Source: Escherichia coli
GTDB lineage: Bacteria; Pseudomonadota; Gammaproteobacteria; Enterobacterales; Enterobacteriaceae
Length of the DNA stretch: 64,000 bases
Direction: 5' to 3' (one strand)
Assembly (NCBI RefSeq): GCF_036507355.1
Contig: NZ_AP027877.1
Shown: in pieces, positions 1 through 64,000 of the stretch
Position numbering within the stretch: position 1 is the stretch's first letter
Layout: each line of letters opens with the position of its first letter
Notes under the pieces: model-generated
What the model was told of the DNA's origin: nothing
The model's input: the letters and a program-made list of their open reading frames with translations, nothing else
Database searches by the model: none
Made by a program: the position numbers and the translations under genes

Positions 1-721
1 TCGCCAGCGACAGCGCCGCCAGACGCGTCAGCGACAAGGCCAGCCCGAGATTGCGTGCCACACCATCATCAAGCCCCATCAGGGTTAACGGGCGAAGTAG
101 CAATAACGTCAGCATCACGCCGCCCAGCAGCTGCGGCCATAAACGCTCAACGCCGCCCCAGTCGGTTTGCGTCAGCGTTCCAGTGCTCCACAGAAACATG
201 CTTTGCAACTGGTCATGATGGAAGATAACCAGTAATTGATTGATTGCCCCACAATAAAGGCTCACTACCAGCCCCGCGAGAATCAGCGTTACCGGCGACA
301 GCCGTTTCCCCCACGCGACGCCAAAGACAATTAAGCCAACAACACAAGCCCCTGCCAGCGCAGCAAACTGGCTCGCCATCGCACCAGGGATCGCCCAGAG
401 CGTCGTGACGGTAATCCCCAGTTGCGCGCCTGTAGCAACGCCCAACGTCGTCGGTTCCGCCAGCGGGTTACGCAGCACTTGCTGAAACAGCACGCCCACC
501 AGCCCCAGGCCCGCACCCACCAGCAGCGAAATCGCCAGACGCGGCAACAAGCTGTAGTGAAAAATCATCTGCTCGATGACGTTAATATCCGGCGACCAGG
601 CGGCCTGCGCCCACTGGCTACGCGGCAGCGCCTGCGAAAAGTTCATCCAGGTCAGCGCCGTAGCGACAATCACCAGCAGCGCCAGCAATAACGCCGGGAA
701 AAGCGCAATTCGTTTACTCAC
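1..721 (-). CDS. fhuB: Ferrichrome/hydroxamate ABC transporter permease FhuB, N-terminal part; gene runs off the window start
   Basis: Minus-strand GTG at 719-721 followed by codons for MSKRIA...; start overlaps fhuD stop (GTGA); frame open to window edge. Confidence 0.85.
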   Translation of the reverse strand, partial: MSKRIALFPALLLALLVIVATALTWMNFSQALPRSQWAQAAWSPDINVIEQMIFHYSLLPRLAISLLVGAGLGLVGVLFQQVLRNPLAEPTTLGVATGAQLGITVTTLWAIPGAMASQFAALAGACVVGLIVFGVAWGKRLSPVTLILAGLVVSLYCGAINQLLVIFHHDQLQSMFLWSTGTLTQTDWGGVERLWPQLLGGVMLTLLLLRPLTLMGLDDGVARNLGLALSLTRLAALSLA

Positions 722-1608
722 GCTTTACCTCCGATGGCGTTATCCAGAACGCGCACAAAGTGCATTGCCGAGAGCGTCGCACCATAAAACCAGACTGCAG
801 GTACGCGCTGAAAGCGTCCGGCGCGGACAAACGGCATGGCCTGCCACAGCGGGGTTGCCATTAGCGCATCCATGTCTTTGCTGTTGTCGTGATCAAAACA
901 GAGCACATCAACGTCTTTATACGCTGCCAGACGATCGATGCTGACGGCGGTACTGCCCCAGAAGTTGGTTTCCCCTTGCCAGGCATTTGGGATGCCGTAC
1001 TCATCAAGAATTTCCTGGAACAAGCTGTTTGGACCGAAGACCAACATATGGCGCGGATCGATAAGCGTCGTCAGCAATAACGGGCGTGCACCACGCTTCA
1101 CAAAGCGGGGTTTCATGCTGCGGATAAAGTCTTCATAGTGCGCTAAATGCGTTTCCGCTGCGCTTTGCAGGTTAAGTAAATCTGCCATTTCCGTCAGTGA
1201 TTTACGCGCCATCGCCAGCGGCTGTTTGCCGTCGCTGAAGTTAAATCCACGCCCCGGCGCAATACGAGCCAGCATTTCTGGTGAAGGGCCATATCCTGCC
1301 GACCAGACCATAAACGACGGTTTCATTTCGGTCAGCAGTTCAAGGTTAGGTTCTGTGCGCAAACCGACGTCAATCACCGATTCAGGTAACGGTGGTTCGC
1401 TAACCCACAGGCGATAGTTGATGGTGTCCGCCACGCCGTAAGGCACGATGCCGAGCGCCAGCAGTAATTCCACCGGCAACCACTCCAGCGCCACAATACG
1501 CGTTGGATCAATAGCCGCCGCGTGGGCGGTATTCATCTGCCATAACAACGGAGAAAGCGCCATCGCCGTTAACAGTCGACGGCGCGAAATAAGAGGTAAG
1601 CCGCTCAT
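718..1608 (-). CDS. fhuD: Periplasmic ferrichrome-binding protein FhuD
   Basis: ORF track 718..1611 (297 aa); start taken at second Met (MSGLPLISRRRLL...), signal peptide; overlaps fhuC stop. Confidence 0.9.
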   Translation of the reverse strand: MSGLPLISRRRLLTAMALSPLLWQMNTAHAAAIDPTRIVALEWLPVELLLALGIVPYGVADTINYRLWVSEPPLPESVIDVGLRTEPNLELLTEMKPSFMVWSAGYGPSPEMLARIAPGRGFNFSDGKQPLAMARKSLTEMADLLNLQSAAETHLAHYEDFIRSMKPRFVKRGARPLLLTTLIDPRHMLVFGPNSLFQEILDEYGIPNAWQGETNFWGSTAVSIDRLAAYKDVDVLCFDHDNSKDMDALMATPLWQAMPFVRAGRFQRVPAVWFYGATLSAMHFVRVLDNAIGGKA

Positions 1609-2405
1609 CAATAAACAAAACTCACAGGTGCAGCACCCGCCGGATGCGGCAAAATACCCATCGGGATGCCATAAATCATTTCGAGGGTTTCGCCGCGCAT
1701 AATTTCCGCAGGCGTTCCCTGAGCAATCATTTCACCGCCGCGTAGAGCGACCAGATAATCACAGTAGCGTGCCGCCATATTGATATCGTGCAGCACGGCA
1801 ATGACCGTCAGACCACGTTCCTGACTTAAACGGTGCACCAGCGCCAGCACATCAACCTGGTGGGCGATATCCAACGCCGAGGTCGGTTCGTCGAGCAACA
1901 GACAACGGCTATCCTGCGCCACCAGCATGGCGATCCACGCCCGCTGACGCTCACCGCCAGAGAGACTATCGACCAGCCGATGCGCCAGCGGTTTTAAGCC
2001 AACCAGCGAGATAGCTTCCTCAACTTTTTCGCGATCTGCCGCACCAAAGCGCCCCAGAGCGCCATGCCATGGGTAACGACCAATCGCCACCAGTTCACGC
2101 ACGGTCATCCCTTCTGCCGGAGGAAGCTGCTGCGGCAAATAAGCCACTTTGCGGGCAAACGCTTTGCTGCTCCAGCTTTCCAGCGGCTGGGCATCAAGAA
2201 GAATCTCCCCTTCTGACGGAGGCTGATGACGGCCAAGCATTTTGAGCAGAGTGGATTTACCAGAACCGTTGTGACCAATCAGACCGGTCACTTTCCCGGC
2301 TGGAAAGGTTAACGACAGCGGATGCAAAAGCGTGCGCCCGGGCACACGAAAGGAGATATTACGCAGTGCAAAAGTGGTATCGGAATGATTCGTGTATTCC
2401 TGCAT
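1608..2405 (-). CDS. fhuC: Ferrichrome ABC transporter ATP-binding protein FhuC
   Basis: ORF track 1608..2447; start at internal ATG 2403-2405 (MQEYTNHSD...); Walker A GHNGSGKST and LSGGERQR signature. Confidence 0.9.
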   Translation of the reverse strand: MQEYTNHSDTTFALRNISFRVPGRTLLHPLSLTFPAGKVTGLIGHNGSGKSTLLKMLGRHQPPSEGEILLDAQPLESWSSKAFARKVAYLPQQLPPAEGMTVRELVAIGRYPWHGALGRFGAADREKVEEAISLVGLKPLAHRLVDSLSGGERQRAWIAMLVAQDSRCLLLDEPTSALDIAHQVDVLALVHRLSQERGLTVIAVLHDINMAARYCDYLVALRGGEMIAQGTPAEIMRGETLEMIYGIPMGILPHPAGAAPVSFVY

Positions 2406-2424
2406 AACAGCCAACTTGTGAAAC

Positions 2425-2444
2425 GGGCACGGAAATCCGTGCCC
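2425..2444 (-). other. Intercistronic stem-loop between fhuA and fhuC (8-bp stem gggcacgg/ccgtgccc, 4-nt loop)
   Basis: Perfect inverted repeat read directly; only a weak U tract follows on the minus strand, so more likely an attenuator or processing site than a full terminator. Confidence 0.4.
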
Positions 2445-2455
2445 CAAAAGAGAAA

Positions 2456-4699
2456 TTAGAAACGGAAGGTTGCGGTTGCAACGACCTGACGTTCTGCGCC
2501 CCAGAAGCAGCCATAAGTGTTAAAGCAGCTGGCGACGTATTCACGATCGAACAGGTTGTTAACATGCAGCGCCACGTTGGAGCCAGCCATGCCGACTCGC
2601 GCCAGATCATAACGCACTAACGCATCCACGACCGTATAACTTCCCACTTTAAAGGAGTTAGCCGGATCACCATAGCTGGAGCCAGTATAACGACCACCGG
2701 TGCCCAGCGTCAGACCTGAAAGCGGACCGTCAAAGAAGGTATAGTCAGCCCACAGCGAAGCCATGTGTTTTGGCACCTGTGCCGGCGTATTGCCTTTATA
2801 GGTAGTATCGGTGGTGTATTCCGCATCGGTGTAGGTGTAAGAACCAACTAAGTTAACACTCGCCGATAGTGCCGCTTTCGCTTCGATTTCTACGCCACGT
2901 GCGCGGATCTCGCCACCTTCAACCGAGAAGAAGGAACCCTCAGGGTCCGCCATCAGGTTGTTGGTTTTAGTGAGATTATACACGGCACCAGTAACTACAA
3001 TCGGACGATCTTCCGGTACATATTTCACGCCGACTTCATACTGCTTACCTTTAGACGGTGCGAAAATATTACCATCCTTCCCAACTTGCGAAGAAGGTTC
3101 AAACGATTCGCTATAGCTAAAGTAAGGTGTTACGCCATTATCAAACAGGTAGTTAACACCACCACGCCAGGTAAACTGTTTGTCATCGCGTTTATCGGTC
3201 GTCCCGGCAACGCGGTTAAGAGATTCTTGATCTGCCCAGTCATAACGACCGCCCAGGGTGACCAGCACTTTATCCCACTGCGCCTGATCCTGAACATAAA
3301 CGCCCGTTTGTTTCTGTTTATTCAGAATGCGGTAAGGGCCGGAGTTTGCCGGATCTTTGGCATTGAAGTCGAAATCGGTATTCACCGGATTGTACAGATT
3401 GAGCAGTGGCACAGAGTCGTCGTAACCAAACCAGGCGTTGATGTCATTACGCATACGCATAAAGTCGACACCGGTCAACAGGGTGTGGTCGATATCGCCA
3501 GTGGCAAACTTGCTCTGCAACTGGGTATCAACAGAGAAATTTTGCAGCTTCTCATCATCAACGACGTATTTACGCGCCAGATAATGGCCTTTATCCGCTG
3601 GCGCTAATGCCGCACACTGTTTGCTGTAAGCATTCGCTGGATCGGAGCAGACGCCGTAACCATAAACGCTGTTTTGCGAGGTTTTGTTTTCAGCAAAGCG
3701 CAGGTTCTGACGCACAGTAAAGGTGTCGTTAAATTCGTGATCGAAGCTGTAGCCCACCATCTTCTCATTACGAGAATAGGTGTTGTTCTTCGCCCCTTCG
3801 TTAAAGTCTGTCGGCAGACGCTTACCGTTCGGCAGCGGCTCAACGGTTCCCTCTTTCGGCAACCAGCCGTAATAACCCGTTTCCGGCTCGTTCTGGAAGT
3901 AAGAGAGGAAGGTGAAATTGGTTTTATCATCCGGACGCCAGGTGAACGCCGGTGCAATAGCATAACGCTGCTCTTCTGACCCTTTCTGCTGGGCATTGGC
4001 AGAACGCGCAAGACCGGTCAGGCGATAAGAGTAAACGCCGTCATCATCCAGCGCATCGCTAAAGTCAAAACCAGTCTGGAACAGGCTGTCAGTACCGGCT
4101 TTAAACTGAACTTCTTTCAGCGGTTCGGTGGTCGGACGCTTGCTGACCATATTCAACAGACCGCCAGGACTGCTTTTACCGTAAAGCACGGAAACCGGGC
4201 CACGCATAATTTCAGCGCGTTCCAGCATATACGGATCAATGACCGCATCGTTATAGAAGTTGCCCTGCAACTTCAGGCCATTCAGATAGTTATTCTGGCT
4301 TTGGCCTTCTGCCGCAAAACCGCGAATGATCAGGTGGTCATAGGTGTTGGATGCGCCACGCGTACCAACAGAGACACCCGGCGTATAGCTAAGCGCTTCT
4401 TTCACCGACTTAGGCTGATGCAGCGCCATCTCTTCAGCGGTCACAACAGAAATAGACTGAGGTACTTTTTGAATCGGCGTATCGGTTTTAGTGCCGGTAG
4501 CTGACTGTCGCGCCGCAATAGTTGCAGCAGGCCCCCATGCGCTTTCTTGCGGCGCAGGTGCAGCGGTAACGGTGATAGTGTCTTCTTTCGGTTCAACCGC
4601 TGCCTGTGCATAAACAGACATGCCGCTAACCGCTGTGGCTACTACAACTGCGATTTTACGCAGTGAGTGTTTTGGCTGAGCAGTTTTGGAACGCGCCAT
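2456..4699 (-). CDS. fhuA: TonB-dependent ferrichrome outer-membrane receptor FhuA
   Basis: ORF track 747 aa beginning MARSKTAQPKHSLRKIAVVVATAVSGMSVYAQA (signal peptide) and ending with terminal F; recognised as FhuA. Confidence 0.95.
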   Translation of the reverse strand: MARSKTAQPKHSLRKIAVVVATAVSGMSVYAQAAVEPKEDTITVTAAPAPQESAWGPAATIAARQSATGTKTDTPIQKVPQSISVVTAEEMALHQPKSVKEALSYTPGVSVGTRGASNTYDHLIIRGFAAEGQSQNNYLNGLKLQGNFYNDAVIDPYMLERAEIMRGPVSVLYGKSSPGGLLNMVSKRPTTEPLKEVQFKAGTDSLFQTGFDFSDALDDDGVYSYRLTGLARSANAQQKGSEEQRYAIAPAFTWRPDDKTNFTFLSYFQNEPETGYYGWLPKEGTVEPLPNGKRLPTDFNEGAKNNTYSRNEKMVGYSFDHEFNDTFTVRQNLRFAENKTSQNSVYGYGVCSDPANAYSKQCAALAPADKGHYLARKYVVDDEKLQNFSVDTQLQSKFATGDIDHTLLTGVDFMRMRNDINAWFGYDDSVPLLNLYNPVNTDFDFNAKDPANSGPYRILNKQKQTGVYVQDQAQWDKVLVTLGGRYDWADQESLNRVAGTTDKRDDKQFTWRGGVNYLFDNGVTPYFSYSESFEPSSQVGKDGNIFAPSKGKQYEVGVKYVPEDRPIVVTGAVYNLTKTNNLMADPEGSFFSVEGGEIRARGVEIEAKAALSASVNLVGSYTYTDAEYTTDTTYKGNTPAQVPKHMASLWADYTFFDGPLSGLTLGTGGRYTGSSYGDPANSFKVGSYTVVDALVRYDLARVGMAGSNVALHVNNLFDREYVASCFNTYGCFWGAERQVVATATFRF

Positions 4700-4730
4700 T
4701 GGTATATCTCTGATGTAAAGTGAATGATAA

Positions 4731-4768
4731 CGTAAACGAGAATGATTATTATAAAGATAAGATAATAT
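4731..4768 (-). promoter_or_regulatory. Putative Fur box / fhuA promoter region
   Basis: AT-rich tract gagaatgattattataaagataagataatattc resembles Fur consensus GATAATGATAATCATTATC; lies 30-70 bp upstream of fhuA start. Confidence 0.45.
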
Positions 4769-4878
4769 TCGAAACGCTGGCGGGTTCGCAAGCGGTACGC
4801 AATCTGAGCGTTCCTGAAGGGTTAATAAACAACCAGATGAAAAGAAAGGGTTAATATTTTAGGTGGGATGTTATTTTA

Positions 4879-4901
4879 CCGGATGGCAACTCGCCATCCG
4901 G
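4879..4901 (-). terminator. Stem-loop downstream of mrcB (9-bp perfect stem ccggatggc/gccatccgg)
   Basis: Inverted repeat 18-40 bp past the mrcB stop; U tract on the minus strand is poor, so terminator function is uncertain. Confidence 0.3.
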
Positions 4902-4918
4902 TATTTCACGCTTAGACG

Positions 4919-7453
4919 TTAATTACTACCAAACATATCTTTAATCCAACCGGCTACACCGTCGCTGTCTTTCTGCTCTTGCTGAGCAGGTTGCTGTTGC
5001 GGTTGTTGCTGCGGCTGAGAAGACTGATCAAACGGATTGCCTGACGGTTGCTGCTGCATCTCACTCTGCTGGCACAGCGATTGCGGATCGCTGGTCCAGA
5101 CCGGCAAGACACGCATGCCACCGCTGCAAACAAAGTTGCCGTCGTAGTCCACGCCCATATCTGCAATATCTTCTGGCGGAACAAGATTCAGCGGTGTTGG
5201 CGTCTGGTTAGCCAGATAACGCTGATAAATCGACATTGCCCCGCTGGCTCCATACAGTTTGGTCGGCTGGTTGTTATCACGGCCTACCCAGGTGATGGTC
5301 ACCGTGCTGCCGTCAATGCCCGCAAACCAGGTATCTACGTTATTGTTGGTAGTCCCTGTTTTCCCTGCCAGATGCAGGTTCGGGTATTTCGCCCCAAGCT
5401 GACGACCCGTACCGCGTTGTACCACCTGCTGCATGGTCCATAGTGTCAGATACGCCGCCTGCGCCGGAACAGCGCGTTCCGCCTGCGGGAAGCTCTGATA
5501 CAGCACTTTGCCATCTTCCGCGATTACCGAACGCAGCGCAGAAAGCGGTGCACGGTTACCACCGCTGGCGATGGTCTGGAATGCCTGCGCCACTTCGATT
5601 GGCGTTAAGTTCAACGCCCCCAGCAGCATTGCCGGAACCGGATGCAACTGATCTTTCGGTACGCCCAGTTTAATCCAGGTATCCGTAACCGCAGGCAGCC
5701 CCAGCGCCATCCCCAGATTTACCGTCGGCACGTTCATCGAACGGGTCAACGCATCCACCAGCATCACTCTGCCGCTTTCGCTATAACGACGGTCATCGTT
5801 CTGCGGTGACCAGACCTGGCCATTCGGCTGACGCAGCGCAATTGGCGCATCCGCAATCCACGTATTCAGACGATAGATTTTCGGCTGGCTTAAGGCCGTC
5901 AGATAAGTCGCTGGTTTTGCAAGGGAACCAATCGAACGACGCGCCTGCATCGCACGGTTGTAGCCCGCAAACTGCGGCTCAGAACCTCCGACCATCGCAC
6001 GAACTTCACCACTAAAGCGGTCGACGACCACAATCGCAGTTTCAAGATCGCTCAACTTACGCTGTTTCTTCAGTGCAGGAATGCCTTCCACGGCGGCTTT
6101 TTCTGCCGCGTCCTGGGCCACCGAGTCAAAGGTAGTGAAGATCTTCACGCCGGAGAGATCTTTTACCTTATCGCCTAATTTCGCTTGCAGCTCCTGACGC
6201 ACCAATTGCATAAAGGCTGGCTGTGGAGAGATTACCCCACCGCGCGGCTGAACCCCCAGCGGACGCGCACTCAACATGTCATAGAGTTCTTGATCAATAA
6301 TCTGTTGCTGTTGCAGCAGACGCAGTACCAGATTACGTCGCTCCAGCGCCAGTTTCGGGTTACGCCACGGGTTGTAGATGGACGCTCCTTTCACCATACC
6401 GACTAACAGCGCCTGCTGATCGAGGCTCAATTCTTCTACCGGGCGACCAAAGTAATACAAGCTCGCCAGCGGGAAGCCGCGGATTTCGTTGTCGCCACTC
6501 TGACCGAGATACACCTCGTTCATATACAGCTCAAGAATACGGTCTTTGCTGTAACGCGCGTCCATGATCAGCGCCATGTAAGCTTCGTTCGCTTTACGCC
6601 AGTAAGAGCGCTCGCTGGAGAGGAACAGGTTTTTCACCAGCTGTTGCGTCAGCGTACTCGCCCCCTGCACCGTGCGTCCGGCTGTCAGGTTTGCCAGCAC
6701 CGCACGTCCGATGGAGTAGAGACTGATTCCATCATGCTCGTAGAAATGGCGGTCTTCTGTCGCCAGCAAAGTATCCACCAGCAAATCCGGGAAACCACTG
6801 CGCGGCACAAACAAACGCTGCTCACCGTTTGGTGAGGAGATCATGGTGATCAGACGCGGATCAAGACGGAAGAAACCGAACTGACGGTTGTTCTCCATAT
6901 TGACGATCGTCGCCAGATGATCGCCATCAAAGGTCAGACGCGCGCGCACCTGTCCTTCTTTACTGTCCGGGAAATCAAACGGACGGCGAATCATCTCAAT
7001 GCTGTTGGCCTTCACGGTAAATTCGCCAGGACGGGTCATTTTTGACACCTGACGATACTGGGTTGCCTCCAGCAGCTTCACCATTTCGTTCTTGCTGATG
7101 GTCATGTCTGGCTCAAGGTTGACCATTCGGCCATAAACTGCCGCAGGCAGTTGCCAGACCTTGCCATCAATACGGCTGCGAATTTTTTGATCGAGATAAA
7201 CGCCGTAAATGGCGATCAGCACGGCAAAAACGATAGCCAGTTTTAACAGCAGCCATAGCCAGCCGCGTTTGCCACGAGGCTTACGCCCTTTGCCTTTGCC
7301 CTTACCTTTGCGCGGCATCGGTTCTTCATCCTCATAGTCATCATAATCGTCGTAATCATCGTCATCTTCGTAACGACGACGGCTTACCTTTTGTTTGACC
7401 GGACGCGTCGGTTTCCCTTTGCGTCCAATTGGCTCGCGGTCATTCCCGGCCAT
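4919..7453 (-). CDS. mrcB: Penicillin-binding protein 1B (bifunctional glycosyltransferase/transpeptidase)
   Basis: ORF track 4919..7468; start at ATG 7451-7453 ([14 protein letters not shown]...); acidic [15 protein letters not shown] tract; recognised as PBP1b. Confidence 0.93.
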
Positions 7454-7545
7454 GCTTTTTCTCCGCAATATTCAGGCGCAAAAGCCCGATTTTCTGTTCT
7501 TCTGTTACAAGACAGAAGAAGATATCTCTCAAAATTTGCTTTTCT

Positions 7546-7632
7546 CCCTCTCCCTGTGGGAGAGGGCCGGGGTGAGGGCATCAGCGCGCACATTACCCCT
7601 CACCCTATCCCTCTCCCCATAGGGGCGAGGGG
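7546..7632. repeat. GC-rich nested palindromic element in the hrpB-mrcB spacer (possibly boxC-like)
   Basis: Hairpin ccctctccc-tgt-gggagaggg at 7546-7566; ggggtgaggg (7569-7578) pairs with cccctcaccc (7596-7605); second hairpin cctctcccc-at-aggggcgaggg at 7609-7632. Confidence 0.5.
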
Positions 7633-7648
7633 ACTGCTCATACCCGTT

Positions 7649-10078
7649 TTACGAATACTTTTTCGTCCGTCGCGTCGGTGCCGTGTTTGCCGGGTCGTCC
7701 GGCCAGACGTGTTTGGGATAACGCCCTTTCATCTCCTTTTGCACCTCACGATACGCCCCTTTCCAGAAGGCCCCCAAATCACGCGTGATTTGCAGCGGCC
7801 TTTGGGCAGGGGAAAGCAACTCCAGCACCAGCGGCACGCGCCCCTGGGCGATCGTCGGATTGGTGGCCTCACCAAACATCTCCTGCATTCTCACCGCCAG
7901 CGCGGGCGGGTTATCTTCATGATAACGAATGGCGATCCGGCTTCCCGTCGGCACAGTGTAATGCGCAGGCAATTCACTATCCAGACGTTGCTGCATTCCC
8001 CAATCAAGTAATCCGCGTAGTGCCTGATAAATGTCGAGTGATTTCAGGCCGCGTAGTGAATGTACACCGGCCATATGTGGCAGCAGCCACGTTTCCAGCG
8101 TCCCCAACAAACTTTCAACATCAACCGCTGGCCAGTCATATTCTGGCAACCACTTTCCGGCGCATAACAAACGCAAGCGTAGCTGTTCCGCTTCCGCCGT
8201 CCAGTTGAGCACGCTTAAACCTTTATCACGGATGCCGTTAAGCATCGCCTGATGCAACTCGTCTTCTGACGGTTTCGCCAACGGCTGCACTTTCACCGTC
8301 AACTGACCGATTTGCAGCCGACGCCAGGCTTTCAGCGTACCTTGCGCGTCATCCCATTCCACGGTGTCAGATTGCTGCACCAGCTGCGGACAGCGTCGCA
8401 CTAATTCATCAATATCGACCGGTAGCGCCAGTAAAATCCGCGCATCCGGCGAGGCGCTGCCCTGCAATAATAACGGTGCGATCAACCATTCGTGGCGGCT
8501 TAGCGCGTCGTCGGCATCGAGCATCGCTCCCATGCCGTTTGCCAGTTGATAGCGTCCATCTTGCCCACGGCGGCGAGCAATGCGATCGGCAAACGCCCCG
8601 GCAAGTAGCAGCGCGATAAGCGAACTGTCTGCCTCACCGCCGCGTACGTTTAAGCGTTTTAACAGTTGCTGACTACGTTGCTGCCAGGCTGGTTGATTGC
8701 GCGAAAACGCCACGCCCAAGTCACTATTGCCCATCCGTGGCGGCTCTTCGAGAATGGCGGCAATTTTTGCCGCGGTAGCAGCTTCGTCGTCGCTCTTTGC
8801 GCTAACCAGCATTGCCGCTAAACGCGGATCGTTACCCAGCGCTGCCATTTTTTGCCCCTGCGCACTAAGCCGTTCACCGTCCAGCGCCCCCAGCATCTTT
8901 AACAGGCGTTTCGCGGCCAGTAAATTCACTGCTGGCGGTTGATCCAGCCAGCTCATCTGCGCCGGATCGCTGCATCCCCATTGCAGTAATTCCATCAGCA
9001 AACCGGAAAGATCGCTTTGTAATATTTCCGGTTCACTTTGCGCCGCGGCGCGTTCTGCTTGTTCCTTGGCGATTAAATGCAGGCAGATACCCGGCTCCAG
9101 ACGCCCGGCGCGCCCGGCACGCTGCGTCATGGATGCCTGGCTAACGCGTTGAGTAATCAGTCGCGTAAGCCCCGTGCGCGGATCAAAACGCGCCACACGC
9201 TCCTGGGCACAATCCACCACCAGACGAATACCTTCAATGGTTAAACTGGTTTCAGCAATATTGGTCGCCAGCACCACTTTGCGCATCCCTTGCGGTGCCG
9301 GGAGGATCGCTTTTCGCTGATCGTTCAGCGACAACGCGCCATACAGCGGGCAGAGCAATACATCACTGCCGATGCGCGAAGCCAGTTGTTCCTGCACACG
9401 CTGAATTTCTCCGACGCCAGGTAAAAATAACAGTAATGATCCGCTTTCCTGACGCAGCATTTCAGCGGTGGCTACCGCAACGGCATCGTCAAAACGCTGA
9501 TGCGTGGGCAGCGGTAAATAACGGCGTTCAACCGGAAACGAGCGCCCTTCTGAGATGACGACGGGCGCTTCTGGCAGCATTTGCTGCAAGCGGTCGTTGT
9601 CCAGCGTAGCCGACATAATCAGCAGTTTAAGGTCATCACGCAGACCTTGTTGCACATCGAGTAACAGCGCCAACGCCAAATCCGCCTGCAAGCTACGCTC
9701 ATGAAATTCATCAAGGATCACCAATCCAACACCGCTCAGTTCCGGGTCACGCTGGATCATCCGCGTCAGCACGCCTTCGGTAACTACTTCCAGGCGGGTA
9801 TTCGGCCCGACGCAGTTTTGCGCACGCATCCGGTAGCCAACGGTATCGCCTGGCTTTTCGTTAAGCAGCTCCGCCAGCCGTTGCGCGACATTACGCGCCG
9901 CCAGACGACGCGGCTCCAGCAGGATAATTTTCCCGTTAATGCCGGGATGCGCCAGCAGTTGCAGCGGCAGCCAGGTTGATTTCCCGGCCCCGGTCGGCGC
10001 ACTTAATAATACCTGCGGCGCACAATCGAGAGCGGTAAGTAATTCAGGTAAGACGGCAGCAACGGGCAACGACGACAC
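7649..10078 (-). CDS. hrpB: ATP-dependent DEAH-box RNA helicase HrpB
   Basis: ORF track 7649..10123 (824 aa); GTG at 10076-10078 gives the 809-aa form I recall for K-12, ATG at 10121-10123 is the alternative; helicase motif SAPTGAGKST. Confidence 0.85.
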   Translation of the reverse strand: MSSLPVAAVLPELLTALDCAPQVLLSAPTGAGKSTWLPLQLLAHPGINGKIILLEPRRLAARNVAQRLAELLNEKPGDTVGYRMRAQNCVGPNTRLEVVTEGVLTRMIQRDPELSGVGLVILDEFHERSLQADLALALLLDVQQGLRDDLKLLIMSATLDNDRLQQMLPEAPVVISEGRSFPVERRYLPLPTHQRFDDAVAVATAEMLRQESGSLLLFLPGVGEIQRVQEQLASRIGSDVLLCPLYGALSLNDQRKAILPAPQGMRKVVLATNIAETSLTIEGIRLVVDCAQERVARFDPRTGLTRLITQRVSQASMTQRAGRAGRLEPGICLHLIAKEQAERAAAQSEPEILQSDLSGLLMELLQWGCSDPAQMSWLDQPPAVNLLAAKRLLKMLGALDGERLSAQGQKMAALGNDPRLAAMLVSAKSDDEAATAAKIAAILEEPPRMGNSDLGVAFSRNQPAWQQRSQQLLKRLNVRGGEADSSLIALLLAGAFADRIARRRGQDGRYQLANGMGAMLDADDALSRHEWLIAPLLLQGSASPDARILLALPVDIDELVRRCPQLVQQSDTVEWDDAQGTLKAWRRLQIGQLTVKVQPLAKPSEDELHQAMLNGIRDKGLSVLNWTAEAEQLRLRLLCAGKWLPEYDWPAVDVESLLGTLETWLLPHMAGVHSLRGLKSLDIYQALRGLLDWGMQQRLDSELPAHYTVPTGSRIAIRYHEDNPPALAVRMQEMFGEATNPTIAQGRVPLVLELLSPAQRPLQITRDLGAFWKGAYREVQKEMKGRYPKHVWPDDPANTAPTRRTKKYS

Positions 10079-10151
10079 AAAACGCTCCAGAGGGTTAACA
10101 TTCTTCGTGCCACATTGTAGCATCGCGGTAATTCATAACCGAGTGCCTCAC

Positions 10152-11401
<1,250 letters not shown>

Positions 11402-11578
11402 TAAAGTAAGTAACTGGTTAATTTACATTCTGGTCGCGTGCGCAAATACGCTTTTCCTCACACAGTTGTCAAGTGTTACGTTTAGATAATTGCTATCCGG
11501 AAAAGCATCTGCTATTTATAGCGGCCTCATTTTTCCCCCGAACATGGGGATCGATAGTGCGTGTTAAGGAGAAGCAAC

Positions 11579-12034
11579 ATGCAAGAAGGGCAAAACCGTA
11601 AAACATCGTCCCTGAGTATTCTCGCCATCGCTGGGGTGGAACCATATCAGGAGAAGCCGGGCGAAGAGTATATGAATGAAGCCCAGCTGGCGCACTTCCG
11701 TCGTATTCTGGAAGCATGGCGTAATCAACTCAGGGATGAAGTCGATCGCACCGTTACACATATGCAGGATGAAGCAGCCAACTTCCCGGACCCGGTAGAC
11801 CGTGCAGCCCAGGAAGAAGAATTCAGCCTCGAACTGCGTAACCGTGATCGCGAGCGTAAGCTGATCAAAAAGATCGAGAAGACGCTGAAAAAAGTGGAAG
11901 ACGAAGATTTCGGCTACTGCGAATCCTGCGGTGTTGAAATTGGTATTCGCCGTCTGGAAGCGCGCCCGACAGCCGATCTGTGCATCGACTGCAAAACGCT
12001 GGCTGAAATTCGCGAAAAACAGATGGCTGGCTAA
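11579..12034 (+). CDS. dksA: RNA polymerase-binding transcription factor DksA
   Basis: ATG 11579 ([12 protein letters not shown]...), 151 aa; C4 zinc finger CESCGVEI...CIDC. Confidence 0.95.
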
Positions 12035-12061
12035 TTACAGCCGTTCCATCACGTTTACCAC

Positions 12062-12090
12062 AGGCGGGAAATGCTCCCGCCTTATTTTTT
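12062..12090 (+). terminator. Rho-independent terminator after dksA
   Basis: 8-bp stem aggcggga/tcccgcct with 5-nt loop, followed by ttatttttt. Confidence 0.7.
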
Positions 12091-12100
12091 GTTCAAAGAG

Positions 12101-12997
12101 ATGACAGACACACACTATATTGGCCGCTTCGCCCCCTCTCCTTCCGGCGAGCTTCATTTTGGTTCTCTGATTGCTGCGCTTGGCAGCTATTTGCAGGCTC
12201 GCGCCCGGCAAGGTCGCTGGCTGGTACGCATAGAAGATATCGACCCGCCTCGTGAAGTTCCCGGTGCCGCAGAAACTATCCTGCGCCAGCTGGAACATTA
12301 CGGTCTGCACTGGGACGGCGATGTTCTCTGGCAATCGCAACGTCACGATGCCTATCGTGAAGCACTCGCCTGGTTACATGAACAAGGACTAAGTTATTAC
12401 TGCACCTGCACGCGTGCGCGTATTCAAAGCATTGGCGGTATTTACGACGGTCATTGCCGGGTGTTGCATCATGGACCAGACAACGCCGCAGTGCGTATCC
12501 GCCAGCAGCATCCGGTCACGCAATTTACTGACCAGCTGCGCGGCATTATTCACGCCGACGAAAAACTGGCACGGGAAGATTTTATTATTCATCGCCGTGA
12601 TGGTTTGTTTGCCTATAACCTGGCGGTGGTGGTGGATGATCACTTCCAGGGCGTGAGCGAAATTGTCCGCGGGGCAGATTTGATCGAACCGACAGTGCGG
12701 CAAATCTCGCTGTACCAGCTTTTTGGCTGGAAAGTGCCAGATTACATTCATCTGCCGCTGGCGCTTAATCCACAAGGCGCTAAACTTTCCAAGCAGAATC
12801 ATGCGCCTGCGTTGCCGAAAGGTGATCCACGCCCGGTACTAATCGCGGCACTTCAATTTCTGGGGCAGCAGGCAGAAGCACACTGGCAGGATTTCAGCGT
12901 CGAGCAAATCCTTCAGTCAGCCGTCAAAAACTGGCGGCTTACCGCAGTGCCTGAGTCGGCAATTGTAAATTCAACATTCTCAAATGCGTCATGCTGA
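12101..12997 (+). CDS. gluQ: Glutamyl-queuosine tRNA(Asp) synthetase (GluRS paralog)
   Basis: ORF track 12071..12997 (308 aa); ATG 12071 sits in the terminator loop, ATG 12101 ([22 protein letters not shown]) gives 298 aa; class I HIGH-like motif. Confidence 0.85.
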
Positions 12998-13056
12998 GCT
13001 ATGATTAGCCGCTATTTTTTTGTCCTGAATGATGTTTGACACTACCGAGGTGTACT

Positions 13057-14454
13057 ATTTTTACCCGAGTCGCTAATTTTTGCCGCAAGGTGCTAAGCCG
13101 CGAGGAAAGCGAGGCTGAACAGGCAGTCGCCCGTCCACAGGTGACGGTGATCCCGCGTGAGCAGCATGCTATTTCCCGCAAAGATATCAGTGAAAATGCC
13201 CTGAAGGTAATGTACAGGCTCAATAAAGCGGGATACGAAGCCTGGCTGGTTGGCGGCGGCGTGCGCGACCTGTTACTTGGCAAAAAGCCGAAAGACTTTG
13301 ACGTAACCACTAACGCCACGCCTGAGCAGGTGCGCAAACTGTTCCGTAACTGCCGCCTGGTGGGTCGCCGTTTCCGTCTGGCTCATGTGATGTTTGGCCC
13401 GGAGATTATCGAAGTTGCGACCTTCCGTGGACACCACGAAGGTAACGTCAGCGACCGCACGACCTCCCAACGCGGGCAAAACGGCATGTTGCTGCGCGAC
13501 AACATTTTCGGCTCCATCGAAGAAGACGCCCAGCGCCGCGATTTCACTATCAACAGCCTGTATTACAGCGTAGCGGATTTTACCGTCCGTGATTACGTTG
13601 GCGGTATGAAGGATCTGAAGGACGGCGTTATCCGTCTGATTGGTAACCCGGAAACGCGCTACCGTGAAGATCCGGTACGTATGCTGCGCGCAGTACGTTT
13701 TGCCGCCAAATTGGGTATGCGCATCAGCCCGGAAACCGCAGAACCGATCCCTCGCCTCGCTACCCTGCTGAACGATATCCCACCGGCACGCCTGTTTGAA
13801 GAATCGCTTAAACTGCTACAAGCGGGCTACGGTTACGAAACCTATAAGCTGCTGTGTGAATATCATCTGTTCCAGCCGCTGTTCCCGACCATTACCCGCT
13901 ACTTCACGGAAAATGGCGACAGCCCGATGGAGCGGATCATTGAACAGGTGCTGAAGAATACCGATACGCGTATCCATAACGATATGCGCGTGAACCCGGC
14001 GTTCCTGTTTGCCGCCATGTTCTGGTACCCACTGCTGGAGACGGCACAGAAGATCGCCCAGGAAAGCGGCCTGACCTATCACGACGCTTTCGCGCTGGCG
14101 ATGAACGACGTGCTGGACGAAGCCTGCCGTTCACTGGCAATCCCGAAACGTCTGACGACGTTAACCCGCGATATCTGGCAGTTGCAGTTGCGTATGTCCC
14201 GACGTCAGGGTAAACGTGCATGGAAACTGCTGGAGCATCCTAAGTTCCGTGCGGCTTATGACCTGTTGGCCTTGCGAGCTGAAGTTGAACGTAACGCTGA
14301 ACTGCAGCGTCTGGTGAAATGGTGGGGTGAGTTCCAGGTTTCCGCGCCACCAGACCAAAAAGGGATGCTCAACGAGCTGGATGAAGAACCGTCACCGCGT
14401 CGTCGTACTCGTCGTCCACGCAAACGCGCACCACGTCGTGAGGGTACCGCATGA
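13057..14454 (+). CDS. pcnB: Poly(A) polymerase I
   Basis: ORF track 13036..14454; known PAP I N-terminus ([12 protein letters not shown]...) begins at ATT 13057-13059; C-terminal basic tail; stop overlaps folK start (ATGA). Confidence 0.85.
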
Positions 14455-14930
14455 CAGTGGCGTATATTGCCATAGGCAGCAATCTGGCCTCTCCGCTGGA
14501 GCAGGTCAATGCTGCCCTGAAAGCATTAGGCGATATCCCTGAAAGCCACATTCTTGCCGTTTCTTCGTTTTACCGCACTCCACCGCTGGGGCCGCAAGAT
14601 CAACCCGATTACTTAAATGCAGCCGTAGCGCTGGAAACCTCTCTTGCCCCTGAAGAGCTACTCAATCACACTCAGCGTATTGAGTTACAACAAGGTCGCG
14701 TCCGTAAAGCGGAACGCTGGGGACCGCGCACGCTGGATCTCGACATCATGCTGTTTGGTAATGAAGTAATAAATACCGAACGCCTGACCGTTCCGCACTA
14801 CGATATGAAGAATCGTGGATTTATGCTGTGGCCGCTGTTTGAAATCGCGCCGGAGTTGGTGTTTCCTGATGGGGAGACGTTGCGTGAAATTTTACATGCA
14901 AGAAAATTTAGTAAATTAAACCAGTGGTAA
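14451..14930 (+). CDS. folK: 2-amino-4-hydroxy-6-hydroxymethyldihydropteridine pyrophosphokinase (HPPK)
   Basis: ORF track 159 aa, [19 protein letters not shown]... Confidence 0.93.
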
Positions 14931-15076
14931 TTTATTAATTTCGTGAATATAAATAATTTCCGAAAATCACATCATTCCAATTCCCAAACCAATCCTATTA
15001 GAGTAGACACTAGCTACATCAATTAATATTTAAATGCATCCTACCCATCTCCTTACACGAAACATCTCCATTTTGA

Positions 15077-15117
15077 AATTTAAATTTACTTAACCCTGAT
15101 TTAAGTAAATTTAAATT
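15077..15117. promoter_or_regulatory. Perfect 17-bp inverted repeat (aatttaaatttacttaa / ttaagtaaatttaaatt) with 7-bp spacer, upstream of yadN
   Basis: Read directly; lies in the 360-bp AT-rich spacer about 175 bp before the yadN start. Confidence 0.35.
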
Positions 15118-15290
15118 GCTCAAGTAACTTTAAAATGCACAATATGCGTCCTAATGAGGAATGATTGTAAATTTAGGTAACAAACAATCATTTCTCATTA
15201 ATGTTTGAATATATCTTTATATATTTGAGCCATGAATAGTCATACTTCAAATTAATGAACTACCTTATGGAATATTATTCAAGGATTATT

Positions 15291-15875
15291 ATGTCGAAAA
15301 AATTAGGTTTTGCGCTGTCCGGCTTGATGTTAGCAATGGTTGCTGGTAATGCTTCTGCAGCACTGGACGGTGGCCAATTAAATATCAGCGGTCTGGTAGT
15401 TGATAACACCTGTGAAACCCGTGTTGATGGTGGCAACAAAGATGGCCTGGTGCTGCTGCAAACTGCAACTGTTAGTGAAATCACTGCAGGCGTACTGAAT
15501 GACACCGTAGGTGCTAAAGCTAAACCTTTCAGCATCACCGTTGACTGCAGCAATGCGAACCCGAATCCTGGTAGCACTGCTAAAATGACCTTCGGTTCCG
15601 TGTTCTTTGGCAATAGCAAAGGGACTCTGAACAACGATATGTCTATTAATACCCCGGCTGATGGTGTAAATATTGCCCTGCACAATATTGATGGTTCTAC
15701 TATCAAACAGGTTCAAATTAACAACCCAGGTGATGCTTACATTAAAACCATGGATGCAACCTCAAAAACTGCAACTTTTGATTTTAAAGCATCCTATGTT
15801 CGTGCTGAAACAAGCACAGCACCAACTGCTGGTTATGTTAAAACCAACACTGCATATACCATTACTTACCAGTAA
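15291..15875 (+). CDS. yadN: Fimbrial major subunit (chaperone-usher fimbriae)
   Basis: ATG 15291 ([23 protein letters not shown] signal peptide), 194 aa; pilin-like C-terminus. Confidence 0.85.
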
Positions 15876-15980
15876 TCATTCGTTAGATTCATAAAACGAA
15901 TATATTTGGGAGATAACATTCAACTTACTTAGTAGTGGAATATTACTCCCTATTTTAATTAACTCTGTCAGGAATGGTTT

Positions 15981-16721
15981 ATGTTTTTAAACGCTAAACA
16001 TACTGCAGCATTATGTTTCGCCGCTTGTATGAGTTTGAGTACATCGGCAATAGCAGATATCGTAATTTCAGGAACTCGCGTAATTTATAAAAGCGATCAA
16101 AAAAGCGTGAACGTTCGTCTGGAAAATAAAGGGAATAATCCGTTACTTGTTCAGAGCTGGCTGGATACTGGCGACGACAGTGCTGAACCGGGGAGCATTA
16201 AAGTTCCATTTACCGCCACCCCACCGGTTTCACGTATTGATGCCAAACGTGGTCAAACCATTAAATTGATGTACACGGCTTCTTCGCCTCTGCCAAAAGA
16301 CAGAGAAAGTGTTTTCTGGTTTAACGTACTTGAAGTTCCACCCAAGCCTGACGCCGATAAAGTCGCTAATCAGAGCCTTCTGCAATTAGCTTTCCGTACG
16401 CGTATCAAACTGTTTTATCGCCCGGAAGGTTTAAACGGACTGCCAACTGATGCACCAGCTGCACTGAAATGGTCATGGACAACCTCTGCTGGCAAAACTG
16501 CATTGCGCGTCGCAAATCCGACGCCGTATCACGTGTCATTCAGTAGTGGTGATTTAGTCGCCAATGGCAAAACCTACCCACTGGACGTCAAAATGGTGGC
16601 CCCGCTGAGTGAAGAAACCTTCTACATAAAAGGCATGAGTGGTAAAGCAAGTTCGGCAAAAGTGCATTTCTTCGCCATAAATGACTTTGGTGGCGCAATT
16701 GAAGGCAATGCCAGCCTGTAA
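15981..16721 (+). CDS. yadV: Periplasmic fimbrial chaperone (PapD-like)
   Basis: ORF track 246 aa; signal peptide; also named ecpD in K-12. Confidence 0.85.
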   Translation: MFLNAKHTAALCFAACMSLSTSAIADIVISGTRVIYKSDQKSVNVRLENKGNNPLLVQSWLDTGDDSAEPGSIKVPFTATPPVSRIDAKRGQTIKLMYTASSPLPKDRESVFWFNVLEVPPKPDADKVANQSLLQLAFRTRIKLFYRPEGLNGLPTDAPAALKWSWTTSAGKTALRVANPTPYHVSFSSGDLVANGKTYPLDVKMVAPLSEETFYIKGMSGKASSAKVHFFAINDFGGAIEGNASL

Positions 16722-16755
16722 CTAAATCAGGAATAAACGCAGCAGGAAGCACAAC

Positions 16756-19356
16756 GTGTCCAGAAAAATCATAAAAACGCATAATAACAAACTTACTTAT
16801 ATAGCCTCGTTTTGCGCATTGCTGTTAAGCCCCTGTGCCATAAGCGCTGAACACGTTGAATATGATAATACCTTTTTGATGGGGCAAGATGCTTCTAACA
16901 TCGACCTTAGTCGGTATACCGAAGGTAACCCTACCTTGCCCGGCGTGTATGACGTCAGTGTTTATGTCAACGATCAACCAGTTATCAGCCAAAGCATCTC
17001 CTTTATTACCCTCGAAGGTAAGAAAAATGCGCAGGCTTGTATCACGCTGAAGAATTTATTGCAATTTCACATTAACCAGCCTGATATAAAAGACGAGAAT
17101 GCCATCCTTCTTCAACGAGAAGAAGAGCTAGGGGACTGTCTCGATCTGGGGAATGTTATTCCTCAAGCTTCCGTTCATTACGACGTTAATGATCAACGAC
17201 TGGACATCAACGTTCCTCAAGCCTGGGTAATGAAGAATTACCAAAACTATGTTGATCCATCATTGTGGGAAAACGGTATTAACGCTGCAATGCTGTCCTA
17301 CAATGTCAACGCATATCACAGCGAAATACCAGACAGAAAAAACGACAGTGTTTATGCGGCATTTAACGGCGGTATAAATCTGGGGGCATGGCGGCTTCGT
17401 GCCACCGGTAACTACAACTGGATGACCGATGCAGGCACTAATTACGATTTTCAAAATCGCTATTTGCAGCGCGACCTGGCCTCTTTGCGTTCACAGTTAG
17501 TTGTGGGTGAGTCATACACAACTGGGGAAACCTTTGATTCTGTCAGTATTCGCGGTGTTCGCTTATACAGTGACAGCCGAATGCTACCACCTACATTAGC
17601 CAGTTTTGCGCCAATTATTCATGGTGTTGCTAACACCAACGCAAAAGTCACCATTACCCAGGGTGGTTATAAAATCTATGAAACTACCGTGCCGCCGGGC
17701 GCATTTGTCATTGATGATGTAAGCCCATCAGGCTACGGCAGCGATCTCATTGTCACAATCGAAGAGTCTGATGGCACAAAGCGAACTTTTTCCCAGCCAT
17801 TTTCTTCGGTCGTTCAGATGTTACGTCCAGGTGTGGGAAGATGGGACATCAGTGCAGGTAAGATCTTAAAAGACGATATTCAAAATGAGCCTAATTTGTT
17901 CCAGGCCAGTTATTACTATGGTCTGAACAACCTCCTGACGGGGTATACCGGTATTCAGATTACCGATAATAACTATACTGCCGGGCTGCTTGGTCTTGGT
18001 CTGAATACCACATACGGTGCGTTTTCAGTCGATGTAACCCATTCAGATGTGCAAATTCCGGATGATAAAACCTACCGGGGGCAAAGCTATCGCCTTTCCT
18101 GGAATAAGTTATTTGAAGATACCAGAACTTCGCTCAATATCGCGGCTTACCGTTATTCTACCCAGAATTATCTGGGGCTTAACGATGCCCTGACACTGAT
18201 CGACGAAGTAAAACATCCTGAACAGGACCTGGAACCTAAAAATATGCGTAACTATTCTCGCATGAAAAATCAGGTTACGGTCAGTATTAACCAACCGCTG
18301 AAATATGGAAAGGAAGACTACGGCTCATTCTATCTTTCCGGAAGTTGGTCTGATTATTGGGCTTCCGGTCAAAATAATACCAATTACTCCCTCGGCTACA
18401 GTAACAGCGCATCGTGGGGCAGCTACAGCATTAGTGCTCAGCGCTCCCGGGATCAAGACGGCGATAATGAAGATAGCATCTATCTAAGCTTTAGTATTCC
18501 TATCGAAAAATTACTGGGTACAGAACATCGTAATTCTGGTTTTCAGACCATTGATACTCAGTTAAGTAGTGATTTCGATGGCAGCAACCAACTCAGTATC
18601 AGTAGTAGTGGTTTTAGCGACGATAACCGTATCAGTTATAGCGTCAATACGGGCTATTCGATGATGAAGTCCAGCGATGATTTGAGCTATATCGGTGGGT
18701 ATGCGAGCTATGAATCTCCCTGGGGAACACTTGCCAGTTCAGTTTCCGCCAGCAGCGATAATAGCCGTCAGATCTCATTTAATACCGATGGTGGATTTGT
18801 TTTGCATAGCGGCGGCCTGACCTTCAGTAATGATAGCTTCAGCGATTCCGATACTTTGGCGGTTATACAAGCGCCAGGAGCTAAAGGGGCACGCATTAAC
18901 TATGGTAATAGCACGGTAGACCGTTGGGGATATGGCGTTACTAATGCACTTTCGCCATACCATGAAAACCGAATTGCACTCGATATTAACGGTCTCGAAA
19001 ATGACGTTGAGCTGAAAAGTACCAGTGCTGTTGCCGTACCACGCCAGGGGTCTGTTGTCTTTGCTGGTTTTGAAACTGTCCAGGGGCAATCGGCTATCAT
19101 GAACATCAAGCGTACAGATGGTAAAAACATTCCGTTTGCCGCTGATATTTATGACGAAAACGGCAATATCATTGGTAACGTTGGGCAAGGTGGTCAGGCC
19201 TTTGTTCGAGGTATAGAACAACAAGGCAATATACGAATCAACTGGCTTGACGAGGGTAAACCTGTTACTTGCCTTGCTCATTACCAACAGAGCGCAGCAC
19301 CAGAAAAAATAGCGCAATCTATTATTTTGAATGGAATTAGTTGTCAGATTCAGTAA
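16756..19356 (+). CDS. htrE: Outer-membrane fimbrial usher
   Basis: ORF track 866 aa, GTG start at 16756; usher-sized beta-barrel protein. Confidence 0.85.
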   Translation: MSRKIIKTHNNKLTYIASFCALLLSPCAISAEHVEYDNTFLMGQDASNIDLSRYTEGNPTLPGVYDVSVYVNDQPVISQSISFITLEGKKNAQACITLKNLLQFHINQPDIKDENAILLQREEELGDCLDLGNVIPQASVHYDVNDQRLDINVPQAWVMKNYQNYVDPSLWENGINAAMLSYNVNAYHSEIPDRKNDSVYAAFNGGINLGAWRLRATGNYNWMTDAGTNYDFQNRYLQRDLASLRSQLVVGESYTTGETFDSVSIRGVRLYSDSRMLPPTLASFAPIIHGVANTNAKVTITQGGYKIYETTVPPGAFVIDDVSPSGYGSDLIVTIEESDGTKRTFSQPFSSVVQMLRPGVGRWDISAGKILKDDIQNEPNLFQASYYYGLNNLLTGYTGIQITDNNYTAGLLGLGLNTTYGAFSVDVTHSDVQIPDDKTYRGQSYRLSWNKLFEDTRTSLNIAAYRYSTQNYLGLNDALTLIDEVKHPEQDLEPKNMRNYSRMKNQVTVSINQPLKYGKEDYGSFYLSGSWSDYWASGQNNTNYSLGYSNSASWGSYSISAQRSRDQDGDNEDSIYLSFSIPIEKLLGTEHRNSGFQTIDTQLSSDFDGSNQLSISSSGFSDDNRISYSVNTGYSMMKSSDDLSYIGGYASYESPWGTLASSVSASSDNSRQISFNTDGGFVLHSGGLTFSNDSFSDSDTLAVIQAPGAKGARINYGNSTVDRWGYGVTNALSPYHENRIALDINGLENDVELKSTSAVAVPRQGSVVFAGFETVQGQSAIMNIKRTDGKNIPFAADIYDENGNIIGNVGQGGQAFVRGIEQQGNIRINWLDEGKPVTCLAHYQQSAAPEKIAQSIILNGISCQIQ

Positions 19357-19375
19357 CAACAGGGAATTTCACATA

Positions 19376-19945
19376 ATGAGAATAACACTGCATAAATTGG
19401 CAATACTGACGGGATTATTTTTATCATCCTCTGTACTTGCAACAGACATTAATGTTGATTTTACAGCAACCGTAAAAGCATCAACTTGTAATATTACGCT
19501 AACAGGTAACAATGTCACCAGTGACGGGAATGACACCTACACACTAACATTCCCTGGTACTATTGGCCTGGATAAAATTGCAAATAAAACTACTCAGGCA
19601 CAGGCGAATTTTAATCTGGTTGCCAGCGGTTGTACCACAGGCGTCAGTAAAATCACCACCAAACTCAGTGGAAGTGCTTCGGGAAGTTCACCCGCATTAA
19701 TCATTCCGTCAACTTCCGACACTACATCAACCACCGATTATATTGGTATGGGTATAAAAAGAATTGATACTGATGATTCGACATTTTTAACCCCAAACAG
19801 TGCACAAAGCATTATATGGAGTGGAACAGAAATTAGCAGCACTGAGGGTCTTAAACTGACCGTTGCATTGCGCGAAACCAGTGCTGGCAGGGGCGTTCCT
19901 GGCGATTTCCGCGCCCAGGCAACATTCAATTTCATTTATGAATAA
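19376..19945 (+). CDS. yadM: Fimbrial minor subunit
   Basis: ATG 19376 (MRITLHKLAILTGLFLSSSVLA), 189 aa inside ORF track 19331..19945. Confidence 0.8.
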   Translation: MRITLHKLAILTGLFLSSSVLATDINVDFTATVKASTCNITLTGNNVTSDGNDTYTLTFPGTIGLDKIANKTTQAQANFNLVASGCTTGVSKITTKLSGSASGSSPALIIPSTSDTTSTTDYIGMGIKRIDTDDSTFLTPNSAQSIIWSGTEISSTEGLKLTVALRETSAGRGVPGDFRAQATFNFIYE

Positions 19946-19959
19946 CAGGGATGATAATA

Positions 19960-20565
19960 ATGAAATCTAAAACATTACGTTATGGACTGCCTGCTGGTAT
20001 TATTTTGACGGCATCCCTATTCACCAGCCAATTGTTTGCAGCGACAGATAACGTTAAGCTGAATGTTAAAGCAACCGTAGAGATGGGAACCTGTACCGCC
20101 AGCCTGGTGGATGACAATGATCAACCTTTAACTGTTGTTGCATTTGGTGACGCTTATATTCCTGAAATTGATGCCAAAACAAAAATTAAAACTTTTAAGT
20201 TACAGTTTAAGGACTGTGCAGGCGTTCCTAATAAAAAGGCCTTGGTCAAATTAACTAAACGCGCAACGTGTGAAGGAACGGCCAACGATGGGCCTGGATT
20301 TGCAAACGGCTCCGCTGCGGCTGATAAAGCAAGCGCTGTGGCGGTTGAAGTATGGAGTACCACGGCACCCGCTACAGGTGGCGCGACTCAATTTAGCTGT
20401 GTAACACCGGTCGCTCAGGAAGTGAATATCTCCGCTGCAACAGGAAATACATCGGTATATCATCCTATGAGTGCACGCCTGGTGGTAGAGAAAAATAAAA
20501 GCAGTACCGACATCACTGCCGGTCCGTTTTCGGCACCTGCGACATTTTCTATCACCTATAACTAA
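19960..20565 (+). CDS. yadL: Fimbrial minor subunit
   Basis: ATG 19960 (MKSKTLRYGLPAGIILTASLFTSQLFA), 201 aa. Confidence 0.8.
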   Translation: MKSKTLRYGLPAGIILTASLFTSQLFAATDNVKLNVKATVEMGTCTASLVDDNDQPLTVVAFGDAYIPEIDAKTKIKTFKLQFKDCAGVPNKKALVKLTKRATCEGTANDGPGFANGSAAADKASAVAVEVWSTTAPATGGATQFSCVTPVAQEVNISAATGNTSVYHPMSARLVVEKNKSSTDITAGPFSAPATFSITYN

Positions 20566-20591
20566 CAGGCCATTAAAGTCAGGGACCGATT

Positions 20592-21188
20592 ATGCTTTCC
20601 TCTCAACTAAAAATTAAGATAAAAACAAGTCTGTTCCTGGCATTATTGTTTGCCACATCCAGCCCTGTATATGCAGGACTGGATGTGGATATGGTTGCCA
20701 ATATCAAGAACAGTACATGTAAAAGTGGCCTCAGCAACCTTGGTAATATCGACCTTGGTGTGGTGGGTGTGGAGTATTTTTCTGGTAATGTCACGGCTGA
20801 AGACAATTATCCCGGCGGGAGAGAGTTCACTGTCACTGTGACTGACTGCGCCATCCAGGGTTCTGGAAATGTGTTAAATCAGTTACATATTAACTTTAAA
20901 CCACTCAATGGCGTGATGGCGACTGGCTCTCAGCAAATTTTTGCAAATGAAAATGTCGCCGGGGCTCAAAACGTAGGTGTAGTCATATTTTCCATTCAGG
21001 ATCCGGCTAATACATTTAATGTTCTTAATCCAGCGGGCAGTTCTCGTTCAATTTATCCGGTGATGACGGCTGATTTAAACAATTCATCCTGGAAATTCTA
21101 CACACGAATGCAAAAAATTAACCCAGCGCTAAATATCGCATCGGGTCAGGTCAAAAGCACTGTGCTGATTGATATTTATTATGAATAG
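20592..21188 (+). CDS. yadK: Fimbrial minor subunit
   Basis: ORF track 198 aa with signal peptide. Confidence 0.8.
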   Translation: MLSSQLKIKIKTSLFLALLFATSSPVYAGLDVDMVANIKNSTCKSGLSNLGNIDLGVVGVEYFSGNVTAEDNYPGGREFTVTVTDCAIQGSGNVLNQLHINFKPLNGVMATGSQQIFANENVAGAQNVGVVIFSIQDPANTFNVLNPAGSSRSIYPVMTADLNNSSWKFYTRMQKINPALNIASGQVKSTVLIDIYYE

Positions 21189-21228
21189 TCTCATGCATAA
21201 GAAATATAACTAAACACACATATTGGGA

Positions 21229-22488
21229 ATGATACAAATGAGAGCCATTCTTAACCACTTAATTTTATTATTATTTATATCCAGTTTTTCGCTCTATGCT
21301 GCCAACAATACAATATTTGTCGTTGGAGCAGGAAACGCCGATAGTTTTGCTGGTCCTTCTGGCAATGGAAGAGCAACATTCCGCTATTCGACGGCCAGTA
21401 ATAATTTAGTATTTTATAAACCAACCGGACCTGGCGTTGTTAAAACAAATGTAAAACTCTACTGGTCACAACTCGACACAGCAAGCGGGGGGAATACAGG
21501 GCTTGTATATTGCAACAGGGCTGGCTCTGCCAGTGACGAACCCATTCTCATTAAGCCTAAAATGGTAGAGTCTGGTTTAACTTATGGCGGTAATAAGCTA
21601 TTTAAAACCTCCGTGACCGGCCTTTACTACACGCTAACTATTTCTAATATTTGGACAGCATGGGACACAACAACTAATATCTCTTCTATCGTTGTCGGTA
21701 ATCGCCCGGATGGTGAGTATGATGGTTTCCGTTTTCAGGTTAGTAATTCTTATGTTAATCAAGGCTGTAATAATGCCGGCACAACCAGTAAATATGCGGC
21801 CATTGGTGGCATAATGCAAAGCCTTACCATCGAATTTTATACCGATGGCACATTTGATCCGGTGCAAAATCAGAAAGTTACCTTATTACGTACTGCTGAC
21901 CACCTCTACGAATTTAAAACGGAAGGAGCAGGTGGCGGTATCAACGAACATAGCAAATCTATTTATGTCGATTTTGATTTGGTAAATATCACGATTACAT
22001 TACCGACCTGTTTTACTTCTGTTCTTACTGGAACATCTGTTAGTGGTTCTACGGTAAAAATGGGGGAATACACCTCTGAGGAAATTAAAAATGGAGCGAC
22101 ACCTGTTCCTTTCGATATTTCCCTGCAAAACTGTATACGGGTAAGAAATATTGAAACAAAGCTTGTTTCCGCAAAAGTTGGCACTGAGAACAGAAAACTA
22201 CTCGGTAATACTCTCACCGGTAATGATGCAGCAAAGGGAGTAGGTGTATTAGTTGAGGGCTTGCTATCCGTTAAAAGTCTGCAAATGGTTCTGGAGCCGA
22301 ATAACGCCTCTTCCGTGTATAAAGATTATGAGTATGAAGACGATGCAACTGAGGGGATATATCCCGATAAAGGAAACGGTACAACACAAGCACTCCATTT
22401 CCAGGCTACATTACAGCAGGATGGAACTATACCAATAGAATCAGGTGAGTTTAAAGCCACCAGTACTTTCCAGGTGACCTACCCTTAA
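21229..22488 (+). CDS. yadC: Fimbrial tip adhesin-like protein
   Basis: ORF track 21223..22488 (421 aa, TTG); ATG candidates at 21229 and 21238, exact start uncertain; signal peptide LILLLFISSFSLYA. Confidence 0.75.
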   Translation: MIQMRAILNHLILLLFISSFSLYAANNTIFVVGAGNADSFAGPSGNGRATFRYSTASNNLVFYKPTGPGVVKTNVKLYWSQLDTASGGNTGLVYCNRAGSASDEPILIKPKMVESGLTYGGNKLFKTSVTGLYYTLTISNIWTAWDTTTNISSIVVGNRPDGEYDGFRFQVSNSYVNQGCNNAGTTSKYAAIGGIMQSLTIEFYTDGTFDPVQNQKVTLLRTADHLYEFKTEGAGGGINEHSKSIYVDFDLVNITITLPTCFTSVLTGTSVSGSTVKMGEYTSEEIKNGATPVPFDISLQNCIRVRNIETKLVSAKVGTENRKLLGNTLTGNDAAKGVGVLVEGLLSVKSLQMVLEPNNASSVYKDYEYEDDATEGIYPDKGNGTTQALHFQATLQQDGTIPIESGEFKATSTFQVTYP

Positions 22489-22495
22489 TAAGCCC

Positions 22496-22524
22496 ACCGC
22501 ACCGCCATCATCTGGCGGTGCGGT
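22496..22524 (+). terminator. GC-rich stem-loop after yadC (11-bp perfect stem accgcaccgcc/ggcggtgcggt)
   Basis: Read directly; weak U tract (aattgat), possible operon terminator. Confidence 0.4.
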
Positions 22525-22600
22525 AATTGATAAATCATTGCCCCCACCAATGTGACTGATAAAATGCCAGGTAACACGACATCATTTATCAGGACACGTT

Positions 22601-23395
22601 ATGAAACCGACCACCATTGCTTCATTGCAAAAATGCAAACAGGAAAAAAAACGTTTCGCGACCATCACCGCTTACGACTATAGCTTCGCCAAACTCTTTG
22701 CCGATGAAGGACTTAATGTCATGCTGGTAGGCGACTCGCTGGGCATGACGGTTCAGGGGCACGACTCCACCCTGCCAGTTACCGTTGCTGATATCGCCTA
22801 CCACACTGCCGCCGTACGTCGTGGCGCGCCAAACTGCCTGTTGTTGGCTGACCTGCCGTTTATGGCGTATGCCACGCCGGAACAAGCTTTTGAAAACGCC
22901 GCAACGGTTATGCGTGCCGGTGCTAACATGGTCAAAATTGAAGGCGGTGAGTGGCTGGTCGAAACCGTAAAAATGCTGACCGAACGTGCCGTTCCTGTAT
23001 GTGGTCACTTAGGTTTAACCCCACAGTCAGTGAATATTTTCGGTGGCTACAAAGTTCAGGGGCGCGGCGATGAAGCGAGCGATCGACTGCTTAGCGATGC
23101 ATTAGCCTTAGAAGCCGCTGGTGCACAGTTGCTGGTGCTGGAATGCGTTCCGGTTGAACTGGCAAAACGTATTACCGAAGCACTGGCGATCCCGGTTATT
23201 GGCATTGGCGCAGGCAACGTCACTGACGGGCAGATCCTCGTGATGCACGATGCGTTCGGCATTACCGGCGGCCATATCCCTAAATTTGCCAAAAATTTCC
23301 TCGCTGAAACGGGCGACATCCGCGCGGCTGTGCGGCAGTATATGGCTGAAGTGGAGTCCGGCGTTTATCCGGGCGAAGAACACAGTTTCCATTAA
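22601..23395 (+). CDS. panB: 3-methyl-2-oxobutanoate hydroxymethyltransferase
   Basis: ORF track 264 aa, [33 protein letters not shown]... Confidence 0.95.
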
Positions 23396-23406
23396 GGAGT
23401 GACGTT

Positions 23407-33898: not shown

Positions 33899-33997
33899 TG
33901 CCGGATGCGGCGTGAACGCCTTATCCAGCCTACAAAATTGTGCAAAATCAATGGATTGCACAGGTAGCGTAGGCCTGATAAGCGTAGCGCATCAGGC
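33899..33997. repeat. BIME: two inverted REP units between gcd and cueO
   Basis: tgccggatgcggcgtgaacgccttatccagcctac and gtaggcctgataagcgtagcgcatcaggc are canonical REP sequences. Confidence 0.75.
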
Positions 33998-34062
33998 AGA
34001 TTTGCGTTTGTCATCAGTTTAATGCCCGGAGAGATCCGGGCATATTCCCGAATACGGTCTTT

Positions 34063-35613
34063 TTATACCGTAAACCCTAACATCATCCCCGTATCTTCAT
34101 GCTCCAGCAGATGGCAGTGCGCCATATAAGCATGTTCTTTCGGTGCGTCGTGATTAAACTTCACCAGCACTTCACTGACATTGCCTTCTACCTTAACGGT
34201 ATCTTTCCAGCCCGCGCGATGAGCCGCTGGCGGTTTGCCATTTTCTGACAAGATACGGAACTGCGTGCCGTGAATATGGAACGGATGCAGCATCATGTCG
34301 CCCACGCCAGAGATAACCCAACGTTCATACTGCCCTTTCGCCGCCGCAAACATCGGCTTATTCATATCAAACGCCTGACCGTTGATTTTATTGGCATGGT
34401 GGAAATCGAACTTCCCGCCGTGGTTCATATGATTCATATTGCCGTGCCCCATATGGCCCATCATCTGGCTGTGATCCATCCCGGCCATCGCCTGATCGCC
34501 ATATTTCTCCATTAGCATCTGCATCCCCATCATATCGAGCATCGGGTCCATAGAAAGTTGCAGCTTGCGTACCGTCAGCCCTTCCAGCGAAGGTAACGCA
34601 GGCAGGCTACTTAATGTGTCTGGCAAAGCACCGGAGGCACTAATAGCAATCGGCTGAATCCGCATTACCGGATGCGGCTTGTCAAACGGTGCAATCGCCA
34701 TCCCCATCTGGCTGACCGGCAGCGTCACCAGGTCAAAGGGTTTGTTGTCGTTAACCTCCACCAGCACTTCAAAACGCTCGCCCATCAGCACCGGCAGCTC
34801 GTTCACCTTCACCGGTTCAGGTAGCAGACCACCGTCGCTGGCAATCACATAAAGCGGGCGATTGTCGCTGGTGGCGAAATTGAGCGAGCGGGCATTACAG
34901 CCATTGAGCAAACGCAGGCGCAGCCAACCACGCGGGGCAGCGTGTTGCGGGTAGATTGCACCGTTGGTCAGCAACGTATCGCCAAACCAGCCCACGGCGG
35001 CGGTCATCACATCCAGTTGATAATCAATCTGCCCGTCGGCGCTAAATTTCTTATCCTGAACGATCACCGGAACATCATCGATACCCCACTGTTTTGGCAG
35101 CATTAATTTCAGGATCTCGTCATCTTCAATCACCACCAGACCAGCCAGCCCCATCGCCACCTGTCGCCCGGTCTTGCCATGTTGATGTGGATGGAACCAG
35201 CAGGTAGCGGCAGGTTGATCAACGTTCAACGTCACCGAGCGCTTGCCACCTGGCGGAATAATTCCCTGTGGGCCGCCGTCGACTTCACCCGGTACTTCCA
35301 GCCCGTGCCAGTGCAACGTCGTCTCTTCCGTCAGTTGGTTATAGATATCAACCGTTACCGCTTTGCCGCGCTGTAATTTCACCGCCGGCCCCAGCAGATT
35401 GCCGTTATAGCCCCAGGTAGTTGCAGTTTTCTCGCCAAAGGTAGACTGACCTGCGCCAATAGTTAACTGAATGCGATTACGGGCATCGGTCGTGAGCAAA
35501 TCAGGGATCGGTAACGTTGGGCGTTCCGCCGCAAAGACTGCACGGCTCCACAGTGGCAAGGCTGAAGCCACACCCAGTGCGACGGAATATTTCAAGAAAT
35601 CACGACGTTGCAT
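34063..35613 (-). CDS. cueO: Multicopper oxidase CueO (Tat-exported)
   Basis: ORF track 34063..35652; start at ATG 35611-35613 ([28 protein letters not shown] twin-arginine signal); Met-rich segment; copper-site histidines. Confidence 0.9.
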
Positions 35614-35663
35614 AGTTATTTCCTTATTCTTAAGCAGGCGAAACAAAATCAAACGTTGAGCAT

Positions 35664-35688
35664 AGTCCTTCCCCTTACGGGAAGGTCA
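35664..35688 (-). promoter_or_regulatory. Putative CueR (MerR-type) operator in the cueO promoter
   Basis: Dyad ccttccc-cttac-gggaagg at 35667-35685, 55-75 bp upstream of cueO start. Confidence 0.55.
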
Positions 35689-35778
35689 AGCCGCAGACAC
35701 AATTTAATCGACAATAATGGTCGTCGCCTCGCTCGCAGTGTGCTAACGTTTATCTTCTTTAAGCCCCTGGTAGAAGCA

Positions 35779-36126
35779 ATGAAGACGTTTTTCAGAACAG
35801 TGTTATTCGGCAGCCTGATGGCCGTTTGCGCAAACAGTTACGCGCTCAGCGAGTCTGAAGCCGAAGATATGGCCGATTTAACGGCAGTTTTTGTCTTTCT
35901 GAAGAACGATTGTGGTTACCAGAACTTACCTAACGGGCAAATTCGTCGCGCACTGGTCTTTTTCGCCCAGCAAAACCAGTGGGATCTCAGTAACTACGAC
36001 ACCTTCGACATGAAAGCCCTCGGTGAAGACAGCTACCGCGATCTCAGCGGCATTGGCATTCCCGTCGCTAAAAAATGCAAAGCCCTGGCCCGCGATTCCT
36101 TAAGCCTGCTTGCCTACGTCAAATAA
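35779..36126 (+). CDS. yacC: Small periplasmic protein YacC (PulS/OutS-like)
   Basis: ATG 35779 (MKTFFRTVLFGSLMAVCANSYA signal peptide), 115 aa inside ORF track 35608..36126. Confidence 0.8.
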   Translation: MKTFFRTVLFGSLMAVCANSYALSESEAEDMADLTAVFVFLKNDCGYQNLPNGQIRRALVFFAQQNQWDLSNYDTFDMKALGEDSYRDLSGIGIPVAKKCKALARDSLSLLAYVK

Positions 36127-36231
36127 TCCCTGATACCTTTTTGTAGAAATATTGACCGTGCATCCGCGGTCAATGTTAGCTATTATGTTGCGCCCTTTTT
36201 TTACGGGTGTTAACAAAGGAGGTATCAACCC

Positions 36232-37098
36232 ATGGCCGAAAAAAAACAGTGGCATGAAACGCTACACGACCAGTTTGGGCAGTACTTTGCGGTAGATAAC
36301 GTTCTGTATCATGAAAAGACCGATCACCAGGATCTGATCATTTTTGAGAACGCTGCATTTGGTCGCGTAATGGCGCTGGATGGCGTAGTACAAACCACCG
36401 AGCGCGACGAGTTTATCTATCATGAGATGATGACCCATGTTCCGCTACTGGCCCACGGTCACGCGAAACATGTGCTGATTATCGGCGGCGGCGACGGTGC
36501 CATGCTGCGTGAAGTAACCCGACATAAAAACGTTGAGTCAATCACGATGGTGGAAATCGATGCGGGTGTCGTGTCGTTCTGCCGTCAGTATCTACCCAAC
36601 CATAACGCCGGTAGCTACGACGATCCGCGCTTTAAGCTGGTGATCGACGATGGCGTCAATTTCGTTAATCAAACCAGCCAGACCTTTGATGTCATTATCT
36701 CCGACTGCACCGATCCTATCGGTCCCGGCGAAAGCCTTTTCACTTCGGCATTTTATGAAGGCTGCAAACGTTGCCTGAATCCTGGCGGTATCTTCGTCGC
36801 ACAAAACGGCGTCTGCTTTTTACAGCAGGAAGAAGCCATCGACAGCCATCGCAAACTCAGCCATTACTTCAGCGACGTTGGCTTTTATCAGGCGGCGATC
36901 CCGACCTATTACGGCGGTATCATGACTTTTGCATGGGCGACAGATAACGACGCCTTACGCCATCTCTCAACCGAAATTATTCAGGCGCGTTTTCTCGCCT
37001 CTGGCCTGAAATGCCGTTATTACAATCCGGCAGTCCATACGGCAGCTTTTGCCTTACCCCAGTATCTGCAAGACGCACTGGCTTCACAGCCGTCCTAA
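36232..37098 (+). CDS. speE: Spermidine synthase
   Basis: ORF track 288 aa, [40 protein letters not shown]... Confidence 0.95.
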
Positions 37099-37113
37099 GG
37101 AGAAGATAAGAAA

Positions 37114-37908
37114 TTGAAAAAACTGAAACTGCATGGCTTTAATAATCTGACCAAAAGTCTGAGTTTTTGTATTTACGATATCTGCTACGCCAAAACTGCC
37201 GAAGAGCGCGACGGTTATATTGCTTATATCGATGAACTCTATAATGCCAACCGTCTGACCGAAATCCTGTCAGAAACCTGTTCCATTATCGGGGCTAATA
37301 TTCTTAACATCGCCCGCCAGGATTACGAACCACAGGGTGCCAGCGTCACTATTCTGGTGAGTGAAGAACCGGTTGACCCGAAACTTATCGACAAAACAGA
37401 ACACCCCGGCCCACTGCCAGAAACGGTCGTTGCCCATCTCGATAAAAGTCATATTTGCGTACATACCTACCCGGAAAGTCATCCTGAAGGCGGTTTATGT
37501 ACCTTCCGCGCCGATATTGAAGTCTCTACCTGCGGCGTGATTTCTCCGCTGAAGGCGCTGAATTACCTGATCCACCAGCTTGAGTCCGATATCGTAACCA
37601 TTGATTATCGCGTGCGCGGTTTTACCCGCGACATTAACGGTATGAAGCACTTTATCGACCATGAGATTAATTCGATTCAGAACTTTATGTCTGACGATAT
37701 GAAGGCGCTGTATGACATGGTGGATGTAAACGTCTATCAGGAAAATATCTTCCATACCAAGATGTTGCTTAAAGAGTTCGACCTTAAGCACTACATGTTC
37801 CACACCAAACCGGAAGATTTAACCGACAGCGAGCGCCAGGAAATTACCGCTGCGCTGTGGAAAGAAATGCGCGAGATTTATTACGGGCGCAATATGCCAG
37901 CTGTTTAA
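37114..37908 (+). CDS. speD: S-adenosylmethionine decarboxylase proenzyme
   Basis: ORF track 264 aa with TTG start at 37114; [22 protein letters not shown]... Confidence 0.9.
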
Positions 37909-37912
37909 CGGC

Positions 37913-37948
37913 TCTGGCGGAGCTCCCAGGCTCCGCCAGATTTATTTA
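37913..37948 (+). terminator. Rho-independent terminator after speD, overlapping the yacL stop
   Basis: Stem tctggcggagc/gctccgccaga followed by tttattta. Confidence 0.6.
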
Positions 37949-38308
37949 CTTCTGCTGCACGAAATTGCGGTAAGCCGCCACCACCTGCAGAAAATCCTCA
38001 ACGCCGCATAGCGACAGGCTTTCTTCGTCGTAGTAGTTCATCCCCTCTTCCATTTCATCGCCAGCGAATTCCAGTTGATTGGCGCGAACCATCACCTCTT
38101 CACCGTCCATCCACAGGGTGTATTCATGCCCTGCCCGTTGCCAGGACCGTTCGCTACCTTTCAGTGCGTGCGCTGCTTGTTCCACTTCATCAAGCAAGGC
38201 CAGGTTTTCTTTCACCTCTTCATTAAACCAGTGCCCGACCACTTCATGCCCCATGGACATACGCACCTTTACCACTCCGGTAATATCGCGCAGAAATTCG
38301 TAATCCAT
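37946..38308 (-). CDS. yacL: UPF0231 family protein YacL
   Basis: ORF track 37946..38356; start at ATG 38306-38308 ([17 protein letters not shown]...), 120 aa. Confidence 0.8.
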
Positions 38309-38410
38309 AGTGTGTTCCTCTGCTCCCGGCAATGCGCCGAAATCGCATTGCGCCATTGATGTAATTATCGCAGCCTTACCGGAGAAAAACAGCGGAACGG
38401 CGATGGTTTA

Positions 38411-38448
38411 GAAATAAAAAATGCCCGGGAATCTCATTCACCGGGCAT
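38411..38448 (-). terminator. Rho-independent terminator after acnB
   Basis: Stem atgcccgg/ccgggcat; on the minus strand followed by UUUUUAUUU. Confidence 0.65.
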
Positions 38449-38482
38449 TGTGTCGTTTATGCGCAGCGCGTGCGCTGACTTT

Positions 38483-41080
38483 TTAAACTGCAGTCTGGAA
38501 AATCACCCCATCGGCTTTCTCGGTGTACTGAGAAAGCTGGTTGAAGTTCAGATAACGGTAAGTATCAACGGCTGTTTTATCTACCTGCGCCACGTAGGTC
38601 TGGTACTCTTCCGGCGTCGGCAGTTTGCCAATCAGCGCCGCAACAGCAGCCAGTTCCGCAGAAGCCAGGAAGACGTTTGCACCAGTACCCAGACGGTTCG
38701 GGAAGTTACGGGTAGAGGTGGAAACCACCGTCGCACCGTCTGCTACACGCGCCTGGTTACCCATACACAGGGAACAGCCAGGGATCTCGATACGCGCACC
38801 ACTCTTACCGAAGACGCTGTAGTAGCCTTCTTCGGTCAACTGTGCGGCGTCCATACGGGTTGGCGGTGCCACCCACAGGCGGGTCGGCAACTGGCCTTTA
38901 TGCGCATCCAGCAGTTTACCCGCAGCACGGAAGTGACCGATGTTGGTCATGCAGGAACCGATAAACACTTCGTCGATCTTCTCACCCTGTACCGCAGACA
39001 GCGGACGCGCGTCATCCGGGTCGTTCGGAGCACACAGGATTGGCTCTTTAATATCCGCCAGATCGATGTCGATCACTGCCGCGTATTCCGCATCTGCATC
39101 GGCTTCCAGCAGCTCAGGATTCGCCAGCCATTTTTCCATGCCCTGAATACGACGTTCCAGGGTGCGACGATCGCCGTAACCTTCCGCGATCATCCACTTC
39201 AGCAGGACGATGTTGGAGTTCAGGTATTCGATGATCGGTTCTTTGTTCAGCTTGATGGTACAACCGGCAGCAGAACGCTCGGCGGACGCATCGGTCAGTT
39301 CAAATGCCTGCTCAACTTTCAGATCCGGCAGACCTTCAATTTCCAGAATGCGACCTGAGAAGATGTTTTTCTTGCCTTTCTTCTCAACGGTCAGCAGACC
39401 TTGTTTGATCGCATACAGCGGAATAGCGTGTACCAGATCGCGCAGGGTGATGCCCGGCTGCATTTTGCCTTTGAAGCGCACCAGAACGGATTCCGGCATA
39501 TCCAGCGGCATTACGCCTGTTGCGGCTGCAAATGCCACCAGACCAGAACCCGCCGGGAAAGAGATACCGATCGGGAAACGGGTATGGGAGTCACCACCGG
39601 TACCGACGGTATCCGGCAGCAGCATACGGTTCAGCCAGGAGTGGATTACGCCGTCACCCGGACGCAGCGACACACCGCCACGGTTCATAATGAAGTCCGG
39701 CAGCGTGTGGTGCGTGTTCACGTCAACTGGCTTCGGATACGCCGCGGTGTGGCAGAAAGACTGCATCACCAGGTCAGCCGAGAAGCCCAGGCACGCCAGG
39801 TCTTTCAGTTCATCACGGGTCATCGGGCCTGTGGTGTCCTGAGAGCCTACAGAAGTCATTTTCGGTTCACAGTACGCGCCCGGACGAATGCCTTTCACGC
39901 CACAGGCACGGCCTACCATTTTCTGCGCCAGCGAGAAGCCGCGATCGCTCTCAGCGACATCTTTCGCCTGACGGAACACATCACTGTGCGGCAGACCAAG
40001 TGCTTCACGCGCTTTGGTGGTCAGGCCACGCCCGATAATCAGCGGAATACGGCCGCCAGCACGCACTTCATCAATCAGCACGTCGGTTTTCAGTTCGAAG
40101 GTCGCCAGCAGTTCGCCTGTTTCGTGGTTACGCACTTCACCTTTGTACGGGTAAACGTCAATCACGTCGCCCATGTTCAGGTTAGAGACGTCGACTTCGA
40201 TTGGCAGTGCACCCGCGTCTTCCATCGTGTTAAAGAAGATGGGTGCAATTTTACCGCCGAGGCACAAACCACCGCCGCGTTTGTTCGGCACATGTGGAAT
40301 ATCATCGCCCATAAACCACAGAACGGAGTTCGTGGCGGATTTACGCGAAGAACCCGTACCCACAACGTCACCGACGTACGCCAGCGGGAAACCTTTCTGT
40401 TGCAGAGCTTCGATTTGCTTGATCGGACCAACAACACCAGGCTGGTCTGGCTCAATACCTTCACGGGCGTTTTTCAGCATCGCCAGCGCGTGCAGTGGGA
40501 TATCCGGGCGCGACCACGCATCCGGTGCCGGAGAAAGGTCATCGGTGTTGGTTTCGCCAGTGACTTTGAAGACGGTAACGGTCAGTTTTTCAGCCAGCGC
40601 CGGGCGATTCAGGAACCATTCGGCATCCGCCCAGGACTGCATTACCTGCTTCGCATATTCGTTGCCTGCTTTCGCTTTCTCTTCTACGTCATAGAAGTTA
40701 TCGAACATCAGCAGCGTGTGAGAAAGTGCTTTGGCAGCGATCGGTGCCAGTTTGGCATCATCCAGCGCGTCGATCAGCGGATGAATGTTGTAACCACCCT
40801 GCATGGTGCCCAGCAGTTCGATGGCTTTTTCCGGAGTCAGCAGTGGGGATTTGGCTTCACCTTTCGCGACAGCAGCCAGGAAGCCTGCTTTGACATAGGC
40901 GGCTTCATCGACGCCAGGGGGAACACGGTTGGTTAATAGATCTAACAGGAATTCTTCTTCGCCCGCGGGCGGGTTTTTCAGCAGCTCTACAAGTGCGGCC
41001 ATTTGGTTTGCATCCAGGGGTTTGGGCGCAATCCCCTCAGCGGCACGCTCAGCTACGTGCTTACGGTATTCTTCTAGCAC
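38483..41080 (-). CDS. acnB: Aconitate hydratase B (bifunctional aconitase / 2-methylisocitrate dehydratase)
   Basis: ORF track 38483..41233; known N-terminus [16 protein letters not shown] corresponds to GTG at 41078-41080, 865 aa. Confidence 0.93.
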
Positions 41081-42498
41081 GACGGTTCTCCTCGCTCTCA
41101 TTGTCATAGTGCGGCAGGCGATTCTCTTCACGCTCCTGTGAGACAGCAGTTTGTAGGGTAAATGCCCAGTACCGCAACGGGCAGAATAGCAGGATTTTGA
41201 CGATGTGTTAATCTGTTTACAAAAAAGCAACATAAAAAAGTGGCTGAATCGTTAAGGATGGTCTAGAGATTGTTTCCCTCCGTAAAAACTTCGTTAATTC
41301 GCATAGTGATAATCACCTTTCTCAACGAATCCCAAGATTAGTCAAAATTTAAACTACCGCCTCTTTATACTCAGATTTACAGCACCTGCGGGTGGCAGTT
41401 CGCCGACCATTGCGATTTCCTTGAGATCCGAATTATGAAAATGACTTTGCCGTTTAAACCCCATGTGCTGGCGCTAATTTGCAGTGCCGGGCTTTGTGCC
41501 GCCTCTACCGGGCTATATATAAAAAGCCGCACAGTGGAAGCGCCTGTGGAACCGCAATCGACACAACTGGCTGTGTCTGACGCTGCCGCGGTTACGCTTC
41601 CTGCAACGGTTTCCGCACCTCCCGTAACACCCGCCGTCGTCAAATCCGCATTCAGCACTGCACAAATAGATCAATGGGTCGCGCCCGTCGCGCTGTATCC
41701 CGACGCCCTACTTTCGCAGGTGCTGATGGCATCAACCTATCCGACAAACGTTGCTCAAGCAGTGCAATGGTCGCACGATAATCCACTTAAACAAGGCGAT
41801 GCTGCTATTCAGGCGGTATCTGACCAGCCGTGGGACGCCAGCGTTAAATCACTGGTGGCCTTTCCACAATTGATGGCATTGATGGGCGAAAACCCGCAAT
41901 GAGTGCAAAACCTGGGCGATGCTTTTCTGGCGCAGCCGCAGGACGTGATGGACTCGGTACAGCGATTGCGGCAACTGGCGCAACAAACCGGCTCGCTGAA
42001 GTCATCAACCGAACAGAAAGTTATTACCACAACGAAGAAAGCTGTACCGGTAAAACAGACAGTCACGGCACCCGTCATACCATCCAATACCGTTTCAACT
42101 GCCAACCCTGTCATTACAGAGCCTGCAACAACCGTCATTTCCATTGAGCCCGCCAATCCTGATGTAGTCTATATTCCCAACTACAACCCAACCGTGGTTT
42201 ACGGGAACTGGGCCAATACTGCGTATCCGCCGGTTTATCTGCCACCACCAGCCGGAGAACCGTTTGTTGACAGCTTTGTGCGCGGATTCGGCTATAGCAT
42301 GGGCGTTGCTACCACGTACGCACTATTCAGCAGCATCGACTGGGATGACGACGATCATGACCATTATCATCATGACGATGATAATTATCATCACCACGAT
42401 GGCGGTCATCGTGACGGTAATGGCTGGCAACACAATGAATCGCCACGGGTTTAACAGACACCTCAGAGTCATTTAAGATGGCTTAAAGAGAGGTGCCC

Positions 42499-42777
42499 AT
42501 GAGCGGTAAGCGTTATCCCGAAGAGTTTAAAATTGAAGCAGTCAAACAGGTTGTTGATCGCGGTTATTCTGTTGCCAGCGTTGCAACACGTCTCGATATC
42601 ACCACCCACAGCCTTTACGCCTGGATAAAGAAGTACGGTCCGGATTCTTCCGCTAATAAAGAACAGTCAGATGCTCAGGCCGAGATCCGCCGTCTCCAGA
42701 AAGAGCTGAAGCGGGTTACCGACGAACGGGACATATTAAAAAAAGCCGCGGCGTACTTCGCAAAGCTGTCCGACTGA
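42499..42777 (+). CDS. IS3-family transposase OrfA (helix-turn-helix plus leucine zipper)
   Basis: MSGKRYPEEFKIEAVKQVVDRGYSVASVATRLDITTHSLYAWIKKYG...; slippery A7G at 42738-42745 near the 3' end. Confidence 0.85.
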   Translation: MSGKRYPEEFKIEAVKQVVDRGYSVASVATRLDITTHSLYAWIKKYGPDSSANKEQSDAQAEIRRLQKELKRVTDERDILKKAAAYFAKLSD

Positions 42778-42833
42778 GGTACGCCTTTATCCGTGACAAC
42801 ACCTGTTGCTGGCCTGTTCGCCTGCTCTGTCGG

Positions 42834-43646
42834 GTGCTGGATGTTCATCCCAGTGGTTTTTACGCCTGGCTTCAGCAGCCGCATTCACAACGCCATCAGG
42901 CAGACCTGAGGCTGACAGGGCAGATTAAACAGTTCTGGCTGGAATCGGGATGCGTCTATGGTTATCGCAAAATCCATCTGGATCTGCGGGACAGCGGGCA
43001 ACAGTGCGGAGTGAACAGAGTCTGGCGACTGATGAAACGTGTCGGGATAAAGGCTCAGGTCGGATACCGGAGCCCGCGGGCACGTAAAGGCGAGGCCAGT
43101 ATCGTGTCGCCCAACAGGCTCCAGCGACAGTTCAATCCGGATGCTCCGGATAAGCGTTGGGTAACGGACATAACCTACATCAGGACCCACGAAGGCTGGC
43201 TGTATCTTGCCGTGGTTGTTGATCTGTTCTCACGCAAAATTATCGGCTGGTCCATGCAATCCCGGATGACAAAGGACATTGTCCTGAACGCACTGCTGAT
43301 GGCTGTATGGCGCCGTAATCCCCAAAAACAGGTGCTGGTTCATTCGGATCAGGGCAGTCAGTACACAAGCCATGAGTGGCAGTCGTTCCTGAAATCACAC
43401 GGCCTGGATGGCAGCATGAGCCGTCGCGGTAACTGCCATGATAATGCGGTTGCAGAAAGCTTTTTCCAGTTGTTGAAACGCGAACGGATAAAGAAAAAGA
43501 TCTACGGAACGCGGGAAGAAGCCCGCAGCGATATTTTTGATTACATCGAAATGTTTTATAACAGTAAGCGTCGGCATGGTTCCAGCGATCAGATGTCACC
43601 GACAGAATATGAAAACCAGTATTATCAACGGCTCGGAAGTGTCTAG
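42834..43646 (+). CDS. IS3-family transposase OrfB (DDE integrase core), expected as OrfAB fusion by -1 frameshift
   Basis: ORF track 270 aa in -1 frame relative to orfA; motifs WVTDITYI, HSDQGSQYTS, CHDNAVAESFF. Confidence 0.85.
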   Translation: MLDVHPSGFYAWLQQPHSQRHQADLRLTGQIKQFWLESGCVYGYRKIHLDLRDSGQQCGVNRVWRLMKRVGIKAQVGYRSPRARKGEASIVSPNRLQRQFNPDAPDKRWVTDITYIRTHEGWLYLAVVVDLFSRKIIGWSMQSRMTKDIVLNALLMAVWRRNPQKQVLVHSDQGSQYTSHEWQSFLKSHGLDGSMSRRGNCHDNAVAESFFQLLKRERIKKKIYGTREEARSDIFDYIEMFYNSKRRHGSSDQMSPTEYENQYYQRLGSV

Positions 43647-44070
43647 ATTATCCGTGGCGATTCACAACGGCGACAACATCAATATCGACGTCAACAATTT
43701 CAACCGTATCACCGGTGAGCATCTTACTGATAAGAATATGGCATGGCGGCACAATCAAAACTACCGTAATGGTGTGCCCTATCATGATCAGGATATGGCA
43801 AAGCGGTTTCATCAAACCGATGTCAACGGCGGAATGAGTGCCACGCAGCTACCTGCTCCAACACGCGACAGCCAGCGTCAGGCGGCAGCAAGTCAGTTTC
43901 AGCAACGAACACACGCCGCCCCCGTCATTACACGAGATACCCAACGTCAGGCAGCGGCACAGCGGTTTAATGAAGCTGAACACTATGGGAGCTATGACGA
44001 CTTCCGCGACTTCAGCCGTCGCCAACCACTGACCCAGCAACAAAAGGACGCCGCTCGTCAGCGTTATCAG

Positions 44071-44420
44071 TCAGCTTCTCCTGAGCAGCGCCAGGCAGTT
44101 CACGAGAAAATGCAGACTAACCCGCAGAACCAGCAGCGAAGAGAGGCAGCGCGTGAGCGCATTCAGCCCGCCTCGCCTGAGCAGCGCCAGGCAGTCCGCG
44201 AGAAAATACAGATTAACCCACAGATCCAGCAGCGAAGAGACGCAGCGCGTGAGCGTATTCAGTCAGCCTCGCCTGAGCAGCGCCAGGTGTTTAAGGAAAA
44301 AGTACAGCAGCGCCCACTGAACCAACAGCAACGTGATAACGCCCGCCAGCGTGTTCAATCAGCATCACCTGAACAACGTCAGGTTTTTCGGGAGAAAGTT
44401 CAGGAGAGCCGCCCACAACG
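44071..44420 (+). repeat. Tandem 96-bp coding repeats (about 3.6 copies) in the yacH 3' part
   Basis: Repeated 32-aa unit SASPEQRQAV(H/R)EK(M/I)Q.NPQ.QQRR.AARERIQ with copies starting at 44071, 44167, 44263, 44359. Confidence 0.7.
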
Positions 44421-44531
44421 TCTAAACGACAGTAACCATACTGCCAGGCTGAATAACGAGCAACGGTCAGCAGTACGCGAACGTCTCTCTGAGCGCGGAG
44501 CAAGGCGACTGGAAAGGTAAATTACAGGCGT

Positions 44532-44562
44532 AAAAAAAGCGGCGTGGTTAGCCGCTTTTTTA
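44532..44562. terminator. Bidirectional rho-independent terminator between convergent yacH and lpd
   Basis: A7 - stem agcggc/gccgct - T7. Confidence 0.7.
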
Positions 44563-44590
44563 ATTGCCGGATGTTCCGGCAAACGAAAAA

Positions 44591-56710: not shown

Positions 56711-58096
56711 ATGAATATTCCACAGCTCACCGCCCTGTGTTTGCGTTATCAGGGAGTCTTGCTGGATGCCAGCGAAGAAGTGGTTCATGTTGCGGTGGTC
56801 GATGCCCCCTCACATGAATTGCTGGACGCATTGCATTTCGCTACCACCAAACGTATTGAGATCACCTGCTGGACGCGCCAACAAATGGAAGGCCACGCCA
56901 GTCGCACACAACAGACATTGCCCGTAGCTGTTCAGGAGAAGCATCAGCCCAAAGCAGAGTTGCTGACTCGAACGTTACAATCTGCGCTGGAACAACGCGC
57001 GTCTGATATTCATATCGAACCAGCAGACAATGCCTACCGCATCCGCTTGCGTATCGACGGCGTATTGCATCCTTTACCGGATGTTTCACCGGATGCCGGA
57101 GTCGCATTAACAGCCAGATTAAAAGTGCTGGGAAACCTGGATATTGCGGAACATCGCCTGCCGCAGGACGGACAATTCACTGTCGAACTGGCAGGAAACG
57201 CCGTCTCATTTCGTATTGCGACCTTACCATGTCGGGGTGGTGAAAAGGTGGTATTAAGGTTGTTACAGCAGGTGAGCCAGGCACTGGATGTTAACACGCT
57301 GGGAATGCAGCCGTTACAACTGGCGGACTTTGCTCATGCCTTGCAACAACCACAGGGACTGGTGCTGGTAACTGGCCCTACCGGCAGCGGCAAAACGGTC
57401 ACGCTTTATAGTGCCCTGCAAACGCTGAATACCGCTGACATTAATATTTGTAGCGTCGAAGATCCGGTTGAGATCCCCATAGCCGGACTAAACCAGACGC
57501 AAATCCATCCGCGTGCCGGGCTCACCTTTCAGGGCGTTTTGCGTGCGTTATTGCGCCAGGATCCTGACGTCATCATGATCGGAGAGATCCGCGATGGCGA
57601 AACGGCAGAAATTGCCATTAAAGCCGCGCAAACCGGTCACCTGGTGTTGTCCACGCTACACACCAATTCCACCACTGAAACGCTGGTACGTTTACAGCAA
57701 ATGGGGGTCGCCCGCTGGATGCTATCATCGGCGCTTACGCTGGTAATAGCCCAGCGTCTGGTACGTAAACTTTGCCCACATTGTCGCCGACAGCAAGGGG
57801 AGCTCATCCATATTCCAGACAATGTATGGCCGTCGCCGCTGCCCCATTGGCAGGCACCCGGTTGTGTACATTGCTACCACGGTTTTTATGGTCGTACCGC
57901 CTTGTTTGAAGTCCTGCCCATTACACCAGCCATACGCCAGCTTATTTCCTCTAATACTGAAGTTGAATCGCTGGAAACGCACGCCCGACAGGCGGGTATG
58001 CGAACGCTTTTTGAAAACGGCTGCCTGGCCGTGGAGCAAGGCTTAACCACCTTTGAAGAGTTAATCCGCGTATTGGGGATGCCGCATGGCGAGTAA
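56711..58096 (+). CDS. hofB: Type IV pilus assembly ATPase (GspE/PilB family)
   Basis: ORF track 461 aa; Walker A GPTGSGKT; C-terminal CxxC...CxxC. Confidence 0.92.
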   Translation: MNIPQLTALCLRYQGVLLDASEEVVHVAVVDAPSHELLDALHFATTKRIEITCWTRQQMEGHASRTQQTLPVAVQEKHQPKAELLTRTLQSALEQRASDIHIEPADNAYRIRLRIDGVLHPLPDVSPDAGVALTARLKVLGNLDIAEHRLPQDGQFTVELAGNAVSFRIATLPCRGGEKVVLRLLQQVSQALDVNTLGMQPLQLADFAHALQQPQGLVLVTGPTGSGKTVTLYSALQTLNTADINICSVEDPVEIPIAGLNQTQIHPRAGLTFQGVLRALLRQDPDVIMIGEIRDGETAEIAIKAAQTGHLVLSTLHTNSTTETLVRLQQMGVARWMLSSALTLVIAQRLVRKLCPHCRRQQGELIHIPDNVWPSPLPHWQAPGCVHCYHGFYGRTALFEVLPITPAIRQLISSNTEVESLETHARQAGMRTLFENGCLAVEQGLTTFEELIRVLGMPHGE

Positions 58097-59288
58097 GCAA
58101 CTCTGGCGCTGGCATGGCATAACCGGCGACGGCAATGCGCAAGATGGGATGCTATGGGCAGAGAGCCGTGCTTTGCTGCTCATGGCACTACAGCAACAGA
58201 TGGTTACTCCACTAAGCCTGAAGCGAATTGCTATCAATTCTGCGCAGTGGCGAGGAGATAAAAGCGCGGAAGTCATTCATCAACTGGCGACGCTACTTAA
58301 AGCCGGGTTAACGCTTTCTGAAGGGCTGGCACTGCTGGCGGAACAGCATCCCAGTAAGCAATGGCAAGCGTTGCTGCAATCTCTGGCACACGATCTCGAA
58401 CAGGGCATTGCCTTTTCCAATGCCTTATTACCCTGGTCAGAGGTATTTCCGCCGCTCTATCAGGCGATGATCCGCACGGGTGAACTGACCGGTAAGCTGG
58501 ATGAATGCTGCTTTGAACTTGCGCGTCAGCAAAAAGCCCAGCGTCAGTTGACCGATAAAGTGAAATCAGCGTTGCGTTATCCCATCATCATTTTAGCGAT
58601 GGCAATCATGGTGGTTGTGGCAATGCTGCATTTTGTTCTGCCGGAGTTTGCCGCTATCTATAAGACCTTCAACACCCCCCTACCGGCACTAACGCAGGGG
58701 ATCATGACGCTGGCAGACTTTAGTGGCGAATGGGGCTGGCTGCTGGTGTTGTTCGGCTTTCTGCTGGCGATAGCCAATAAGTTGCTGATGCGCCGCCCGA
58801 CCTGGCTTATCGCGCGGCAGAAATTGCTGTTACGCATCCCGATTATGGGTTCACTGATGAGGGGACAAAAACTCACGCAGATCTTTACGATTCTGGCGCT
58901 GACACAAAGTGCAGGCATTACTTTTTTACAGGGCGTAGAGAGCGTCAGAGAAACAATGCGCTGCCCGTACTGGGTGCAACTTCTGACACAAATCCAGCAC
59001 GATATCAGTAACGGTCATCCCATCTGGCTGGCGCTAAAAAATGCCGGTGAGTTTAGCCCGCTCTGTTTGCAATTAGTGAGAACGGGAGAGGCCTCCGGCT
59101 CGCTGGATCTCATGTTAGACAACCTCGCCCATCATCATCGGGATAACACAATGGCGCTGGCGGATAACCTAGCAGCCTTACTGGAACCGGCGTTGCTGAT
59201 CATAACGGGAGGAATTATCGGTACGCTGGTGGTGGCGATGTATCTGCCAATTTTCCATTTAGGCGATGCGATGAGTGGGATGGGATAA
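58086..59288 (+). CDS. hofC: Type IV pilus inner-membrane platform protein (GspF/PilC family)
   Basis: ORF track 400 aa; start overlaps hofB end by 11 nt. Confidence 0.9.
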   Translation: MASKQLWRWHGITGDGNAQDGMLWAESRALLLMALQQQMVTPLSLKRIAINSAQWRGDKSAEVIHQLATLLKAGLTLSEGLALLAEQHPSKQWQALLQSLAHDLEQGIAFSNALLPWSEVFPPLYQAMIRTGELTGKLDECCFELARQQKAQRQLTDKVKSALRYPIIILAMAIMVVVAMLHFVLPEFAAIYKTFNTPLPALTQGIMTLADFSGEWGWLLVLFGFLLAIANKLLMRRPTWLIARQKLLLRIPIMGSLMRGQKLTQIFTILALTQSAGITFLQGVESVRETMRCPYWVQLLTQIQHDISNGHPIWLALKNAGEFSPLCLQLVRTGEASGSLDLMLDNLAHHHRDNTMALADNLAALLEPALLIITGGIIGTLVVAMYLPIFHLGDAMSGMG

Positions 59289-59289
59289 C

Positions 59290-59314
59290 GCTGGCGTGTT
59301 GCTCCACACCAGCG
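59290..59314. terminator. Stem-loop between convergent hofC and guaC
   Basis: gctggcgtg-ttgctc-cacaccagc, 9-bp stem with one mismatch. Confidence 0.35.
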
Positions 59315-59322
59315 TCGGAAGA

Positions 59323-60366
59323 TTACAGGTTGTTGAAGATGCGGTTTTCTTGTTCCAGCACACGGATAAATGTGGTGCGCTTGGTCAGTTCTTTCAGGCG
59401 TGAAGCCCCAACGTATGTACAAGCCGAACGCAGGCCGCCCAAAATATCACGCGCGGTATTTTCAACCGGGCCTCGCAGCGGCAGCTTAACGGTTTTACCT
59501 TCTGCTGCGCGATATTCCGCAACGCCGCCAACGTGACGTTTCATCGCAGACTCGGAGCTCATGCCGTAGAACAGCATAAATTTCTCGCCGTTCTCCTCAA
59601 CGATGCGACCGCCGCTCTCTTCGTGGCCCGCCAGCATGCCGCCAAGCATGACGAAATCGGCACCGCCGCCAAAGGCTTTCGCGACATCGCCCGGCGTGGT
59701 GCAGCCACCATCGCTGACGATCATTCCGCCCAGACCGTGCGCAGCATCGGCACATTCGATTACCGCAGAAAGTTGCGGATAACCGACGCCTGTTTTGACA
59801 CGAGTTGTACAAACAGAACCTGGGCCAATGCCAACTTTAACGATATCGGCACCGGAGAGGATAAGCTCCTCACACATTTCACCAGTCACTACGTTGCCAG
59901 CACAAATGGTTTTGGTCGGCCACGCTTCACGCGCTTTCGCAACGAACTGCACGAAGTGTTCGGAATAACCATTCGCCACATCAATACAAACGAAGTTTAA
60001 TGCCGGGTTCAGGTCGAGAATCTGTTTAGTTTTTTCGAAATCCGCATCAGACGTGCCGGTAGAAACCATCACATGTTTCAGCACATCAGCGGAAGAATTG
60101 TTGATAAACGCTTGCCACTCTTCGACAGAATAGTGTTTATGCACAGCAGTCAAAATATCAAAAGAAGCCAGCGCAGAGGCCATAGAAAATGTGCCTACGG
60201 TGTCCATATTTGCGGCGATAATCGGCACGCCGGACCAGCTCTGACCTGAATGTTTGAAGGTGAATTGACGTTCCAGTTCAACATCGGAACGGCTTTTAAG
60301 AGTGGAGCGTTTAGGGCGGATGAGAACGTCTTTAAAACCTAACTTCAGATCTTCTTCAATACGCAT
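59323..60366 (-). CDS. guaC: GMP reductase
   Basis: ORF track 347 aa, [33 protein letters not shown]... Confidence 0.95.
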
Positions 60367-60590
60367 GTGCGGATTCCTGGGGTTAATGGCTATAAGGGTA
60401 AGAGCGCAACTCCAGTGACGCTATCATACGCACTAATCAATGCGGCGCAAGACTGCGAAATTGTCTTTTTTTACGCTACAATCCCATAAATTTACCTGGT
60501 AAATAGTGAGCGAACGTTTCATCAATTTCGCTTTCGTGCGCTCATTTTTAACGTTTTGATAATCATGATGAATTCCCGGGAATATAAATT

Positions 60591-61211
60591 ATGAGGTATA
60601 TAGTTGCCTTAACGGGAGGCATTGGCAGTGGCAAGAGTACCGTTGCCAATGCGTTTGCTGATCTCGGAATTAACGTCATTGATGCCGATATTATTGCGCG
60701 TCAGGTGGTTGAACCAGGTGCACCTGCGCTACATGCCATTGCTGATCACTTTGGCGCTAACATGATTGCTGCTGATGGAACATTGCAGCGCCGGGCCTTG
60801 CGCGAGCGGATCTTCGCCAACCCGGAAGAGAAAAACTGGCTTAACGCCCTGCTGCATCCGCTGATTCAGCAAGAGACGCAACACCAGATCCAGCAAGCAA
60901 CTTCCCCCTATGTACTGTGGGTTGTGCCATTGCTGGTAGAAAACTCACTGTATAAAAAAGCGAATCGAGTGCTGGTGGTGGATGTCAGCCCAGAAACGCA
61001 GCTTAAGCGCACCATGCAGCGCGATGATGTAACTCGCGAGCATGTCGAACAAATCCTTGCTGCTCAGGCAACGCGCGAAGCCCGCCTTGCCGTGGCAGAT
61101 GACGTCATTGATAATAACGGCGCACCGGATGCTATCGCATCGGATGTTGCCCGCCTGCACGCACACTATTTGCAGCTTGCGTCGCAGTTTGTCTCACAGG
61201 AAAAACCGTAA
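60591..61211 (+). CDS. coaE: Dephospho-CoA kinase
   Basis: ORF track 206 aa; P-loop GGIGSGKST. Confidence 0.93.
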
Positions 61212-61954
61212 TGCAGACCCAGGTCCTTTTTGAACATCCACTAAATGAAAAAATGCGTACATGGCTGCGCATTGAGTTTTTGATTCAGCAACTCACCGTT
61301 AATTTACCCATCGTTGACCACGCTGGCGCGCTGCATTTCTTCCGTAATGTCAGTGAATTACTGGATGTTTTCGAGCGCGGCGAAGTCCGCACTGAGCTGT
61401 TGAAAGAACTTGACCGGCAGCAACGTAAACTCCAGACCTGGATTGGCGTGCCTGGCGTGGACCAGAGCCGTATTGAAGCATTAATTCAGCAGTTAAAAGC
61501 GGCGGGGAGCGTATTAATCTCCGCGCCACGTATCGGGCAATTTCTACGTGAAGATCGTTTGATTGCTCTGGTGCGTCAGCGACTGAGCATCCCAGGCGGC
61601 TGTTGCAGCTTTGATTTACCAACATTGCACATTTGGCTGCATCTACCCCAGGCGCAGCGCGACAGCCAGGTAGAAACCTGGATTGCCAGCCTGAACCCGC
61701 TCACCCAGGCACTTACCATGGTGCTGGATTTAATTCGCCAGTCGGCCCCCTTCCGTAAACAAACCAGCCTGAATGGTTTTTATCAGGATAACGGTGGCGA
61801 TGCCGACTTGCTGCGCCTGAATCTGTCGCTCGATTCACAGCTTTATCCGCAAATTTCCGGACATAAGAGCCGTTTTGCCATTCGTTTTATGCCGCTGGAC
61901 ACTGAAAACGGACAGGTACCGGAACGTCTGGATTTCGAACTGGCCTGTTGCTAA
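61211..61954 (+). CDS. zapD: Cell division factor ZapD
   Basis: ORF track 247 aa; start overlaps coaE stop (TAATG). Confidence 0.9.
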
Positions 61955-61963
61955 GGAGTAAAA

Positions 61964-62161
61964 ATGTCAGAAACTATTACGGTGAATTGCCCAACCTGCG
62001 GGAAAACGGTGGTGTGGGGTGAAATCAGCCCGTTTCGGCCATTTTGCTCCAAACGTTGTCAGCTGATTGACCTCGGAGAATGGGCTGCTGAAGAAAAACG
62101 AATCCCCAGCAGTGGCGATCTTTCCGAAAGCGATGACTGGAGCGAAGAACCAAAGCAGTGA
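61964..62161 (+). CDS. yacG: DNA gyrase inhibitor YacG (zinc finger)
   Basis: ORF track 65 aa; CPTCGK...CSKRC zinc ribbon. Confidence 0.9.
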
Positions 62162-62170
62162 CATTTGTCT

Positions 62171-62263
62171 GATGCCGCACGTAGGCCTGATAAGACGCGC
62201 CAGCGTCGCATCAGGCATCGTGTGCGAATGTCGGATGCGGCGAAAACGCCTTATCTGACCTAC
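62171..62263. repeat. BIME: REP units between convergent yacG and mutT
   Basis: gcctgataagacgcgccagcgtcgcatcaggc and gtcggatgcggcgaaaacgccttatctgacctac are canonical REP sequences. Confidence 0.75.
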
Positions 62264-62649
62264 AGACGTTTAAGCTTCGCAATTACCGGTTCATTGGCTG
62301 GCGGAAAATCATCGGCATTAAGACCGACCAGCGACATCCACTTACCGGGTTGCCCTTCTTTACCCCACGGCTCCCCTTCCCAGCTTTCGACCAGCCAGAA
62401 CCACAGAGTTATATGCCTGTCCGGGAATTCATATTCCAGTTTTTCAAATAGCGAAAAATGTTGTGGGGTAATCCCGACTTCTTCCTGAAGTTCACGCACC
62501 ACCGCCTGTTCCGGCGTTTCACCCATTTCAATTTTACCGCCGGGAAACTCCAGTTTATTCGCCATGTGCGCATCTGCTGCGCGACGCGTTATAAAGATTT
62601 CATTGTTCTCGTTGCGAATAATACCTACCGCAATTTGCAGCTTTTTCAT
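62260..62649 (-). CDS. mutT: 8-oxo-dGTP diphosphatase (Nudix)
   Basis: ORF track 129 aa; Nudix box GGKIEMGETPEQAVVRELQEEVG. Confidence 0.95.
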   Translation of the reverse strand: MKKLQIAVGIIRNENNEIFITRRAADAHMANKLEFPGGKIEMGETPEQAVVRELQEEVGITPQHFSLFEKLEYEFPDRHITLWFWLVESWEGEPWGKEGQPGKWMSLVGLNADDFPPANEPVIAKLKRL

Positions 62650-62708
62650 TGTCTTAAACCTATAAAAAAGGCGCAGAATCCTGCGCCTTTTACTTCAACA
62701 GTTAGCTT

Positions 62709-64000
62709 TTATTGCAGGCGGCCATGGCACTGCTTGTATTTTTTACCAGAACCGCACGGGCAAGGATCGTTACGTCCTACTTTGCGCTCACCGGTTTGCG
62801 CCGCCAGTGCAGCTGCGGCTGCAGAGTCGTCATCCTGATGGCTAAGCTGCTGCATTTGCGCTAAACGCTCGGCTTCCATACGACGCTGTTGTTCCAGCTC
62901 CTCAACCTCTTCAGGCATACGTACCTGAACTTTGCTCAGCGTACTGATAACTTCATATTTCAACGACTCCAGCATCGCTGCAAACATGGAGAACGATTCA
63001 CGTTTGTATTCCTGCTTCGGATCTTTCTGTGCATAGCCACGCAGGTGGATACCCTGACGCAGATAGTCCATCGCTGCCAGGTGCTCTTTCCACAGGGAGT
63101 CAAGCGTTTGCAGCATGACGCCTTTCTCGAAGTGACGCATCATCTCAGCACCAACCACTTCTTCTTTACGCTGATACACTTCGATGGACTGCGCCAGAAT
63201 GCGCTCACGCAGCGTCTCTTCATGCAGTTCTGGTTCTTTATCCAGCCACTCGGCAATTGGCAAATCGAGGTCGAAATCGTTCTTCAGACGTTCCTGCAGC
63301 CCCGGAATATCCCACATTTCTTCCAGCGACTGTGGTGGAATGTAGGCATCAATGGTCGCTTTGAACACATCTTCACGAATGCTGTTAATGGTTTCGCTCA
63401 CATCGCTGACATCCAGCAATTCGTTACGCTGGGAGTAAATGGCACGACGCTGATCGTTAGCCACGTCATCATATTCCAGCAGTTGCTTACGAATGTCGAA
63501 GTTACGACTTTCAACTTTACGCTGGGCGTTGGCAATCGCTTTAGTCACCCACGGGTGTTCAATGGCTTCGCCTGGCTTCATACCCAGTTTACGCATCATT
63601 CCGGATACTCGGTCGGAAGCAAAAATACGCATCAGCGCATCTTCCATCGACAGGTAGAAACGGGAAGAACCAGCATCCCCCTGACGACCAGAACGACCGC
63701 GCAACTGGTTATCGATACGACGGGATTCGTGACGCTCGGTACCGATGATATGCAGGCCACCTGCTGCCAGTACCGCATCGTGACGTACCTGCCAGTCGGC
63801 TTTAATTTTTTCAATTTGCTCTGCGGTCGGATTTTCCAGCGCGGCAACTTCTGCCTGCCAGCTACCACCGAGCACAATATCTGTACCACGACCCGCCATG
63901 TTGGTCGCGATAGTCACCGCAGCCGGATAACCTGCCTGAGCAACAATCGCCGCTTCGTTGGCGTGGAATTTGGCGTTCAGGACATTGTGCTTAATACCGG
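62709..64000 (-). CDS. secA: Preprotein translocase ATPase SecA, C-terminal part; gene runs off the window end
   Basis: ORF track 62709..63917 ends with zinc-binding [14 protein letters not shown]; frame stays open upstream to 64000 and reads ...[40 protein letters not shown]. Confidence 0.93.

Follow-up and report, generated by a model that had tools for sequence, protein, structure and literature searches.

The spacer between hrpB and mrcB in a 64,000-nucleotide stretch of Escherichia coli DNA, the whole of which is referred to here as the window, contains an inverted pair of BoxC repeats consisting of one type B and one type A unit, an identification about which we have virtually no doubt. 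BoxC is a dispersed, non-coding, intergenic repeat, and the single strand of each unit folds into a GC hairpin of 9-10 bp and forms a triplex in vitro; the pair in its entirety can form one hairpin of about 40 bp. The pair is an ordinary, already known and catalogued element, the K-12 copy in the same spacer being listed in published catalogues. What appears to be new is the inversion of the segment relative to K-12 and the rarity of this arrangement, the occurrence of the same orientation in Enterobacter, Lelliottia and Leclercia, and the loss of the pair in about 40% of E. coli. With respect to activity, the reading we favour, with a probability of roughly 0.6, is that of an RNA 3'-end-defining, exonuclease-blocking hairpin carried by an otherwise selfish repeat, and not that of a classical intrinsic terminator.

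The hrpB-mrcB Spacer and Its Palindromes

Both genes lie on the E. coli window's minus strand, hrpB at 10123-7649 and mrcB at 7453-4919. With the hrpB stop codon at 7651-7649 and the mrcB ATG at 7453-7451, the spacer in between covers 7454-7648, and the length of 195 bp given in the initial annotation is borne out by these gene coordinates. RefSeq has no annotation inside the spacer. The BoxC pair is intergenic here, situated between the hrpB stop and the conserved mrcB leader.

The initial annotation had placed two hairpins and a long-range pairing, described as three interlocking repeats, at 7546-7632, and a repeat finder recovered all of them, far above chance. Read on the plus strand from 7540, the sequence is TTTTCT CCCTCTCCC TGT GGGAGAGGG CCG GGGTGAGGG CATCAGCGCGCACATTA CCCCTCACCC TAT CCCTCTCCCC ATA GGGGCGAGGGG ACTGCTC. 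The first hairpin (7546-7554 / 7558-7566) has the form CCCTCTCCC TGT GGGAGAGGG with 9 of 9 pairs formed, and the second (7609-7618 / 7622-7631) has the form CCCTCTCCCC ATA GGGGCGAGGG, with a stem of 10 bp that includes one mismatch. The long-range arms found by the repeat finder (7558-7578 / 7597-7617) are 21 nt long and 86% complementary, and they have a perfect core in which GGGTGAGGG at 7570-7578 pairs with CCCTCACCC at 7597-7605. The pairing of ggggtgaggg with cccctcaccc that had been proposed earlier does exist, but the two 10-mers were quoted one base out of register and the perfect stretch is 9 bp, not 10. Both the 21-mer arm and the published family pattern have two matches in the window, against 0.00 expected from 100 shuffles. 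An RNA fold check, also proposed earlier, showed that both strands fold far better than shuffled sequences: the predicted fold reaches -58.7 kcal/mol (z = -3.8) for the hrpB-sense strand and -61.8 kcal/mol (z = -5.5) for the plus strand, with 0 of 200 shuffles as good in either case. Although all three repeats are present, they are better seen as two BoxC units, type B and type A, placed head to head.

Assignment to the BoxC Family

The family to which the element belongs has been described as BoxC (Bergler 1992; Bachellier 1999), as PIT elements (Hoyne & Maher 2000, 2002), as TMECO (Holder 2015, PMC4666352) and as HPG1/HPG2 (Kaplan 2016, PMC5100583). Holder et al. (2015), who renamed the family TMECO, state that it equals BoxC as well as the PIT elements of Hoyne and Maher (PMC4666352). 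The TMECO consensus, CCCTCNCCC-N3-6-GGGNGAGGG-N3-GGGNGAGGG (Holder 2015, PMC4666352), is matched exactly at 7546-7578 on the plus strand and at 7597-7631 on the minus strand, against 0.00 expected in 100 shuffles, and the earlier guess of a boxC-like family was right. Each unit consists of one pyrimidine block followed by two purine blocks, an arrangement in which a single strand is able to fold back twice, forming a hairpin and a third strand.

The type B unit (7546-7579, plus strand) reads CCCTCTCCC TGT GGGAGAGGG CCG GGGTGAGGG C and is identical to K-12 TMECO 1. It is preceded by a tail at 7540-7545 (TTTTCT on the plus strand, AGAAAA on the hrpB-sense strand), which accompanies B units of other loci as well as of other genera, as an alignment of five pairs and the orthologous spacers show, and which is matched by published BoxC members ending GGGGGAAAAG (PMC2267715). 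The type A unit (7596-7632, minus strand) reads CCCTCGCCCC TAT GGGGAGAGGG ATA GGGTGAGGGG; it has one stem mismatch, as in the class designated 'A mm', and its second loop is ATA instead of the usual TTA. Its tail (7633-7648, plus strand, beginning ACTGCTCATACCCGTT), recognized from the BoxC FASTA file and the pair alignment, reaches the hrpB stop codon and resembles the ACYGNYCGNG tails of published BoxC members. Type A units are distinguished by a second loop TTA and type B units by a second loop CCG, pairs always consist of one A and one B unit on opposite strands, and five such inverted pairs were described in K-12 (Holder 2015, PMC4666352). The pair in the window agrees with this scheme: the B unit on the plus strand has the loop CCG, and its partner on the minus strand has A-type blocks and a loop that differs from TTA by one base.

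The asymmetric centre of the pair (7579-7596, CATCAGCGCGCACATTA, about 17 nt) is locus-specific. A 49-nt query over this centre has a median of one place per genome in 2,938 E. coli genomes, and the other K-12 pairs have a different centre of 27-29 nt in the alignment of five pairs. The repeat itself is multi-copy, as the copy count suggested in the initial annotation established: of 5,426 complete E. coli genomes, 5,324 gave matches to a 116-nt query, at a median of 12 places each, and for the A half alone the median is 15, with a range of 1 to 27 among strains. A strict count of BoxC units gives 23 and the older count about 33. The element is thus neither single-copy nor missing from orthologous spacers, and three papers list the orthologous K-12 copy, giving either its name or its coordinates. 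It is eco:1_BoxC in the E. coli BoxC FASTA file (Petrillo/Cozzuto 2008, PMC2267715, supplement 69), it comprises TMECO 1, type B, at 164547-164580 (+) and TMECO 2, type A, at 164631-164597 (-) (PMC4666352, Table 1), and the same locus appears as HPGQ 5 and 6 among putative G-quadruplex motifs (Kaplan 2016, PMC5100583). No literature on the BoxC family later than 2015-2016 was found among the papers searched. A search of 7000-8200 against Rfam at a permissive threshold gave nothing at the gathering threshold; the best match was a miRNA hairpin model with 29.1 bits against 72, and the miRNA-precursor matches, all below threshold, were rejected as generic hairpin matches.

Orientation of the Pair Relative to K-12

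The variable part of the spacer is a 111-nt segment (7538-7648) that extends from the hrpB stop to the conserved mrcB leader, and the distance from the stop to the conserved AAATTTTGAGAG comes to exactly 111 nt in the window as in K-12; in Lelliottia the segment also measures 111 nt. Alignment of the spacers showed that the whole pair is opposite to that of K-12 in orientation relative to the genes: the K-12 segment is 81% identical to the window once re-inverted and 67% identical as it stands. The two pairs have an identical B unit and a common short centre, CATCAGCGCGCAC(A/G)TT, that is absent from the other K-12 pairs, and the unit-specific tails moved together with the units between the orientations. 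Because the B unit is identical, the single-copy centre is common, the tails moved along and both segments measure 111 nt, we conclude that the window and K-12 carry one copy that was flipped. Two independent insertions in opposite orientation were considered and are ruled out by the centre, which occurs once per genome and is common to both classes, and by the equal length. Inversion by recombination between the arms was rejected as a sufficient explanation since the tails moved with their units, and no inverted repeats were seen by eye at the borders of the 111-nt segment.

The orientation found in the window is rare in E. coli. At an identity of at least 98% it was present in only 31 of 5,426 complete genomes, the next best matches, at 77.8%, being of the K-12 type. 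These strains, among them 88-3493, CP53 and EC1515, do not form one clone: their flanks differ by 0.6-3.7% and their spacers at 0-3 positions. It is probably the window that keeps the widespread, ancestral arrangement, and the K-12 reference type, which makes up about 60% of E. coli, that is the flipped form, since other genera have the orientation of the window and the re-inverted K-12 segment is 84% identical to that of Lelliottia. The opposite polarity, in which the window would carry a derived inversion, was considered and reversed on the same evidence.

Both orientations occur in E. coli and in other genera, as would be expected if the 111-nt segment were a programmed, phase-variable switch that flips within a strain and alters mrcB or hrpB expression. 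We give this explanation next to no credence. The segment has no flanking inverted repeats besides the palindrome itself and no promoter-like site inside it, and there is no recombinase gene next to the pair, its neighbours being hrpB and mrcB. In addition, window-type spacers show 0-3 differences, whereas the compared flanks show 9-54 per about 1.4 kb (up to about 3.7%), and the A half differs between the orientation classes. The identity of 81% that is left after re-inversion indicates diverged alleles and not interconverting states.

Deletions and Instability of the Locus in E. coli

The spacer alleles found in E. coli are 195, 131/137 and 93 bp long, in addition to the inverted form. A full-length spacer is present in about 3,264 complete E. 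coli genomes and shorter alleles in about 2,160, with two kinds among those fetched, so that in about 40% of complete E. coli genomes the pair is partly or wholly lost and no intact one is left. The 93-bp spacer, represented by ATCC 25922, has no pair, and the 131-bp allele, represented by UTME-9, has a single hairpin left. Judging from its sequence, the 131-bp allele is the product of slippage between the two direct GGGAGAGGG 9-mers, which removed the inner part. Such slippage deletions correspond to the 'palindrome effect' of Holder et al. (2015), who describe more local variability at TMECO loci (PMC4666352), and the instability observed here agrees with their account. As hrpB stop codon, the pair-carrying alleles of both window and K-12 type have TAA, whereas the 93-bp alleles, E. 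albertii and E. whittamii have TGA, from which it follows that the rearrangement boundary abuts or includes the stop codon. The pattern TTCTTCTGTTRCAAGACAGAAGAA matched all 11 fetched E. coli hrpB-mrcB loci; its 0 matches in the species-representative collection probably reflect a limit of the scan and not biology.

At the level of DNA, this self-complementarity makes the site unstable, and the changes observed are slippage deletions between the 9-bp direct repeats, loss of the pair and inversion of the 111-nt segment. One explanation of the element takes DNA structure as its essence: an intrastrand triplex, a G-quadruplex or a cruciform would form during replication or under supercoiling and would either cause local genome instability or serve as a topological site or one for protein binding. 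Oligonucleotides of types A and B form a triplex in vitro as judged by CD and NMR (Holder 2015, PMC4666352), and the B unit in the window has the same sequence as one oligonucleotide type tested in that work; a switch between G-quadruplex and hairpin was also seen in vitro (Kaplan 2016, PMC5100583). The deletions between direct GGGAGAGGG repeats, the loss of the pair and the inversion of the whole segment point in the same direction. In vivo, however, DMS footprinting gave no triplex and only signals of double-stranded DNA duplex (PMC4666352), no effect on replication was found according to Hoyne & Maher (2002) as cited in PMC4666352, and the instability is a consequence of structure that provides no evidence of a selected function. 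We therefore regard a DNA-level role as quite improbable.

The Spacer in Other Enterobacteriaceae

Upstream regions of mrcB were surveyed from the mrcB start codons in one genome per species, covering at least 120 loci, and 109 spacers could be delimited among the matches listed. BoxC sequence is present in at least 25 of these 109 spacers. Among the same matches, at least about 19 spacers of other species match the window in the place and orientation of a type B unit; they belong to Enterobacter, Leclercia, Lelliottia, one Buttiauxella and other Enterobacteriaceae. Their layout is GTGCGGCCTGATG-[B]-AGAAAAC...TTTTGAGAGAT, and the distance from the end of the B unit to the ATG is 90-93 nt, or at least 125 nt where extra sequence is inserted, for instance a terminator-like hairpin with a T-run. 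Lelliottia sp. V86_10 has the full pair in the orientation of the window, with an A unit identical to K-12 TMECO 2, and the K-12 segment is 84% identical to its segment when re-inverted and 68% as it stands. A Pseudocitrobacter genome has the K-12 orientation with the same centre, so that the 111-nt segment appears flipped in at least two lineages, namely most E. coli and this genome.

Closer to E. coli, the strain E69, labelled 'E. coli', is of the full window type, and internal deletions are present in Escherichia sp. E1V33 (K-12 type) and in strain SCPM-O-B-8794 (window type). E. albertii and E. whittamii have the 93-bp form, and among the matches listed an intact pair is absent from this locus in these two species and in Salmonella and Citrobacter. 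The sequence A(G/A)ACCAAA(G/C)C of the 93-bp form resembles the B tail and may perhaps be a deletion remnant.

Across genera, the mean pairwise identity of the B unit is 93%, compared with 82% for the adjacent conserved mrcB leader. This conservation could result from selection or from homogenisation among copies of the family. If it were selection, the BoxC unit adjoining the mrcB leader would be an old, selected cis-element rather than junk, a reading based on the constancy of the B unit's place and direction among Escherichia, Enterobacter, Lelliottia, Leclercia and genera related to them, and on the unit's marking the 3' end of hrpB. We consider this unlikely, although it is not negligible. 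Were it true, it would require a function that is independent of orientation, or an inversion of whole elements specific to palindromes, neither of which has been described for BoxC.

Some spacers contain further rearrangements. The spacer of Enterobacteriaceae bacterium RIT691 is 509 bp long and has five BoxC units, in which a composite module is tandemly duplicated, its parts being an A unit, the GTGCGGCCTGATG centre, a B unit and, before a hairpin, AGCAAACACTAAAG; this suggests that larger modules containing BoxC can be duplicated as one block. In the B hairpin, the loop is TGT in Enterobacter sp. MGH 24 and ACA at the orthologous site of the other species, in a comparison that included the window, a flip restricted to the loop as expected from template switching inside a perfect hairpin. 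In Salmonella enterica subsp. arizonae and diarizonae and in Leclercia, a REP-like sequence (GCC.GATAAGGCGT...GCC.TCCGGC) replaces or adjoins BoxC in the same spacer. As REP-like and BoxC sequences both occur there, the interval from the hrpB stop to the mrcB leader seems to serve palindromic repeats in general as a landing place.

The mrcB leader itself was also compared. In window coordinates 7454-7537 (minus strand, mrcB sense), 116 distinct Enterobacteriaceae spacers share a conserved block of about 80 nt before the mrcB start, with an invariant TTGAGAGAT(A/T)TCTTCTT box, upstream of which everything is variable. In a leader hairpin (7497-7505 / 7512-7520), 4-5 of 6 predicted pairs have compensatory changes, one example pair being GC 62 times, AU 21 times, GU 15 times and UA five times. 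This hairpin is followed by GAGAATC, a second hairpin (CRGGC..GCCTG) with A-U/G-U alternation, and a Shine-Dalgarno sequence. From this pattern the block looks like a structured mrcB leader or a regulatory site; it had no Rfam match, and a simple scan found no sigma-70-like promoter in it.

RNA 3' Ends at BoxC Hairpins

RNA 3' ends were taken from curated Term-seq tables for K-12 under three growth conditions (Adams et al. 2021, PMC7815308 supplements), which were searched by BoxC sequence. K-12 has a curated 3' end at 164636 (+), which follows the outer hairpin of the orthologous pair by 5 nt and precedes mrcB by 94 nt, in the context GGGAGAGGGGACCG^ATCG, or extended CCCTCTCCCTCAAGGGAGAGGGGACCG^ATCG; it has a low score (987) and is listed once in the three-condition table (PMC7815308). 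Two further ends, in NC_000913.3 coordinates, are located at 3781065 (+), the primary 3' end of lldD, at TMECO 17, and at 3959467 (-), at TMECO 20 between ilvC and ppiC (PMC7815308). Each of the three lies 4-5 nt after a BoxC hairpin, and all three units are perfect-stemmed. For the one-mismatch 'A mm' units, which constitute most of BoxC, the sequence search of the Term-seq table found no associated 3' end.

A 3' end situated a few nucleotides past a stable hairpin that lacks a U tract is the expected outcome of exonucleolytic trimming up to a protective structure, as established for REP elements and for Rho-dependent transcripts (see Dar & Sorek 2018). It is this placement, shortly after a stable hairpin and with no U tract, that makes us favour an RNA 3'-end role. 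The BoxC pair would be transcribed at the end of the hrpB message, and its last perfect hairpin would stop 3'-to-5' exonucleolytic trimming, or otherwise fix the 3' end 4-5 nt past the stem, in the manner of REP. Being a near-palindrome, the pair would offer the same kind of terminal hairpin in either orientation, which would explain why both are tolerated. In the window, the predicted last hairpin of the hrpB-sense transcript (7541-7566, minus strand) is CCCUCUCCC ACA GGGAGAGGG, running from 7566 to 7546; as the perfect B hairpin is the last one of the hrpB-sense RNA in this orientation, the 3' end of the hrpB RNA is predicted 4-5 nt beyond it, at about 7542-7541. We infer the exonuclease barrier, the position of the 3' end in the window strain and any benefit to the cell from these considerations. 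The evidence for an RNA role is thin, for the Term-seq end, besides its low score and single listing, comes from K-12 alone, where the pair faces the other way. Moreover, any function must be dispensable, since about 40% of complete E. coli genomes, as well as E. albertii, E. whittamii, Salmonella and Citrobacter, have no intact pair. The initial annotation had also put forward a role as mRNA stabiliser, and this suggestion gains some, tentative support from the K-12 3' end 5 nt after the outer hairpin and the ends at two other BoxC units.

The main suggestion of the initial annotation, that hrpB transcription ends at a classical intrinsic terminator or insulator which also protects the mrcB promoter, has fared less well. 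In its favour, the pair is placed between the stop codon of hrpB and the conserved mrcB leader, its GC hairpins are strong, an RNA 3' end is close by in K-12, and hrpB and mrcB are separate transcription units in RegulonDB. However, a terminator scan of 7350-7750 on both strands returned 0 sites, and no stem is followed by a U tract; the stems continue into AGAAAAGC (hrpB sense) or ACTGCTC (plus strand) and not into a T/U run. A scan for sigma-70-like promoters found none on either strand. The Adams 2021 table has no Rho-termination region near 164.5-164.8 kb (PMC7815308), and Hoyne & Maher (2002), as cited in PMC4666352, report neither promoter nor terminator activity and no in vivo phenotype or effect on replication. 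Several Enterobacter and Leclercia spacers have a separate canonical hairpin with a T-run between the B unit and the leader, suggesting that the B unit itself does not terminate. In our judgement, a terminator or insulator is very improbable.

The main rival to the 3'-end role is that the pair is a purely selfish or neutral dispersed repeat without any role here, the nearby 3' end being incidental to a stable hairpin in a weakly expressed transcript. The published tests, as cited in PMC4666352, found no function, and no bias in gene class or distance has been reported (PMC4666352). About 40% of E. coli genomes and, among the matches listed, most related genera have a truncated pair or none, and copy number varies from 1 to 27 between strains. 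On the other hand, several genera retain the B unit in the same place and direction, its conservation exceeds that of the adjacent leader, and RNA 3' ends occur at the same offset from three different units. We see the purely selfish explanation as a serious but rather unlikely one, and retain the 3'-end-defining hairpin as the preferred reading.

Discussion

As an element, the pair adds little, given that BoxC pairs, including the K-12 copy at this locus, had already been catalogued with no phenotype attached. We did not find the polymorphism in orientation, the conserved position across genera or the connection to RNA 3' ends in the BoxC literature examined, and regard them as small additions. 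Four names (BoxC, PIT, TMECO and HPGQ) denote the same sequences, and the spacer is empty in the reference annotation. Joining the repeat catalogue to published Term-seq data yields a testable activity at the RNA level, which concerns the units with perfect hairpins, for a family whose function has been open since 1992. The hrpB-mrcB spacer is in addition a compact natural series for the behaviour of a palindrome, with ancestral orientation, inversion of the whole segment, slippage deletions and complete loss at one site. It also serves as a warning, as the K-12 reference probably carries the derived arrangement there.

Comparison With Known Repeat Families

Among other repeat families, the Correia/NEMIS elements of Neisseria and other MITEs are small, non-autonomous repeats that form long RNA hairpins, alter the 3' ends or processing of neighbouring transcripts and are polymorphic for presence and absence, as is BoxC. 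They differ in being tied to a transposase through terminal inverted repeats and target-site duplications, features that were not seen at the BoxC pair; no transposase, whether of the RAYT type or another, is known for BoxC. The flanks differ between BoxC loci in the alignment of five pairs, and Holder et al. (2015) found no link of TMECO to mobile elements (PMC4666352).

ERIC/IRU resembles BoxC as a dispersed enterobacterial, intergenic, imperfect palindrome that is transcribed within mRNAs, whereas its unit is 127 bp long and its consensus unrelated. Its core, which we take to be AAGTAAGTGACTGGGGTGAGCG, has a sole match in the window at 24397-24418 (exact), not at the BoxC element. REP elements (PU, organized in BIMEs) are likewise short, GC-rich, palindromic and intergenic, often occur as inverted pairs, and protect upstream mRNA from 3' exonucleases. 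They have another consensus and a single stem, in contrast to the three-block, triplex-capable layout of BoxC. With up to 3 mismatches allowed, the REP consensus GCCGGATGCGGCGTRAACGCCTTATCCGGCCTAC has its sole match in the window at 33900-33933 (1 mismatch); in the comparison with published consensus sequences proposed in the initial annotation, BoxC thus matched the element exactly twice and REP did not match it. The window accordingly contains a member of both of these other dispersed families, the ERIC/IRU core and the REP sequence at the positions given.

The correspondence with BoxC/PIT/TMECO/HPG extends to the exact consensus of both units, the A and B subtypes, the inverted A+B pair, the tails, the intergenic position and the multiple copies. 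The window pair differs from the K-12 copy in its opposite orientation and in its A unit, which has one mismatch and the loops TAT and ATA, while K-12 TMECO 2 is a perfect type A unit with the loops TGA and TTA. These differences are allelic and lie within the BoxC family.

Follow-up and report, generated by a model that had tools for sequence, protein, structure and literature searches.

Which of two in-frame ATG codons begins gluQ in Escherichia coli, the one in the loop of a terminator-like hairpin or the one just beyond it, and from where does the gluQ message come? We examined this question in a stretch of 64,000 nucleotides of E. coli DNA (the window). The genes around the junction, sfsA (ending at 11401), dksA, gluQ (also yadB; to 12997) and pcnB, all lie on the + strand, and 5,424 of 5,426 complete E. 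coli genomes match this part of it at identities of up to 99.5%. dksA is 456 nt long in 80 of 80 related loci. An ORF lister gives gluQ as 12071..12997, 308 aa. Only the frame common to dksA and gluQ, free of stops from the end of the dksA TAA to the gluQ coding sequence, makes this long ORF possible. A sequence-only reading had placed the stem, the loop ATG at 12071, the T-tract and the second ATG at 12101, and direct reading finds all of these positions correct.

Features of the dksA–gluQ junction, in window coordinates
Feature	Position	Strand	Evidence
dksA CDS, 151 aa, stop TAA 12032-12034	11579..12034	+	ORF list; RefSeq annotation of 99.5%-identical E. coli DNA
dksA intrinsic terminator stem-loop (supported), AGGCGGGA / AATGC / TCCCGCCT	12062..12082	+	reading, fold, conservation, published stem mutations
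ATG in terminator loop, spurious start codon; annotated gluQ start in K-12 NC_000913.3 and UniProt P27305	12071..12073	+	
Terminator T-tract, TATTTTTT	12083..12090	+	direct reading; Term-seq 3' end at 12086
True gluQ initiation codon (supported), without upstream Shine-Dalgarno (SD) sequence	12101..12103	+	Edman, N-terminomics, PDB chain, PGAP, conservation
gluQ (yadB) CDS, 298 aa, glutamyl-Q tRNA(Asp) synthetase	12101..12997	+	1NZJ match; RefSeq product name

The arms of the stem, AGGCGGGA (12062-12069) and TCCCGCCT (12075-12082), enclose the loop AATGC (12070-12074). A terminator scan recovered the same hairpin, with eight pairs (six of them G-C) and a 5-nt loop, within the G+C-rich stem of about 5-14 bp and short loop that characterize intrinsic terminators; the U-rich tract that should lie directly 3' of such a stem is also present (TATTTTTT, seven of nine bases T). 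Folding gives −14.5 kcal/mol for the hairpin alone and −18.5 kcal/mol for the 76-nt junction (z = −2.37 relative to shuffled sequences). Because a simple terminator-like pattern is not rare (five found in a 2.5 kb stretch against 3.7 expected), the case for more than chance rests on conservation.

Conservation was assessed at the gluQ locus of 80 Enterobacteriaceae species, drawn from genera that include Escherichia, Citrobacter, Salmonella, Kluyvera, Enterobacter, Leclercia, Lelliottia, Cedecea, Buttiauxella and Kosakonia, with no E. coli or E. fergusonii representative among them. Of the 80, 76 have, immediately 5' of gluQ, a hairpin with the core GGCGGG...CCCGCC. Core columns are 97-100% identical, compared with 34-53% for the 25 nt of 5' flank and 84% for dksA third-codon positions. 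When 50 distinct sequences are aligned, standard pairs occupy 86.5% of cells, as against 49-58% with the 3' partner slid by 1-3 columns, and, bar one G-U cell, only G-C or C-G combinations occur at the six core pairs in any of the 50 sequences. Both-sided changes occur in 5 of 11 pairs and are compensatory at both stem ends: the inner A-U pair becomes G-C in four aligned sequences (L007, L015, L023 and L034) and the basal A-U pair becomes U-A in Cedecea (L060, L062). Core conservation, pairing and compensatory change together therefore identify the hairpin as a real, selected structure. Its loop and innermost stem vary freely, the segment between the core halves taking 30 forms among the 76 species, and the dksA–gluQ spacer ranges from 51 to 172 nt. 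Within E. coli, positions 12040-12110 are identical in 4,454 of 5,424 genomes.

The T fraction of the T-tract over positions +1 to +9 averages 0.67 across species and the tract is degenerate in Enterobacter-like genera, as in the Enterobacter, Lelliottia and Yokenella loci (for example CTT GTTACCGTTGAT, at about positions 1486-1500; loci L030, L039-L041, L043, L048, L055, L057, L058, L061, L064, L065, L070, L071, L077 and L080). These loci keep the hairpin, even extending it to 10-11 bp, and place it 10-12 nt from the gluQ ATG. Judged by sequence, termination may be weaker in these three genera, or the hairpin may act mainly as a stabilizer or translation modulator. Loci L027, L029, L032 and L066 (Phytobacter, a Kosakonia sp. 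and a related MAG) lack the GGCGGG core and carry a different hairpin, CGGGGAAAATTTCCCG. Other Kosakonia loci (L047, L049, L051, L067) have a longer spacer, with an extra G+C-rich hairpin upstream of the conserved one.

Published transcript ends and reporters support the hairpin as a functional Rho-independent terminator of dksA, which is how the sequence-only reading had interpreted it. Term-seq of E. coli MG1655 finds a 3' end with 3,097,035 reads at K-12 position 160097, minus strand (Adams 2021, PMC7815308). Window and K-12 do not differ across the junction, and this position, 15 nt from the annotated gluQ start, maps to 12086, inside the T-tract. The site has an intrinsic-terminator score of 7.47 (threshold 3) and a Rho score of 1.16 ('No'), lies outside Rho termination regions and is insensitive to bicyclomycin (BCM); DirectRNA-seq coverage upstream of it is 250 with or without BCM, and downstream it is 62 without the drug and 72 in its presence (Adams 2021, PMC7815308). 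In Shigella flexneri, stem mutations raise downstream lacZ expression more than 2-fold and deletion of the intergenic region raises it about 10-fold (Caballero 2012, PMC3542578). The supplements of the TERMITe Term-seq re-analysis (PMC12207403) do not mention gluQ or dksA.

The dependence of gluQ on read-through of this terminator is likewise supported. In S. flexneri, a dksA–gluQ transcript is detected by RT-PCR, and a lacZ fusion carrying the region from dksA +58 to the gluQ start, without the dksA promoters, yields baseline β-galactosidase (Caballero 2012, PMC3542578). This baseline activity indicates that gluQ has no separate promoter. The cotranscript, this fusion and the fall in coverage from 250 to 62 all agree with the read-through dependence proposed from the sequence, and the published lacZ reporters are of the kind proposed for checking it. 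Estimates of read-through are crude, the value of 10% coming from plasmid lacZ and that of 25% from 800-nt coverage windows, which also reflect mRNA stability.

Comparison among species distinguishes the two candidate start codons. The ATG at 12101 is in frame with that at 12071, 30 nt downstream of it and 11 nt past the T-tract. An ATG occupies the equivalent position in 77 of the 80 species, and tblastn matches start at residue 1 of the 298-aa form in 75 of them. Apart from the window, only L004 and L006 (Escherichia sp. E1V33 and E. albertii), two of four other Escherichia species, have a loop ATG in frame. E. whittamii (L003) has ATA at this position, and in Escherichia sp. MOD1-EC7003 (L005) the loop ATG is out of frame, with a tail 1 nt shorter. 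The divergent E. coli isolate AF16 (L086) has the loop ATTAC and no loop ATG, all non-Escherichia genera in the 80-species comparison lack it, and E. fergusonii is without the first (loop) methionine (Caballero 2012, PMC3542578). Other genera have a 'leader' broken by frameshifts or in-frame stop codons; the stops stand 6-36 nt before the conserved ATG in loci L012, L017, L022, L033, L072, L078, L060, L030 and L039. The two substitutions sampled in the 30-nt 'leader' of E. coli (12095 and 12097) would each change an amino acid if the long frame were translated. The ten leading codons, whose conservation had been suggested as a check, are thus not conserved across the 80 species, whereas the second ATG is.

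The N terminus of the protein points to the same codon. Edman sequencing of S. flexneri GluQ gave TDTQYIGRFAP, assigning the start to the second Met and a length of 298 aa, from a T7/pET construct in which a pelB ribosome-binding site replaced dksA, so that this start call does not come from the native context (Caballero 2012, PMC3542578). For E. coli K-12 b0144, the nascent N-terminal peptide MTDTQYIGR appears in row 32 of TRAINSPOTTER Table S1, classed as an 'N-terminal truncation (10aa)'; it corresponds to residues 11-19 of the 308-aa entry, with an inferred start at 160080-160082 (Van Damme 2026, PMC13245402). Row 32 is a single peptide whose Ribo-seq and Ribo-RET support columns are empty, as its modification columns apparently are, and the table has no row for the annotated 308-aa gluQ start (PMC13245402). 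A rare long proteoform, with the hydrophobic N-terminal peptide MLPPYFLFK, could go undetected. The true gluQ start at 12101, with its 298-aa product, is nevertheless supported by the Edman sequence, the MTDTQYIGR peptide, the 298-aa crystal form and the comparative data, so that what had been offered as the probable start is upheld, including by the N-terminal proteomics suggested for checking it.

Homology also defines the product. From residue 11 to residue 308, the long ORF aligns with 1NZJ/4A91 over its full 298 residues, with two substitutions (E = 3e-206). Structures of GluRS homologues align only from residue 17-19 of the long form (for example, with residue 3 of Thermus thermophilus GluRS), the 10 extra residues of the long form have no counterpart in homologues, and the N terminus that matches them is that of the 298-aa form. 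The translation contains class I signatures, an HXGS variant of HIGH (...GELHFGSL...) and a KMSKS-like motif (...GAKLSKQ...), and an HXGS subgroup has been described for GluQRS (Caballero 2012, PMC3542578). On these features the gluQ product can be assigned as GluQRS, glutamyl-Q tRNA(Asp) synthetase (YadB), a truncated paralogue of the GluRS catalytic domain.

Calculated pairing with the ribosome would favour the other codon. The anti-SD duplex is worth −6.3 kcal/mol at AUG 12071 and −1.7 kcal/mol at AUG 12101, and the AUG at 12071 might be usable if the hairpin melted because its SD-like match is the better one. That match, AGGCGGG, 6 nt upstream of 12071, is however part of the 5' arm of the stem. 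Opening the region from −15 to +12 costs 17.7 kcal/mol for AUG 12071, against 5.1 kcal/mol for AUG 12101.

Could the 308-aa protein nonetheless be real, initiation occurring at ATG 12071, alone or together with 12101, through AGGCGGG on RNA in which the hairpin has opened? The ORF runs unbroken from 12071, its SD-like duplex is the stronger and both the K-12 record and UniProt carry the long form, but N-terminal sequencing and N-terminomics find only the Met-11 start, the SD-like bases are locked in a −14.5 kcal/mol stem, the loop ATG is missing, out of frame or stop-interrupted in most relatives and the crystallized protein (1NZJ/4A91) has 298 aa; the 308-aa reading is already largely refuted and we consider it exceedingly unlikely. 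The 3' end at 12086 might also be the product of exonucleolytic trimming or processing of a longer RNA, stopping at the hairpin, instead of termination. Term-seq cannot separate termination from stable processed ends, and an end only 4 nt past the stem, where the usual release point is 7-9 nt, suggests some 3' trimming. Processing alone would not predict the downstream reporter rise on stem mutation or deletion, however, and both the 4-fold fall in coverage across the site and the canonical intrinsic-terminator anatomy (score 7.47) make this account highly improbable. A promoter of its own would free gluQ from the need for read-through, and RegulonDB holds a predicted sigma-24 site for gluQ, cited by Caballero 2012 (PMC3542578); few growth conditions have been sampled. 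The promoterless fusion nonetheless stays at baseline (Caballero 2012, PMC3542578), a scan of 11400-12101 for sigma-E-like sites (GGAACTT with up to two mismatches, a 15-17 nt spacer and TC[ACT][AG]A) returned no match and transcription from the sole sigma-70-like match near the junction (12092-12121) would begin only beyond ATG 12101. We therefore judge a separate gluQ promoter very unlikely.

Regulation of the terminator itself is a further consideration. As a regulated attenuator, it would vary read-through with growth phase or stress by means of a protein, small RNA or ligand, inducing GluQRS independently of dksA mRNA. In S. flexneri, the intergenic RT-PCR product rises about 20-fold at stationary phase, against 1.3-fold for the dksA and gluQ amplicons, in an end-point assay that is semi-quantitative, and a riboswitch-like or protein-binding mechanism was left open, although the riboswitch search made in that study was negative (Caballero 2012, PMC3542578). 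Term-seq counts at the terminator, too, change by about 12-fold from one growth condition to another (3,097,035 and 254,767; PMC7815308), but are not normalized to dksA expression. The near-invariance of the stem core across 76 species is stricter than pairing alone needs; a short G+C stem may, on the other hand, stay invariant merely since each single mutation weakens it. Against an attenuator, no Rfam family is found at the junction (a scan of 11300-12400 at E ≤ 1 returned only two chance hits inside dksA, mir-558 and sR60), nor is there the conserved 5' aptamer or antiterminator partner expected of a riboswitch or attenuator, because the 5' flank is only 34-53% identical and the spacer length so variable. 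We regard regulated attenuation as unlikely. The more specific proposal that a factor recognizing the invariant GGCGGGAG/CTCCCGCC stem raises read-through in stationary phase or osmotic stress is, to our minds, a little more doubtful still, although the 20-fold intergenic RT-PCR change and the strictness with which the stem sequence is kept would agree with it. If true, it would make the hairpin a conserved switch linking glutamyl-queuosine modification of tRNA(Asp) to stress, independent of DksA levels.

A leaky dksA terminator combined with a start at 12101 is, as a whole, the explanation that we favour, with high confidence. In this model, most transcripts from the dksA promoters would end in the T-tract at about 12086, and a minority, roughly 10-25%, would read through to form the only detectable gluQ mRNA. 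On that RNA the hairpin would re-form, burying the SD-like AGGCGGG and leaving AUG 12071 in the 5-nt loop. Ribosomes would thus fail to initiate at 12071 because the hairpin buries the SD-like bases and confines the AUG to a loop, whereas initiation takes place at AUG 12101, which has no SD sequence and lies in the A/U-rich, weakly structured stretch that follows the T-tract. A leaky terminator joined to a weak initiation site would keep GluQRS low and tie its synthesis to dksA transcription. The hairpin with its conservation, the position and Rho independence of the 3' end, the reporter effects, co-transcription and the N terminus of the protein are established by data, whereas that occlusion by the hairpin is why AUG 12071 goes unused, and that low GluQRS dosage is the selected outcome, we infer.

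This arrangement has been known since 2012, and what we describe is an outstanding annotation error, not a discovery. Caballero et al. 2012 (BMC Microbiol 12:226, PMC3542578) reported an AUG in the terminator loop, a second AUG 27 nt on and a 298-aa product. The dksA–gluQ-rs locus of S. flexneri 2457T that they studied is the same locus and element, with the same loop AUG, downstream AUG, read-through, 298-aa product and absence of an obvious SD sequence; its regulatory element is identical to that of the window, from which it differs at residue 5 (Gln for His). The same authors compared it with other internal read-through terminators, T1 of rpsU-dnaG-rpoD (upstream of dnaG) and the recA-recX terminator, which involve other genes and sequences; the misannotated start in the loop is particular to Escherichia. 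In a second respect gluQ resembles the start calls placed too far upstream that N-terminomics or initiation profiling has corrected, in which an in-frame upstream ATG with an SD-like motif likewise precedes a shorter real protein. Unlike these, gluQ adds a structural reason, the terminator hairpin, against the upstream ATG.

The 308-aa annotation is an artefact of the shared frame, the missing intervening stop and a chance ATG in the Escherichia loop. The sequence-only reading had called the long start the annotated one, which holds for K-12 NC_000913.3 (gluQ at 159186-160112, 927 nt, 308 aa) and for UniProt P27305 (also 308 aa) but not for PGAP-annotated genomes: PGAP places the gluQRS start at the 12101 equivalent in every E. 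coli genome inspected, and PDB 1NZJ likewise has 298 aa. Because of the long annotation, Term-seq labels the dksA terminator an 'ORF-internal' 3' end of gluQ, and because the 308-aa form has been kept, N-terminomics files the real gluQ start among 'alternative' initiation sites. Both labelling artefacts would disappear if the start were moved to the 12101 equivalent. The scientific value of this correction is small, since the mechanism was published in 2012 and later confirmed by two independent genome-wide datasets; its practical value lies in curation, the first 10 residues of K-12 b0144 and P27305 being a translated terminator.

The junction has several minor features. Readthrough of the single stop codon at the dksA TAA would yield a DksA–GluQRS fusion, probably a coincidence of the shared frame. 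The TGA of an out-of-frame ORF (11931-12104) shares bases with ATG 12101, as ATGA, because the conserved second codon is ACx; this too is probably coincidental. Translational coupling through this ORF was considered and rejected, as the ORF lies out of frame inside dksA and shows no sign of translation. On read-through RNA, a weak second hairpin of −2.1 kcal/mol, in which AAGAGAUG (12096-12103, + strand) pairs with the U-tract (12083-12090), can cover ATG 12101. As an occluder of that AUG it was rejected for being too weak, and it is probably incidental because the tail sequence is unconserved beyond Escherichia.

Further 3' ends and starts lie upstream. A terminator-like hairpin at 11509-11531 (+), CTGCTATTTATAGCGG then CCTCATTTTT, sits about 50 nt upstream of the dksA ATG and coincides with a published Term-seq 'orphan' 3' end (K-12 160652, window 11531); it may terminate sfsA or act as an attenuator for distal dksA promoters. 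A Term-seq 3' end inside dksA (K-12 160387, about window 11796, +) has 29,202 reads and a Rho score of 0.89 ('No'). Row 33 of TRAINSPOTTER Table S1 lists a nascent dksA N terminus at window 11672-11674 (+), with empty Ribo-seq support columns, which implies that translation can begin at Met32, inside the gene, to give a DksA proteoform of 120 aa, minus 31 N-terminal residues.

Residue 5 of the GluQRS in the window is His (12115, +; MTDTHY) instead of the Gln (MTDTQY) of K-12, S. flexneri and PDB 1NZJ, and there is Ser where 1NZJ has Thr in ...HFQGV(S/T)EIV.... Downstream, the RefSeq start of pcnB is an ATT codon (window 13057-13059, +), whereas the ORF lister gives an upstream TTG at 13036. 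An AUU start of pcnB is established, and pcnB is a second translationally throttled gene, adjoining gluQ.

Follow-up and report, generated by a model that had tools for sequence, protein, structure and literature searches.

The AUU start codon of Escherichia coli pcnB and its conserved initiation region

Translation of pcnB, the gene for poly(A) polymerase I (PAP I), almost certainly begins at the AUU codon at positions 13057-13059 of the 64,000-nucleotide stretch of E. coli DNA that we analyzed (the window), where initiation is positioned by an upstream GAGGUG and where the AUU codon together with a poor RBS limits the synthesis of the 465-aa protein. The 472-aa model that starts at a TTG codon and the 454-aa model that starts at a GTG codon are gene-caller artefacts. 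The AUU start of pcnB was already published in 2002 and is already curated, and nothing new is learned here about the start codon itself. What our analysis contributes is the codon layout, the curated annotations, the invariance of the ATT codon, of its Shine-Dalgarno (SD) sequence and of their spacing, the lack of a canonical alternative in most species and the coding signature of the segment between ATT and GTG. The experimental determination of AUU as the start, the limit on expression and the toxicity of PAP I in excess are taken from the literature, in part by way of citing papers.

The earlier note on this DNA had described AUU initiation of pcnB as established and as keeping poly(A) polymerase levels low. 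This is borne out by PMC2939334, PMC3561954, PMC9764084, PMC5499595, PMC4245954 and bioRxiv 10.1101/063800, all of which cite Binns & Masters 2002 (Mol Microbiol 44:1287), the study to which the AUU start of pcnB is credited in these citing papers. As related in PMC3561954, Binns & Masters also gave phylogenetic evidence, with AUU starts in many Proteobacteria. The AUU codon and poor RBS are reported to limit PAP I to ~30-50 molecules per cell in exponential growth, and deregulated PAP I polyadenylates mature tRNAs, which is lethal to the cell (PMC3561954); the AUU codon and poor RBS of pcnB are restated in PMC9764084. Note that just two E. coli genes, infC and pcnB, are listed as having AUU starts (PMC5499595, PMC4245954, bioRxiv 10.1101/063800). 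Added IF3 strongly represses AUU-initiated mRNA, an effect demonstrated for infC as well as for AUU mRNAs generally (PMC5499595).

In the published mechanism, which is the best-supported account, the 30S subunit would be positioned by the GAGGUG located 4 nt upstream of AUU, and initiator tRNA would decode the pcnB AUU as formyl-methionine to give the 465-aa PAP I. The non-canonical AUU would be inefficient and discriminated against by IF3, which together with the poor RBS would yield a few tens of PAP I molecules per cell, and this low level of synthesis would shield the cell from tRNA polyadenylation. We infer a role of IF3 as the discriminating factor for pcnB specifically from the general behavior of AUU mRNAs (PMC5499595). 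Because over-made PAP I is toxic, control of its synthesis bears on RNA decay, plasmid copy number and virulence-plasmid maintenance.

Like pcnB, the infC gene that codes for IF3 has an AUU start, which we confirmed in the curated K-12 record, with an SD sequence upstream; IF3 discriminates against the infC AUU, and this codon limits expression (PMC5499595). The two genes differ in that infC has GGAGG with an 8-nt spacer whereas pcnB has GAGGTG with a 4-nt spacer. They also differ in that the product of infC, IF3, is itself the factor that discriminates against the infC start, which makes infC autoregulated, whereas PAP I is a nucleotidyltransferase and no initiation factor; a dependence of pcnB on IF3, if any, would therefore amount to cross-regulation and not autoregulation. 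Thus, pcnB is infC-like in its choice of start codon, and nothing here supports an infC-type autoregulation. A CGAGU pentamer that lies downstream of the start codon and is common to the initiation regions of pcnB and infC was rejected as a shared element, as pentamers of this kind are expected at chance level. A further parallel is provided by ebpA, a pilus gene of Enterococcus faecalis that is unrelated to pcnB and belongs to a different phylum, but which according to PMC4447247 also has an ATT start that attenuates expression and an annotation at a downstream canonical codon.

The window carries the dksA-gluQRS-pcnB-folK cluster of E. coli on its + strand, and the pcnB start region contains the following features:

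[quoted passage not shown]
13057..13059, + strand: ATT (AUU) initiation codon of pcnB, as given by the RefSeq and curated start, by its invariance and by position 1 of the NCBIfam model
13047..13052, + strand: Shine-Dalgarno sequence GAGGTG, complementary to CACCUC at the 16S rRNA 3' end
13053..13056, + strand: spacer of 4 nt between the SD sequence and ATT, fixed in length and variable in sequence
13036..13038, + strand: TTG that opens the longest ORF (472-aa model) in the ORF list, not the functional start
13030..13032, + strand: in-frame TGA that closes the pcnB frame, 27 nt upstream of ATT
13090..13092, + strand: in-frame GTG (Val12), start of the 454-aa model, an internal valine codon
13060..13070, + strand: nt +4 to +14 (TTTACCCGAGT), invariant except for two ACC to ACT changes at +9; part of the initiation region
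13210..13212, + strand: ATG (Met52), start proposed by Liu & Parkinson in 1989 (according to PMC2939334)

The longest pcnB ORF codes for 472 aa (13036..14454) and opens at TTG 13036, the first canonical start after the TGA, just as the earlier note had read from the program-made ORF list. In this frame, which runs TTG ACA CTA CCG AGG TGT ACT ATT TTT ACC CGA GTC, the ATT at 13057 is codon 8, and the GTC is followed by GCT AAT TTT TGC CGC AAG GTG. The coordinates of the earlier note are thus exact, as is its statement of the N-terminal peptide that begins at this ATT. The presence of an ATT codon at one given place is trivial by chance; its behavior across species exceeds chance.

Curated annotation places the start at this ATT. 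A 501-bp query around the pcnB start matched 5,424 of 5,426 complete E. coli genomes at 98.2-100% identity, and in all eight RefSeq E. coli records examined, K-12 included, pcnB starts at ATT. Specifically, K-12 MG1655 pcnB (b0143, PCNB_ECOLI) is annotated as complement(157729..159126) with a first codon that reads ATT; its start region is identical to that of the window from the gluQ stop codon through codon 12, and it lies in the same dksA-gluQRS-pcnB-folK neighborhood, with the strain of the window differing from K-12 by few substitutions elsewhere (hits range over 98.2-100% across the 501 bp). In strain GF3-3, which is 100% identical over the 501-bp query, the RefSeq pcnB start corresponds to window position 13057. 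This record is annotated from ATT and thus does not show the start at an upstream canonical codon that the earlier note had named as able to overturn its reading. Six further RefSeq genomes chosen across the identity range have the same start base, and their TTG, GAGGTG, ATT and GTG are all unchanged.

Protein families agree with these records. The 465-aa product, with the initiator taken as Met, is identical in sequence to the entry listed under UniRef RepID PCNB_ECOLI, and the window's PcnB scores 997 bits against the NCBIfam equivalog NF008634 (PcnB; cut-off 702) and 522.9 bits against TIGR01942 (cut-off 305.65). Residue 8 of the 472-aa ORF, encoded by the ATT codon, is where position 1 of the NF008634 profile aligns. 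The proposal of the earlier note that the PAP I N-terminus lies at ATT 13057-13059 is thus shared by curated K-12, seven other RefSeq records, the 465-aa PCNB_ECOLI and NF008634. The RefSeq pipeline probably now places the pcnB start correctly because NF008634 begins at the ATT residue. Poly(A) polymerase structures PDB 3AQK/L/M/N align residue for residue over query residues 35-449, with all 415 residues of 3AQM chain A aligned one to one with the window's PcnB (E = 8e-285); these constructs lack the first 27 residues of the 465-aa protein, starting at residue 28, and are thus silent on the N-terminus. The gluQRS-pcnB-folK context is also conserved and is present in distant loci. Our literature search found no E. 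coli start-site ribosome profiling that mentions pcnB, with a search for pcnB plus retapamulin returning only a Staphylococcus paper.

Two features upstream of pcnB tie the window to published promoters:

12977..13005, + strand: promoter-like TTCTCA-17-TATGAT, overlapping the end of gluQRS; candidate for pB, the published major promoter
12781..12786, + strand: TAAACT, the -10 element of the published sigma-S promoter pS2; coordinate anchor

PMC2939334 gives the pS2 start sites as -263 to -265 from ATT, with TAAACT as the -10 element. This hexamer occurs once in 12500-13300 and is located 6-8 nt upstream of the predicted pS2 starts if ATT is at 13057. It would be misplaced if the reference were 13036 or 13090, indicating that the ATT of that paper is 13057. 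The same paper places the earlier Liu & Parkinson promoter and ATG downstream of the AUU start. The TTCTCA-17-TATGAT site is the only promoter-like site that our promoter scan found in the region (one site, versus 0.5 expected in shuffles) and probably corresponds to the published promoter pB. The segment that directly follows the gluQRS stop codon (12995-13022, gagctatgattagccgctattttttt), which holds the TATGAT, is conserved across many genera (in many of the loci L002-L081), and a block reading gagctatgattagccgc also recurs upstream of pcnB in many genera. TTGACA at 13036-13041 is a perfect -35 hexamer that was rejected as a promoter: reading of the sequence finds no acceptable -10 element at 16-18 nt, and the promoter scan reported no promoter there.

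The main evidence from conservation comes from pcnB loci that we fetched from 80 species-level Enterobacteriaceae genomes. The codon aligned to 13057 is ATT in 80/80 species, and GAGGTG is present at -10 to -5 in all 80, with a spacer to ATT that varies in sequence (tact, cact, cacc, caac, tccc and others) but is always 4 nt. Upstream of about -20 from ATT the sequence of these species diverges, with indels. We also scanned metagenomes with a codon-degenerate N-terminal pattern in which GAGG was fixed upstream and the next nine bases, start codon included, were left free, which gave at least 120 matches, of which 80 loci were analyzed. ATT is found in all 80 of these loci as well, as is GAGGTG, of which the TG after the imposed GAGG was free in the pattern. 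Twenty-two of the 80 metagenome loci are at 71-84% protein identity and all have ATT; in one member of this group (L115) the SD sequence itself contains an in-frame TAG, at -12. These data agree with, and do not exceed, the published remark on phylogenetic conservation of the start. Judged from sequence, pcnB appears to belong with AUU-started genes, having an AUU where conserved coding begins, an SD sequence at a working distance and downstream codons that look to be translated in frame.

Translation from TTG 13036, giving a 472-aa PAP I, is what the longest-ORF rule and many database entries call for. This codon is canonical and opens the ORF, the 472-aa model is found on at least 1000 contigs and carries NCBI names, and a start codon is present at -21 in 28 of the 80 species (TTG in 26, ATG in two) and in several divergent metagenome loci. 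However, no purine-rich SD-like sequence is seen on reading the 15 nt upstream of this TTG (tttttttgtcctgaatgatgt), the remaining 52 species have a non-start codon or a stop at -21, and 43 of the 80 have no in-frame ATG, GTG or TTG at all between the nearest upstream stop and ATT, with three having TAA at -15. Indels and frame-breaking divergence also occur between -21 and the SD sequence, ATT is the start in the curated records and in the NCBIfam model, and the literature assigns the pcnB start to AUU. Note that the mRNA probably includes TTG 13036 should pB be the site at 12977-13005, and thus the exclusion of this codon rests on context and conservation and not on absence from the transcript. 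Since the E. coli TTG at -21 is unconserved and lacks an SD sequence, there appears to be no usable canonical upstream start, and initiation at TTG 13036 is very improbable and largely refuted already. We consider it extremely improbable that translation begins instead at GTG 13090 to give a 454-aa protein, with the 33 nt from ATT to GTG being an untranslated leader that is conserved as RNA. Ab initio callers do choose this GTG, the 454-aa model occurs on at least 1000 contigs with many ENA/Logan/JGI calls having about the same length, and conservation of nt 1-29 is so high that by itself this segment has no clear coding signature. Nevertheless, the five sites that vary within nt 1-36 are without exception third positions and synonymous in the ATT frame; for third positions alone, the chance probability would be (1/3)^5 or about 0.004. 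Codon 12 is GTC, GTT or GTA in 16 of 94 unique sequences, synonymous variation being free at Arg10, Lys11 and Val12 in this set, and on reading the sequence the sole SD-like bases, AAGG, abut GTG 13090 with no spacer. Furthermore, the N-terminal peptides of distant orthologs diverge by substitutions that keep a pattern of hydrophobic and Arg/Lys residues (ILKRITQLYRSL, IITKVINLYHRLF, MIFGSLGRMFKAV).

An unlikely addition to the AUU start is a shorter PAP I that would be made from ATG 13210 (Met52) on transcripts of the internal sigma-S promoter pS1, supplementing the AUU-initiated protein under special conditions. PMC2939334 describes pS1 as active in vitro and, under special conditions, in vivo, with a putative SD sequence and ATG downstream, and mentions that several studies saw two bands in anti-PAP I westerns; reading of the window also finds GAAGG upstream of this ATG. 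On the other hand, codon 52 is Met in only 23 of 78 species and Leu in the other 55, and the authors of PMC2939334 themselves call a short PAP I isoform unproven, with pS1 needing unusual conditions.

The ATT start region can be followed into more distant orthologs. In L210, a 1.08-Mb genome at 62% identity, pcnB is annotated from ATT and has the same core, and L209 (67%) and L213 (62%) have GAGGTG-N4-ATT in frame but are called from other starts. In L214 (55%) the homologous position is ATT, and L216 (53%) reads ATG ATT TTC; orthologs at 45-48% identity start at ATG or GTG. In L215 (54%) there is no canonical start before the conserved N-terminal motif, leaving ATC or CTG as candidates. This locus (L215 311-400) is preceded by gluQRS, its stretch from the upstream TAG to the motif (IRRVIELCKKVI) is free of ATG, GTG and TTG, and the gene caller has shortened pcnB to an internal ATG. 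From its sequence, L215 suggests that non-canonical pcnB initiation may extend beyond the lineages that use ATT. As a separate observation, pcnB of L209 (601-2098, CP043324.1, from a 5.0-Mb genome) is called as two pieces of 316 aa and 150 aa, which suggests a frameshift or a pseudogene; its upstream ATT-initiation architecture is retained.

Conservation immediately downstream of the AUU codon goes beyond that of the encoded residues. Codons 2-9 of pcnB have a mean third-position entropy of 0.046 bits, versus 0.895 in the other codons of the gene that code for invariant residues, and this is the lowest value of 263 windows; the corresponding codons of folK and gluQRS have 1.27 and 1.20 bits, respectively, in these genomes. 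Among the 94 unique Enterobacterales sequences, which were retrieved with a pattern that allowed any synonymous codon, Phe2 is TTT in 94/94, Thr3 is ACC in 92/94 and Arg4 is the rare CGA in 94/94, as compared to Arg10 where CGC (41), CGT (39), CGA (7) and CGG (7) all occur. This synonymous freeze spans 13060-13083 of the window with a core at 13060-13070. The core GAGGTG-N4-ATTTTTACCCGAGT is kept in L210 even though the encoded residues 6, 9 and 11 have changed.

RNA structure as a cause of the frozen codons found no support in the folding tests. The leader (13012-13120) folds less well than shuffles (z = +1.3), and the consensus fold is a weak 4-bp hairpin (GGUG/UACC) with two invariant arms that was equaled by 11 of 200 column shuffles. 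Comparison with all 48 synonymous versions of codons 2-4 puts the natural version at rank 30 for stability and at rank 9 for SD occlusion, which is unremarkable, and an Rfam search of 12800-13400 at permissive thresholds gave no match. The freeze may instead reflect what the ribosome requires to initiate at a weak start codon, or the site of a regulator. We regard as doubtful the idea that the start codon is only one part of a longer fixed element and that GAGGUG-N4-AUUUUUACCCGAGU, which is invariant across Enterobacterales at synonymous sites too and also in a reduced genome with a diverged N-terminus, constitutes a discrete cis-acting RNA element; such an element could be a protein or small RNA site, or a 30S contact that enables tunable AUU initiation. 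If it were real, this RNA element would add to the published AUU codon and poor RBS a second level of control over PAP I that has not been described.

Several smaller features of the initiation region can be noted alongside the freeze. The SD sequence GAGGTG has a predicted unpaired probability of ~0.30, and its 3' half is predicted to be paired with the upstream ACAC (13039-13042), which is complementary to GUGU at 13050-13053; a CACT block at -17 to -14 recurs in many, but not all, lineages. Pairing of ACAC with the SD sequence could be the physical basis of the 'poor RBS' of the literature. There is also a second patch with almost no synonymous variation at codons 41-44 (CGC AAA GAT ATC, 13177-13188), with third-position entropies of 0.00, 0.00, 0.00 and 0.17. 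This patch lies upstream of ATG 13210 and might coincide with the published internal sigma-S promoter pS1.

The earlier note had also warned that automated callers will mis-start pcnB, which holds for ab initio callers, as seen in the 472-aa and 454-aa models, but not for current RefSeq where 8/8 records are right. At least 1000 contigs carry the 465-aa model that starts at ATT, as is the case for each of these other two. NCBI-named PcnB entries among the 120 closest relatives listed are mostly 464-466 aa, with some of 472, whereas entries that come from ENA/Logan/JGI only are commonly 447-458 aa, with some shorter or at least 478 aa, and none of the latter entries among these 120 has the 465-aa length. 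Note that this homologous-protein search returned close Enterobacteriaceae only and was used for gene-model lengths, with the starts of distant pcnB genes taken from a representative search and contig look-ups. Ab initio pcnB calls of 472, 454 and other lengths are thus still widespread in public databases, which gives the present analysis its value for annotation. For Enterobacterales, pcnB models can be corrected by the rule of finding GAGGTG, four bases, and then ATT TTT ACC.

Additional observations concern gene models in and around pcnB. An in-frame ATG with no obvious SD sequence replaces TTG at -21 in Salmonella enterica subsp. diarizonae and arizonae (L021 and L022, respectively) and likewise in L090, L096 and L107, and a cluster of 472-aa Salmonella enterica PcnB proteins (P0027) has 2,921 members. 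The extended PcnB may exist as a minor isoform or may result from systematic mis-annotation. At the other end of the gene, the pcnB stop codon overlaps the folK start (ATGA, 14451-14454), and there are PcnB-HPPK fusion entries of 584-630 aa (P0035, P0120) that carry PF01288 and are presumably frameshifted assemblies or read-through gene calls. Finally, the start of the upstream gluQRS gene is itself annotated in two ways: curated K-12 gluQ is 927 nt and 308 aa with a start at ATG 12071, whereas PGAP gives 897 nt and 298 aa with a start at ATG 12101 in every other E. coli record examined, with position 12101 being ATG in 67 of 75 species.

Follow-up and report, generated by a model that had tools for sequence, protein, structure and literature searches.

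A perfect inverted repeat with a conserved core in the folK-yadN spacer of Escherichia coli: a possible operator-like site

The repeat and its setting

Upstream of the yad fimbrial operon of Escherichia coli one can find a perfect inverted repeat with arms of 17 bp. Is it the binding site of a regulatory protein, as had been proposed from the sequence of this locus, or does it owe its existence to something else? We examined this question in a stretch of DNA of 64 kb (called the window below), in which the features relevant here are the following (the basis of each is given in parentheses):

13036-14454, plus strand: pcnB (open reading frames)
14451-14930, plus strand: folK (open reading frames; name from the RefSeq annotation of an identical genome)
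14931-15290, plus strand: folK-yadN intergenic spacer of 360 bp, 27% G+C (open reading frames, composition, RefSeq annotation)
15077-15093, no strand: left arm of the repeat, AATTTAAATTTACTTAA (sequence and repeat finder)
15094-15100, no strand: asymmetric 7-nt spacer of the repeat, CCCTGAT, which varies between alleles (allele comparison)
15101-15117, no strand: right arm of the repeat, TTAAGTAAATTTAAATT (sequence and repeat finder)
15085-15109, no strand: conserved core of the dyad, TTTACTTAA-N7-TTAAGTAAA, with its strictest part, ACTTAA-N7-TTAAGT, at 15088-15106 (alignments, conservation profile, pair counts)
15116-15121, plus strand: putative -35-like hexamer TTGCTC, overlapping the outer end of the right arm (allele comparison)
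15138-15143, plus strand: putative -10-like hexamer CACAAT (below the threshold of the consensus scan)
15152-15200, plus strand: second dyad or stem-loop, with arms 15152-15168 and 15184-15200, 16/17 complementary (repeat finder, RNAalifold, pair counts)
15291, plus strand: ATG of yadN, the start of the yad chaperone-usher operon (open reading frames, RefSeq annotation of an identical genome)

The spacer extends from the stop codon of folK to the ATG of yadN, and its G+C content is to be compared with about 51-58% in pcnB and folK; the AT-richness announced by the original prediction is thus confirmed by measurement. A stretch of 621 bp spanning the spacer is 100% identical to E. coli L73, where RefSeq names the two neighboring genes folK and yadN. 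The same prediction likened this region to H-NS-silenced cryptic fimbrial promoters. The composition is that expected of an H-NS-silenced promoter region, and H-NS binding and repression have been published for yad in K-12 and ExPEC (PMC3661553, PMC13245861); this work concerns the alleles of K-12 and CFT073/EC958.

The folK-yadN region of K-12 is listed as an H-NS-associated "promoter island" (PMC3661553), and the yad operon is repressed by H-NS in K-12 as well as in ExPEC (PMC13245861). In CFT073, the ~200 bp upstream of yadN have a promoter activity which H-NS represses more than 100-fold and which serum induces; the authors of that study postulated a regulator of Yad antagonising H-NS, and ArcA is implicated there in yad expression, anaerobic and at low temperature (PMC13245861). 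Overproduction of SlyA raises yadN 2.4-fold, and yadN has also been flagged as a LeuO target by SELEX (PMC5797941). It has further been published that LmiA does not bind the yadN promoter and that differences in yadN expression between isolates are associated with upstream variants. Yad fimbriae are widespread in E. coli and were recently linked to bloodstream infection (PMC13245861).

The repeat itself, predicted as a perfect 17-bp palindrome at 15077-15117, is exactly that: its arms are complementary at 17/17 positions around the 7-nt CCCTGAT, and it does not extend at either end, since A15076 stands opposite G15118 and C15094 opposite T15100. It had also been called unlikely by chance. We shuffled the spacer 5000 times while preserving its dinucleotides, and no perfect inverted repeat with a loop of at most 20 exceeded 14 bp (P(>=12) = 0.003), so that 0/5000 shuffles reached 15 bp and this statement holds as well. 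In the whole window the dyad is the longest perfect hairpin-type repeat, the runner-up having 12 bp. The surprise must nevertheless be lowered somewhat. In both arms the outer 11 nt consist of (AAATTT)n fragments, and as AAATTT is self-complementary, any two tracts of this kind necessarily form inverted repeats when they are in register; this means that a repeat of this kind is extended more easily than one of arbitrary sequence. The two arms are also near-direct repeats of one another. Folded as a single strand, the hairpin reaches -15 kcal/mol as RNA and -12 kcal/mol as DNA, with z-scores of about -6 to -8 which are equal on both strands.

One can notice, partly overlapping the dyad, a tandem direct repeat of 19 nt at 15103-15140 (AAGTAAATTTAAATTGCTC / AAGTAACTTTAAAATGCAC, 84% identical), a place where the B2 alleles are 10 nt shorter. 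Its second copy can pair with the left arm of the dyad (82%), giving an alternative hairpin.

Alleles of the spacer and the conserved core

The spacer allele of the window is rare. It is present with at least 99.7% identity in 70 of 5426 complete E. coli genomes, 43 times complete and 27 times truncated, and those truncated copies which we fetched are cut by IS1; two strains with this allele differ from it at 15098 only (G>A), inside the loop. Alleles of the K-12 type, which are 76-77% identical to the window over 15044-15290, occur in about 2960 genomes and alleles of the B2 type in about 1230, while a few genomes have another fimbrial operon at the yad position or IS1-mediated deletions.

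Some of these rearrangements touch the dyad directly. In CUPF09, IS1A sits exactly at the junction between the spacer of the dyad and its right arm (15100/15101), with a deletion reaching up to the 3' part of yadC. Other strains have IS1 elsewhere in the folK-yadN spacer, some of them with deletions of a similar kind; IS1 inserts recurrently into the AT-rich spacer, and yad is often lost. UCPROB-001 carries a different fimbrial subunit gene at the folK-proximal position, behind a non-homologous spacer without the dyad. This position appears to be a site where chaperone-usher operons are swapped, related ones being found after folK in E. albertii, Pseudocitrobacter and Salmonella too. In these three, whose loci, as orthologous ones, we obtained by a protein search followed by contig look-up, the spacers are non-homologous and the core is absent, though a fimbrial operon follows folK. 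A scan of genome contigs for YadN gave one E. coli locus and a distant Pseudomonas match.

The comparison covered 13 different sequences of the dyad, taken from E. coli and E. fergusonii. The core TTT[A/G]CTTAA-N7-TTAAGT occurs in all the homologous yad alleles which we sampled, though in E. fergusonii one pair is broken, C>A having destroyed the sole C-G pair of the core, and the arms ACTTAA-N7-TTAAGT are intact in 10 of the 13 sequences. Columns 15081-15110 have a mean identity of 0.86-0.89, which few parts of the spacer equal, while the alleles which share the core are about 60-80% identical in the rest of their spacers. TTTAC and GTAAA, which mark the two half-sites, are always separated by N15, even in SCU-112, whose inner arms have changed to ACTAAT/TTTAGT, which gives a perfect 13-bp repeat with a 9-nt spacer. 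In the common allele of the K-12 family (504211, UTME-6, ET761), a G in the left arm and an A in the right arm occupy the same symmetric position and pairing is not restored; in the ST131 and SCPM alleles the change is confined to the base beside the left arm, TTTG replacing TTTA. Judged from these alignments, the conservation of the core is one of sequence and not of pairing alone.

The perfection of the repeat is another matter. The outer 8 bp of each arm, (AAATTT)n-like, are fully paired only in the rare allele of the window, about half of the cells being paired elsewhere. The perfect repeat of K-12 has 11 bp and a 3-nt loop, that of an O157-like allele is imperfect (14/17), and it is imperfect in most alleles. 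Hence the argument that a perfect 17-bp repeat must be an operator fails, because this perfection belongs to an allele complete in 43 of 5426 genomes. The arms in the window resemble a mosaic of E. fergusonii-like and K-12/SCU-112-like segments; moreover, a T:T at position +/-4 of the inferred ancestor was repaired by a left-arm change in the window and by a right-arm change in SCU-112. The perfect 17-bp form is plausibly a lineage-specific extension, arisen through recombination and/or templated mutation, and the conserved, functional unit of the dyad is probably the core of 19-25 bp.

A putative promoter and the search for a regulator

The reading which we prefer, to which we give a probability of about 0.4, is that the dyad is an operator-like site of a putative dimeric protein in the H-NS-silenced promoter of yadN. 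The functional part would be the core at 15085-15109, located directly upstream of the -35 region, and partly over it, of a weak sigma-70-type promoter (TTGCTC/CACAAT), from which transcription would start near 15150 and give a leader of about 140 nt. The two half-sites would be occupied by a dimeric DNA-binding protein, which would then either hinder RNA polymerase or counteract the silencing of this AT-rich region by H-NS. In the rare allele, both (AAATTT)n-like flanks would have come into full register, whence the 17-bp perfection; this register would have been gained by recombination between alleles and/or hairpin-templated (quasipalindrome) mutation and would be dispensable for function.

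A consensus promoter scan of 14700-15500 called no promoter, and the hexamers given above come from the comparison of alleles. A conserved block, TGCACAATA, can be read as containing a -10 hexamer xAxA[A/T]T, whose positions 2, 4 and 6 (A, A, T) do not vary among the alleles listed; this hexamer follows the right arm at a distance of 21 nt. One can find a -35-like hexamer 16 bp upstream of it in most alleles listed (TTGCTC in the window, TTGTTC in K-12, TTGCAT in SCU-112, and in B2 TGGATA, which was created by a GG substitution in the right arm) and 17 bp upstream in E. fergusonii (TGGATT). From this arrangement we infer that yadN transcription starts near 15150, with a leader of about 140 nt which begins at the second dyad. 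Relative to this putative start, the center of the dyad would be at about -53 in the window, K-12 and SCU-112 and at about -43/-44 in B2, GF131 and E. fergusonii: the two families of alleles differ by an indel of 9-10 bp, which is about one helical turn, so that the dyad stays on about the same face of the helix. In the B2-type alleles sampled (CFT073 is not among them), the ~200 bp upstream of yadN would contain both this promoter and the core, and the position of the promoter is consistent with the activity published for CFT073 (PMC13245861).

The conservation of the core and its adjacency to these hexamers make the proposed operator plausible, although no regulator consensus fits it. The substitutions point in two directions. 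The G/A change of the common K-12-family allele fits a symmetric contact with a protein and not a hairpin, because both half-sites have changed symmetrically without pairing. The repair of the T:T on opposite arms, together with the replacement of a T-A pair of the core by A-T in SCU-112 (pairing being kept in this sole both-sided change within the core), would be typical of a base-pairing constraint or of templated mutation and speaks against an operator.

Which protein could bind there? The dyad shares several traits with operators of the LeuO/SlyA type, palindromes through which dimeric regulators overcome H-NS at promoters that are horizontally acquired or belong to cryptic fimbriae: it is AT-rich, measures ~19 bp and lies close to the -35 region of a chaperone-usher operon silenced by H-NS, its K-12 form is readable as 7-N5-7, an arrangement described for the core site of LeuO (PMC6698644), and its own core has a T-N11-A arrangement, TAA-N7-TTA (T15091-N11-A15103, in TAA-CCCTGAT-TTA), a motif which is very permissive in AT-rich DNA. 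The agreement of the dyad with their motifs is poor. For LeuO, a regulator of the LysR type, we rebuilt the core ATATTCA-N5-TGAATAT from the cas and leuO regions of K-12, and the dyad matches 5/14 of its specified positions, for which reason we rejected it as a LeuO operator. The other regulators, SlyA, H-NS, ArcA, CRP, FNR, IHF, Fis, Lrp, CpxR and RcsB, were scanned as consensus sequences against shuffles, and none matched the dyad above shuffles. For SlyA, of the MarR type (TTAGCAAGCTAA or TTA-N6-TAA), no site of the spacer exceeds 9/12, a value reached on the minus strand at 15111 and lying at chance level (157/500 shuffles do equally well); the spacing of the dyad core is TTA-N9-TAA and not of the N6 type of SlyA. 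The direct repeats of the ArcA box, GTTAATTAAATGTTA, are matched at 12/15 at 15080-15094 on the minus strand (68/500 shuffles equal), and the H-NS motif TCGATAAATT at 7/10 only, no better than any shuffle.

Another site deserves mention for LeuO. Right after the stop codon of folK, at 14932-14950, TTATTAA-TTTCG-TGAATAT agrees with the LeuO core at 12/14 positions (P about 0.025 in shuffles), and its TGAATAT half lies within a strongly conserved block and is kept in most alleles. For the LeuO binding reported at yadN, this site is the stronger candidate of the two.

If the dyad were the operator of a regulon, copies of it could be sought elsewhere, and the original prediction had suggested such a motif search. 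This gave no second site. The window holds one exact match of the core, its four matches with 2 mismatches being within chance expectation; a BLAST search of the 5426 E. coli genomes (word 11, fixed spacer) gave one locus each, counted twice as a palindrome; and in a metagenome scan for TTTACTTAA-N7-TTAAGTAAA, among the at least 120 matches listed, all five E. coli-like contigs are the yad locus. Since no second copy was found in the window, by BLAST in E. coli or in metagenome contigs derived from E. coli, the search provides no evidence of a regulon; the sequence of the dyad was not found in the literature searched either. The remaining metagenome matches listed are mostly AT-rich contigs, to which must be added an unrelated repeat family in GC-rich contigs. 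This family, GGGGACAG-TTTACTTAA-N7-TTAAGTAAA-CTGTCCCC, is present in at least 10 contigs (48-63% G+C; one has two copies) and forms a perfect hairpin, about 45 nt long, in which the loop varies and one compensatory variant (GACGG/CCGTC) occurs; we would take the family for a dispersed palindromic element from a GC-rich organism.

One may go further and suppose that the core is the operator of the postulated regulator, which would relieve the H-NS silencing of Yad upon host, serum or environmental cues, and that the alleles of the dyad tune expression between lineages. This seems quite improbable to us at present. If it were true, the tuning variants would be the 17-bp perfect form, the common G/A double change, the GG of B2 (with its -35-like hexamer) and the 10-bp shift. 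Whatever its role, a conserved dyad near a likely promoter is a concrete bait in the search for a protein and a defined target for mutagenesis, and the series of alleles constitutes a natural experiment on the evolution of inverted repeats in AT-rich, silenced DNA. Current concepts are left unchanged: the dyad is an element of a familiar type and a useful lead for the regulation of Yad.

Competing explanations and neighboring structures

The dyad could be a functionless quasipalindrome in AT-rich DNA coated by H-NS, kept or perfected by template switching and by recombination between alleles, in which case any effect on yad expression would pass only through general H-NS binding or curvature. 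E. coli has quasipalindrome hotspots, for example in thyA, where template switching "perfects" an imperfect inverted repeat; they form a class of laboratory mutations. The resemblance with the thyA type is real, as the dyad is mostly an imperfect repeat perfected in one lineage, in a single, nearly invariant allele, and as two lineages independently repaired one and the same mismatch, each on a different arm, which is what hairpin-templated mutation predicts. The self-complementary outer arms and their mosaic appearance go in the same direction, as do the unusual richness of the window allele in palindromes on both strands (z = -5.0 and -3.5) and the frequent IS1-mediated deletions in the spacer, which mean that the locus is dispensable in many strains. 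The difference from thyA is that the process is read here from the comparison of alleles alone and that it leaves the conservation of the core unexplained. The core is kept in all homologous alleles and in E. fergusonii while the neighboring columns diverge, neutral AT-rich DNA would hardly be expected to leave its strictest part intact in 10 of 13 sequences, and the spacing to the -10-like block shifts by about one helical turn instead of drifting. We consider this explanation somewhat unlikely.

Second, the dyad could act as a hairpin in plus-strand RNA, either at the end of the pcnB-folK transcript or as the stem-loop which opens a long, structured leader of yadN. At a transcript end it would be a weak terminator, or a stable 3' stem left after Rho-dependent termination in 14970-15070, and would insulate yad from read-through. 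No local fold is more stable than the hairpin (-15 kcal/mol, z = -6), which lies 147 nt past the stop codon of folK; the C-rich, G-poor 100 nt upstream of the hairpin, at 14970-15070, have a GC skew of about -0.44 and look like a Rho loading site; and a rise of yadN after treatment with bicyclomycin has been published. Intrinsic terminators and protective 3' stem-loops, located between operons in convergent or tandem arrangement, are alike in being stable sense-strand stem-loops, as here in the untranslated gap after folK, and in K-12 the 11-bp stem is followed by the U-rich UUUAAUUUGUU. Unlike them, the stem is nearly pure A-U, with one G-C pair, there is no U-run in the window (where the tail is GCTCAAGTAAC) or in the B2 alleles, and the stability of the B2-type hairpins is very low, -5 to -8 kcal/mol. 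A scan for canonical Rho-independent terminators found none in the spacer, and the supplements of published transcript-end mapping which we searched contain no 3'-end entries for folK or yadN. Rfam holds no family matching the dyad, the only matches being spurious ones to miRNA precursors (15-22 bits against thresholds of 80-195).

The counts of pairs are more favorable to such a hairpin, up to a point. Of the 117 cells of the inner nine pairs, 114 remain paired; wherever the core differs by a transition, the plus strand has G:U and never A:C (16 cells against 0); in 12/12 homologous alleles folded, the plus strand gives a stabler fold than the minus strand; the both-sided changes of SCU-112 preserve pairing; the sequence of the loop varies freely; and the neighboring stem at 15152-15200 covaries above shuffles. 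In the helix of 17 pairs, 77% of the cells are paired against 32-56% when it is slid, but column shuffles reach the observed values in 121-456/500 cases: the covariation of the dyad helix is not above shuffles, of which 121/500 reach the paired-cell value and 159/500 the covariation score. Besides, a common allele has a G:A in the middle of the stem, E. fergusonii lacks the only C-G pair, and the primary sequence is conserved beyond what a hairpin needs. The parallel changes on both arms are as compatible with pairing of nucleic acids, or with hairpin-templated mutation in the absence of selection, as with protein binding. Over the 235-nt region the z-scores (plus/minus strand) are -5.0/-3.5 for the window, -2.4/-3.3 for K-12 and about -1/0 for B2. 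They are not consistently specific to the plus strand, which favors repeats at the DNA level and does not support a consistently structured plus-strand leader. On the whole, we find an RNA hairpin unlikely.

Third, invertible elements often control fimbrial operons, and the dyad, with inverted arms around an asymmetric spacer of 6-8 bp like that of recombinase cores, and with 8/11 matches between its arms and the XerD arm of dif, could be a tyrosine-recombinase core (loxP/dif-like), the end of a fimS-like inversion or a relic terminal repeat at the edge of the yad island. This is hardly credible, as 8/11 is weak in AT-rich DNA, the dyad lies inside a conserved spacer and not at a homology boundary, the window has one exact match of the core with no inverted second copy and E. 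coli genomes have none either, so that there is nothing to invert or excise, and Yad is reported not to be phase-variable (PMC13245861).

The operator-like site, as we prefer to read the dyad, has several structured neighbors. The second dyad, TAATGAGGAATGATTGT-N15-ACAATCATTTCTCATTA, has two adjacent pairs which covary (GC/CG/AU/GU and UA/GC), 0/500 shuffles reaching its covariation score, and the yadN leader may have it as its 5' stem-loop. A CpxR-type box is GTAAA-N5-GTAAA, and a direct repeat in the loop of this second dyad, GTAAA-TTTAG-GTAAC at 15167-15181, matches it at 9/10; by eye, CpxR-like matches of 8-9/10 can be seen at the same place in K-12, B2, SCU-112 and E. fergusonii. Elsewhere in the window, Rfam matches above the gathering thresholds are those of tp2, STnc40 and naRNA4 (CssrE), at 50796-50909 (plus strand), 62664-62733 (minus strand) and 62184-62260 (minus strand). 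Nearer the ATG of yadN, at 15216-15259, a third inverted repeat reads ATTTGAG...CTTCAAAT in the window and ATCGGGG...CCCGAT in the B2 alleles, and in WL297 it reads ATCGAGAC...GTCTGAT, which looks like a compensatory change. Finally, RNAalifold pairs the Shine-Dalgarno GGAU with the AUGU of the start codon at 15283-15296; this helix of four pairs is nearly invariant across alleles and, if it forms as modeled, could limit the initiation of translation.

Follow-up and report, generated by a model that had tools for sequence, protein, structure and literature searches.

REP/BIME elements in two convergent intergenic spacers of an Escherichia coli chromosome segment: known repeats that vary in unit number and receive IS621 and IS1397

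Short palindromic repeats lie between gcd and cueO and between yacG and mutT in the stretch of Escherichia coli DNA analysed here (64,000 nucleotides, hereafter the window), and they raise the question of whether they truly belong to the enterobacterial REP family and whether, as hotspots for insertion sequences and rearrangement, they mark the most likely variable sites of a stretch that is otherwise conserved. Both statements had been made in a preliminary description of the window, which was drawn up from its letters and placed the repeats at 33899-33997 and 62171-62263. The window is a segment of the Escherichia chromosome that runs in the orientation opposite to K-12 coordinates ~110-174 kb. 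The gene names and the convergent orientation given in that description are correct according to the annotation of homologous regions: gcd (+) and cueO (-) converge on a spacer of 201 bp (site 1), and yacG (+) and mutT (-) on a spacer of 98 bp (site 2). The features of both sites are collected in Table 1 together with the other variable sites of the window. REP and BIME elements, their polymorphism between strains and their targeting by IS621 and IS1397 have been in the literature since the 1990s-2000s, and the REP/BIME elements of both sites are already-known biology. The population comparisons reported below were made on a set of 5,426 complete E. coli genomes.

Table 1. Coordinates, in window positions, of the genes and repeat features at the two spacers and of the other variable sites
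Feature	Position	Strand	Remarks
gcd, quinoprotein glucose dehydrogenase	31471..33861	+	ORF end at 33861; homologues annotated gcd, 2391 nt; start inferred from the 2391-nt length in homologous records
Whole BIME-1 mosaic element, ~151 bp	33869..34019		left flank motif, y REP, L linker, z1 REP, right flank motif
y-type REP of site 1, GCCGGATGCGGCGTGAACGCCTTATCCAGCCTAC	33900..33933	+	ends in CTAC; degenerate CCAGCC for CCGGCC
L linker, 35 nt	33934..33968	+	IHF consensus AATCAATGGATTG at 33946-33958
z1-type REP of site 1, GTAGGCCTGATAAGCGTAGCGCATCAGGC	33969..33997	- (inverted)	29 nt
Hairpin with perfect 9-bp stem, ATGCCCGGA/TCCGGGCAT	34022..34043		20 nt from the cueO stop; outside the BIME
cueO, multicopper oxidase	34063..35613	-	ORF stop at 34063; homologues annotated cueO, 1551 nt
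yacG, DNA gyrase inhibitor	61964..62161	+	converges on site 2
z2-type REP of site 2, GTAGGCCTGATAAGACGCGCCAGCGTCGCATCAGGC	62181..62216	-	IS621 target at the foot; IS1397 inserted in the central loop in C25
Short linker, ATCGTGTGCGAAT, 13 nt	62217..62229		between the z2 and y REPs
y-type REP of site 2, GTCGGATGCGGCGAAAACGCCTTATCTGACCTAC	62230..62263	+	CTAC at 62260-62263 holds the mutT stop TAG (- strand)
Rfam RF02564 naRNA4, Y-linker-Z2 unit	62184..62260	- (mutT mRNA strand)	77.8 bits vs gathering score 59.5; model positions 1-77 of 77
mutT, 129 aa	62260..62649	-	converges on site 2; ends inside the y REP
yad fimbrial operon (chaperone-usher)	~14900-22500		60-80% identity to the K-12, O157 and B2 alleles; flanking genes 97-99%
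panC-rpnC spacer	24264-24805		highly variable; 542 bp here vs ~54 bp in K-12
IS3-family element in yacH, 1,230 bp	42436-43665		in the window only; none of the five comparison strains has it here
yacH 3' length difference	44315-44536		
aceF-lpd spacer	46045-46074		117-bp boxC-like insertion in K-12 and L73
aroP-pdhR	52047-52068		empty in the window; 3.9-kb island in ST95-32 and A24 carrying a tssD fusion (type VI secretion) plus immunity genes
aroP-ampE	53666-53675		empty in the window; 2.5-kb insert in L73 with a sugar symporter and a glycoside hydrolase 43
hofC 3' end			deletion in A24

Both strands of the spacers were read, and the reported REP units were confirmed as four units, two per site, with matches to the REP consensus that exceed chance. 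The core pattern GATGCGRCG-N3-14-CGYCTTATC gave three matches in the window against 0.00 expected, and CTTATCMGGCCTAC, with at most two mismatches, gave six where 0.53 were expected, of which four are genuine and correspond to the units of sites 1 and 2; the consensus counts of the window were equalled by none of 100 shuffles, and pattern scans found no further REP unit in the 64 kb. REPs are defined as imperfect palindromes of 30-40 nt with stem-loop potential; the units here are 29-36 nt long and each is predicted to form an imperfect hairpin, with z-scores of -3.4 to -3.8 for three of them and of -0.96 for the y unit of site 1. A REP by definition bears GTAG at the palindrome foot, read as CTAC on the opposite strand (PMC3333891), and this tetranucleotide is present in all four units (CTAC at 33930-33933 and 62260-62263, GTAG at 33969-33972 and 62181-62184). 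The sequences are, moreover, those of a dispersed, extragenic repeat: queries holding site 1 found a median of at least 33-35 matching places per E. coli genome and the query for site 2 a median of 11, and REP-only matches were obtained on unrelated records as well. The RefSeq feature table of K-12 lists no repeat_region features at the two spacers. No evidence contradicting the REP/BIME identification arose in the analysis, and we regard it as very likely that both sites are copies of enterobacterial REP/BIME elements, that is, short non-autonomous palindromic repeats at the 3' ends of convergent genes.

Four stop codons are followed directly by G+C-rich hairpins, which would also fit another reading, in which the palindromes are plain intrinsic terminators of the convergent genes and no repeat family at all. 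However, each genome has dozens of copies of these sequences, the genomes that lack the element of site 1 retain only a separate hairpin (34022-34043), and a scan for G+C-rich hairpins followed by a T-run returned no intrinsic terminator at either spacer on either strand. Intrinsic terminators as the sole explanation are refuted by the copy number and the missing T tracts, and we give this reading practically no credence. With the repeat identity adopted, the limits proposed for the two elements need some adjustment. At site 1 the interval 33899-33997 frames the REP pair almost exactly, but the repeated element is larger and extends over 33869-34019; at site 2 the interval 62171-62263 does contain the REP pair, but positions 62171-62180 are flank and positions 62260-62263 overlap the coding sequence and stop codon of mutT.

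The organisation of site 1 is that of BIME-1, an element defined by a y and a z1 unit, by its occurrence as a single copy and by L, a long conserved linker in which an IHF site is often present (PMC3333891). At site 1 a y and a z1 unit in inverse orientation form a single pair and enclose a linker with a predicted IHF site, and the z1 unit is shorter than z2 (29 vs 36 nt), having a short central part. Positions 33869-34019 are alignable to other BIME-1 loci (fepA-entD, downstream of yiiF, and rnr-rlmB), the matches of site-1 queries at other loci begin at window position 33869, and the alignment shows the L linker to be conserved in three other BIME-1 copies. The linker contains a perfect match to the IHF consensus WATCAANNNNTTR. 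This consensus alone is not above chance, with four matches in the window vs 2.5 expected; the match at 33946-33958 counts because it is located in the conserved L linker. Comparison with BIME-1 as described (RIP/RIB; Gilson/Bachellier classes according to PMC3333891) reveals a shared y unit, inverted z1 unit, L linker, flank motifs and single copy, and nothing essential that differs, the y REP having one stem-weakening substitution (CCAGCC). Folding of the spacer against shuffles gave z-scores of -6.0 for the + strand and -5.4 for the - strand. The Rfam model RF02564 (naRNA4) remained below threshold at site 1, with 34.8 and 18 bits and a partial match that spans the y hairpin. As a separate observation, positions 33934-33976 of the L linker region match Rfam RF02751 (ES036/CssrF sRNA) over the full 43-nt model with 34.6 bits vs a cut-off of 37.6, and RF02751 appears to model the BIME-1 repeat linker.

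Variation at this site had been anticipated, and comparison across strains confirms that the spacer differs in length, in the presence of BIME-1 and in IS content, with at least five states: 201 bp with BIME-1 (the window and K-12), 46 bp without BIME-1 (many strains, e.g. ST95 and ST131), 77 bp (CEA601S), 256 bp with the flank and the y REP duplicated (A24), and a spacer with an IS621 insertion (strain 3036). A query composed of the gcd end, the y unit and L detected BIME-1 in 2,815 of the 5,426 genomes (52%); the element is missing in the remaining ~48%, most of which have the 46-bp spacer, an allele without positions 33862-34019 as one block. Diverged relatives were sought in a species-representative collection with the invariant hairpin beside cueO as the query, and two loci were returned. 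One belongs to a lineage 92% identical to the window, in which a decayed BIME-1 is found between gcd and cueO (GCAGG for GTAGG, and several stem changes); the other, from a second divergent lineage that is 92-96% identical to the window, is the 46-bp allele. Because both states are found in divergent lineages, the comparison indicates that the polymorphism is old or was spread by recombination, and insertion and precise deletion are both possible origins. The elements are dispensable for their neighbouring genes, BIME-1 being missing from the gcd-cueO spacer in ~48% of the genomes. The hairpin at 34022-34043, in turn, is unchanged in all the spacer alleles seen, including the 46-bp allele, and is likely the better candidate for a shared 3'-end structure of gcd and cueO, with a putative role as terminator; the terminator scan found no T-run beside it on either strand.

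Site 2 is, by its sequence organisation, probably of BIME-2 type, comprising a y and a z2 unit, a 13-nt linker and a tandem number that varies between strains, as is characteristic of the BIME-2 class, in which the copies are arranged in tandem and their number is variable (PMC3333891). In these same respects it resembles BIME-2/naRNA4 (RF02564; REP325 of K-12), although the window has a single unit vs six in REP325. The copy-number difference foreseen in the preliminary description was checked across strains and is real, since K-12-like strains have two units and LH50-c has three where the window has one; in a sample of 59 evenly spaced chromosomal rows, 31 were one-unit, 24 two-unit, one three-unit and three interrupted by an IS. 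The linker between units in the multi-unit alleles, the two-unit allele of K-12 included, is 35 nt long, L-like and provided with the IHF consensus, which suggests 'atypical BIME' as the class of these alleles, a possible alternative to BIME-2 for site 2. The intact yacG-mutT spacer is missing in ~327 E. coli genomes, of which IS621 explains ~180, and one sampled case is IS1397; IS621 does not account for ~146 of them, and IS1397 would be expected in part of these.

The spacer of site 2 is strongly structured on both strands, and it contains a full-length match to RF02564 above the gathering score. The naRNA4 RNA is the Y-l-Z2 unit of REP325 and works together with HU (PMC4550694). A reading of site 2 as a functional sRNA gene, naRNA4-like, HU-binding and nucleoid-condensing, and more than a repeat in a 3' untranslated region, is favoured by the full-length match, by the known role of naRNA4 and by the position of the match on the mutT mRNA strand, so that it would be transcribed. 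However, RF02564 in effect models any y/z2 unit, activity is known for REP325 units only (PMC4550694), site 2 has a single unit, and a promoter-like site was not found in its spacer. We therefore consider an sRNA gene at site 2 unlikely and treat the match as a REP/BIME unit in what would be the 3' untranslated region of mutT. Two further Rfam matches in the window are above threshold, namely the sRNA tp2 (50796-50909, + strand, 103 bits) and the sRNA STnc40 (62664-62733, - strand, 84 bits), the latter in the secA-mutT spacer.

The REP units are IS hotspots, with IS621 found in 206 genomes at site 1 and ~180 at site 2, and IS1397 in strain C25. IS621 is a bridge-RNA-guided element of the IS110 family whose natural target is the 11-nt sequence ATCAGGCCTAC with a CT core (PMC11208160, Durrant 2024). 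This sequence occurs in exact form only twice in the window, at 33969-33979 and 62181-62191, both on the - strand, and its position corresponds to the foot of the z1 REP at site 1 and of the z2 REP at site 2. IS621 itself is absent from the window. Analysis of junction sequences places IS621 at exactly GTAG^GCC in strains 3036 (site 1), 2015C-4944 and JNEC-KY179. The count for site 1 (206/5,426) was obtained with a junction-specific query containing a long unique flank, and those for site 2 are 181/5,426 by the left junction and 178/5,426 by the right junction; strain S3 has IS621 at both sites. Our first counts for site 1, of 1,259 and 1,071 genomes, were above an upper bound of 217 and were discarded; they were inflated because the flank motif starts at 33869, and the 80% coverage rule therefore let through IS621 insertions in BIME-1 copies elsewhere. 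Both z REPs are like the natural IS621 targets (Choi 2003 as cited in PMC11208160) in presenting the exact 11-mer and in having IS621 inserted after the CT core. The names of the genes at the two loci have no occurrence in the supplements of PMC11208160. In strain C25 (one genome among those examined), the z2 REP of site 2 is interrupted in its central loop by IS1397, a REP-specific element (PMC1525189) of the IS3 family, which is flanked by GCCA on each side; the position is like that of known IS1397 sites. The z-type REPs at both sites are natural landing sites of IS621, and the z2 loop is a landing site of IS1397.

As to what the repeats may do, the roles described in the literature for REP/BIME elements (PMC3333891, PMC12306157 and PMC4550694) would apply to the two spacers as follows. 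The flanking genes would carry the repeats, transcribed from both strands, in their 3' untranslated regions, and the REP hairpins there would shield the 3' ends of the mRNAs and reduce read-through from one convergent gene into the other. The L linker would bind IHF, and BIME-2 y/z2 units would interact with gyrase and HU. A REP-associated transposase (TnpA_REP/RAYT), encoded elsewhere, would drive gain, loss and tandem amplification of the units. What is observed at both spacers is copy-number change by whole units together with site-specific IS capture. The repeats could also be pictured as neutral passengers, selfish sequences tolerated between convergent genes without any regulation of gcd, cueO, yacG or mutT. 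The absence of BIME-1 from ~48% of complete E. coli genomes, its splitting by IS621 in 206 more, its decay in the 92%-identical lineage and the drift of the site-2 unit number between one and three all argue in this direction, as does the fact that the invariant feature of site 1 is the hairpin next to cueO and not the BIME. Against it, REP hairpins affect mRNA stability, termination and translation in published work (PMC3333891, PMC12306157), and the y REP of site 2 provides the stop codon of mutT and so is not wholly without effect on that gene. We consider fully neutral passengers a plausible but less likely account, and we retain the reading of REP/BIME elements that may act at the 3' ends of their neighbours.

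The overlap with mutT deserves closer description. Within the y REP of site 2, the CTA at 62260-62262 reads on the - strand as TAG, the stop codon of mutT. MutT of the window and of K-12 ends in ...KRL with the TAG placed within the GTAG of the REP; in O157 and B2-type strains the REP has ATAC for CTAC, and MutT is extended by three residues (132 vs 129 aa) to a new stop TAA inside the GATAAG of the REP. The number of downstream units (1-3) and the insertions of IS621 and IS1397 also change the mutT 3' end. According to the part of Liang 2015 that is quoted in PMC12306157, REP hairpins situated less than 16 nt from a stop codon cause ribosome stalling and lower translation. By analogy, the y REP with the mutT stop might conceivably tune the antimutator MutT to different levels from strain to strain, an idea that we offer as a long shot; if it were true, REP variants could shift MutT dosage and hence the A:T to C:G mutation rate between lineages.

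Beyond annotation the importance of the two sites is small. The spacers should be annotated as BIME-1 and as a BIME-2-type unit, not as genes, given that spurious ORFs (e.g. 33799-34014) and the naRNA4 Rfam label arise from the repeats. IS621, of current interest as a programmable bridge-RNA recombinase, can be predicted to land in both spacers, and length variation is to be expected at both in strain typing and assembly.

There remains the question of whether the rest of the stretch is conserved, as the preliminary description had it. Alignment of window positions 13.5-64 kb to K-12, O157:H7, ST95-32, A24 and L73 contradicts this part of the description, because at least seven other structural differences appear in comparison with only five strains (Table 1). 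The description thus stands in seeing standard REP/BIME elements at convergent gene ends that are IS hotspots and variable, and fails in calling the stretch otherwise conserved: the REP sites are truly variable, but they are two among ~10 variable sites. Over a 12-kb test segment (13000-25000), none of the complete E. coli genomes compared exceeds 98.0% identity to the window, and for 1.1-kb pieces the top identity is 99.5-99.6% (L73, O157:H7). The lineage that the window comes from is thus not represented among those genomes; it may be a Shigella, with which the IS in yacH would be in keeping. The yad allele of L73 is 98% similar to that of the window. The aceF-lpd spacer contains a 147-bp segment with a boxC-like palindrome in K-12 and L73 vs ~30 bp in the window, O157, ST95-32 and A24. 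The sole IS present in the window is the IS3-family element in yacH, outside any REP; it has two overlapping transposase frames and perfect 13-bp inverted ends (TGAATCGCCACGG/CCGTGGCGATTCA) with CAA on both sides, and full copies of it were found in 181 of the 5,426 genomes. In the panC-rpnC spacer, the core at 24378-24416 is boxC-like, its 39 nt being identical to the extra aceF-lpd segment of K-12 and L73; the same spacer contains a 71-aa ORF resembling the C-terminus of RpnC, and L73 has an IS1 there.

Follow-up and report, generated by a model that had tools for sequence, protein, structure and literature searches.

Do six well-known genes in a segment of Escherichia coli DNA truly begin at GTG or TTG, and, if they do, is there anything unusual about these starts? 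The window analysed here is a stretch of 64,000 nucleotides (contig NZ_AP027877.1, assembly GCF_036507355.1), for which the initial annotation had assigned non-ATG starts to speD, acnB, panC, htrE, fhuB and, with the qualifier "probably", hrpB. Each codon is present at its assigned position and strand (Table 1), and each matches the start codon curated at the homologous base of K-12 MG1655 (NC_000913.3). The window is not K-12 itself, the best E. coli identity over positions 36000–42000 being 99.1%. From −30 to +33 around the start, the sequence is identical to that of K-12 for speD, acnB and fhuB and differs by one base for panC and hrpB; htrE, part of a divergent allele of the yad operon, has 26 differences in these 63 bases. 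We consider it very likely (a probability of roughly 0.93) that the six gene starts are annotated correctly and that their codons are near-cognate initiation codons of the ordinary bacterial kind.

Table 1. Coding sequences with non-ATG starts in the window and their Shine-Dalgarno (SD) elements. Positions are those of the window.
Feature	Position	Strand	SD duplex ΔG (kcal/mol)	Start codon and remarks
speD CDS (S-adenosylmethionine decarboxylase proenzyme, 264 aa)	37114..37908	+		TTG 37114–37116; equals the K-12 b0120 start (TTG)
speD SD TAAGGAG	37096..37102	+	−9.1	Begins with the speE stop TAA (37096–37098)
acnB CDS (aconitase B, 865 aa)	38483..41080	−		GTG 41080–41078; K-12 b0118 GTG
acnB SD GAGGAG	41088..41093	−	−8.9	7 nt before GTG; within a 24-nt block nearly invariant across Enterobacteriaceae
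panC CDS (pantothenate synthetase, 283 aa)	23407..24258	+		GTG 23407–23409; K-12 b0133 GTG
panC SD TAAGGAG	23393–23399	+	−8.7	Overlaps the panB stop
htrE-type fimbrial usher CDS (866 aa, divergent allele)	16756..19356	+		GTG 16756–16758; the K-12 htrE GTG (b0139) maps here
htrE SD AGGAAG	16744–16749	+	−4.3	Only candidate start with an SD
fhuB CDS (first 240 codons; runs off the left end of the window)	1..721	−		GTG 721–719; K-12 b0153 GTG
fhuB SD GGAGG	728–732	−	−10.8	−1.7 or weaker for other candidates
hrpB CDS (809 aa)	7649..10078	−		GTG 10078–10076; K-12 b0148 GTG
hrpB SD GGAG	10085–10088	−	−6.1	6 nt before GTG
pcnB CDS (poly(A) polymerase I, 465 aa)	13057..14454	+		ATT 13057–13059
pcnB SD GAGGTG	13047–13052	+	−7.2	Best of candidates

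The initial annotation had also held that in each case either the first in-frame ATG or the longest open reading frame would give a wrong N-terminus. The first part stands for all six genes. The first in-frame ATG is codon 177 in speD, codon 19 in panC, codon 42 in htrE and codon 26 in fhuB, and it lies upstream of the true start in acnB (by 51 codons) and in hrpB (by 15 codons). The second part holds for acnB and hrpB, where the longest open reading frame encodes 916 rather than 865 and 824 rather than 809 amino acids, respectively, but not for speD, panC, htrE and fhuB, in which the longest open reading frame begins at the correct GTG or TTG. Both rules of annotation practice, first ATG and longest frame, thus fail within the window. 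Naively applied, they would remove 176 residues from SpeD, the first membrane helix from FhuB and the signal peptide from HtrE, and would lengthen AcnB by 51 spurious residues. In places automated annotation is still at odds with curation, as in the ATC start called by PGAP for the htrE allele and the 824-residue HrpB in nr.

All in-frame candidate starts of each gene were compared for pairing with the anti-SD sequence, and in every gene the strongest pairing belonged to the annotated start. Published initiation profiling of K-12, a different strain from that of the window, was drawn from literature tables. INRI-seq peaks are located at the annotated starts of acnB (412–493), panC (149–244), speD and, weakly, htrE (7.6–13.3), in five of five replicates for each gene, and the in vivo Ribo-RET data contain a peak at the acnB start (191) and none at those of speD, panC or htrE. 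For hrpB, fhuB and pcnB neither data set records a peak; this zero carries no information either way, since many other annotated starts in the same table score zero as well. Classical Edman data are reported for SpeD and AcnB. N-terminal proteomics, which had been put forward as a check on these starts, bears out PanC, for which a published N-terminal peptide (residues 1–11) is classed as a dbTIS GTG start in the TRAINSPOTTER supplement; panC is the only one of the six genes among the matches listed there, and the TetRP tables (PMC4909307) mention none of them. Taken together, a published initiation footprint or peptide supports four of the six starts. Finally, the chains of four of the proteins in the Protein Data Bank begin at the annotated start residue: AcnB (1L5J, 865 aa), PanC (1IHO, 283 aa), HrpB (6HEG, 809 aa, and 6EUD) and FhuB (7LB8).

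In fhuB the GTG overlaps the stop codon of fhuD (GTGA). An in-frame stop lies two codons upstream of the GTG, so there is no upstream alternative start, and the first membrane helix contains the first ATG. INRI-seq lists a weak peak out of frame with fhuB, 15 nt before its GTG.

For acnB and hrpB, in which in-frame ATG codons precede the GTG with no intervening stop, some annotated starts could be wrong and translation could begin at an upstream ATG, i.e. at 10123 in hrpB (giving 824 aa) or at 41233, 41107 or 41101 in acnB. We regard this as very unlikely overall, and for acnB it is close to excluded. None of the upstream ATGs in the two genes has an SD (ΔG +1.9 to −2.9; the GTGs of hrpB and acnB reach −6.1 and −8.9, respectively), and with the downstream codon included the in-frame acnB ATGs at codons −51, −9, −7 and +26 range from +1.9 to −3.1. 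The INRI-seq and Ribo-RET peaks at the acnB GTG are strong, and the table of alternative sites contains no other acnB site. In Erwiniaceae and Yersiniaceae a spacer shorter by 1 nt places the acnB ATGs out of frame, and in one Yersinia an in-frame TAA occurs six codons upstream of the start. Other species have their upstream in-frame stop anywhere between 6 and 59 codons from the start, so an extension of 51 codons is not a conserved feature.

The acnB GTG itself was retained in 31 of 31 Enterobacterales species genomes. This invariance alone is not statistically remarkable, as 9 of 55 codons for invariant residues near the start are also fully invariant. Cross-species comparison also showed conservation of the upstream block ACAATGAGAGCGAGGAGAACCGTC. 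At the translation initiation region of acnB the small RNA RyhB blocks 30S binding by ~10-fold in toeprint assays (Benjamin & Masse, 2014; PMC4150767). The GUG of the window sits in that initiation region, which is nearly invariant across Enterobacteriaceae, and this published RyhB/Hfq target site may account in part for the conserved sequence around the acnB start; the text of PMC4150767 makes no mention of the acnB GUG, and a literature search on the acnB GTG start was unhelpful. A scan against Rfam detected no known RNA element between 36 and 42 kb. Elsewhere in the window it matched tp2, STnc40 and naRNA4.

Some observations favour the upstream ATG of hrpB. E. albertii and Citrobacter share this ATG, 824-residue versions of the protein occur in older nr records, and the GTG lacks a recorded initiation-profiling peak. 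The GTG is likewise kept in E. albertii and Citrobacter. The best 120 homologues reach only as far as Citrobacter, where the upstream ATG and the entire intergenic region are conserved, so species comparison cannot separate the two starts. Several other observations argue for the GTG. Pairing at the ATG amounts to −2.4 versus −6.1 kcal/mol at the GTG, and a TTG at codon +3 shares the SD of the GTG but at a spacing of ~15 nt. The ATG sits within GATGCTACAATG, which, judged by its sequence, may represent an extended −10-like element, and conservation of the whole 73-nt intergenic region between the divergent thpR and hrpB fits promoter constraint rather than coding. A consensus promoter scan near hrpB returned only a match on the plus strand, on the thpR side, and none for hrpB. 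The protein has 809 residues in current curated and PGAP records, and it is the 809-residue form that was crystallised. The hrpB GTG, which the initial annotation had offered as probable, stays probable: the strength of the SDs, the curated annotation and the constructs behind the solved structures suggest that hrpB, like fhuB, uses its GTG in vivo.

The usher gene required separate consideration, as the yad/htrE operon of the window is only ~70% identical to that of K-12 (the K-12 usher has 865 residues). NCBI PGAP calls an ATC four codons downstream of the GTG as the start in two RefSeq sequences, NZ_CP101513.1 and NZ_CP073988.1 (operon identity 98.1%; protein WP_370447119.1), which for the window would mean initiation at ATC 16768 and a protein of 862 residues. 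However, both sequences also contain the GTG, which aligns with the curated GTG of K-12 htrE, where the INRI-seq peak is found. A core of GCAGGAAGCA..C-GTG is common to both alleles, the AGGAAG element being held at unchanged spacing despite the many differences around the start, whereas ATC 16768 has no SD and published measurements put initiation at ATC at ~1–3% of that at AUG. Initiation of this allele at the ATC is thus highly improbable, and we retain the GTG.

The list of non-ATG starts in the initial annotation was incomplete, for it left out the rarest case, the ATT of pcnB. The region from −30 to +33 around this codon is identical to that of K-12. Here, the longest open reading frame would begin at TTG 13036 and the first ATG is codon 52. 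Where they cite Binns & Masters (2002), PMC2939334 and bioRxiv 10.1101/063800 give pcnB and infC as the two confirmed AUU starts of E. coli. These two resemble the six genes in that a weak start codon limits output; they differ in that AUU is non-canonical, rare and yields 1–3% of AUG, whereas the six belong to the common GUG/UUG class, which yields 10–100% of AUG.

With pcnB, seven non-ATG starts were noticed in a single window of 64 kb, which might suggest a regional peculiarity, i.e. a segment enriched for weak start codons. The count does not bear this out. Published start codons of E. coli are 83% ATG, 14% GTG and 3% TTG, and 7 of the 54 mapped genes in the window (13%) have a non-ATG start, compared with ~17% genome-wide (9.2 expected; the probability of at least seven is 0.83). 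Moreover, the genes concerned are scattered over unrelated operons on both strands. Local enrichment is ruled out by these numbers, and a regional peculiarity has next to no probability.

According to the established mechanism, the 30S subunit would be positioned on these messages by an SD 6–11 nt upstream of the start. The initiator fMet-tRNA would then tolerate a mismatch at the first or third base and read GUG or UUG (AUU in the case of pcnB) in the P site, under proofreading by IF3, and because it is the initiator tRNA that reads the near-cognate codon, the protein would still begin with methionine. Given their published yields relative to AUG, near-cognate codons would act as fixed attenuators of translation, and the strong SDs present in the window would partly offset this. 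All six starts were already recorded in the curated K-12 annotation; they are correct but ordinary. The mildly new point is that the TTG of speD was unchanged in 80 of 80 Enterobacterales species genomes examined, and nothing else about the starts is new biologically.

The speD TTG follows an in-frame stop six codons upstream. Orthologues beginning at ATG codons at other positions would have spoken against the annotated starts; for speD and acnB the comparison favours these starts: Enterobacterales keep the speD TTG, as they keep the acnB GTG, and distant relatives of SpeD, which occur in other gene contexts, have ATG at the homologous codon in six of eight loci. Across the species compared, none of 37 four-fold sites in speD was invariant, and only 1 of 137 codons for an invariant amino acid was. 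At equal depth nearby ATG starts do switch (speE four GTG, cueO two, yacL one). A published survey of start codons (Belinky, Rogozin & Koonin, 2017; PMC5622118) describes a pattern in which a sub-optimal start is combined with a strong SD, and the speD UUG, which in most genera stands behind a TAAGGAGGTGA-type SD, is likewise arranged. According to the same survey, selection weakly favours AUG, and UUG is favoured least. In this respect speD differs, its UUG being invariant while synonymous sites are saturated, so the weak codon looks actively retained. We infer that selection acting on SpeD output maintains the invariant UUG.

The arrangement upstream of the codon was also compared among genera. 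Most other genera carry TAAGGAGGTGA or GGGGGTGA there, with TTG after a gap of 6 nt. The spacing between SD and TTG in E. coli is 11 nt, which is above the usual and counts against the explanation preferred here. Tight translational coupling to speE was considered as a cause of the UUG and rejected. The speD start lies between −37 and +77 nt from the speE stop, depending on the species, and what is conserved is therefore not a fixed stop–start geometry.

It is possible, although we hold it to be unlikely, that the speD UUG, the weakest of the canonical start codons, is a selected control point rather than a neutral leftover, in which case UUG together with a strong SD could fix the ratio of SpeD to SpeE or make SpeD synthesis responsive to IF3 or polyamines. 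This proposal covers the Enterobacterales, in which speD comes after speE, and the arrangement TAAGGAGGTGA-N6-UUG, a near-perfect extended SD. The polyamine modulon of Igarashi and Kashiwagi reportedly consists of genes with UUG or GUG starts, or with distant SDs, whose translation is stimulated by polyamines. With its UUG and, in E. coli, its SD spacing of 11 nt, speD resembles such genes, a likeness seen in the sequence that serves only as a lead; a literature search returned nothing relevant on the TTG/UUG start of speD and no paper tying speD to the modulon.

A weak UUG behind a very strong SD, unchanged across a whole bacterial order, suggests selection on the amount of SpeD. In eukaryotes AdoMet decarboxylase is under translational feedback. 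Should the speD UUG be a control point, IF3- or polyamine-responsive synthesis of AdoMet decarboxylase would be a bacterial counterpart of that feedback.

When all CDS starts of the curated MG1655 record (NC_000913.3) were mapped onto the window, each of the six GTG or TTG codons proposed as starts in the initial annotation coincided with a curated start, and the codon was identical in K-12 (6/6). Direct reading of the sequence agreed with this mapping, and the positions were exact. Over the 63 nt around the start, speD, acnB and fhuB show no difference from K-12, panC and hrpB differ by one base each and htrE differs by 26 bases. The initial annotation had warned that the first in-frame ATG or the longest ORF would give a wrong N-terminus. 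The first half of this warning holds in all six genes: the first in-frame ATG lies downstream in speD (codon 177), panC (codon 19), htrE (codon 42) and fhuB (codon 26), and 51 and 15 codons before the GTG in acnB and hrpB, respectively. The second half applies to acnB (916 aa) and hrpB (824 aa) but fails for the other four, whose longest ORF already opens at the GTG or TTG. The observation is correct and already on record in the reference annotation; its value lies in cautioning annotators, and its biological interest is low.

Start codons and other features located in the window
Feature	Position	Strand	Basis or remark
speD start, TTG	37114	+	direct reading of sequence
acnB start, GTG	41080	-	direct reading of sequence
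panC start, GTG	23407	+	direct reading of sequence
htrE start, GTG	16756	+	direct reading of sequence
fhuB start, GTG	721	-	direct reading of sequence
hrpB start, GTG	10078	-	direct reading of sequence
pcnB start, ATT	13057-13059	+	K-12 start mapping; ATT also in K-12
htrE, ATC of RefSeq/PGAP records	16768	+	4 codons past GTG
panC internal site, codon 117 ATG	23755-23757	+	published N-terminomics table
ATC upstream of fhuB	736	-	15 nt upstream of GTG, in fhuD 3′ end
yadN-yadV-htrE-yadMLK-yadC operon	15200-22550		divergent allele
yadE premature stop	about 27460-27462	-	codon 52 (Gln in K-12)
yacH in-frame stop	41900-41902		within yacH (41435-...)
IS3-family insertion sequence	42436-43664		1,229 bp; interrupts yacH
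aroP 5′ end	52259-52264	+	ATGATG in K-12; first codon here ATA
tp2 sRNA family	50796-50909	+	Rfam gathering-score match; upstream of aceE
STnc40 sRNA family	62664-62733	-	Rfam gathering-score match
naRNA4 sRNA family	62184-62260	-	Rfam gathering-score match

The ATT of pcnB, rarest of the window's start codons, was missing from the initial list; in this gene the first ATG is codon 52, and the longest ORF would open at TTG 13036. With pcnB included, 7 of 54 genes (13%) have non-ATG starts. The published E. coli split (83% AUG, 14% GUG, 3% UUG) predicts 9.2, and enrichment in the window was rejected (P(X>=7)=0.83).

Because the initial annotation probably drew on existing records, agreement with annotation would by itself be circular, and four independent lines of evidence were therefore considered. 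Pairing to the 16S rRNA 3′ tail was calculated for all in-frame ATG, GTG and TTG candidates of each gene, and in every gene the annotated codon had the strongest Shine–Dalgarno (SD) pairing. The values were −10.8 kcal/mol for fhuB (the best of the set), −9.1 for speD, −8.7 for panC and −7.2 for the pcnB ATT; acnB scored −8.9 versus +1.9 to −3.1 for ATGs at −51, −9, −7 and +26, hrpB −6.1 versus −2.4 for the upstream ATG, and htrE −4.3, its other in-frame candidates lacking an SD. In-frame stops lie two codons upstream of the fhuB GTG, which overlaps the fhuD stop (GTGA), and six codons upstream of the speD TTG.

Since the start regions are identical, experiments in K-12 are transferable to the window. 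INRI-seq (Supplementary Table S2, PMC9825163) reports peaks at the annotated starts of acnB (412–493), panC (149–244), speD (35–61) and htrE (7.6–13.3), each in 5/5 replicates, and the Ribo-RET column of the same table is positive for acnB (191); hrpB, fhuB and pcnB are zero in both, as are many other annotated starts. For the N-terminal proteomics proposed in the initial annotation, the TRAINSPOTTER supplement (PMC13245402) lists PanC peptide 1–11, assigned to the GTG start. A published N-terminomics table also lists a second, internal panC initiation site with a peptide; the window retains both this codon and the peptide. Solved chains of AcnB (1L5J, 865 aa), PanC (1IHO, 283 aa), HrpB (6HEG, 809 aa) and FhuB (7LB8) begin at the GTG-start residues; these proteins are complete from there, which does not in itself prove the cellular start.

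The "probably" originally attached to hrpB was the right strength, as the GTG has no initiation-profiling peak and both E. albertii and Citrobacter keep the ATG that lies 15 codons before it. The whole 73-nt thpR–hrpB intergenic region is conserved in these genomes, and older nr records use the upstream ATG (824 aa). The GTG is favoured because of a GGAG at 6 nt, current curation and the crystallised 809-aa protein, and hrpB probably starts there. fhuB likewise has no profiling peak, but in its favour there is no upstream alternative start and its SD is the best of the set. The INRI-seq alternative-site table contains a weak K-12 peak (12.1, 3 replicates) at an out-of-frame ATC 15 nt upstream of its GTG.

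For the htrE allele of the window, RefSeq/PGAP records place the usher start at an ATC (related loci L004–L006). Because both diverged alleles share the GTG together with AGGAAG as its SD, and the ATC lacks one, the GTG is considered correct; the ATC probably reflects a mistake in automated start calling that has spread with protein WP_370447119.1. The yad/htrE fimbrial operon is an allele other than that of K-12, ~70% identical to it and 98.1% identical to that of a few environmental and animal strains. Divergence runs throughout the operon (about 70–84% identity to K-12), and yadC had no nucleotide match to K-12. The flanking folK and panB are 90–99% identical to K-12, so the operon is a fimbrial cassette swapped in by recombination.

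The window covers the E. coli region fhu-hrpB-pcnB-yad-pan-gcd-spe-acnB-ace-guaC-mutT, reversed in orientation relative to K-12. It is not from K-12; when 5,426 complete E. coli genomes were compared over 36000–42000, the top identity was 99.1%. The IS3-family element within yacH is bounded by imperfect terminal inverted repeats of 38 nt (TGAATCGCCACGG...). The closest E. coli record lacks it, and it is 99.8% identical to IS3-family copies elsewhere. An in-frame stop leaves yacH with 155 aa versus 617 aa in K-12, and the premature stop makes yadE a pseudogene in this strain. Together these lesions suggest a lineage accumulating pseudogenes, possibly Shigella, a group outside the collection searched. 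Because the first aroP codon is ATA, its start would move one codon later, to 52262 (456 aa). None of the Rfam matches in the window (tp2, STnc40, naRNA4) lies near the start codons in question.

Initiation at these codons would follow the standard near-cognate route, in which the SD would place the 30S subunit and initiator tRNA, proofread by IF3, would read GUG, UUG or AUU and bring in Met. Published output relative to AUG is 10–100% for GUG/UUG and 1–3% for AUU. Only two AUU starts are confirmed in E. coli, and pcnB has one of them (Binns & Masters, 2002, via PMC2939334 and bioRxiv 10.1101/063800); its weak start codon has a known role in limiting a toxic enzyme.

A SpeD scan of species-representative genomes yielded 80 loci, from Escherichia to Photorhabdus, Yersinia, Pectobacterium, Budvicia and Sodalis. 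The acnB start was GTG in all 31 loci whose flank reaches it. Its closest upstream in-frame stop varies among species from 6 to 59 codons away, and in Erwiniaceae and Yersiniaceae the spacer is 1 nt shorter, so that the ATGs present in E. coli at −7 and −9 lose the reading frame; the upstream extension is therefore not coding. The 24 nt upstream are near-invariant, and within the first 80 codons invariant four-fold sites occur only at codons 2, 6 and 12. This pattern would fit a RyhB/Hfq target, RyhB and Hfq being known to occlude the acnB initiation region (PMC4150767).

The speD start was TTG in 80/80 loci. Among eight distant SpeD relatives (44–60% identity) found by searching cluster representatives and examined at the DNA level, six have ATG at exactly the homologous codon and one has TTG there; the eighth has TTG one codon upstream, in an ORF over-extended by the gene caller. 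This is the opposite of the orthologues with ATG at different positions that would have contradicted the initial annotation.

Across the 80 genomes the surroundings of the TTG vary: none of 37 four-fold degenerate speD sites is invariant, only one of the 137 codons whose amino acid never changes is itself invariant, codon 2 encodes K, Q, H, S, N or R, and the speE stop lies anywhere between −37 and +77 nt from the speD start. The TTG is unchanged throughout although T>A or T>G yields a better start codon, and neighbouring ATG starts switch at the same depth (speE, four GTG; cueO, two; yacL, one). In most genera (59/80 of the speE–speD loci L007–L086) the TTG comes a fixed number of nucleotides after TAAGGAGGTGA or GGGGGTGA, an almost full-length complement of the 16S rRNA 3′ end (anti-SD). 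E. coli and E. albertii carry a degraded version, TAAGGAGAAGA, at 11-nt spacing. General surveys find weak selection towards AUG, rank UUG as the least favoured codon and describe stronger SDs as compensation (PMC5622118); the speD UUG, by contrast, never changes. A literature search found no paper linking it to SpeD:SpeE balance or a polyamine/IF3 response. Given its invariance amid variable sites, the strong SD at fixed spacing and the survey trend, the TTG with its SD looks like a retained setting of the speD translation rate, which may serve the SpeD:SpeE balance or a polyamine/IF3 response.

What the first reader, a model, noticed from the sequence alone, without database searches (positions are those of the whole stretch)
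42433..43667. IS3-family insertion sequence with 3-bp target duplication inside yacH
A 1229-bp element with terminal inverted repeats (tgaatcgccacgg... / ...ccgtggcgattca), flanked by direct CAA repeats, carries orfA and an orfB in the -1 frame with an A7G slippery site at 42738-42745. It splits the yacH frame between ...GWQHN and GDNINID.... The clean target duplication and intact frameshift site suggest a recent, possibly still active copy. The transposase N-terminus looks like IS600 to me, but that is recollection only.
Basis: partly seen in the sequence, partly recalled or inferred. Interest (0 to 1): 0.5.

Follow-up and report, generated by a model that had tools for sequence, protein, structure and literature searches.

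The report
ISEhe3-like insertion sequence disrupting yacH
An ordinary, intact, widely distributed mobile element (IS3 family, ISEhe3 clade, not IS600) has inserted into the non-essential gene yacH of an E. coli/Shigella-type chromosome, and yacH also carries a separate premature stop codon.

Summary
Window 42436-43664 is a 1229-bp insertion sequence with TG...CA ends. Its terminal inverted repeats are 13/13 perfect and 28/38 overall, and a CAA/CAA 3-bp target duplication flanks it. It carries orfA, an A7G slippery run (42738-42745) and orfB in the -1 frame. Removing the element plus one CAA restores yacH exactly, and the site is uninterrupted in 11/11 intact alleles.

The fused OrfAB (382 aa) is a full-length IS3-family DDE transposase. 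The same 1229-bp unit occurs at 99.9% identity in E. coli and at 99.5-99.6% on Klebsiella and Enterobacter plasmids.

- **Not IS600.** There is no nucleotide similarity, and OrfAB is 37% identical.
- **ISEhe3 clade.** The length matches the reference, and UniRef names the exact OrfA "ISEhe3 transposase A". Sequences the literature calls ISEhe3 are only about 89% identical, so the exact ISfinder name is unresolved.
yacH also has an independent W156* mutation (TGG>TGA at 41902).
- **Shared insertion.** Both junctions recur in independent assemblies, so the insertion is shared by a lineage.

The copy looks transposition-competent. It has one private, non-catalytic E304D change, and that allele is multi-copy in one E. 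coli genome. This is routine biology of low interest.

The parts
41435..42435 (+). yacH 5' part (DUF3300 protein gene), up to and including the left copy of the duplicated CAA
   Evidence: ORFs. The rebuilt gene aligns to annotated yacH at 99.0%.
41900..41902 (+). Independent premature stop in yacH: codon 156 TGA (W156*), G>A at 41902
   Evidence: In-frame stop seen. The codon is TGG in 11/11 intact alleles. The same truncated 155-aa product is on record in other read sets.
42433..42435 (.). Left copy of the 3-bp target-site duplication (CAA)
   Evidence: The empty site CAACAC-AAC-GGC is contiguous in 11 intact alleles.
42436..42473 (+). Left terminal inverted repeat (IRL), starting 5'-TG; the first 13 nt are perfectly complementary to the right end
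   Evidence: the repeat finder I1; alignment; identical 13-nt ends in 16 other full-length copies.
42451..42479 (+). Promoter-like site TTAACA-17-TAAGAT upstream of orfA, partly inside IRL (inferred native promoter)
   Evidence: Consensus scan, 9/12 matches. This is a pattern match only.
42499..42777 (+). orfA (92 aa, HTH_Tnp_1 DNA-binding protein); GAGAGG Shine-Dalgarno 5 nt upstream
   Evidence: Pfam HTH_Tnp_1 at 1.3e-18. The exact protein is named 'ISEhe3 transposase A' in UniRef A8Y8E1_ECOLX.
42738..42745 (+). A7G slippery run, read as A AAA AAA G in the orfA frame: the programmed -1 frameshift site
   Evidence: It is present at the same position in 13 of 16 other full-length copies. PGAP annotates identical copies as 'programmed frameshift'.
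42750..42785 (+). 11-bp hairpin starting 5 nt after the slippery heptamer and enclosing the orfA stop (TGA 42775-42777); inferred frameshift stimulator
   Evidence: MFE fold and the repeat finder I24. The arms are nearly invariant in 21 distinct variants, but there is no compensatory change and the segment is doubly coding. No Rfam match.
42499..43646 (+). OrfAB transposase (382 aa) made by a -1 frameshift; orfB frame from 42744. Catalytic D224, D284, E320 and K327
   Evidence: Translation. NCBIfam NF033516 IS3 transposase, 437 bits, model positions 1-369 of 369. Pfam HTH_21, rve and rve_2. DDE spacing of 60 and 36.
43409..43409 (+). Private substitution T (G in the common allele WP_089518920.1) = OrfAB E304D, a non-catalytic position
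   Evidence: E is present in 6/6 related copies checked, and K in IS600. The D allele has 4 protein accessions on one 4.64-Mb E. coli contig. It is also found 100% identical in SRR7721861.
43627..43664 (+). Right terminal inverted repeat (IRR), ending ...CA-3'
43665..43667 (.). Right copy of the 3-bp target-site duplication (CAA)
43668..44520 (+). yacH 3' part, in frame with the 5' part once the IS and one CAA are removed

Best explanation
Window 42436-43664 is one complete copy of a 1229-bp IS3-family insertion sequence of the ISEhe3 clade. It transposed into codon 334 of yacH and duplicated the 3-bp target CAA.

How it most likely works, by analogy with studied IS3-family members such as IS911, IS3, IS2 and IS150:
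- A weak promoter in the left end drives orfA.
- Normal translation yields the 92-aa OrfA, a helix-turn-helix regulator.
- A programmed -1 slip on A AAA AAA G, probably helped by the hairpin 5 nt downstream, yields the 382-aa OrfAB DDE transposase.
- OrfAB binds the TG...CA inverted repeats and makes a figure-eight and then a circular copy of the element (copy-out).
- It then integrates that copy elsewhere (paste-in), producing 3-bp duplications.

Shown here: the anatomy, the family assignment of the protein, the target duplication, the exact restoration of yacH, and the spread of identical copies across genomes and plasmids.

Inferred: promoter use, frameshift stimulation by the hairpin, the copy-out/paste-in route, and current activity.

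The consequence for the host is inactivation of yacH. That gene was or became independently dead through W156*, and its neighbours acnB (divergent) and lpd (convergent) are not in its transcription path.
For: - Ends, duplication and frames.
- Exact restoration of yacH: ungapped 99.0% alignment to annotated yacH; the target site is contiguous in 11/11 intact alleles.
- Protein family: OrfAB matches NF033516 (IS3 family transposase) end to end at 437 bits against a cut-off of 160. Pfam finds HTH_Tnp_1, HTH_21, rve and rve_2. The D224/D284/E320/K327 spacing is 60 and 36.
- Annotation elsewhere: PGAP annotates 99.9%-identical units as 'IS3 family transposase, programmed frameshift', with the same start and stop.
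- Spread: the same 1229-bp unit is found in 187 E. coli records and 702 plasmid records at 80% coverage or more. It also occurs in many Enterobacterales species representatives.
- Target duplication: a 3-bp duplication in 4/15 other copies, P about 7e-5.
- ISEhe3 clade: the exact OrfA is named 'ISEhe3 transposase A'. The ISEhe3 reference allele is 1229 bp (PMC11756799 Table 5). ISEhe3 is IS3 family, IS51 group, DR 3-4 bp (PMC10425158 Table 8).
- The insertion is real: both junctions are seen in independent assemblies.
- The allele has multiplied: 4 protein accessions on one E. coli chromosome.
Against: - No experiment or read-level data here shows that this copy moves.
- The private E304D change has not been tested. 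It is conservative and lies outside the DDE triad.
- The hairpin has no covariation support, and the 113-nt segment is not unusually stable (z = -1.0).
- 11 of 15 other full-length copies lack a 3-bp duplication. Many copies have therefore been rearranged after insertion, or the duplication is not invariable.
- The two sequences that the literature labels ISEhe3 are only 88.7-89.5% identical to this element. It may therefore carry a different ISfinder name.
Confidence: 0.93

Rival explanations
1. The element is a copy of IS600.
For: Both elements have 'DILKK' followed by A7G at the frameshift site, TG...CA ends and a GTTTAAC-GACAC motif in the left end.
Against: An IS600 copy annotated by PGAP (L073, 'IS3-like element IS600 family transposase') was compared. 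It shows no significant nucleotide alignment (best 37 nt, E = 0.017). Its OrfAB is only 37% identical over 383 aa. The left ends also differ (TGAGGTAGCC... versus TGAATCGCCA...). The ends of that copy lie about 1264 nt apart, against 1229 bp here.
Confidence: 0.01
2. The copy is structurally intact but functionally dead or crippled. On this reading it is a fixed relic that no longer transposes, for example because E304D or host factors block it.
For: E304 is conserved in all related copies checked. The insertion is shared by several data sets, so it is not brand new. There is only one copy in this 64-kb window.
Against: - E to D is conservative and lies outside the D224/D284/E320 triad. IS600 has K at the equivalent position.
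- The D304 OrfB has four separate protein accessions on one 4.64-Mb E. coli chromosome. An identical copy also sits next to an IS600 end in another read set. The allele therefore multiplied after the mutation arose.
- Short-read contigs break at the IS in two related assemblies, as expected for a repeated element.
Confidence: 0.2
3. It is not ISEhe3 itself but a distinct sister IS, under 95% identical to the ISfinder type, with its own name or none.
For: - The SfIV phage copy annotated ISEhe3 is 89.4-89.5% identical to the window element.
- The deltaISEhe3 of the IS5-deltaISEhe3-groEL-blaNDM-1 context is 88.7% identical to the window element.
- These two literature-labelled sequences are 99.5% identical to each other (PMC10469622, PMC9990273).
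- OrfB identity between the two lineages is about 92.6%.
Against: - The exact OrfA of the window copy is named 'ISEhe3 transposase A' in UniRef.
- The length equals the 1229-bp reference allele (PMC11756799).
- Window-type copies occur in Pantoea at 98.2% (L034), and Pantoea is the genus from which ISEhe3 was defined.
- Labels in papers and databases are usually best-hit names without a 95% threshold, so either lineage could be the type.
Confidence: 0.45
4. The IS-in-yacH arrangement is an assembly artefact, with a repeat placed in the wrong location.
For: IS elements are classic causes of misassembly. No complete RefSeq E. coli (0 of 5426) has this junction.
Against: - The left junction is in Logan contig SRR17480487_207 (L076).
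- The right junction is in NCBI GCA_905398635.1 contig CAJPYL010000003.1 (L090).
- Both are nearly identical to the window over 4-5 kb.
- The perfect 3-bp duplication and the exact frame restoration are signatures of real transposition.
Confidence: 0.01

Closest known systems
ISEhe3 (IS3 family, IS51 group; ISfinder reference AF327445, from Pantoea agglomerans pPATH)
   Same: - Length is 1229 bp, as for the reference allele.
- Same two-ORF organisation, TG...CA ends and 3-bp duplication.
- The exact OrfA is labelled 'ISEhe3 transposase A' in UniRef.
- Same host range: Pantoea, Klebsiella, Enterobacter, E. coli, Shigella and Cronobacter relatives (PMC10425158, PMC11756799).
   Different: The sequences that papers and GenBank label ISEhe3 are the SfIV prophage copy and the deltaISEhe3 beside groEL in NDM-1 regions. 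Both are only 88.7-89.5% identical in nucleotides, and OrfB is about 92.6% identical. The type sequence itself could not be compared.
IS600 (IS3 family, Shigella/E. coli)
   Same: Same family architecture: orfA plus orfB in the -1 frame, A7G preceded by DILKK, TG...CA ends, and a similar size.
   Different: OrfAB is only 37% identical and there is no nucleotide similarity. The inverted repeats differ. The ends of the compared copy lie about 1264 nt apart, against 1229 bp here. It is a different element.
IS911 / IS3 / IS2 / IS150 (the experimentally studied IS3-family members; from my knowledge of the literature, not tested here)
   Same: Programmed -1 frameshift on an A-rich slippery run giving OrfAB, a DDE (rve) catalytic core, TG...CA ends and short target duplications. 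Their copy-out/paste-in route through a circular intermediate is the mechanism inferred here.
   Different: They were not compared at sequence level here. The frameshift stimulator in this element is a simple predicted hairpin and has not been verified. No convincing junction promoter could be recognised on a modelled circle junction (8/12 match).

Membership tests
IS3 family | Transposase is a DDE (rve/integrase-core) enzyme matching the family profile | tested here: met
   NF033516 at 437 bits (cut-off 160), covering model positions 1-369 of 369. Pfam rve at 9.9e-33, plus HTH_21 and rve_2. D224, D284, E320 and K327.
IS3 family | Two consecutive, overlapping ORFs with orfB in the -1 frame, and an A-rich slippery motif (A6G/A7G) that allows an OrfAB fusion | tested here: met
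   orfA is 42499-42777 and A7G is 42738-42745. The -1 fusion is open for 382 aa. PGAP annotates identical copies as 'programmed frameshift'. Frameshifting itself was not measured.
IS3 family | Imperfect terminal inverted repeats ending 5'-TG...CA-3', with element size about 1.2-1.5 kb | tested here: met
   TGAATCGCCACGG...CCGTGGCGATTCA, 28/38 complementary, 1229 bp.
IS3 family | Short target-site duplication (3-5 bp; 3-4 bp for the IS51 group according to ISfinder as quoted in PMC10425158) | tested here: met
   CAA/CAA here. A 3-bp duplication is also seen in 4/15 other full-length copies, P about 7e-5.
IS3 family | Copy-out/paste-in transposition through a circular intermediate | not testable with these tools
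   This needs outward PCR, or reads spanning an IRR-3 bp-IRL junction. A modelled junction gave only an 8/12 promoter match.
ISEhe3 (ISfinder entry) | At least 95% nucleotide identity to the ISfinder reference sequence (AF327445) | not testable with these tools
   The reference is not available in any searchable collection here. As proxies, the literature-labelled copies are 88.7-89.5% identical. The exact OrfA carries the ISEhe3 name in UniRef.
ISEhe3 (ISfinder entry) | Length of 1229 bp and IS3-family organisation | tested here: met
   1229 bp here. The reference allele is 1229 bp (PMC11756799 Table 5).
IS600 | High nucleotide and protein identity to IS600 | tested here: not met
   No significant nucleotide alignment and 37% OrfAB identity to an annotated IS600 copy.
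IS1222-type ribosomal frameshift element and other Rfam families | Match to a curated RNA covariance model | tested here: not met
   No Rfam match at E <= 1 in 42300-43800.

The most novel reading that the evidence does not exclude
The element could be an as-yet separately unnamed sister of ISEhe3, about 11% diverged from the lineage the literature calls ISEhe3. On this reading its private E304D allele is currently expanding in a rare, Shigella/EIEC-like E. coli lineage. The backbone is at most 98.4% identical to any of 5426 complete RefSeq E. coli. In that lineage the element would add to pseudogene formation alongside point mutations such as yacH W156*, and it can land in the tips of other IS elements such as IS600.
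Probability: 0.3. Interest if true: 0.2.

Novelty: already known. Interest (0 to 1): 0.1.

Why it matters
It matters little beyond correct annotation.

- It gives a clean, fully resolved example of an IS3-family insertion, with ends, target duplication, frameshift site and empty site all defined. The element should be labelled ISEhe3-like, not IS600.
- yacH should be annotated as a pseudogene with two independent lesions.
- Sequences called 'ISEhe3' in the literature fall into at least two lineages about 11% apart. This affects IS-typing tools and copy counts.
- The insertion and the D304 allele are usable markers for tracking this particular E. coli/Shigella-like lineage.

Tried and rejected
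1. IS600 identity was tested against a PGAP-annotated IS600 copy and rejected.
2. Other copies in the window: phmmer of OrfAB against all six-frame ORFs, a self-BLAST and an IS1-end probe found no second IS3-type element and no IS1 end.
3. Shared insertion in complete E. coli: 0 of 5426 RefSeq genomes have the junction.
4. Host identification failed.
   - The backbone is at most 98.4% identical to any complete E. coli.
   - The species-representative scan did not contain the source genome.
   - AcnB is too widely shared to help.
   - Hawkey et al.'s ISMapper table shows no ISEhe3 site near yacH in S. flexneri.
   - Accession and run identifiers are not in the paper library.
5. Obtaining a curated ISEhe3 copy: MF344574, KF732966 and MH909345 without the NZ_ prefix are absent from the plasmid collection. 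Searches for MF344558 and p10677-NDM found no paper. Only NZ_MH909345 could be used.
6. Covariation support for the frameshift hairpin: the arms are simply conserved. The one variant with two changes (L017) has them at non-partner positions, so they are not compensatory.
7. Circle-junction promoter: only an 8/12 match, not convincing.
8. Rfam: no match.
9. The chimeric ORF starting at MKTSII... is not on record. The MVPAIRC... start is.
Full report
**1. What is in the sequence**

The stretch 42436-43664 (1229 bp) begins TGAATCGCCACGG and ends CCGTGGCGATTCA. The repeat finder reports these as the arms of a 38-nt inverted repeat that is 74% complementary. The first 13 nt are perfect. A 20-nt left-end probe has no other match in the window, and none is expected by chance.

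CAA lies immediately outside both ends, at 42433-42435 and 43665-43667.

Inside the element:
- orfA runs from 42499 to 42777 (92 aa), preceded by a GAGAGG Shine-Dalgarno sequence.
- A run of seven A followed by G lies at 42738-42745. In the orfA frame it reads A AAA AAA G.
- The -1 frame is open from there to the stop at 43644-43646.
- A -1 slip therefore gives a stop-free 382-aa OrfAB.

**2. The empty site**

Deleting the element and one CAA restores a single yacH frame across the junction (...GNGWQHN|GDNINID...). The rebuilt 1857-nt gene aligns without gaps to annotated yacH of O157:H7-type E. coli at 99.0%, with 19 substitutions. In 11 independent intact alleles the target site CAACA(C/T)AACGGC is uninterrupted, and 7 of them carry exactly the CAC-AAC version. 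This is the signature of a real transposition event with a 3-bp duplication.

**3. What the element is**

The fused OrfAB matches NCBIfam NF033516 (IS3 family transposase) over the whole model, at 437 bits against a cut-off of 160. Pfam finds HTH_Tnp_1, HTH_21, rve and rve_2. The catalytic residues are D224, D284 and E320, with K327 at +7. The spacings of 60 and 36 residues are typical of the family.

The identical 1229-bp unit, with identical ends, occurs widely:
- at 99.9% identity on E. coli chromosomes and plasmids, where PGAP annotates it as 'IS3 family transposase, programmed frameshift' with the same start and stop;
- at 99.5-99.6% on Klebsiella and Enterobacter plasmids;
- in many Enterobacterales species representatives, especially Pantoea. 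One Pantoea assembly contains a collapsed repeat contig of exactly 1229 bp.

Fifteen other full-length copies have flanks on both sides, and four of them have a perfect 3-bp duplication. That compares with 1/64 expected per copy (P about 7e-5). The rest have presumably been rearranged since they inserted.

**4. Not IS600**

I used my recollection of IS600 OrfA only as a probe to find a copy that PGAP annotates as 'IS3-like element IS600 family transposase'. Against that real sequence there is no significant nucleotide similarity. OrfAB is 37% identical.

**5. The name**

According to ISfinder as quoted in PMC10425158 (Table 8), ISEhe3 is IS3 family, IS51 group, with 3-4-bp DRs (accession AF327445). 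Its reference allele is 1229 bp (PMC11756799, Table 5). UniRef carries the exact OrfA of this copy as 'ISEhe3 transposase A' (A8Y8E1_ECOLX).

Two sequences that the literature labels ISEhe3 tell a different story:
- The copy in Shigella phage SfIV is only 89.4-89.5% identical to the window element.
- The deltaISEhe3 in the common IS5-deltaISEhe3-groEL-...-blaNDM-1 context is only 88.7% identical (PMC10469622, PMC9990273; located in p205880-NDM).
- These two are 99.5% identical to each other.

There are therefore at least two lineages about 11% apart, and both are found in Pantoea (L034 is 98.2% identical to the window type; L011 is 93.6% identical to the SfIV type). Which lineage is the ISfinder type could not be determined, because the reference is not in any collection I could search. 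I therefore call the element ISEhe3-clade and leave the exact name open.

**6. Frameshift signal**

An 11-bp hairpin (42750-42760 paired with 42775-42785) starts 5 nt after the slippery heptamer and encloses the orfA stop codon. Its arms are almost invariant in 21 distinct variants, down to about 88% overall identity. No compensatory pair was seen, and the segment codes in two frames. Conservation therefore cannot be credited to RNA structure. The 113-nt segment is not unusually stable (z = -1.0), and no Rfam family matches. The hairpin's role as a stimulator is an inference from other IS3-family elements.

A promoter-like TTAACA-17-TAAGAT site lies in the left end upstream of orfA. A modelled circle junction gives only an 8/12 promoter match.

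**7. State of this copy**

It differs from the commonest allele (WP_089518920.1) at one base. T replaces G at 43409, giving E304D. Residue 304 is outside the catalytic triad. It is E in all related copies checked and K in IS600.

The D304 OrfB is on record in NCBI under four protein accessions on a single 4.64-Mb E. coli contig. A copy 100% identical to the window copy is present in read set SRR7721861, where its left end sits 3 nt from the tip of an IS600 right end. The allele has therefore multiplied, which argues that it is transposition-competent. No direct test of activity was possible.

**8. State of the host gene and lineage**

Codon 156 is TGA in the window and TGG in 11/11 intact alleles, a G>A change at 41902. 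yacH is flanked by divergent acnB and convergent lpd, so no polar effect on neighbours is expected.

Independent assemblies confirm the insertion:
- The left junction and W156* are present in Logan contig SRR17480487_207, with 1 mismatch in 5031 nt. The contig ends 30 nt inside the IS.
- The right junction is present in NCBI GCA_905398635.1, with 1 mismatch in 3947 nt. The contig starts 91 nt inside the IS.

The insertion is thus real and shared by a lineage. The contig breaks at the IS suggest that the element is repeated in those genomes.

No complete RefSeq E. coli (0 of 5426) has the insertion. The 21-kb backbone to the left is at most 98.4% identical to any of them. The host is therefore a rare or non-'E. 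coli'-labelled lineage of the species. A Shigella- or EIEC-like identity is suspected but not established. This is the only IS3-type element in the 64-kb window, and no IS1 end was found.

**9. Verdict**

The IS3-family interpretation is supported and the IS600 attribution is refuted. This is an ordinary insertion of a known, widespread IS, so novelty is 'already known' and interest is low.

Noticed in passing
window 41900-41902: yacH carries an independent nonsense mutation, W156* (TGG>TGA, G>A at 41902), upstream of the IS. The gene is therefore inactivated twice. All 11 intact alleles examined have TGG.
   Followed up: yes
L078 (Logan SRR7721861_1196) 1-1258: An IS copy 100% identical to the window copy, including the D304 allele, is preceded by 29 nt that match the right end of IS600. 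The insertion point is 3 nt from the IS600 tip. This is an IS-into-IS-end insertion in another genome.
   Followed up: partly
L089 28193-28961 (p205880-NDM) and L075 1501-2728 (phage SfIV): The 'deltaISEhe3' beside groEL in the common blaNDM-1 context and the 'ISEhe3' in phage SfIV are 99.5% identical to each other. Both are only about 89% identical to the window-type element that is common on E. coli, Klebsiella and Enterobacter plasmids. The label ISEhe3 therefore covers at least two lineages. The SfIV copy also lacks the A7G run (ATATTGAATCTACAG).
   Followed up: partly
L021, L070, L010, L038, L005, L065, L018 (region equivalent to window 42738-42745): Several diverged copies in other genera have an A6G run, a lost G or a 15-nt deletion at the slippery site. 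These changes would break the orfA/orfB -1 relationship. They are probably decayed copies or homopolymer sequencing errors.
   Followed up: no
L034 (Pantoea sp. alder81 NODE_32, 1229 bp): A SPAdes contig of exactly 1229 bp equals the element from end to end (98.2% identity). Its coverage is about 265x, against about 58-68x for the four other contigs of this assembly in the list. This implies roughly four copies and independently confirms the element boundaries.
   Followed up: partly
window 44031-44287: The 3' part of yacH has internal direct repeats about 96 nt apart at 84% identity. They encode the reiterated ...ASPEQRQ(A/V)(V/F)xEK(M/I/V)Q... motif. yacH length also varies among E. coli (585-617 aa), and it is split into 115 + 523 aa in one strain (L085).
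   Followed up: no
window 42343-42420: Just upstream of the insertion site, YacH has a His/Asp-rich low-complexity tract (DWDDDDHDHYHHDDDNYHHHDGGHRDG). It is built from short overlapping direct and inverted DNA repeats.
   Followed up: no
window 47232-48094 and 24544-25003: Self-BLAST shows diverged internal repeats: about 300-nt units at 80% identity in 47232-48094, and about 180-nt units at 79% identity in 24544-25003. The first lies in the aceF region and is probably the repeated lipoyl domains. The second was not identified.
   Followed up: no
window 20000-41400: The backbone is at most 98.4% identical to any of 5426 complete RefSeq E. coli genomes over 21 kb, although gene order is the same. 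The host lineage is unusual or is not labelled E. coli in RefSeq.
   Followed up: partly
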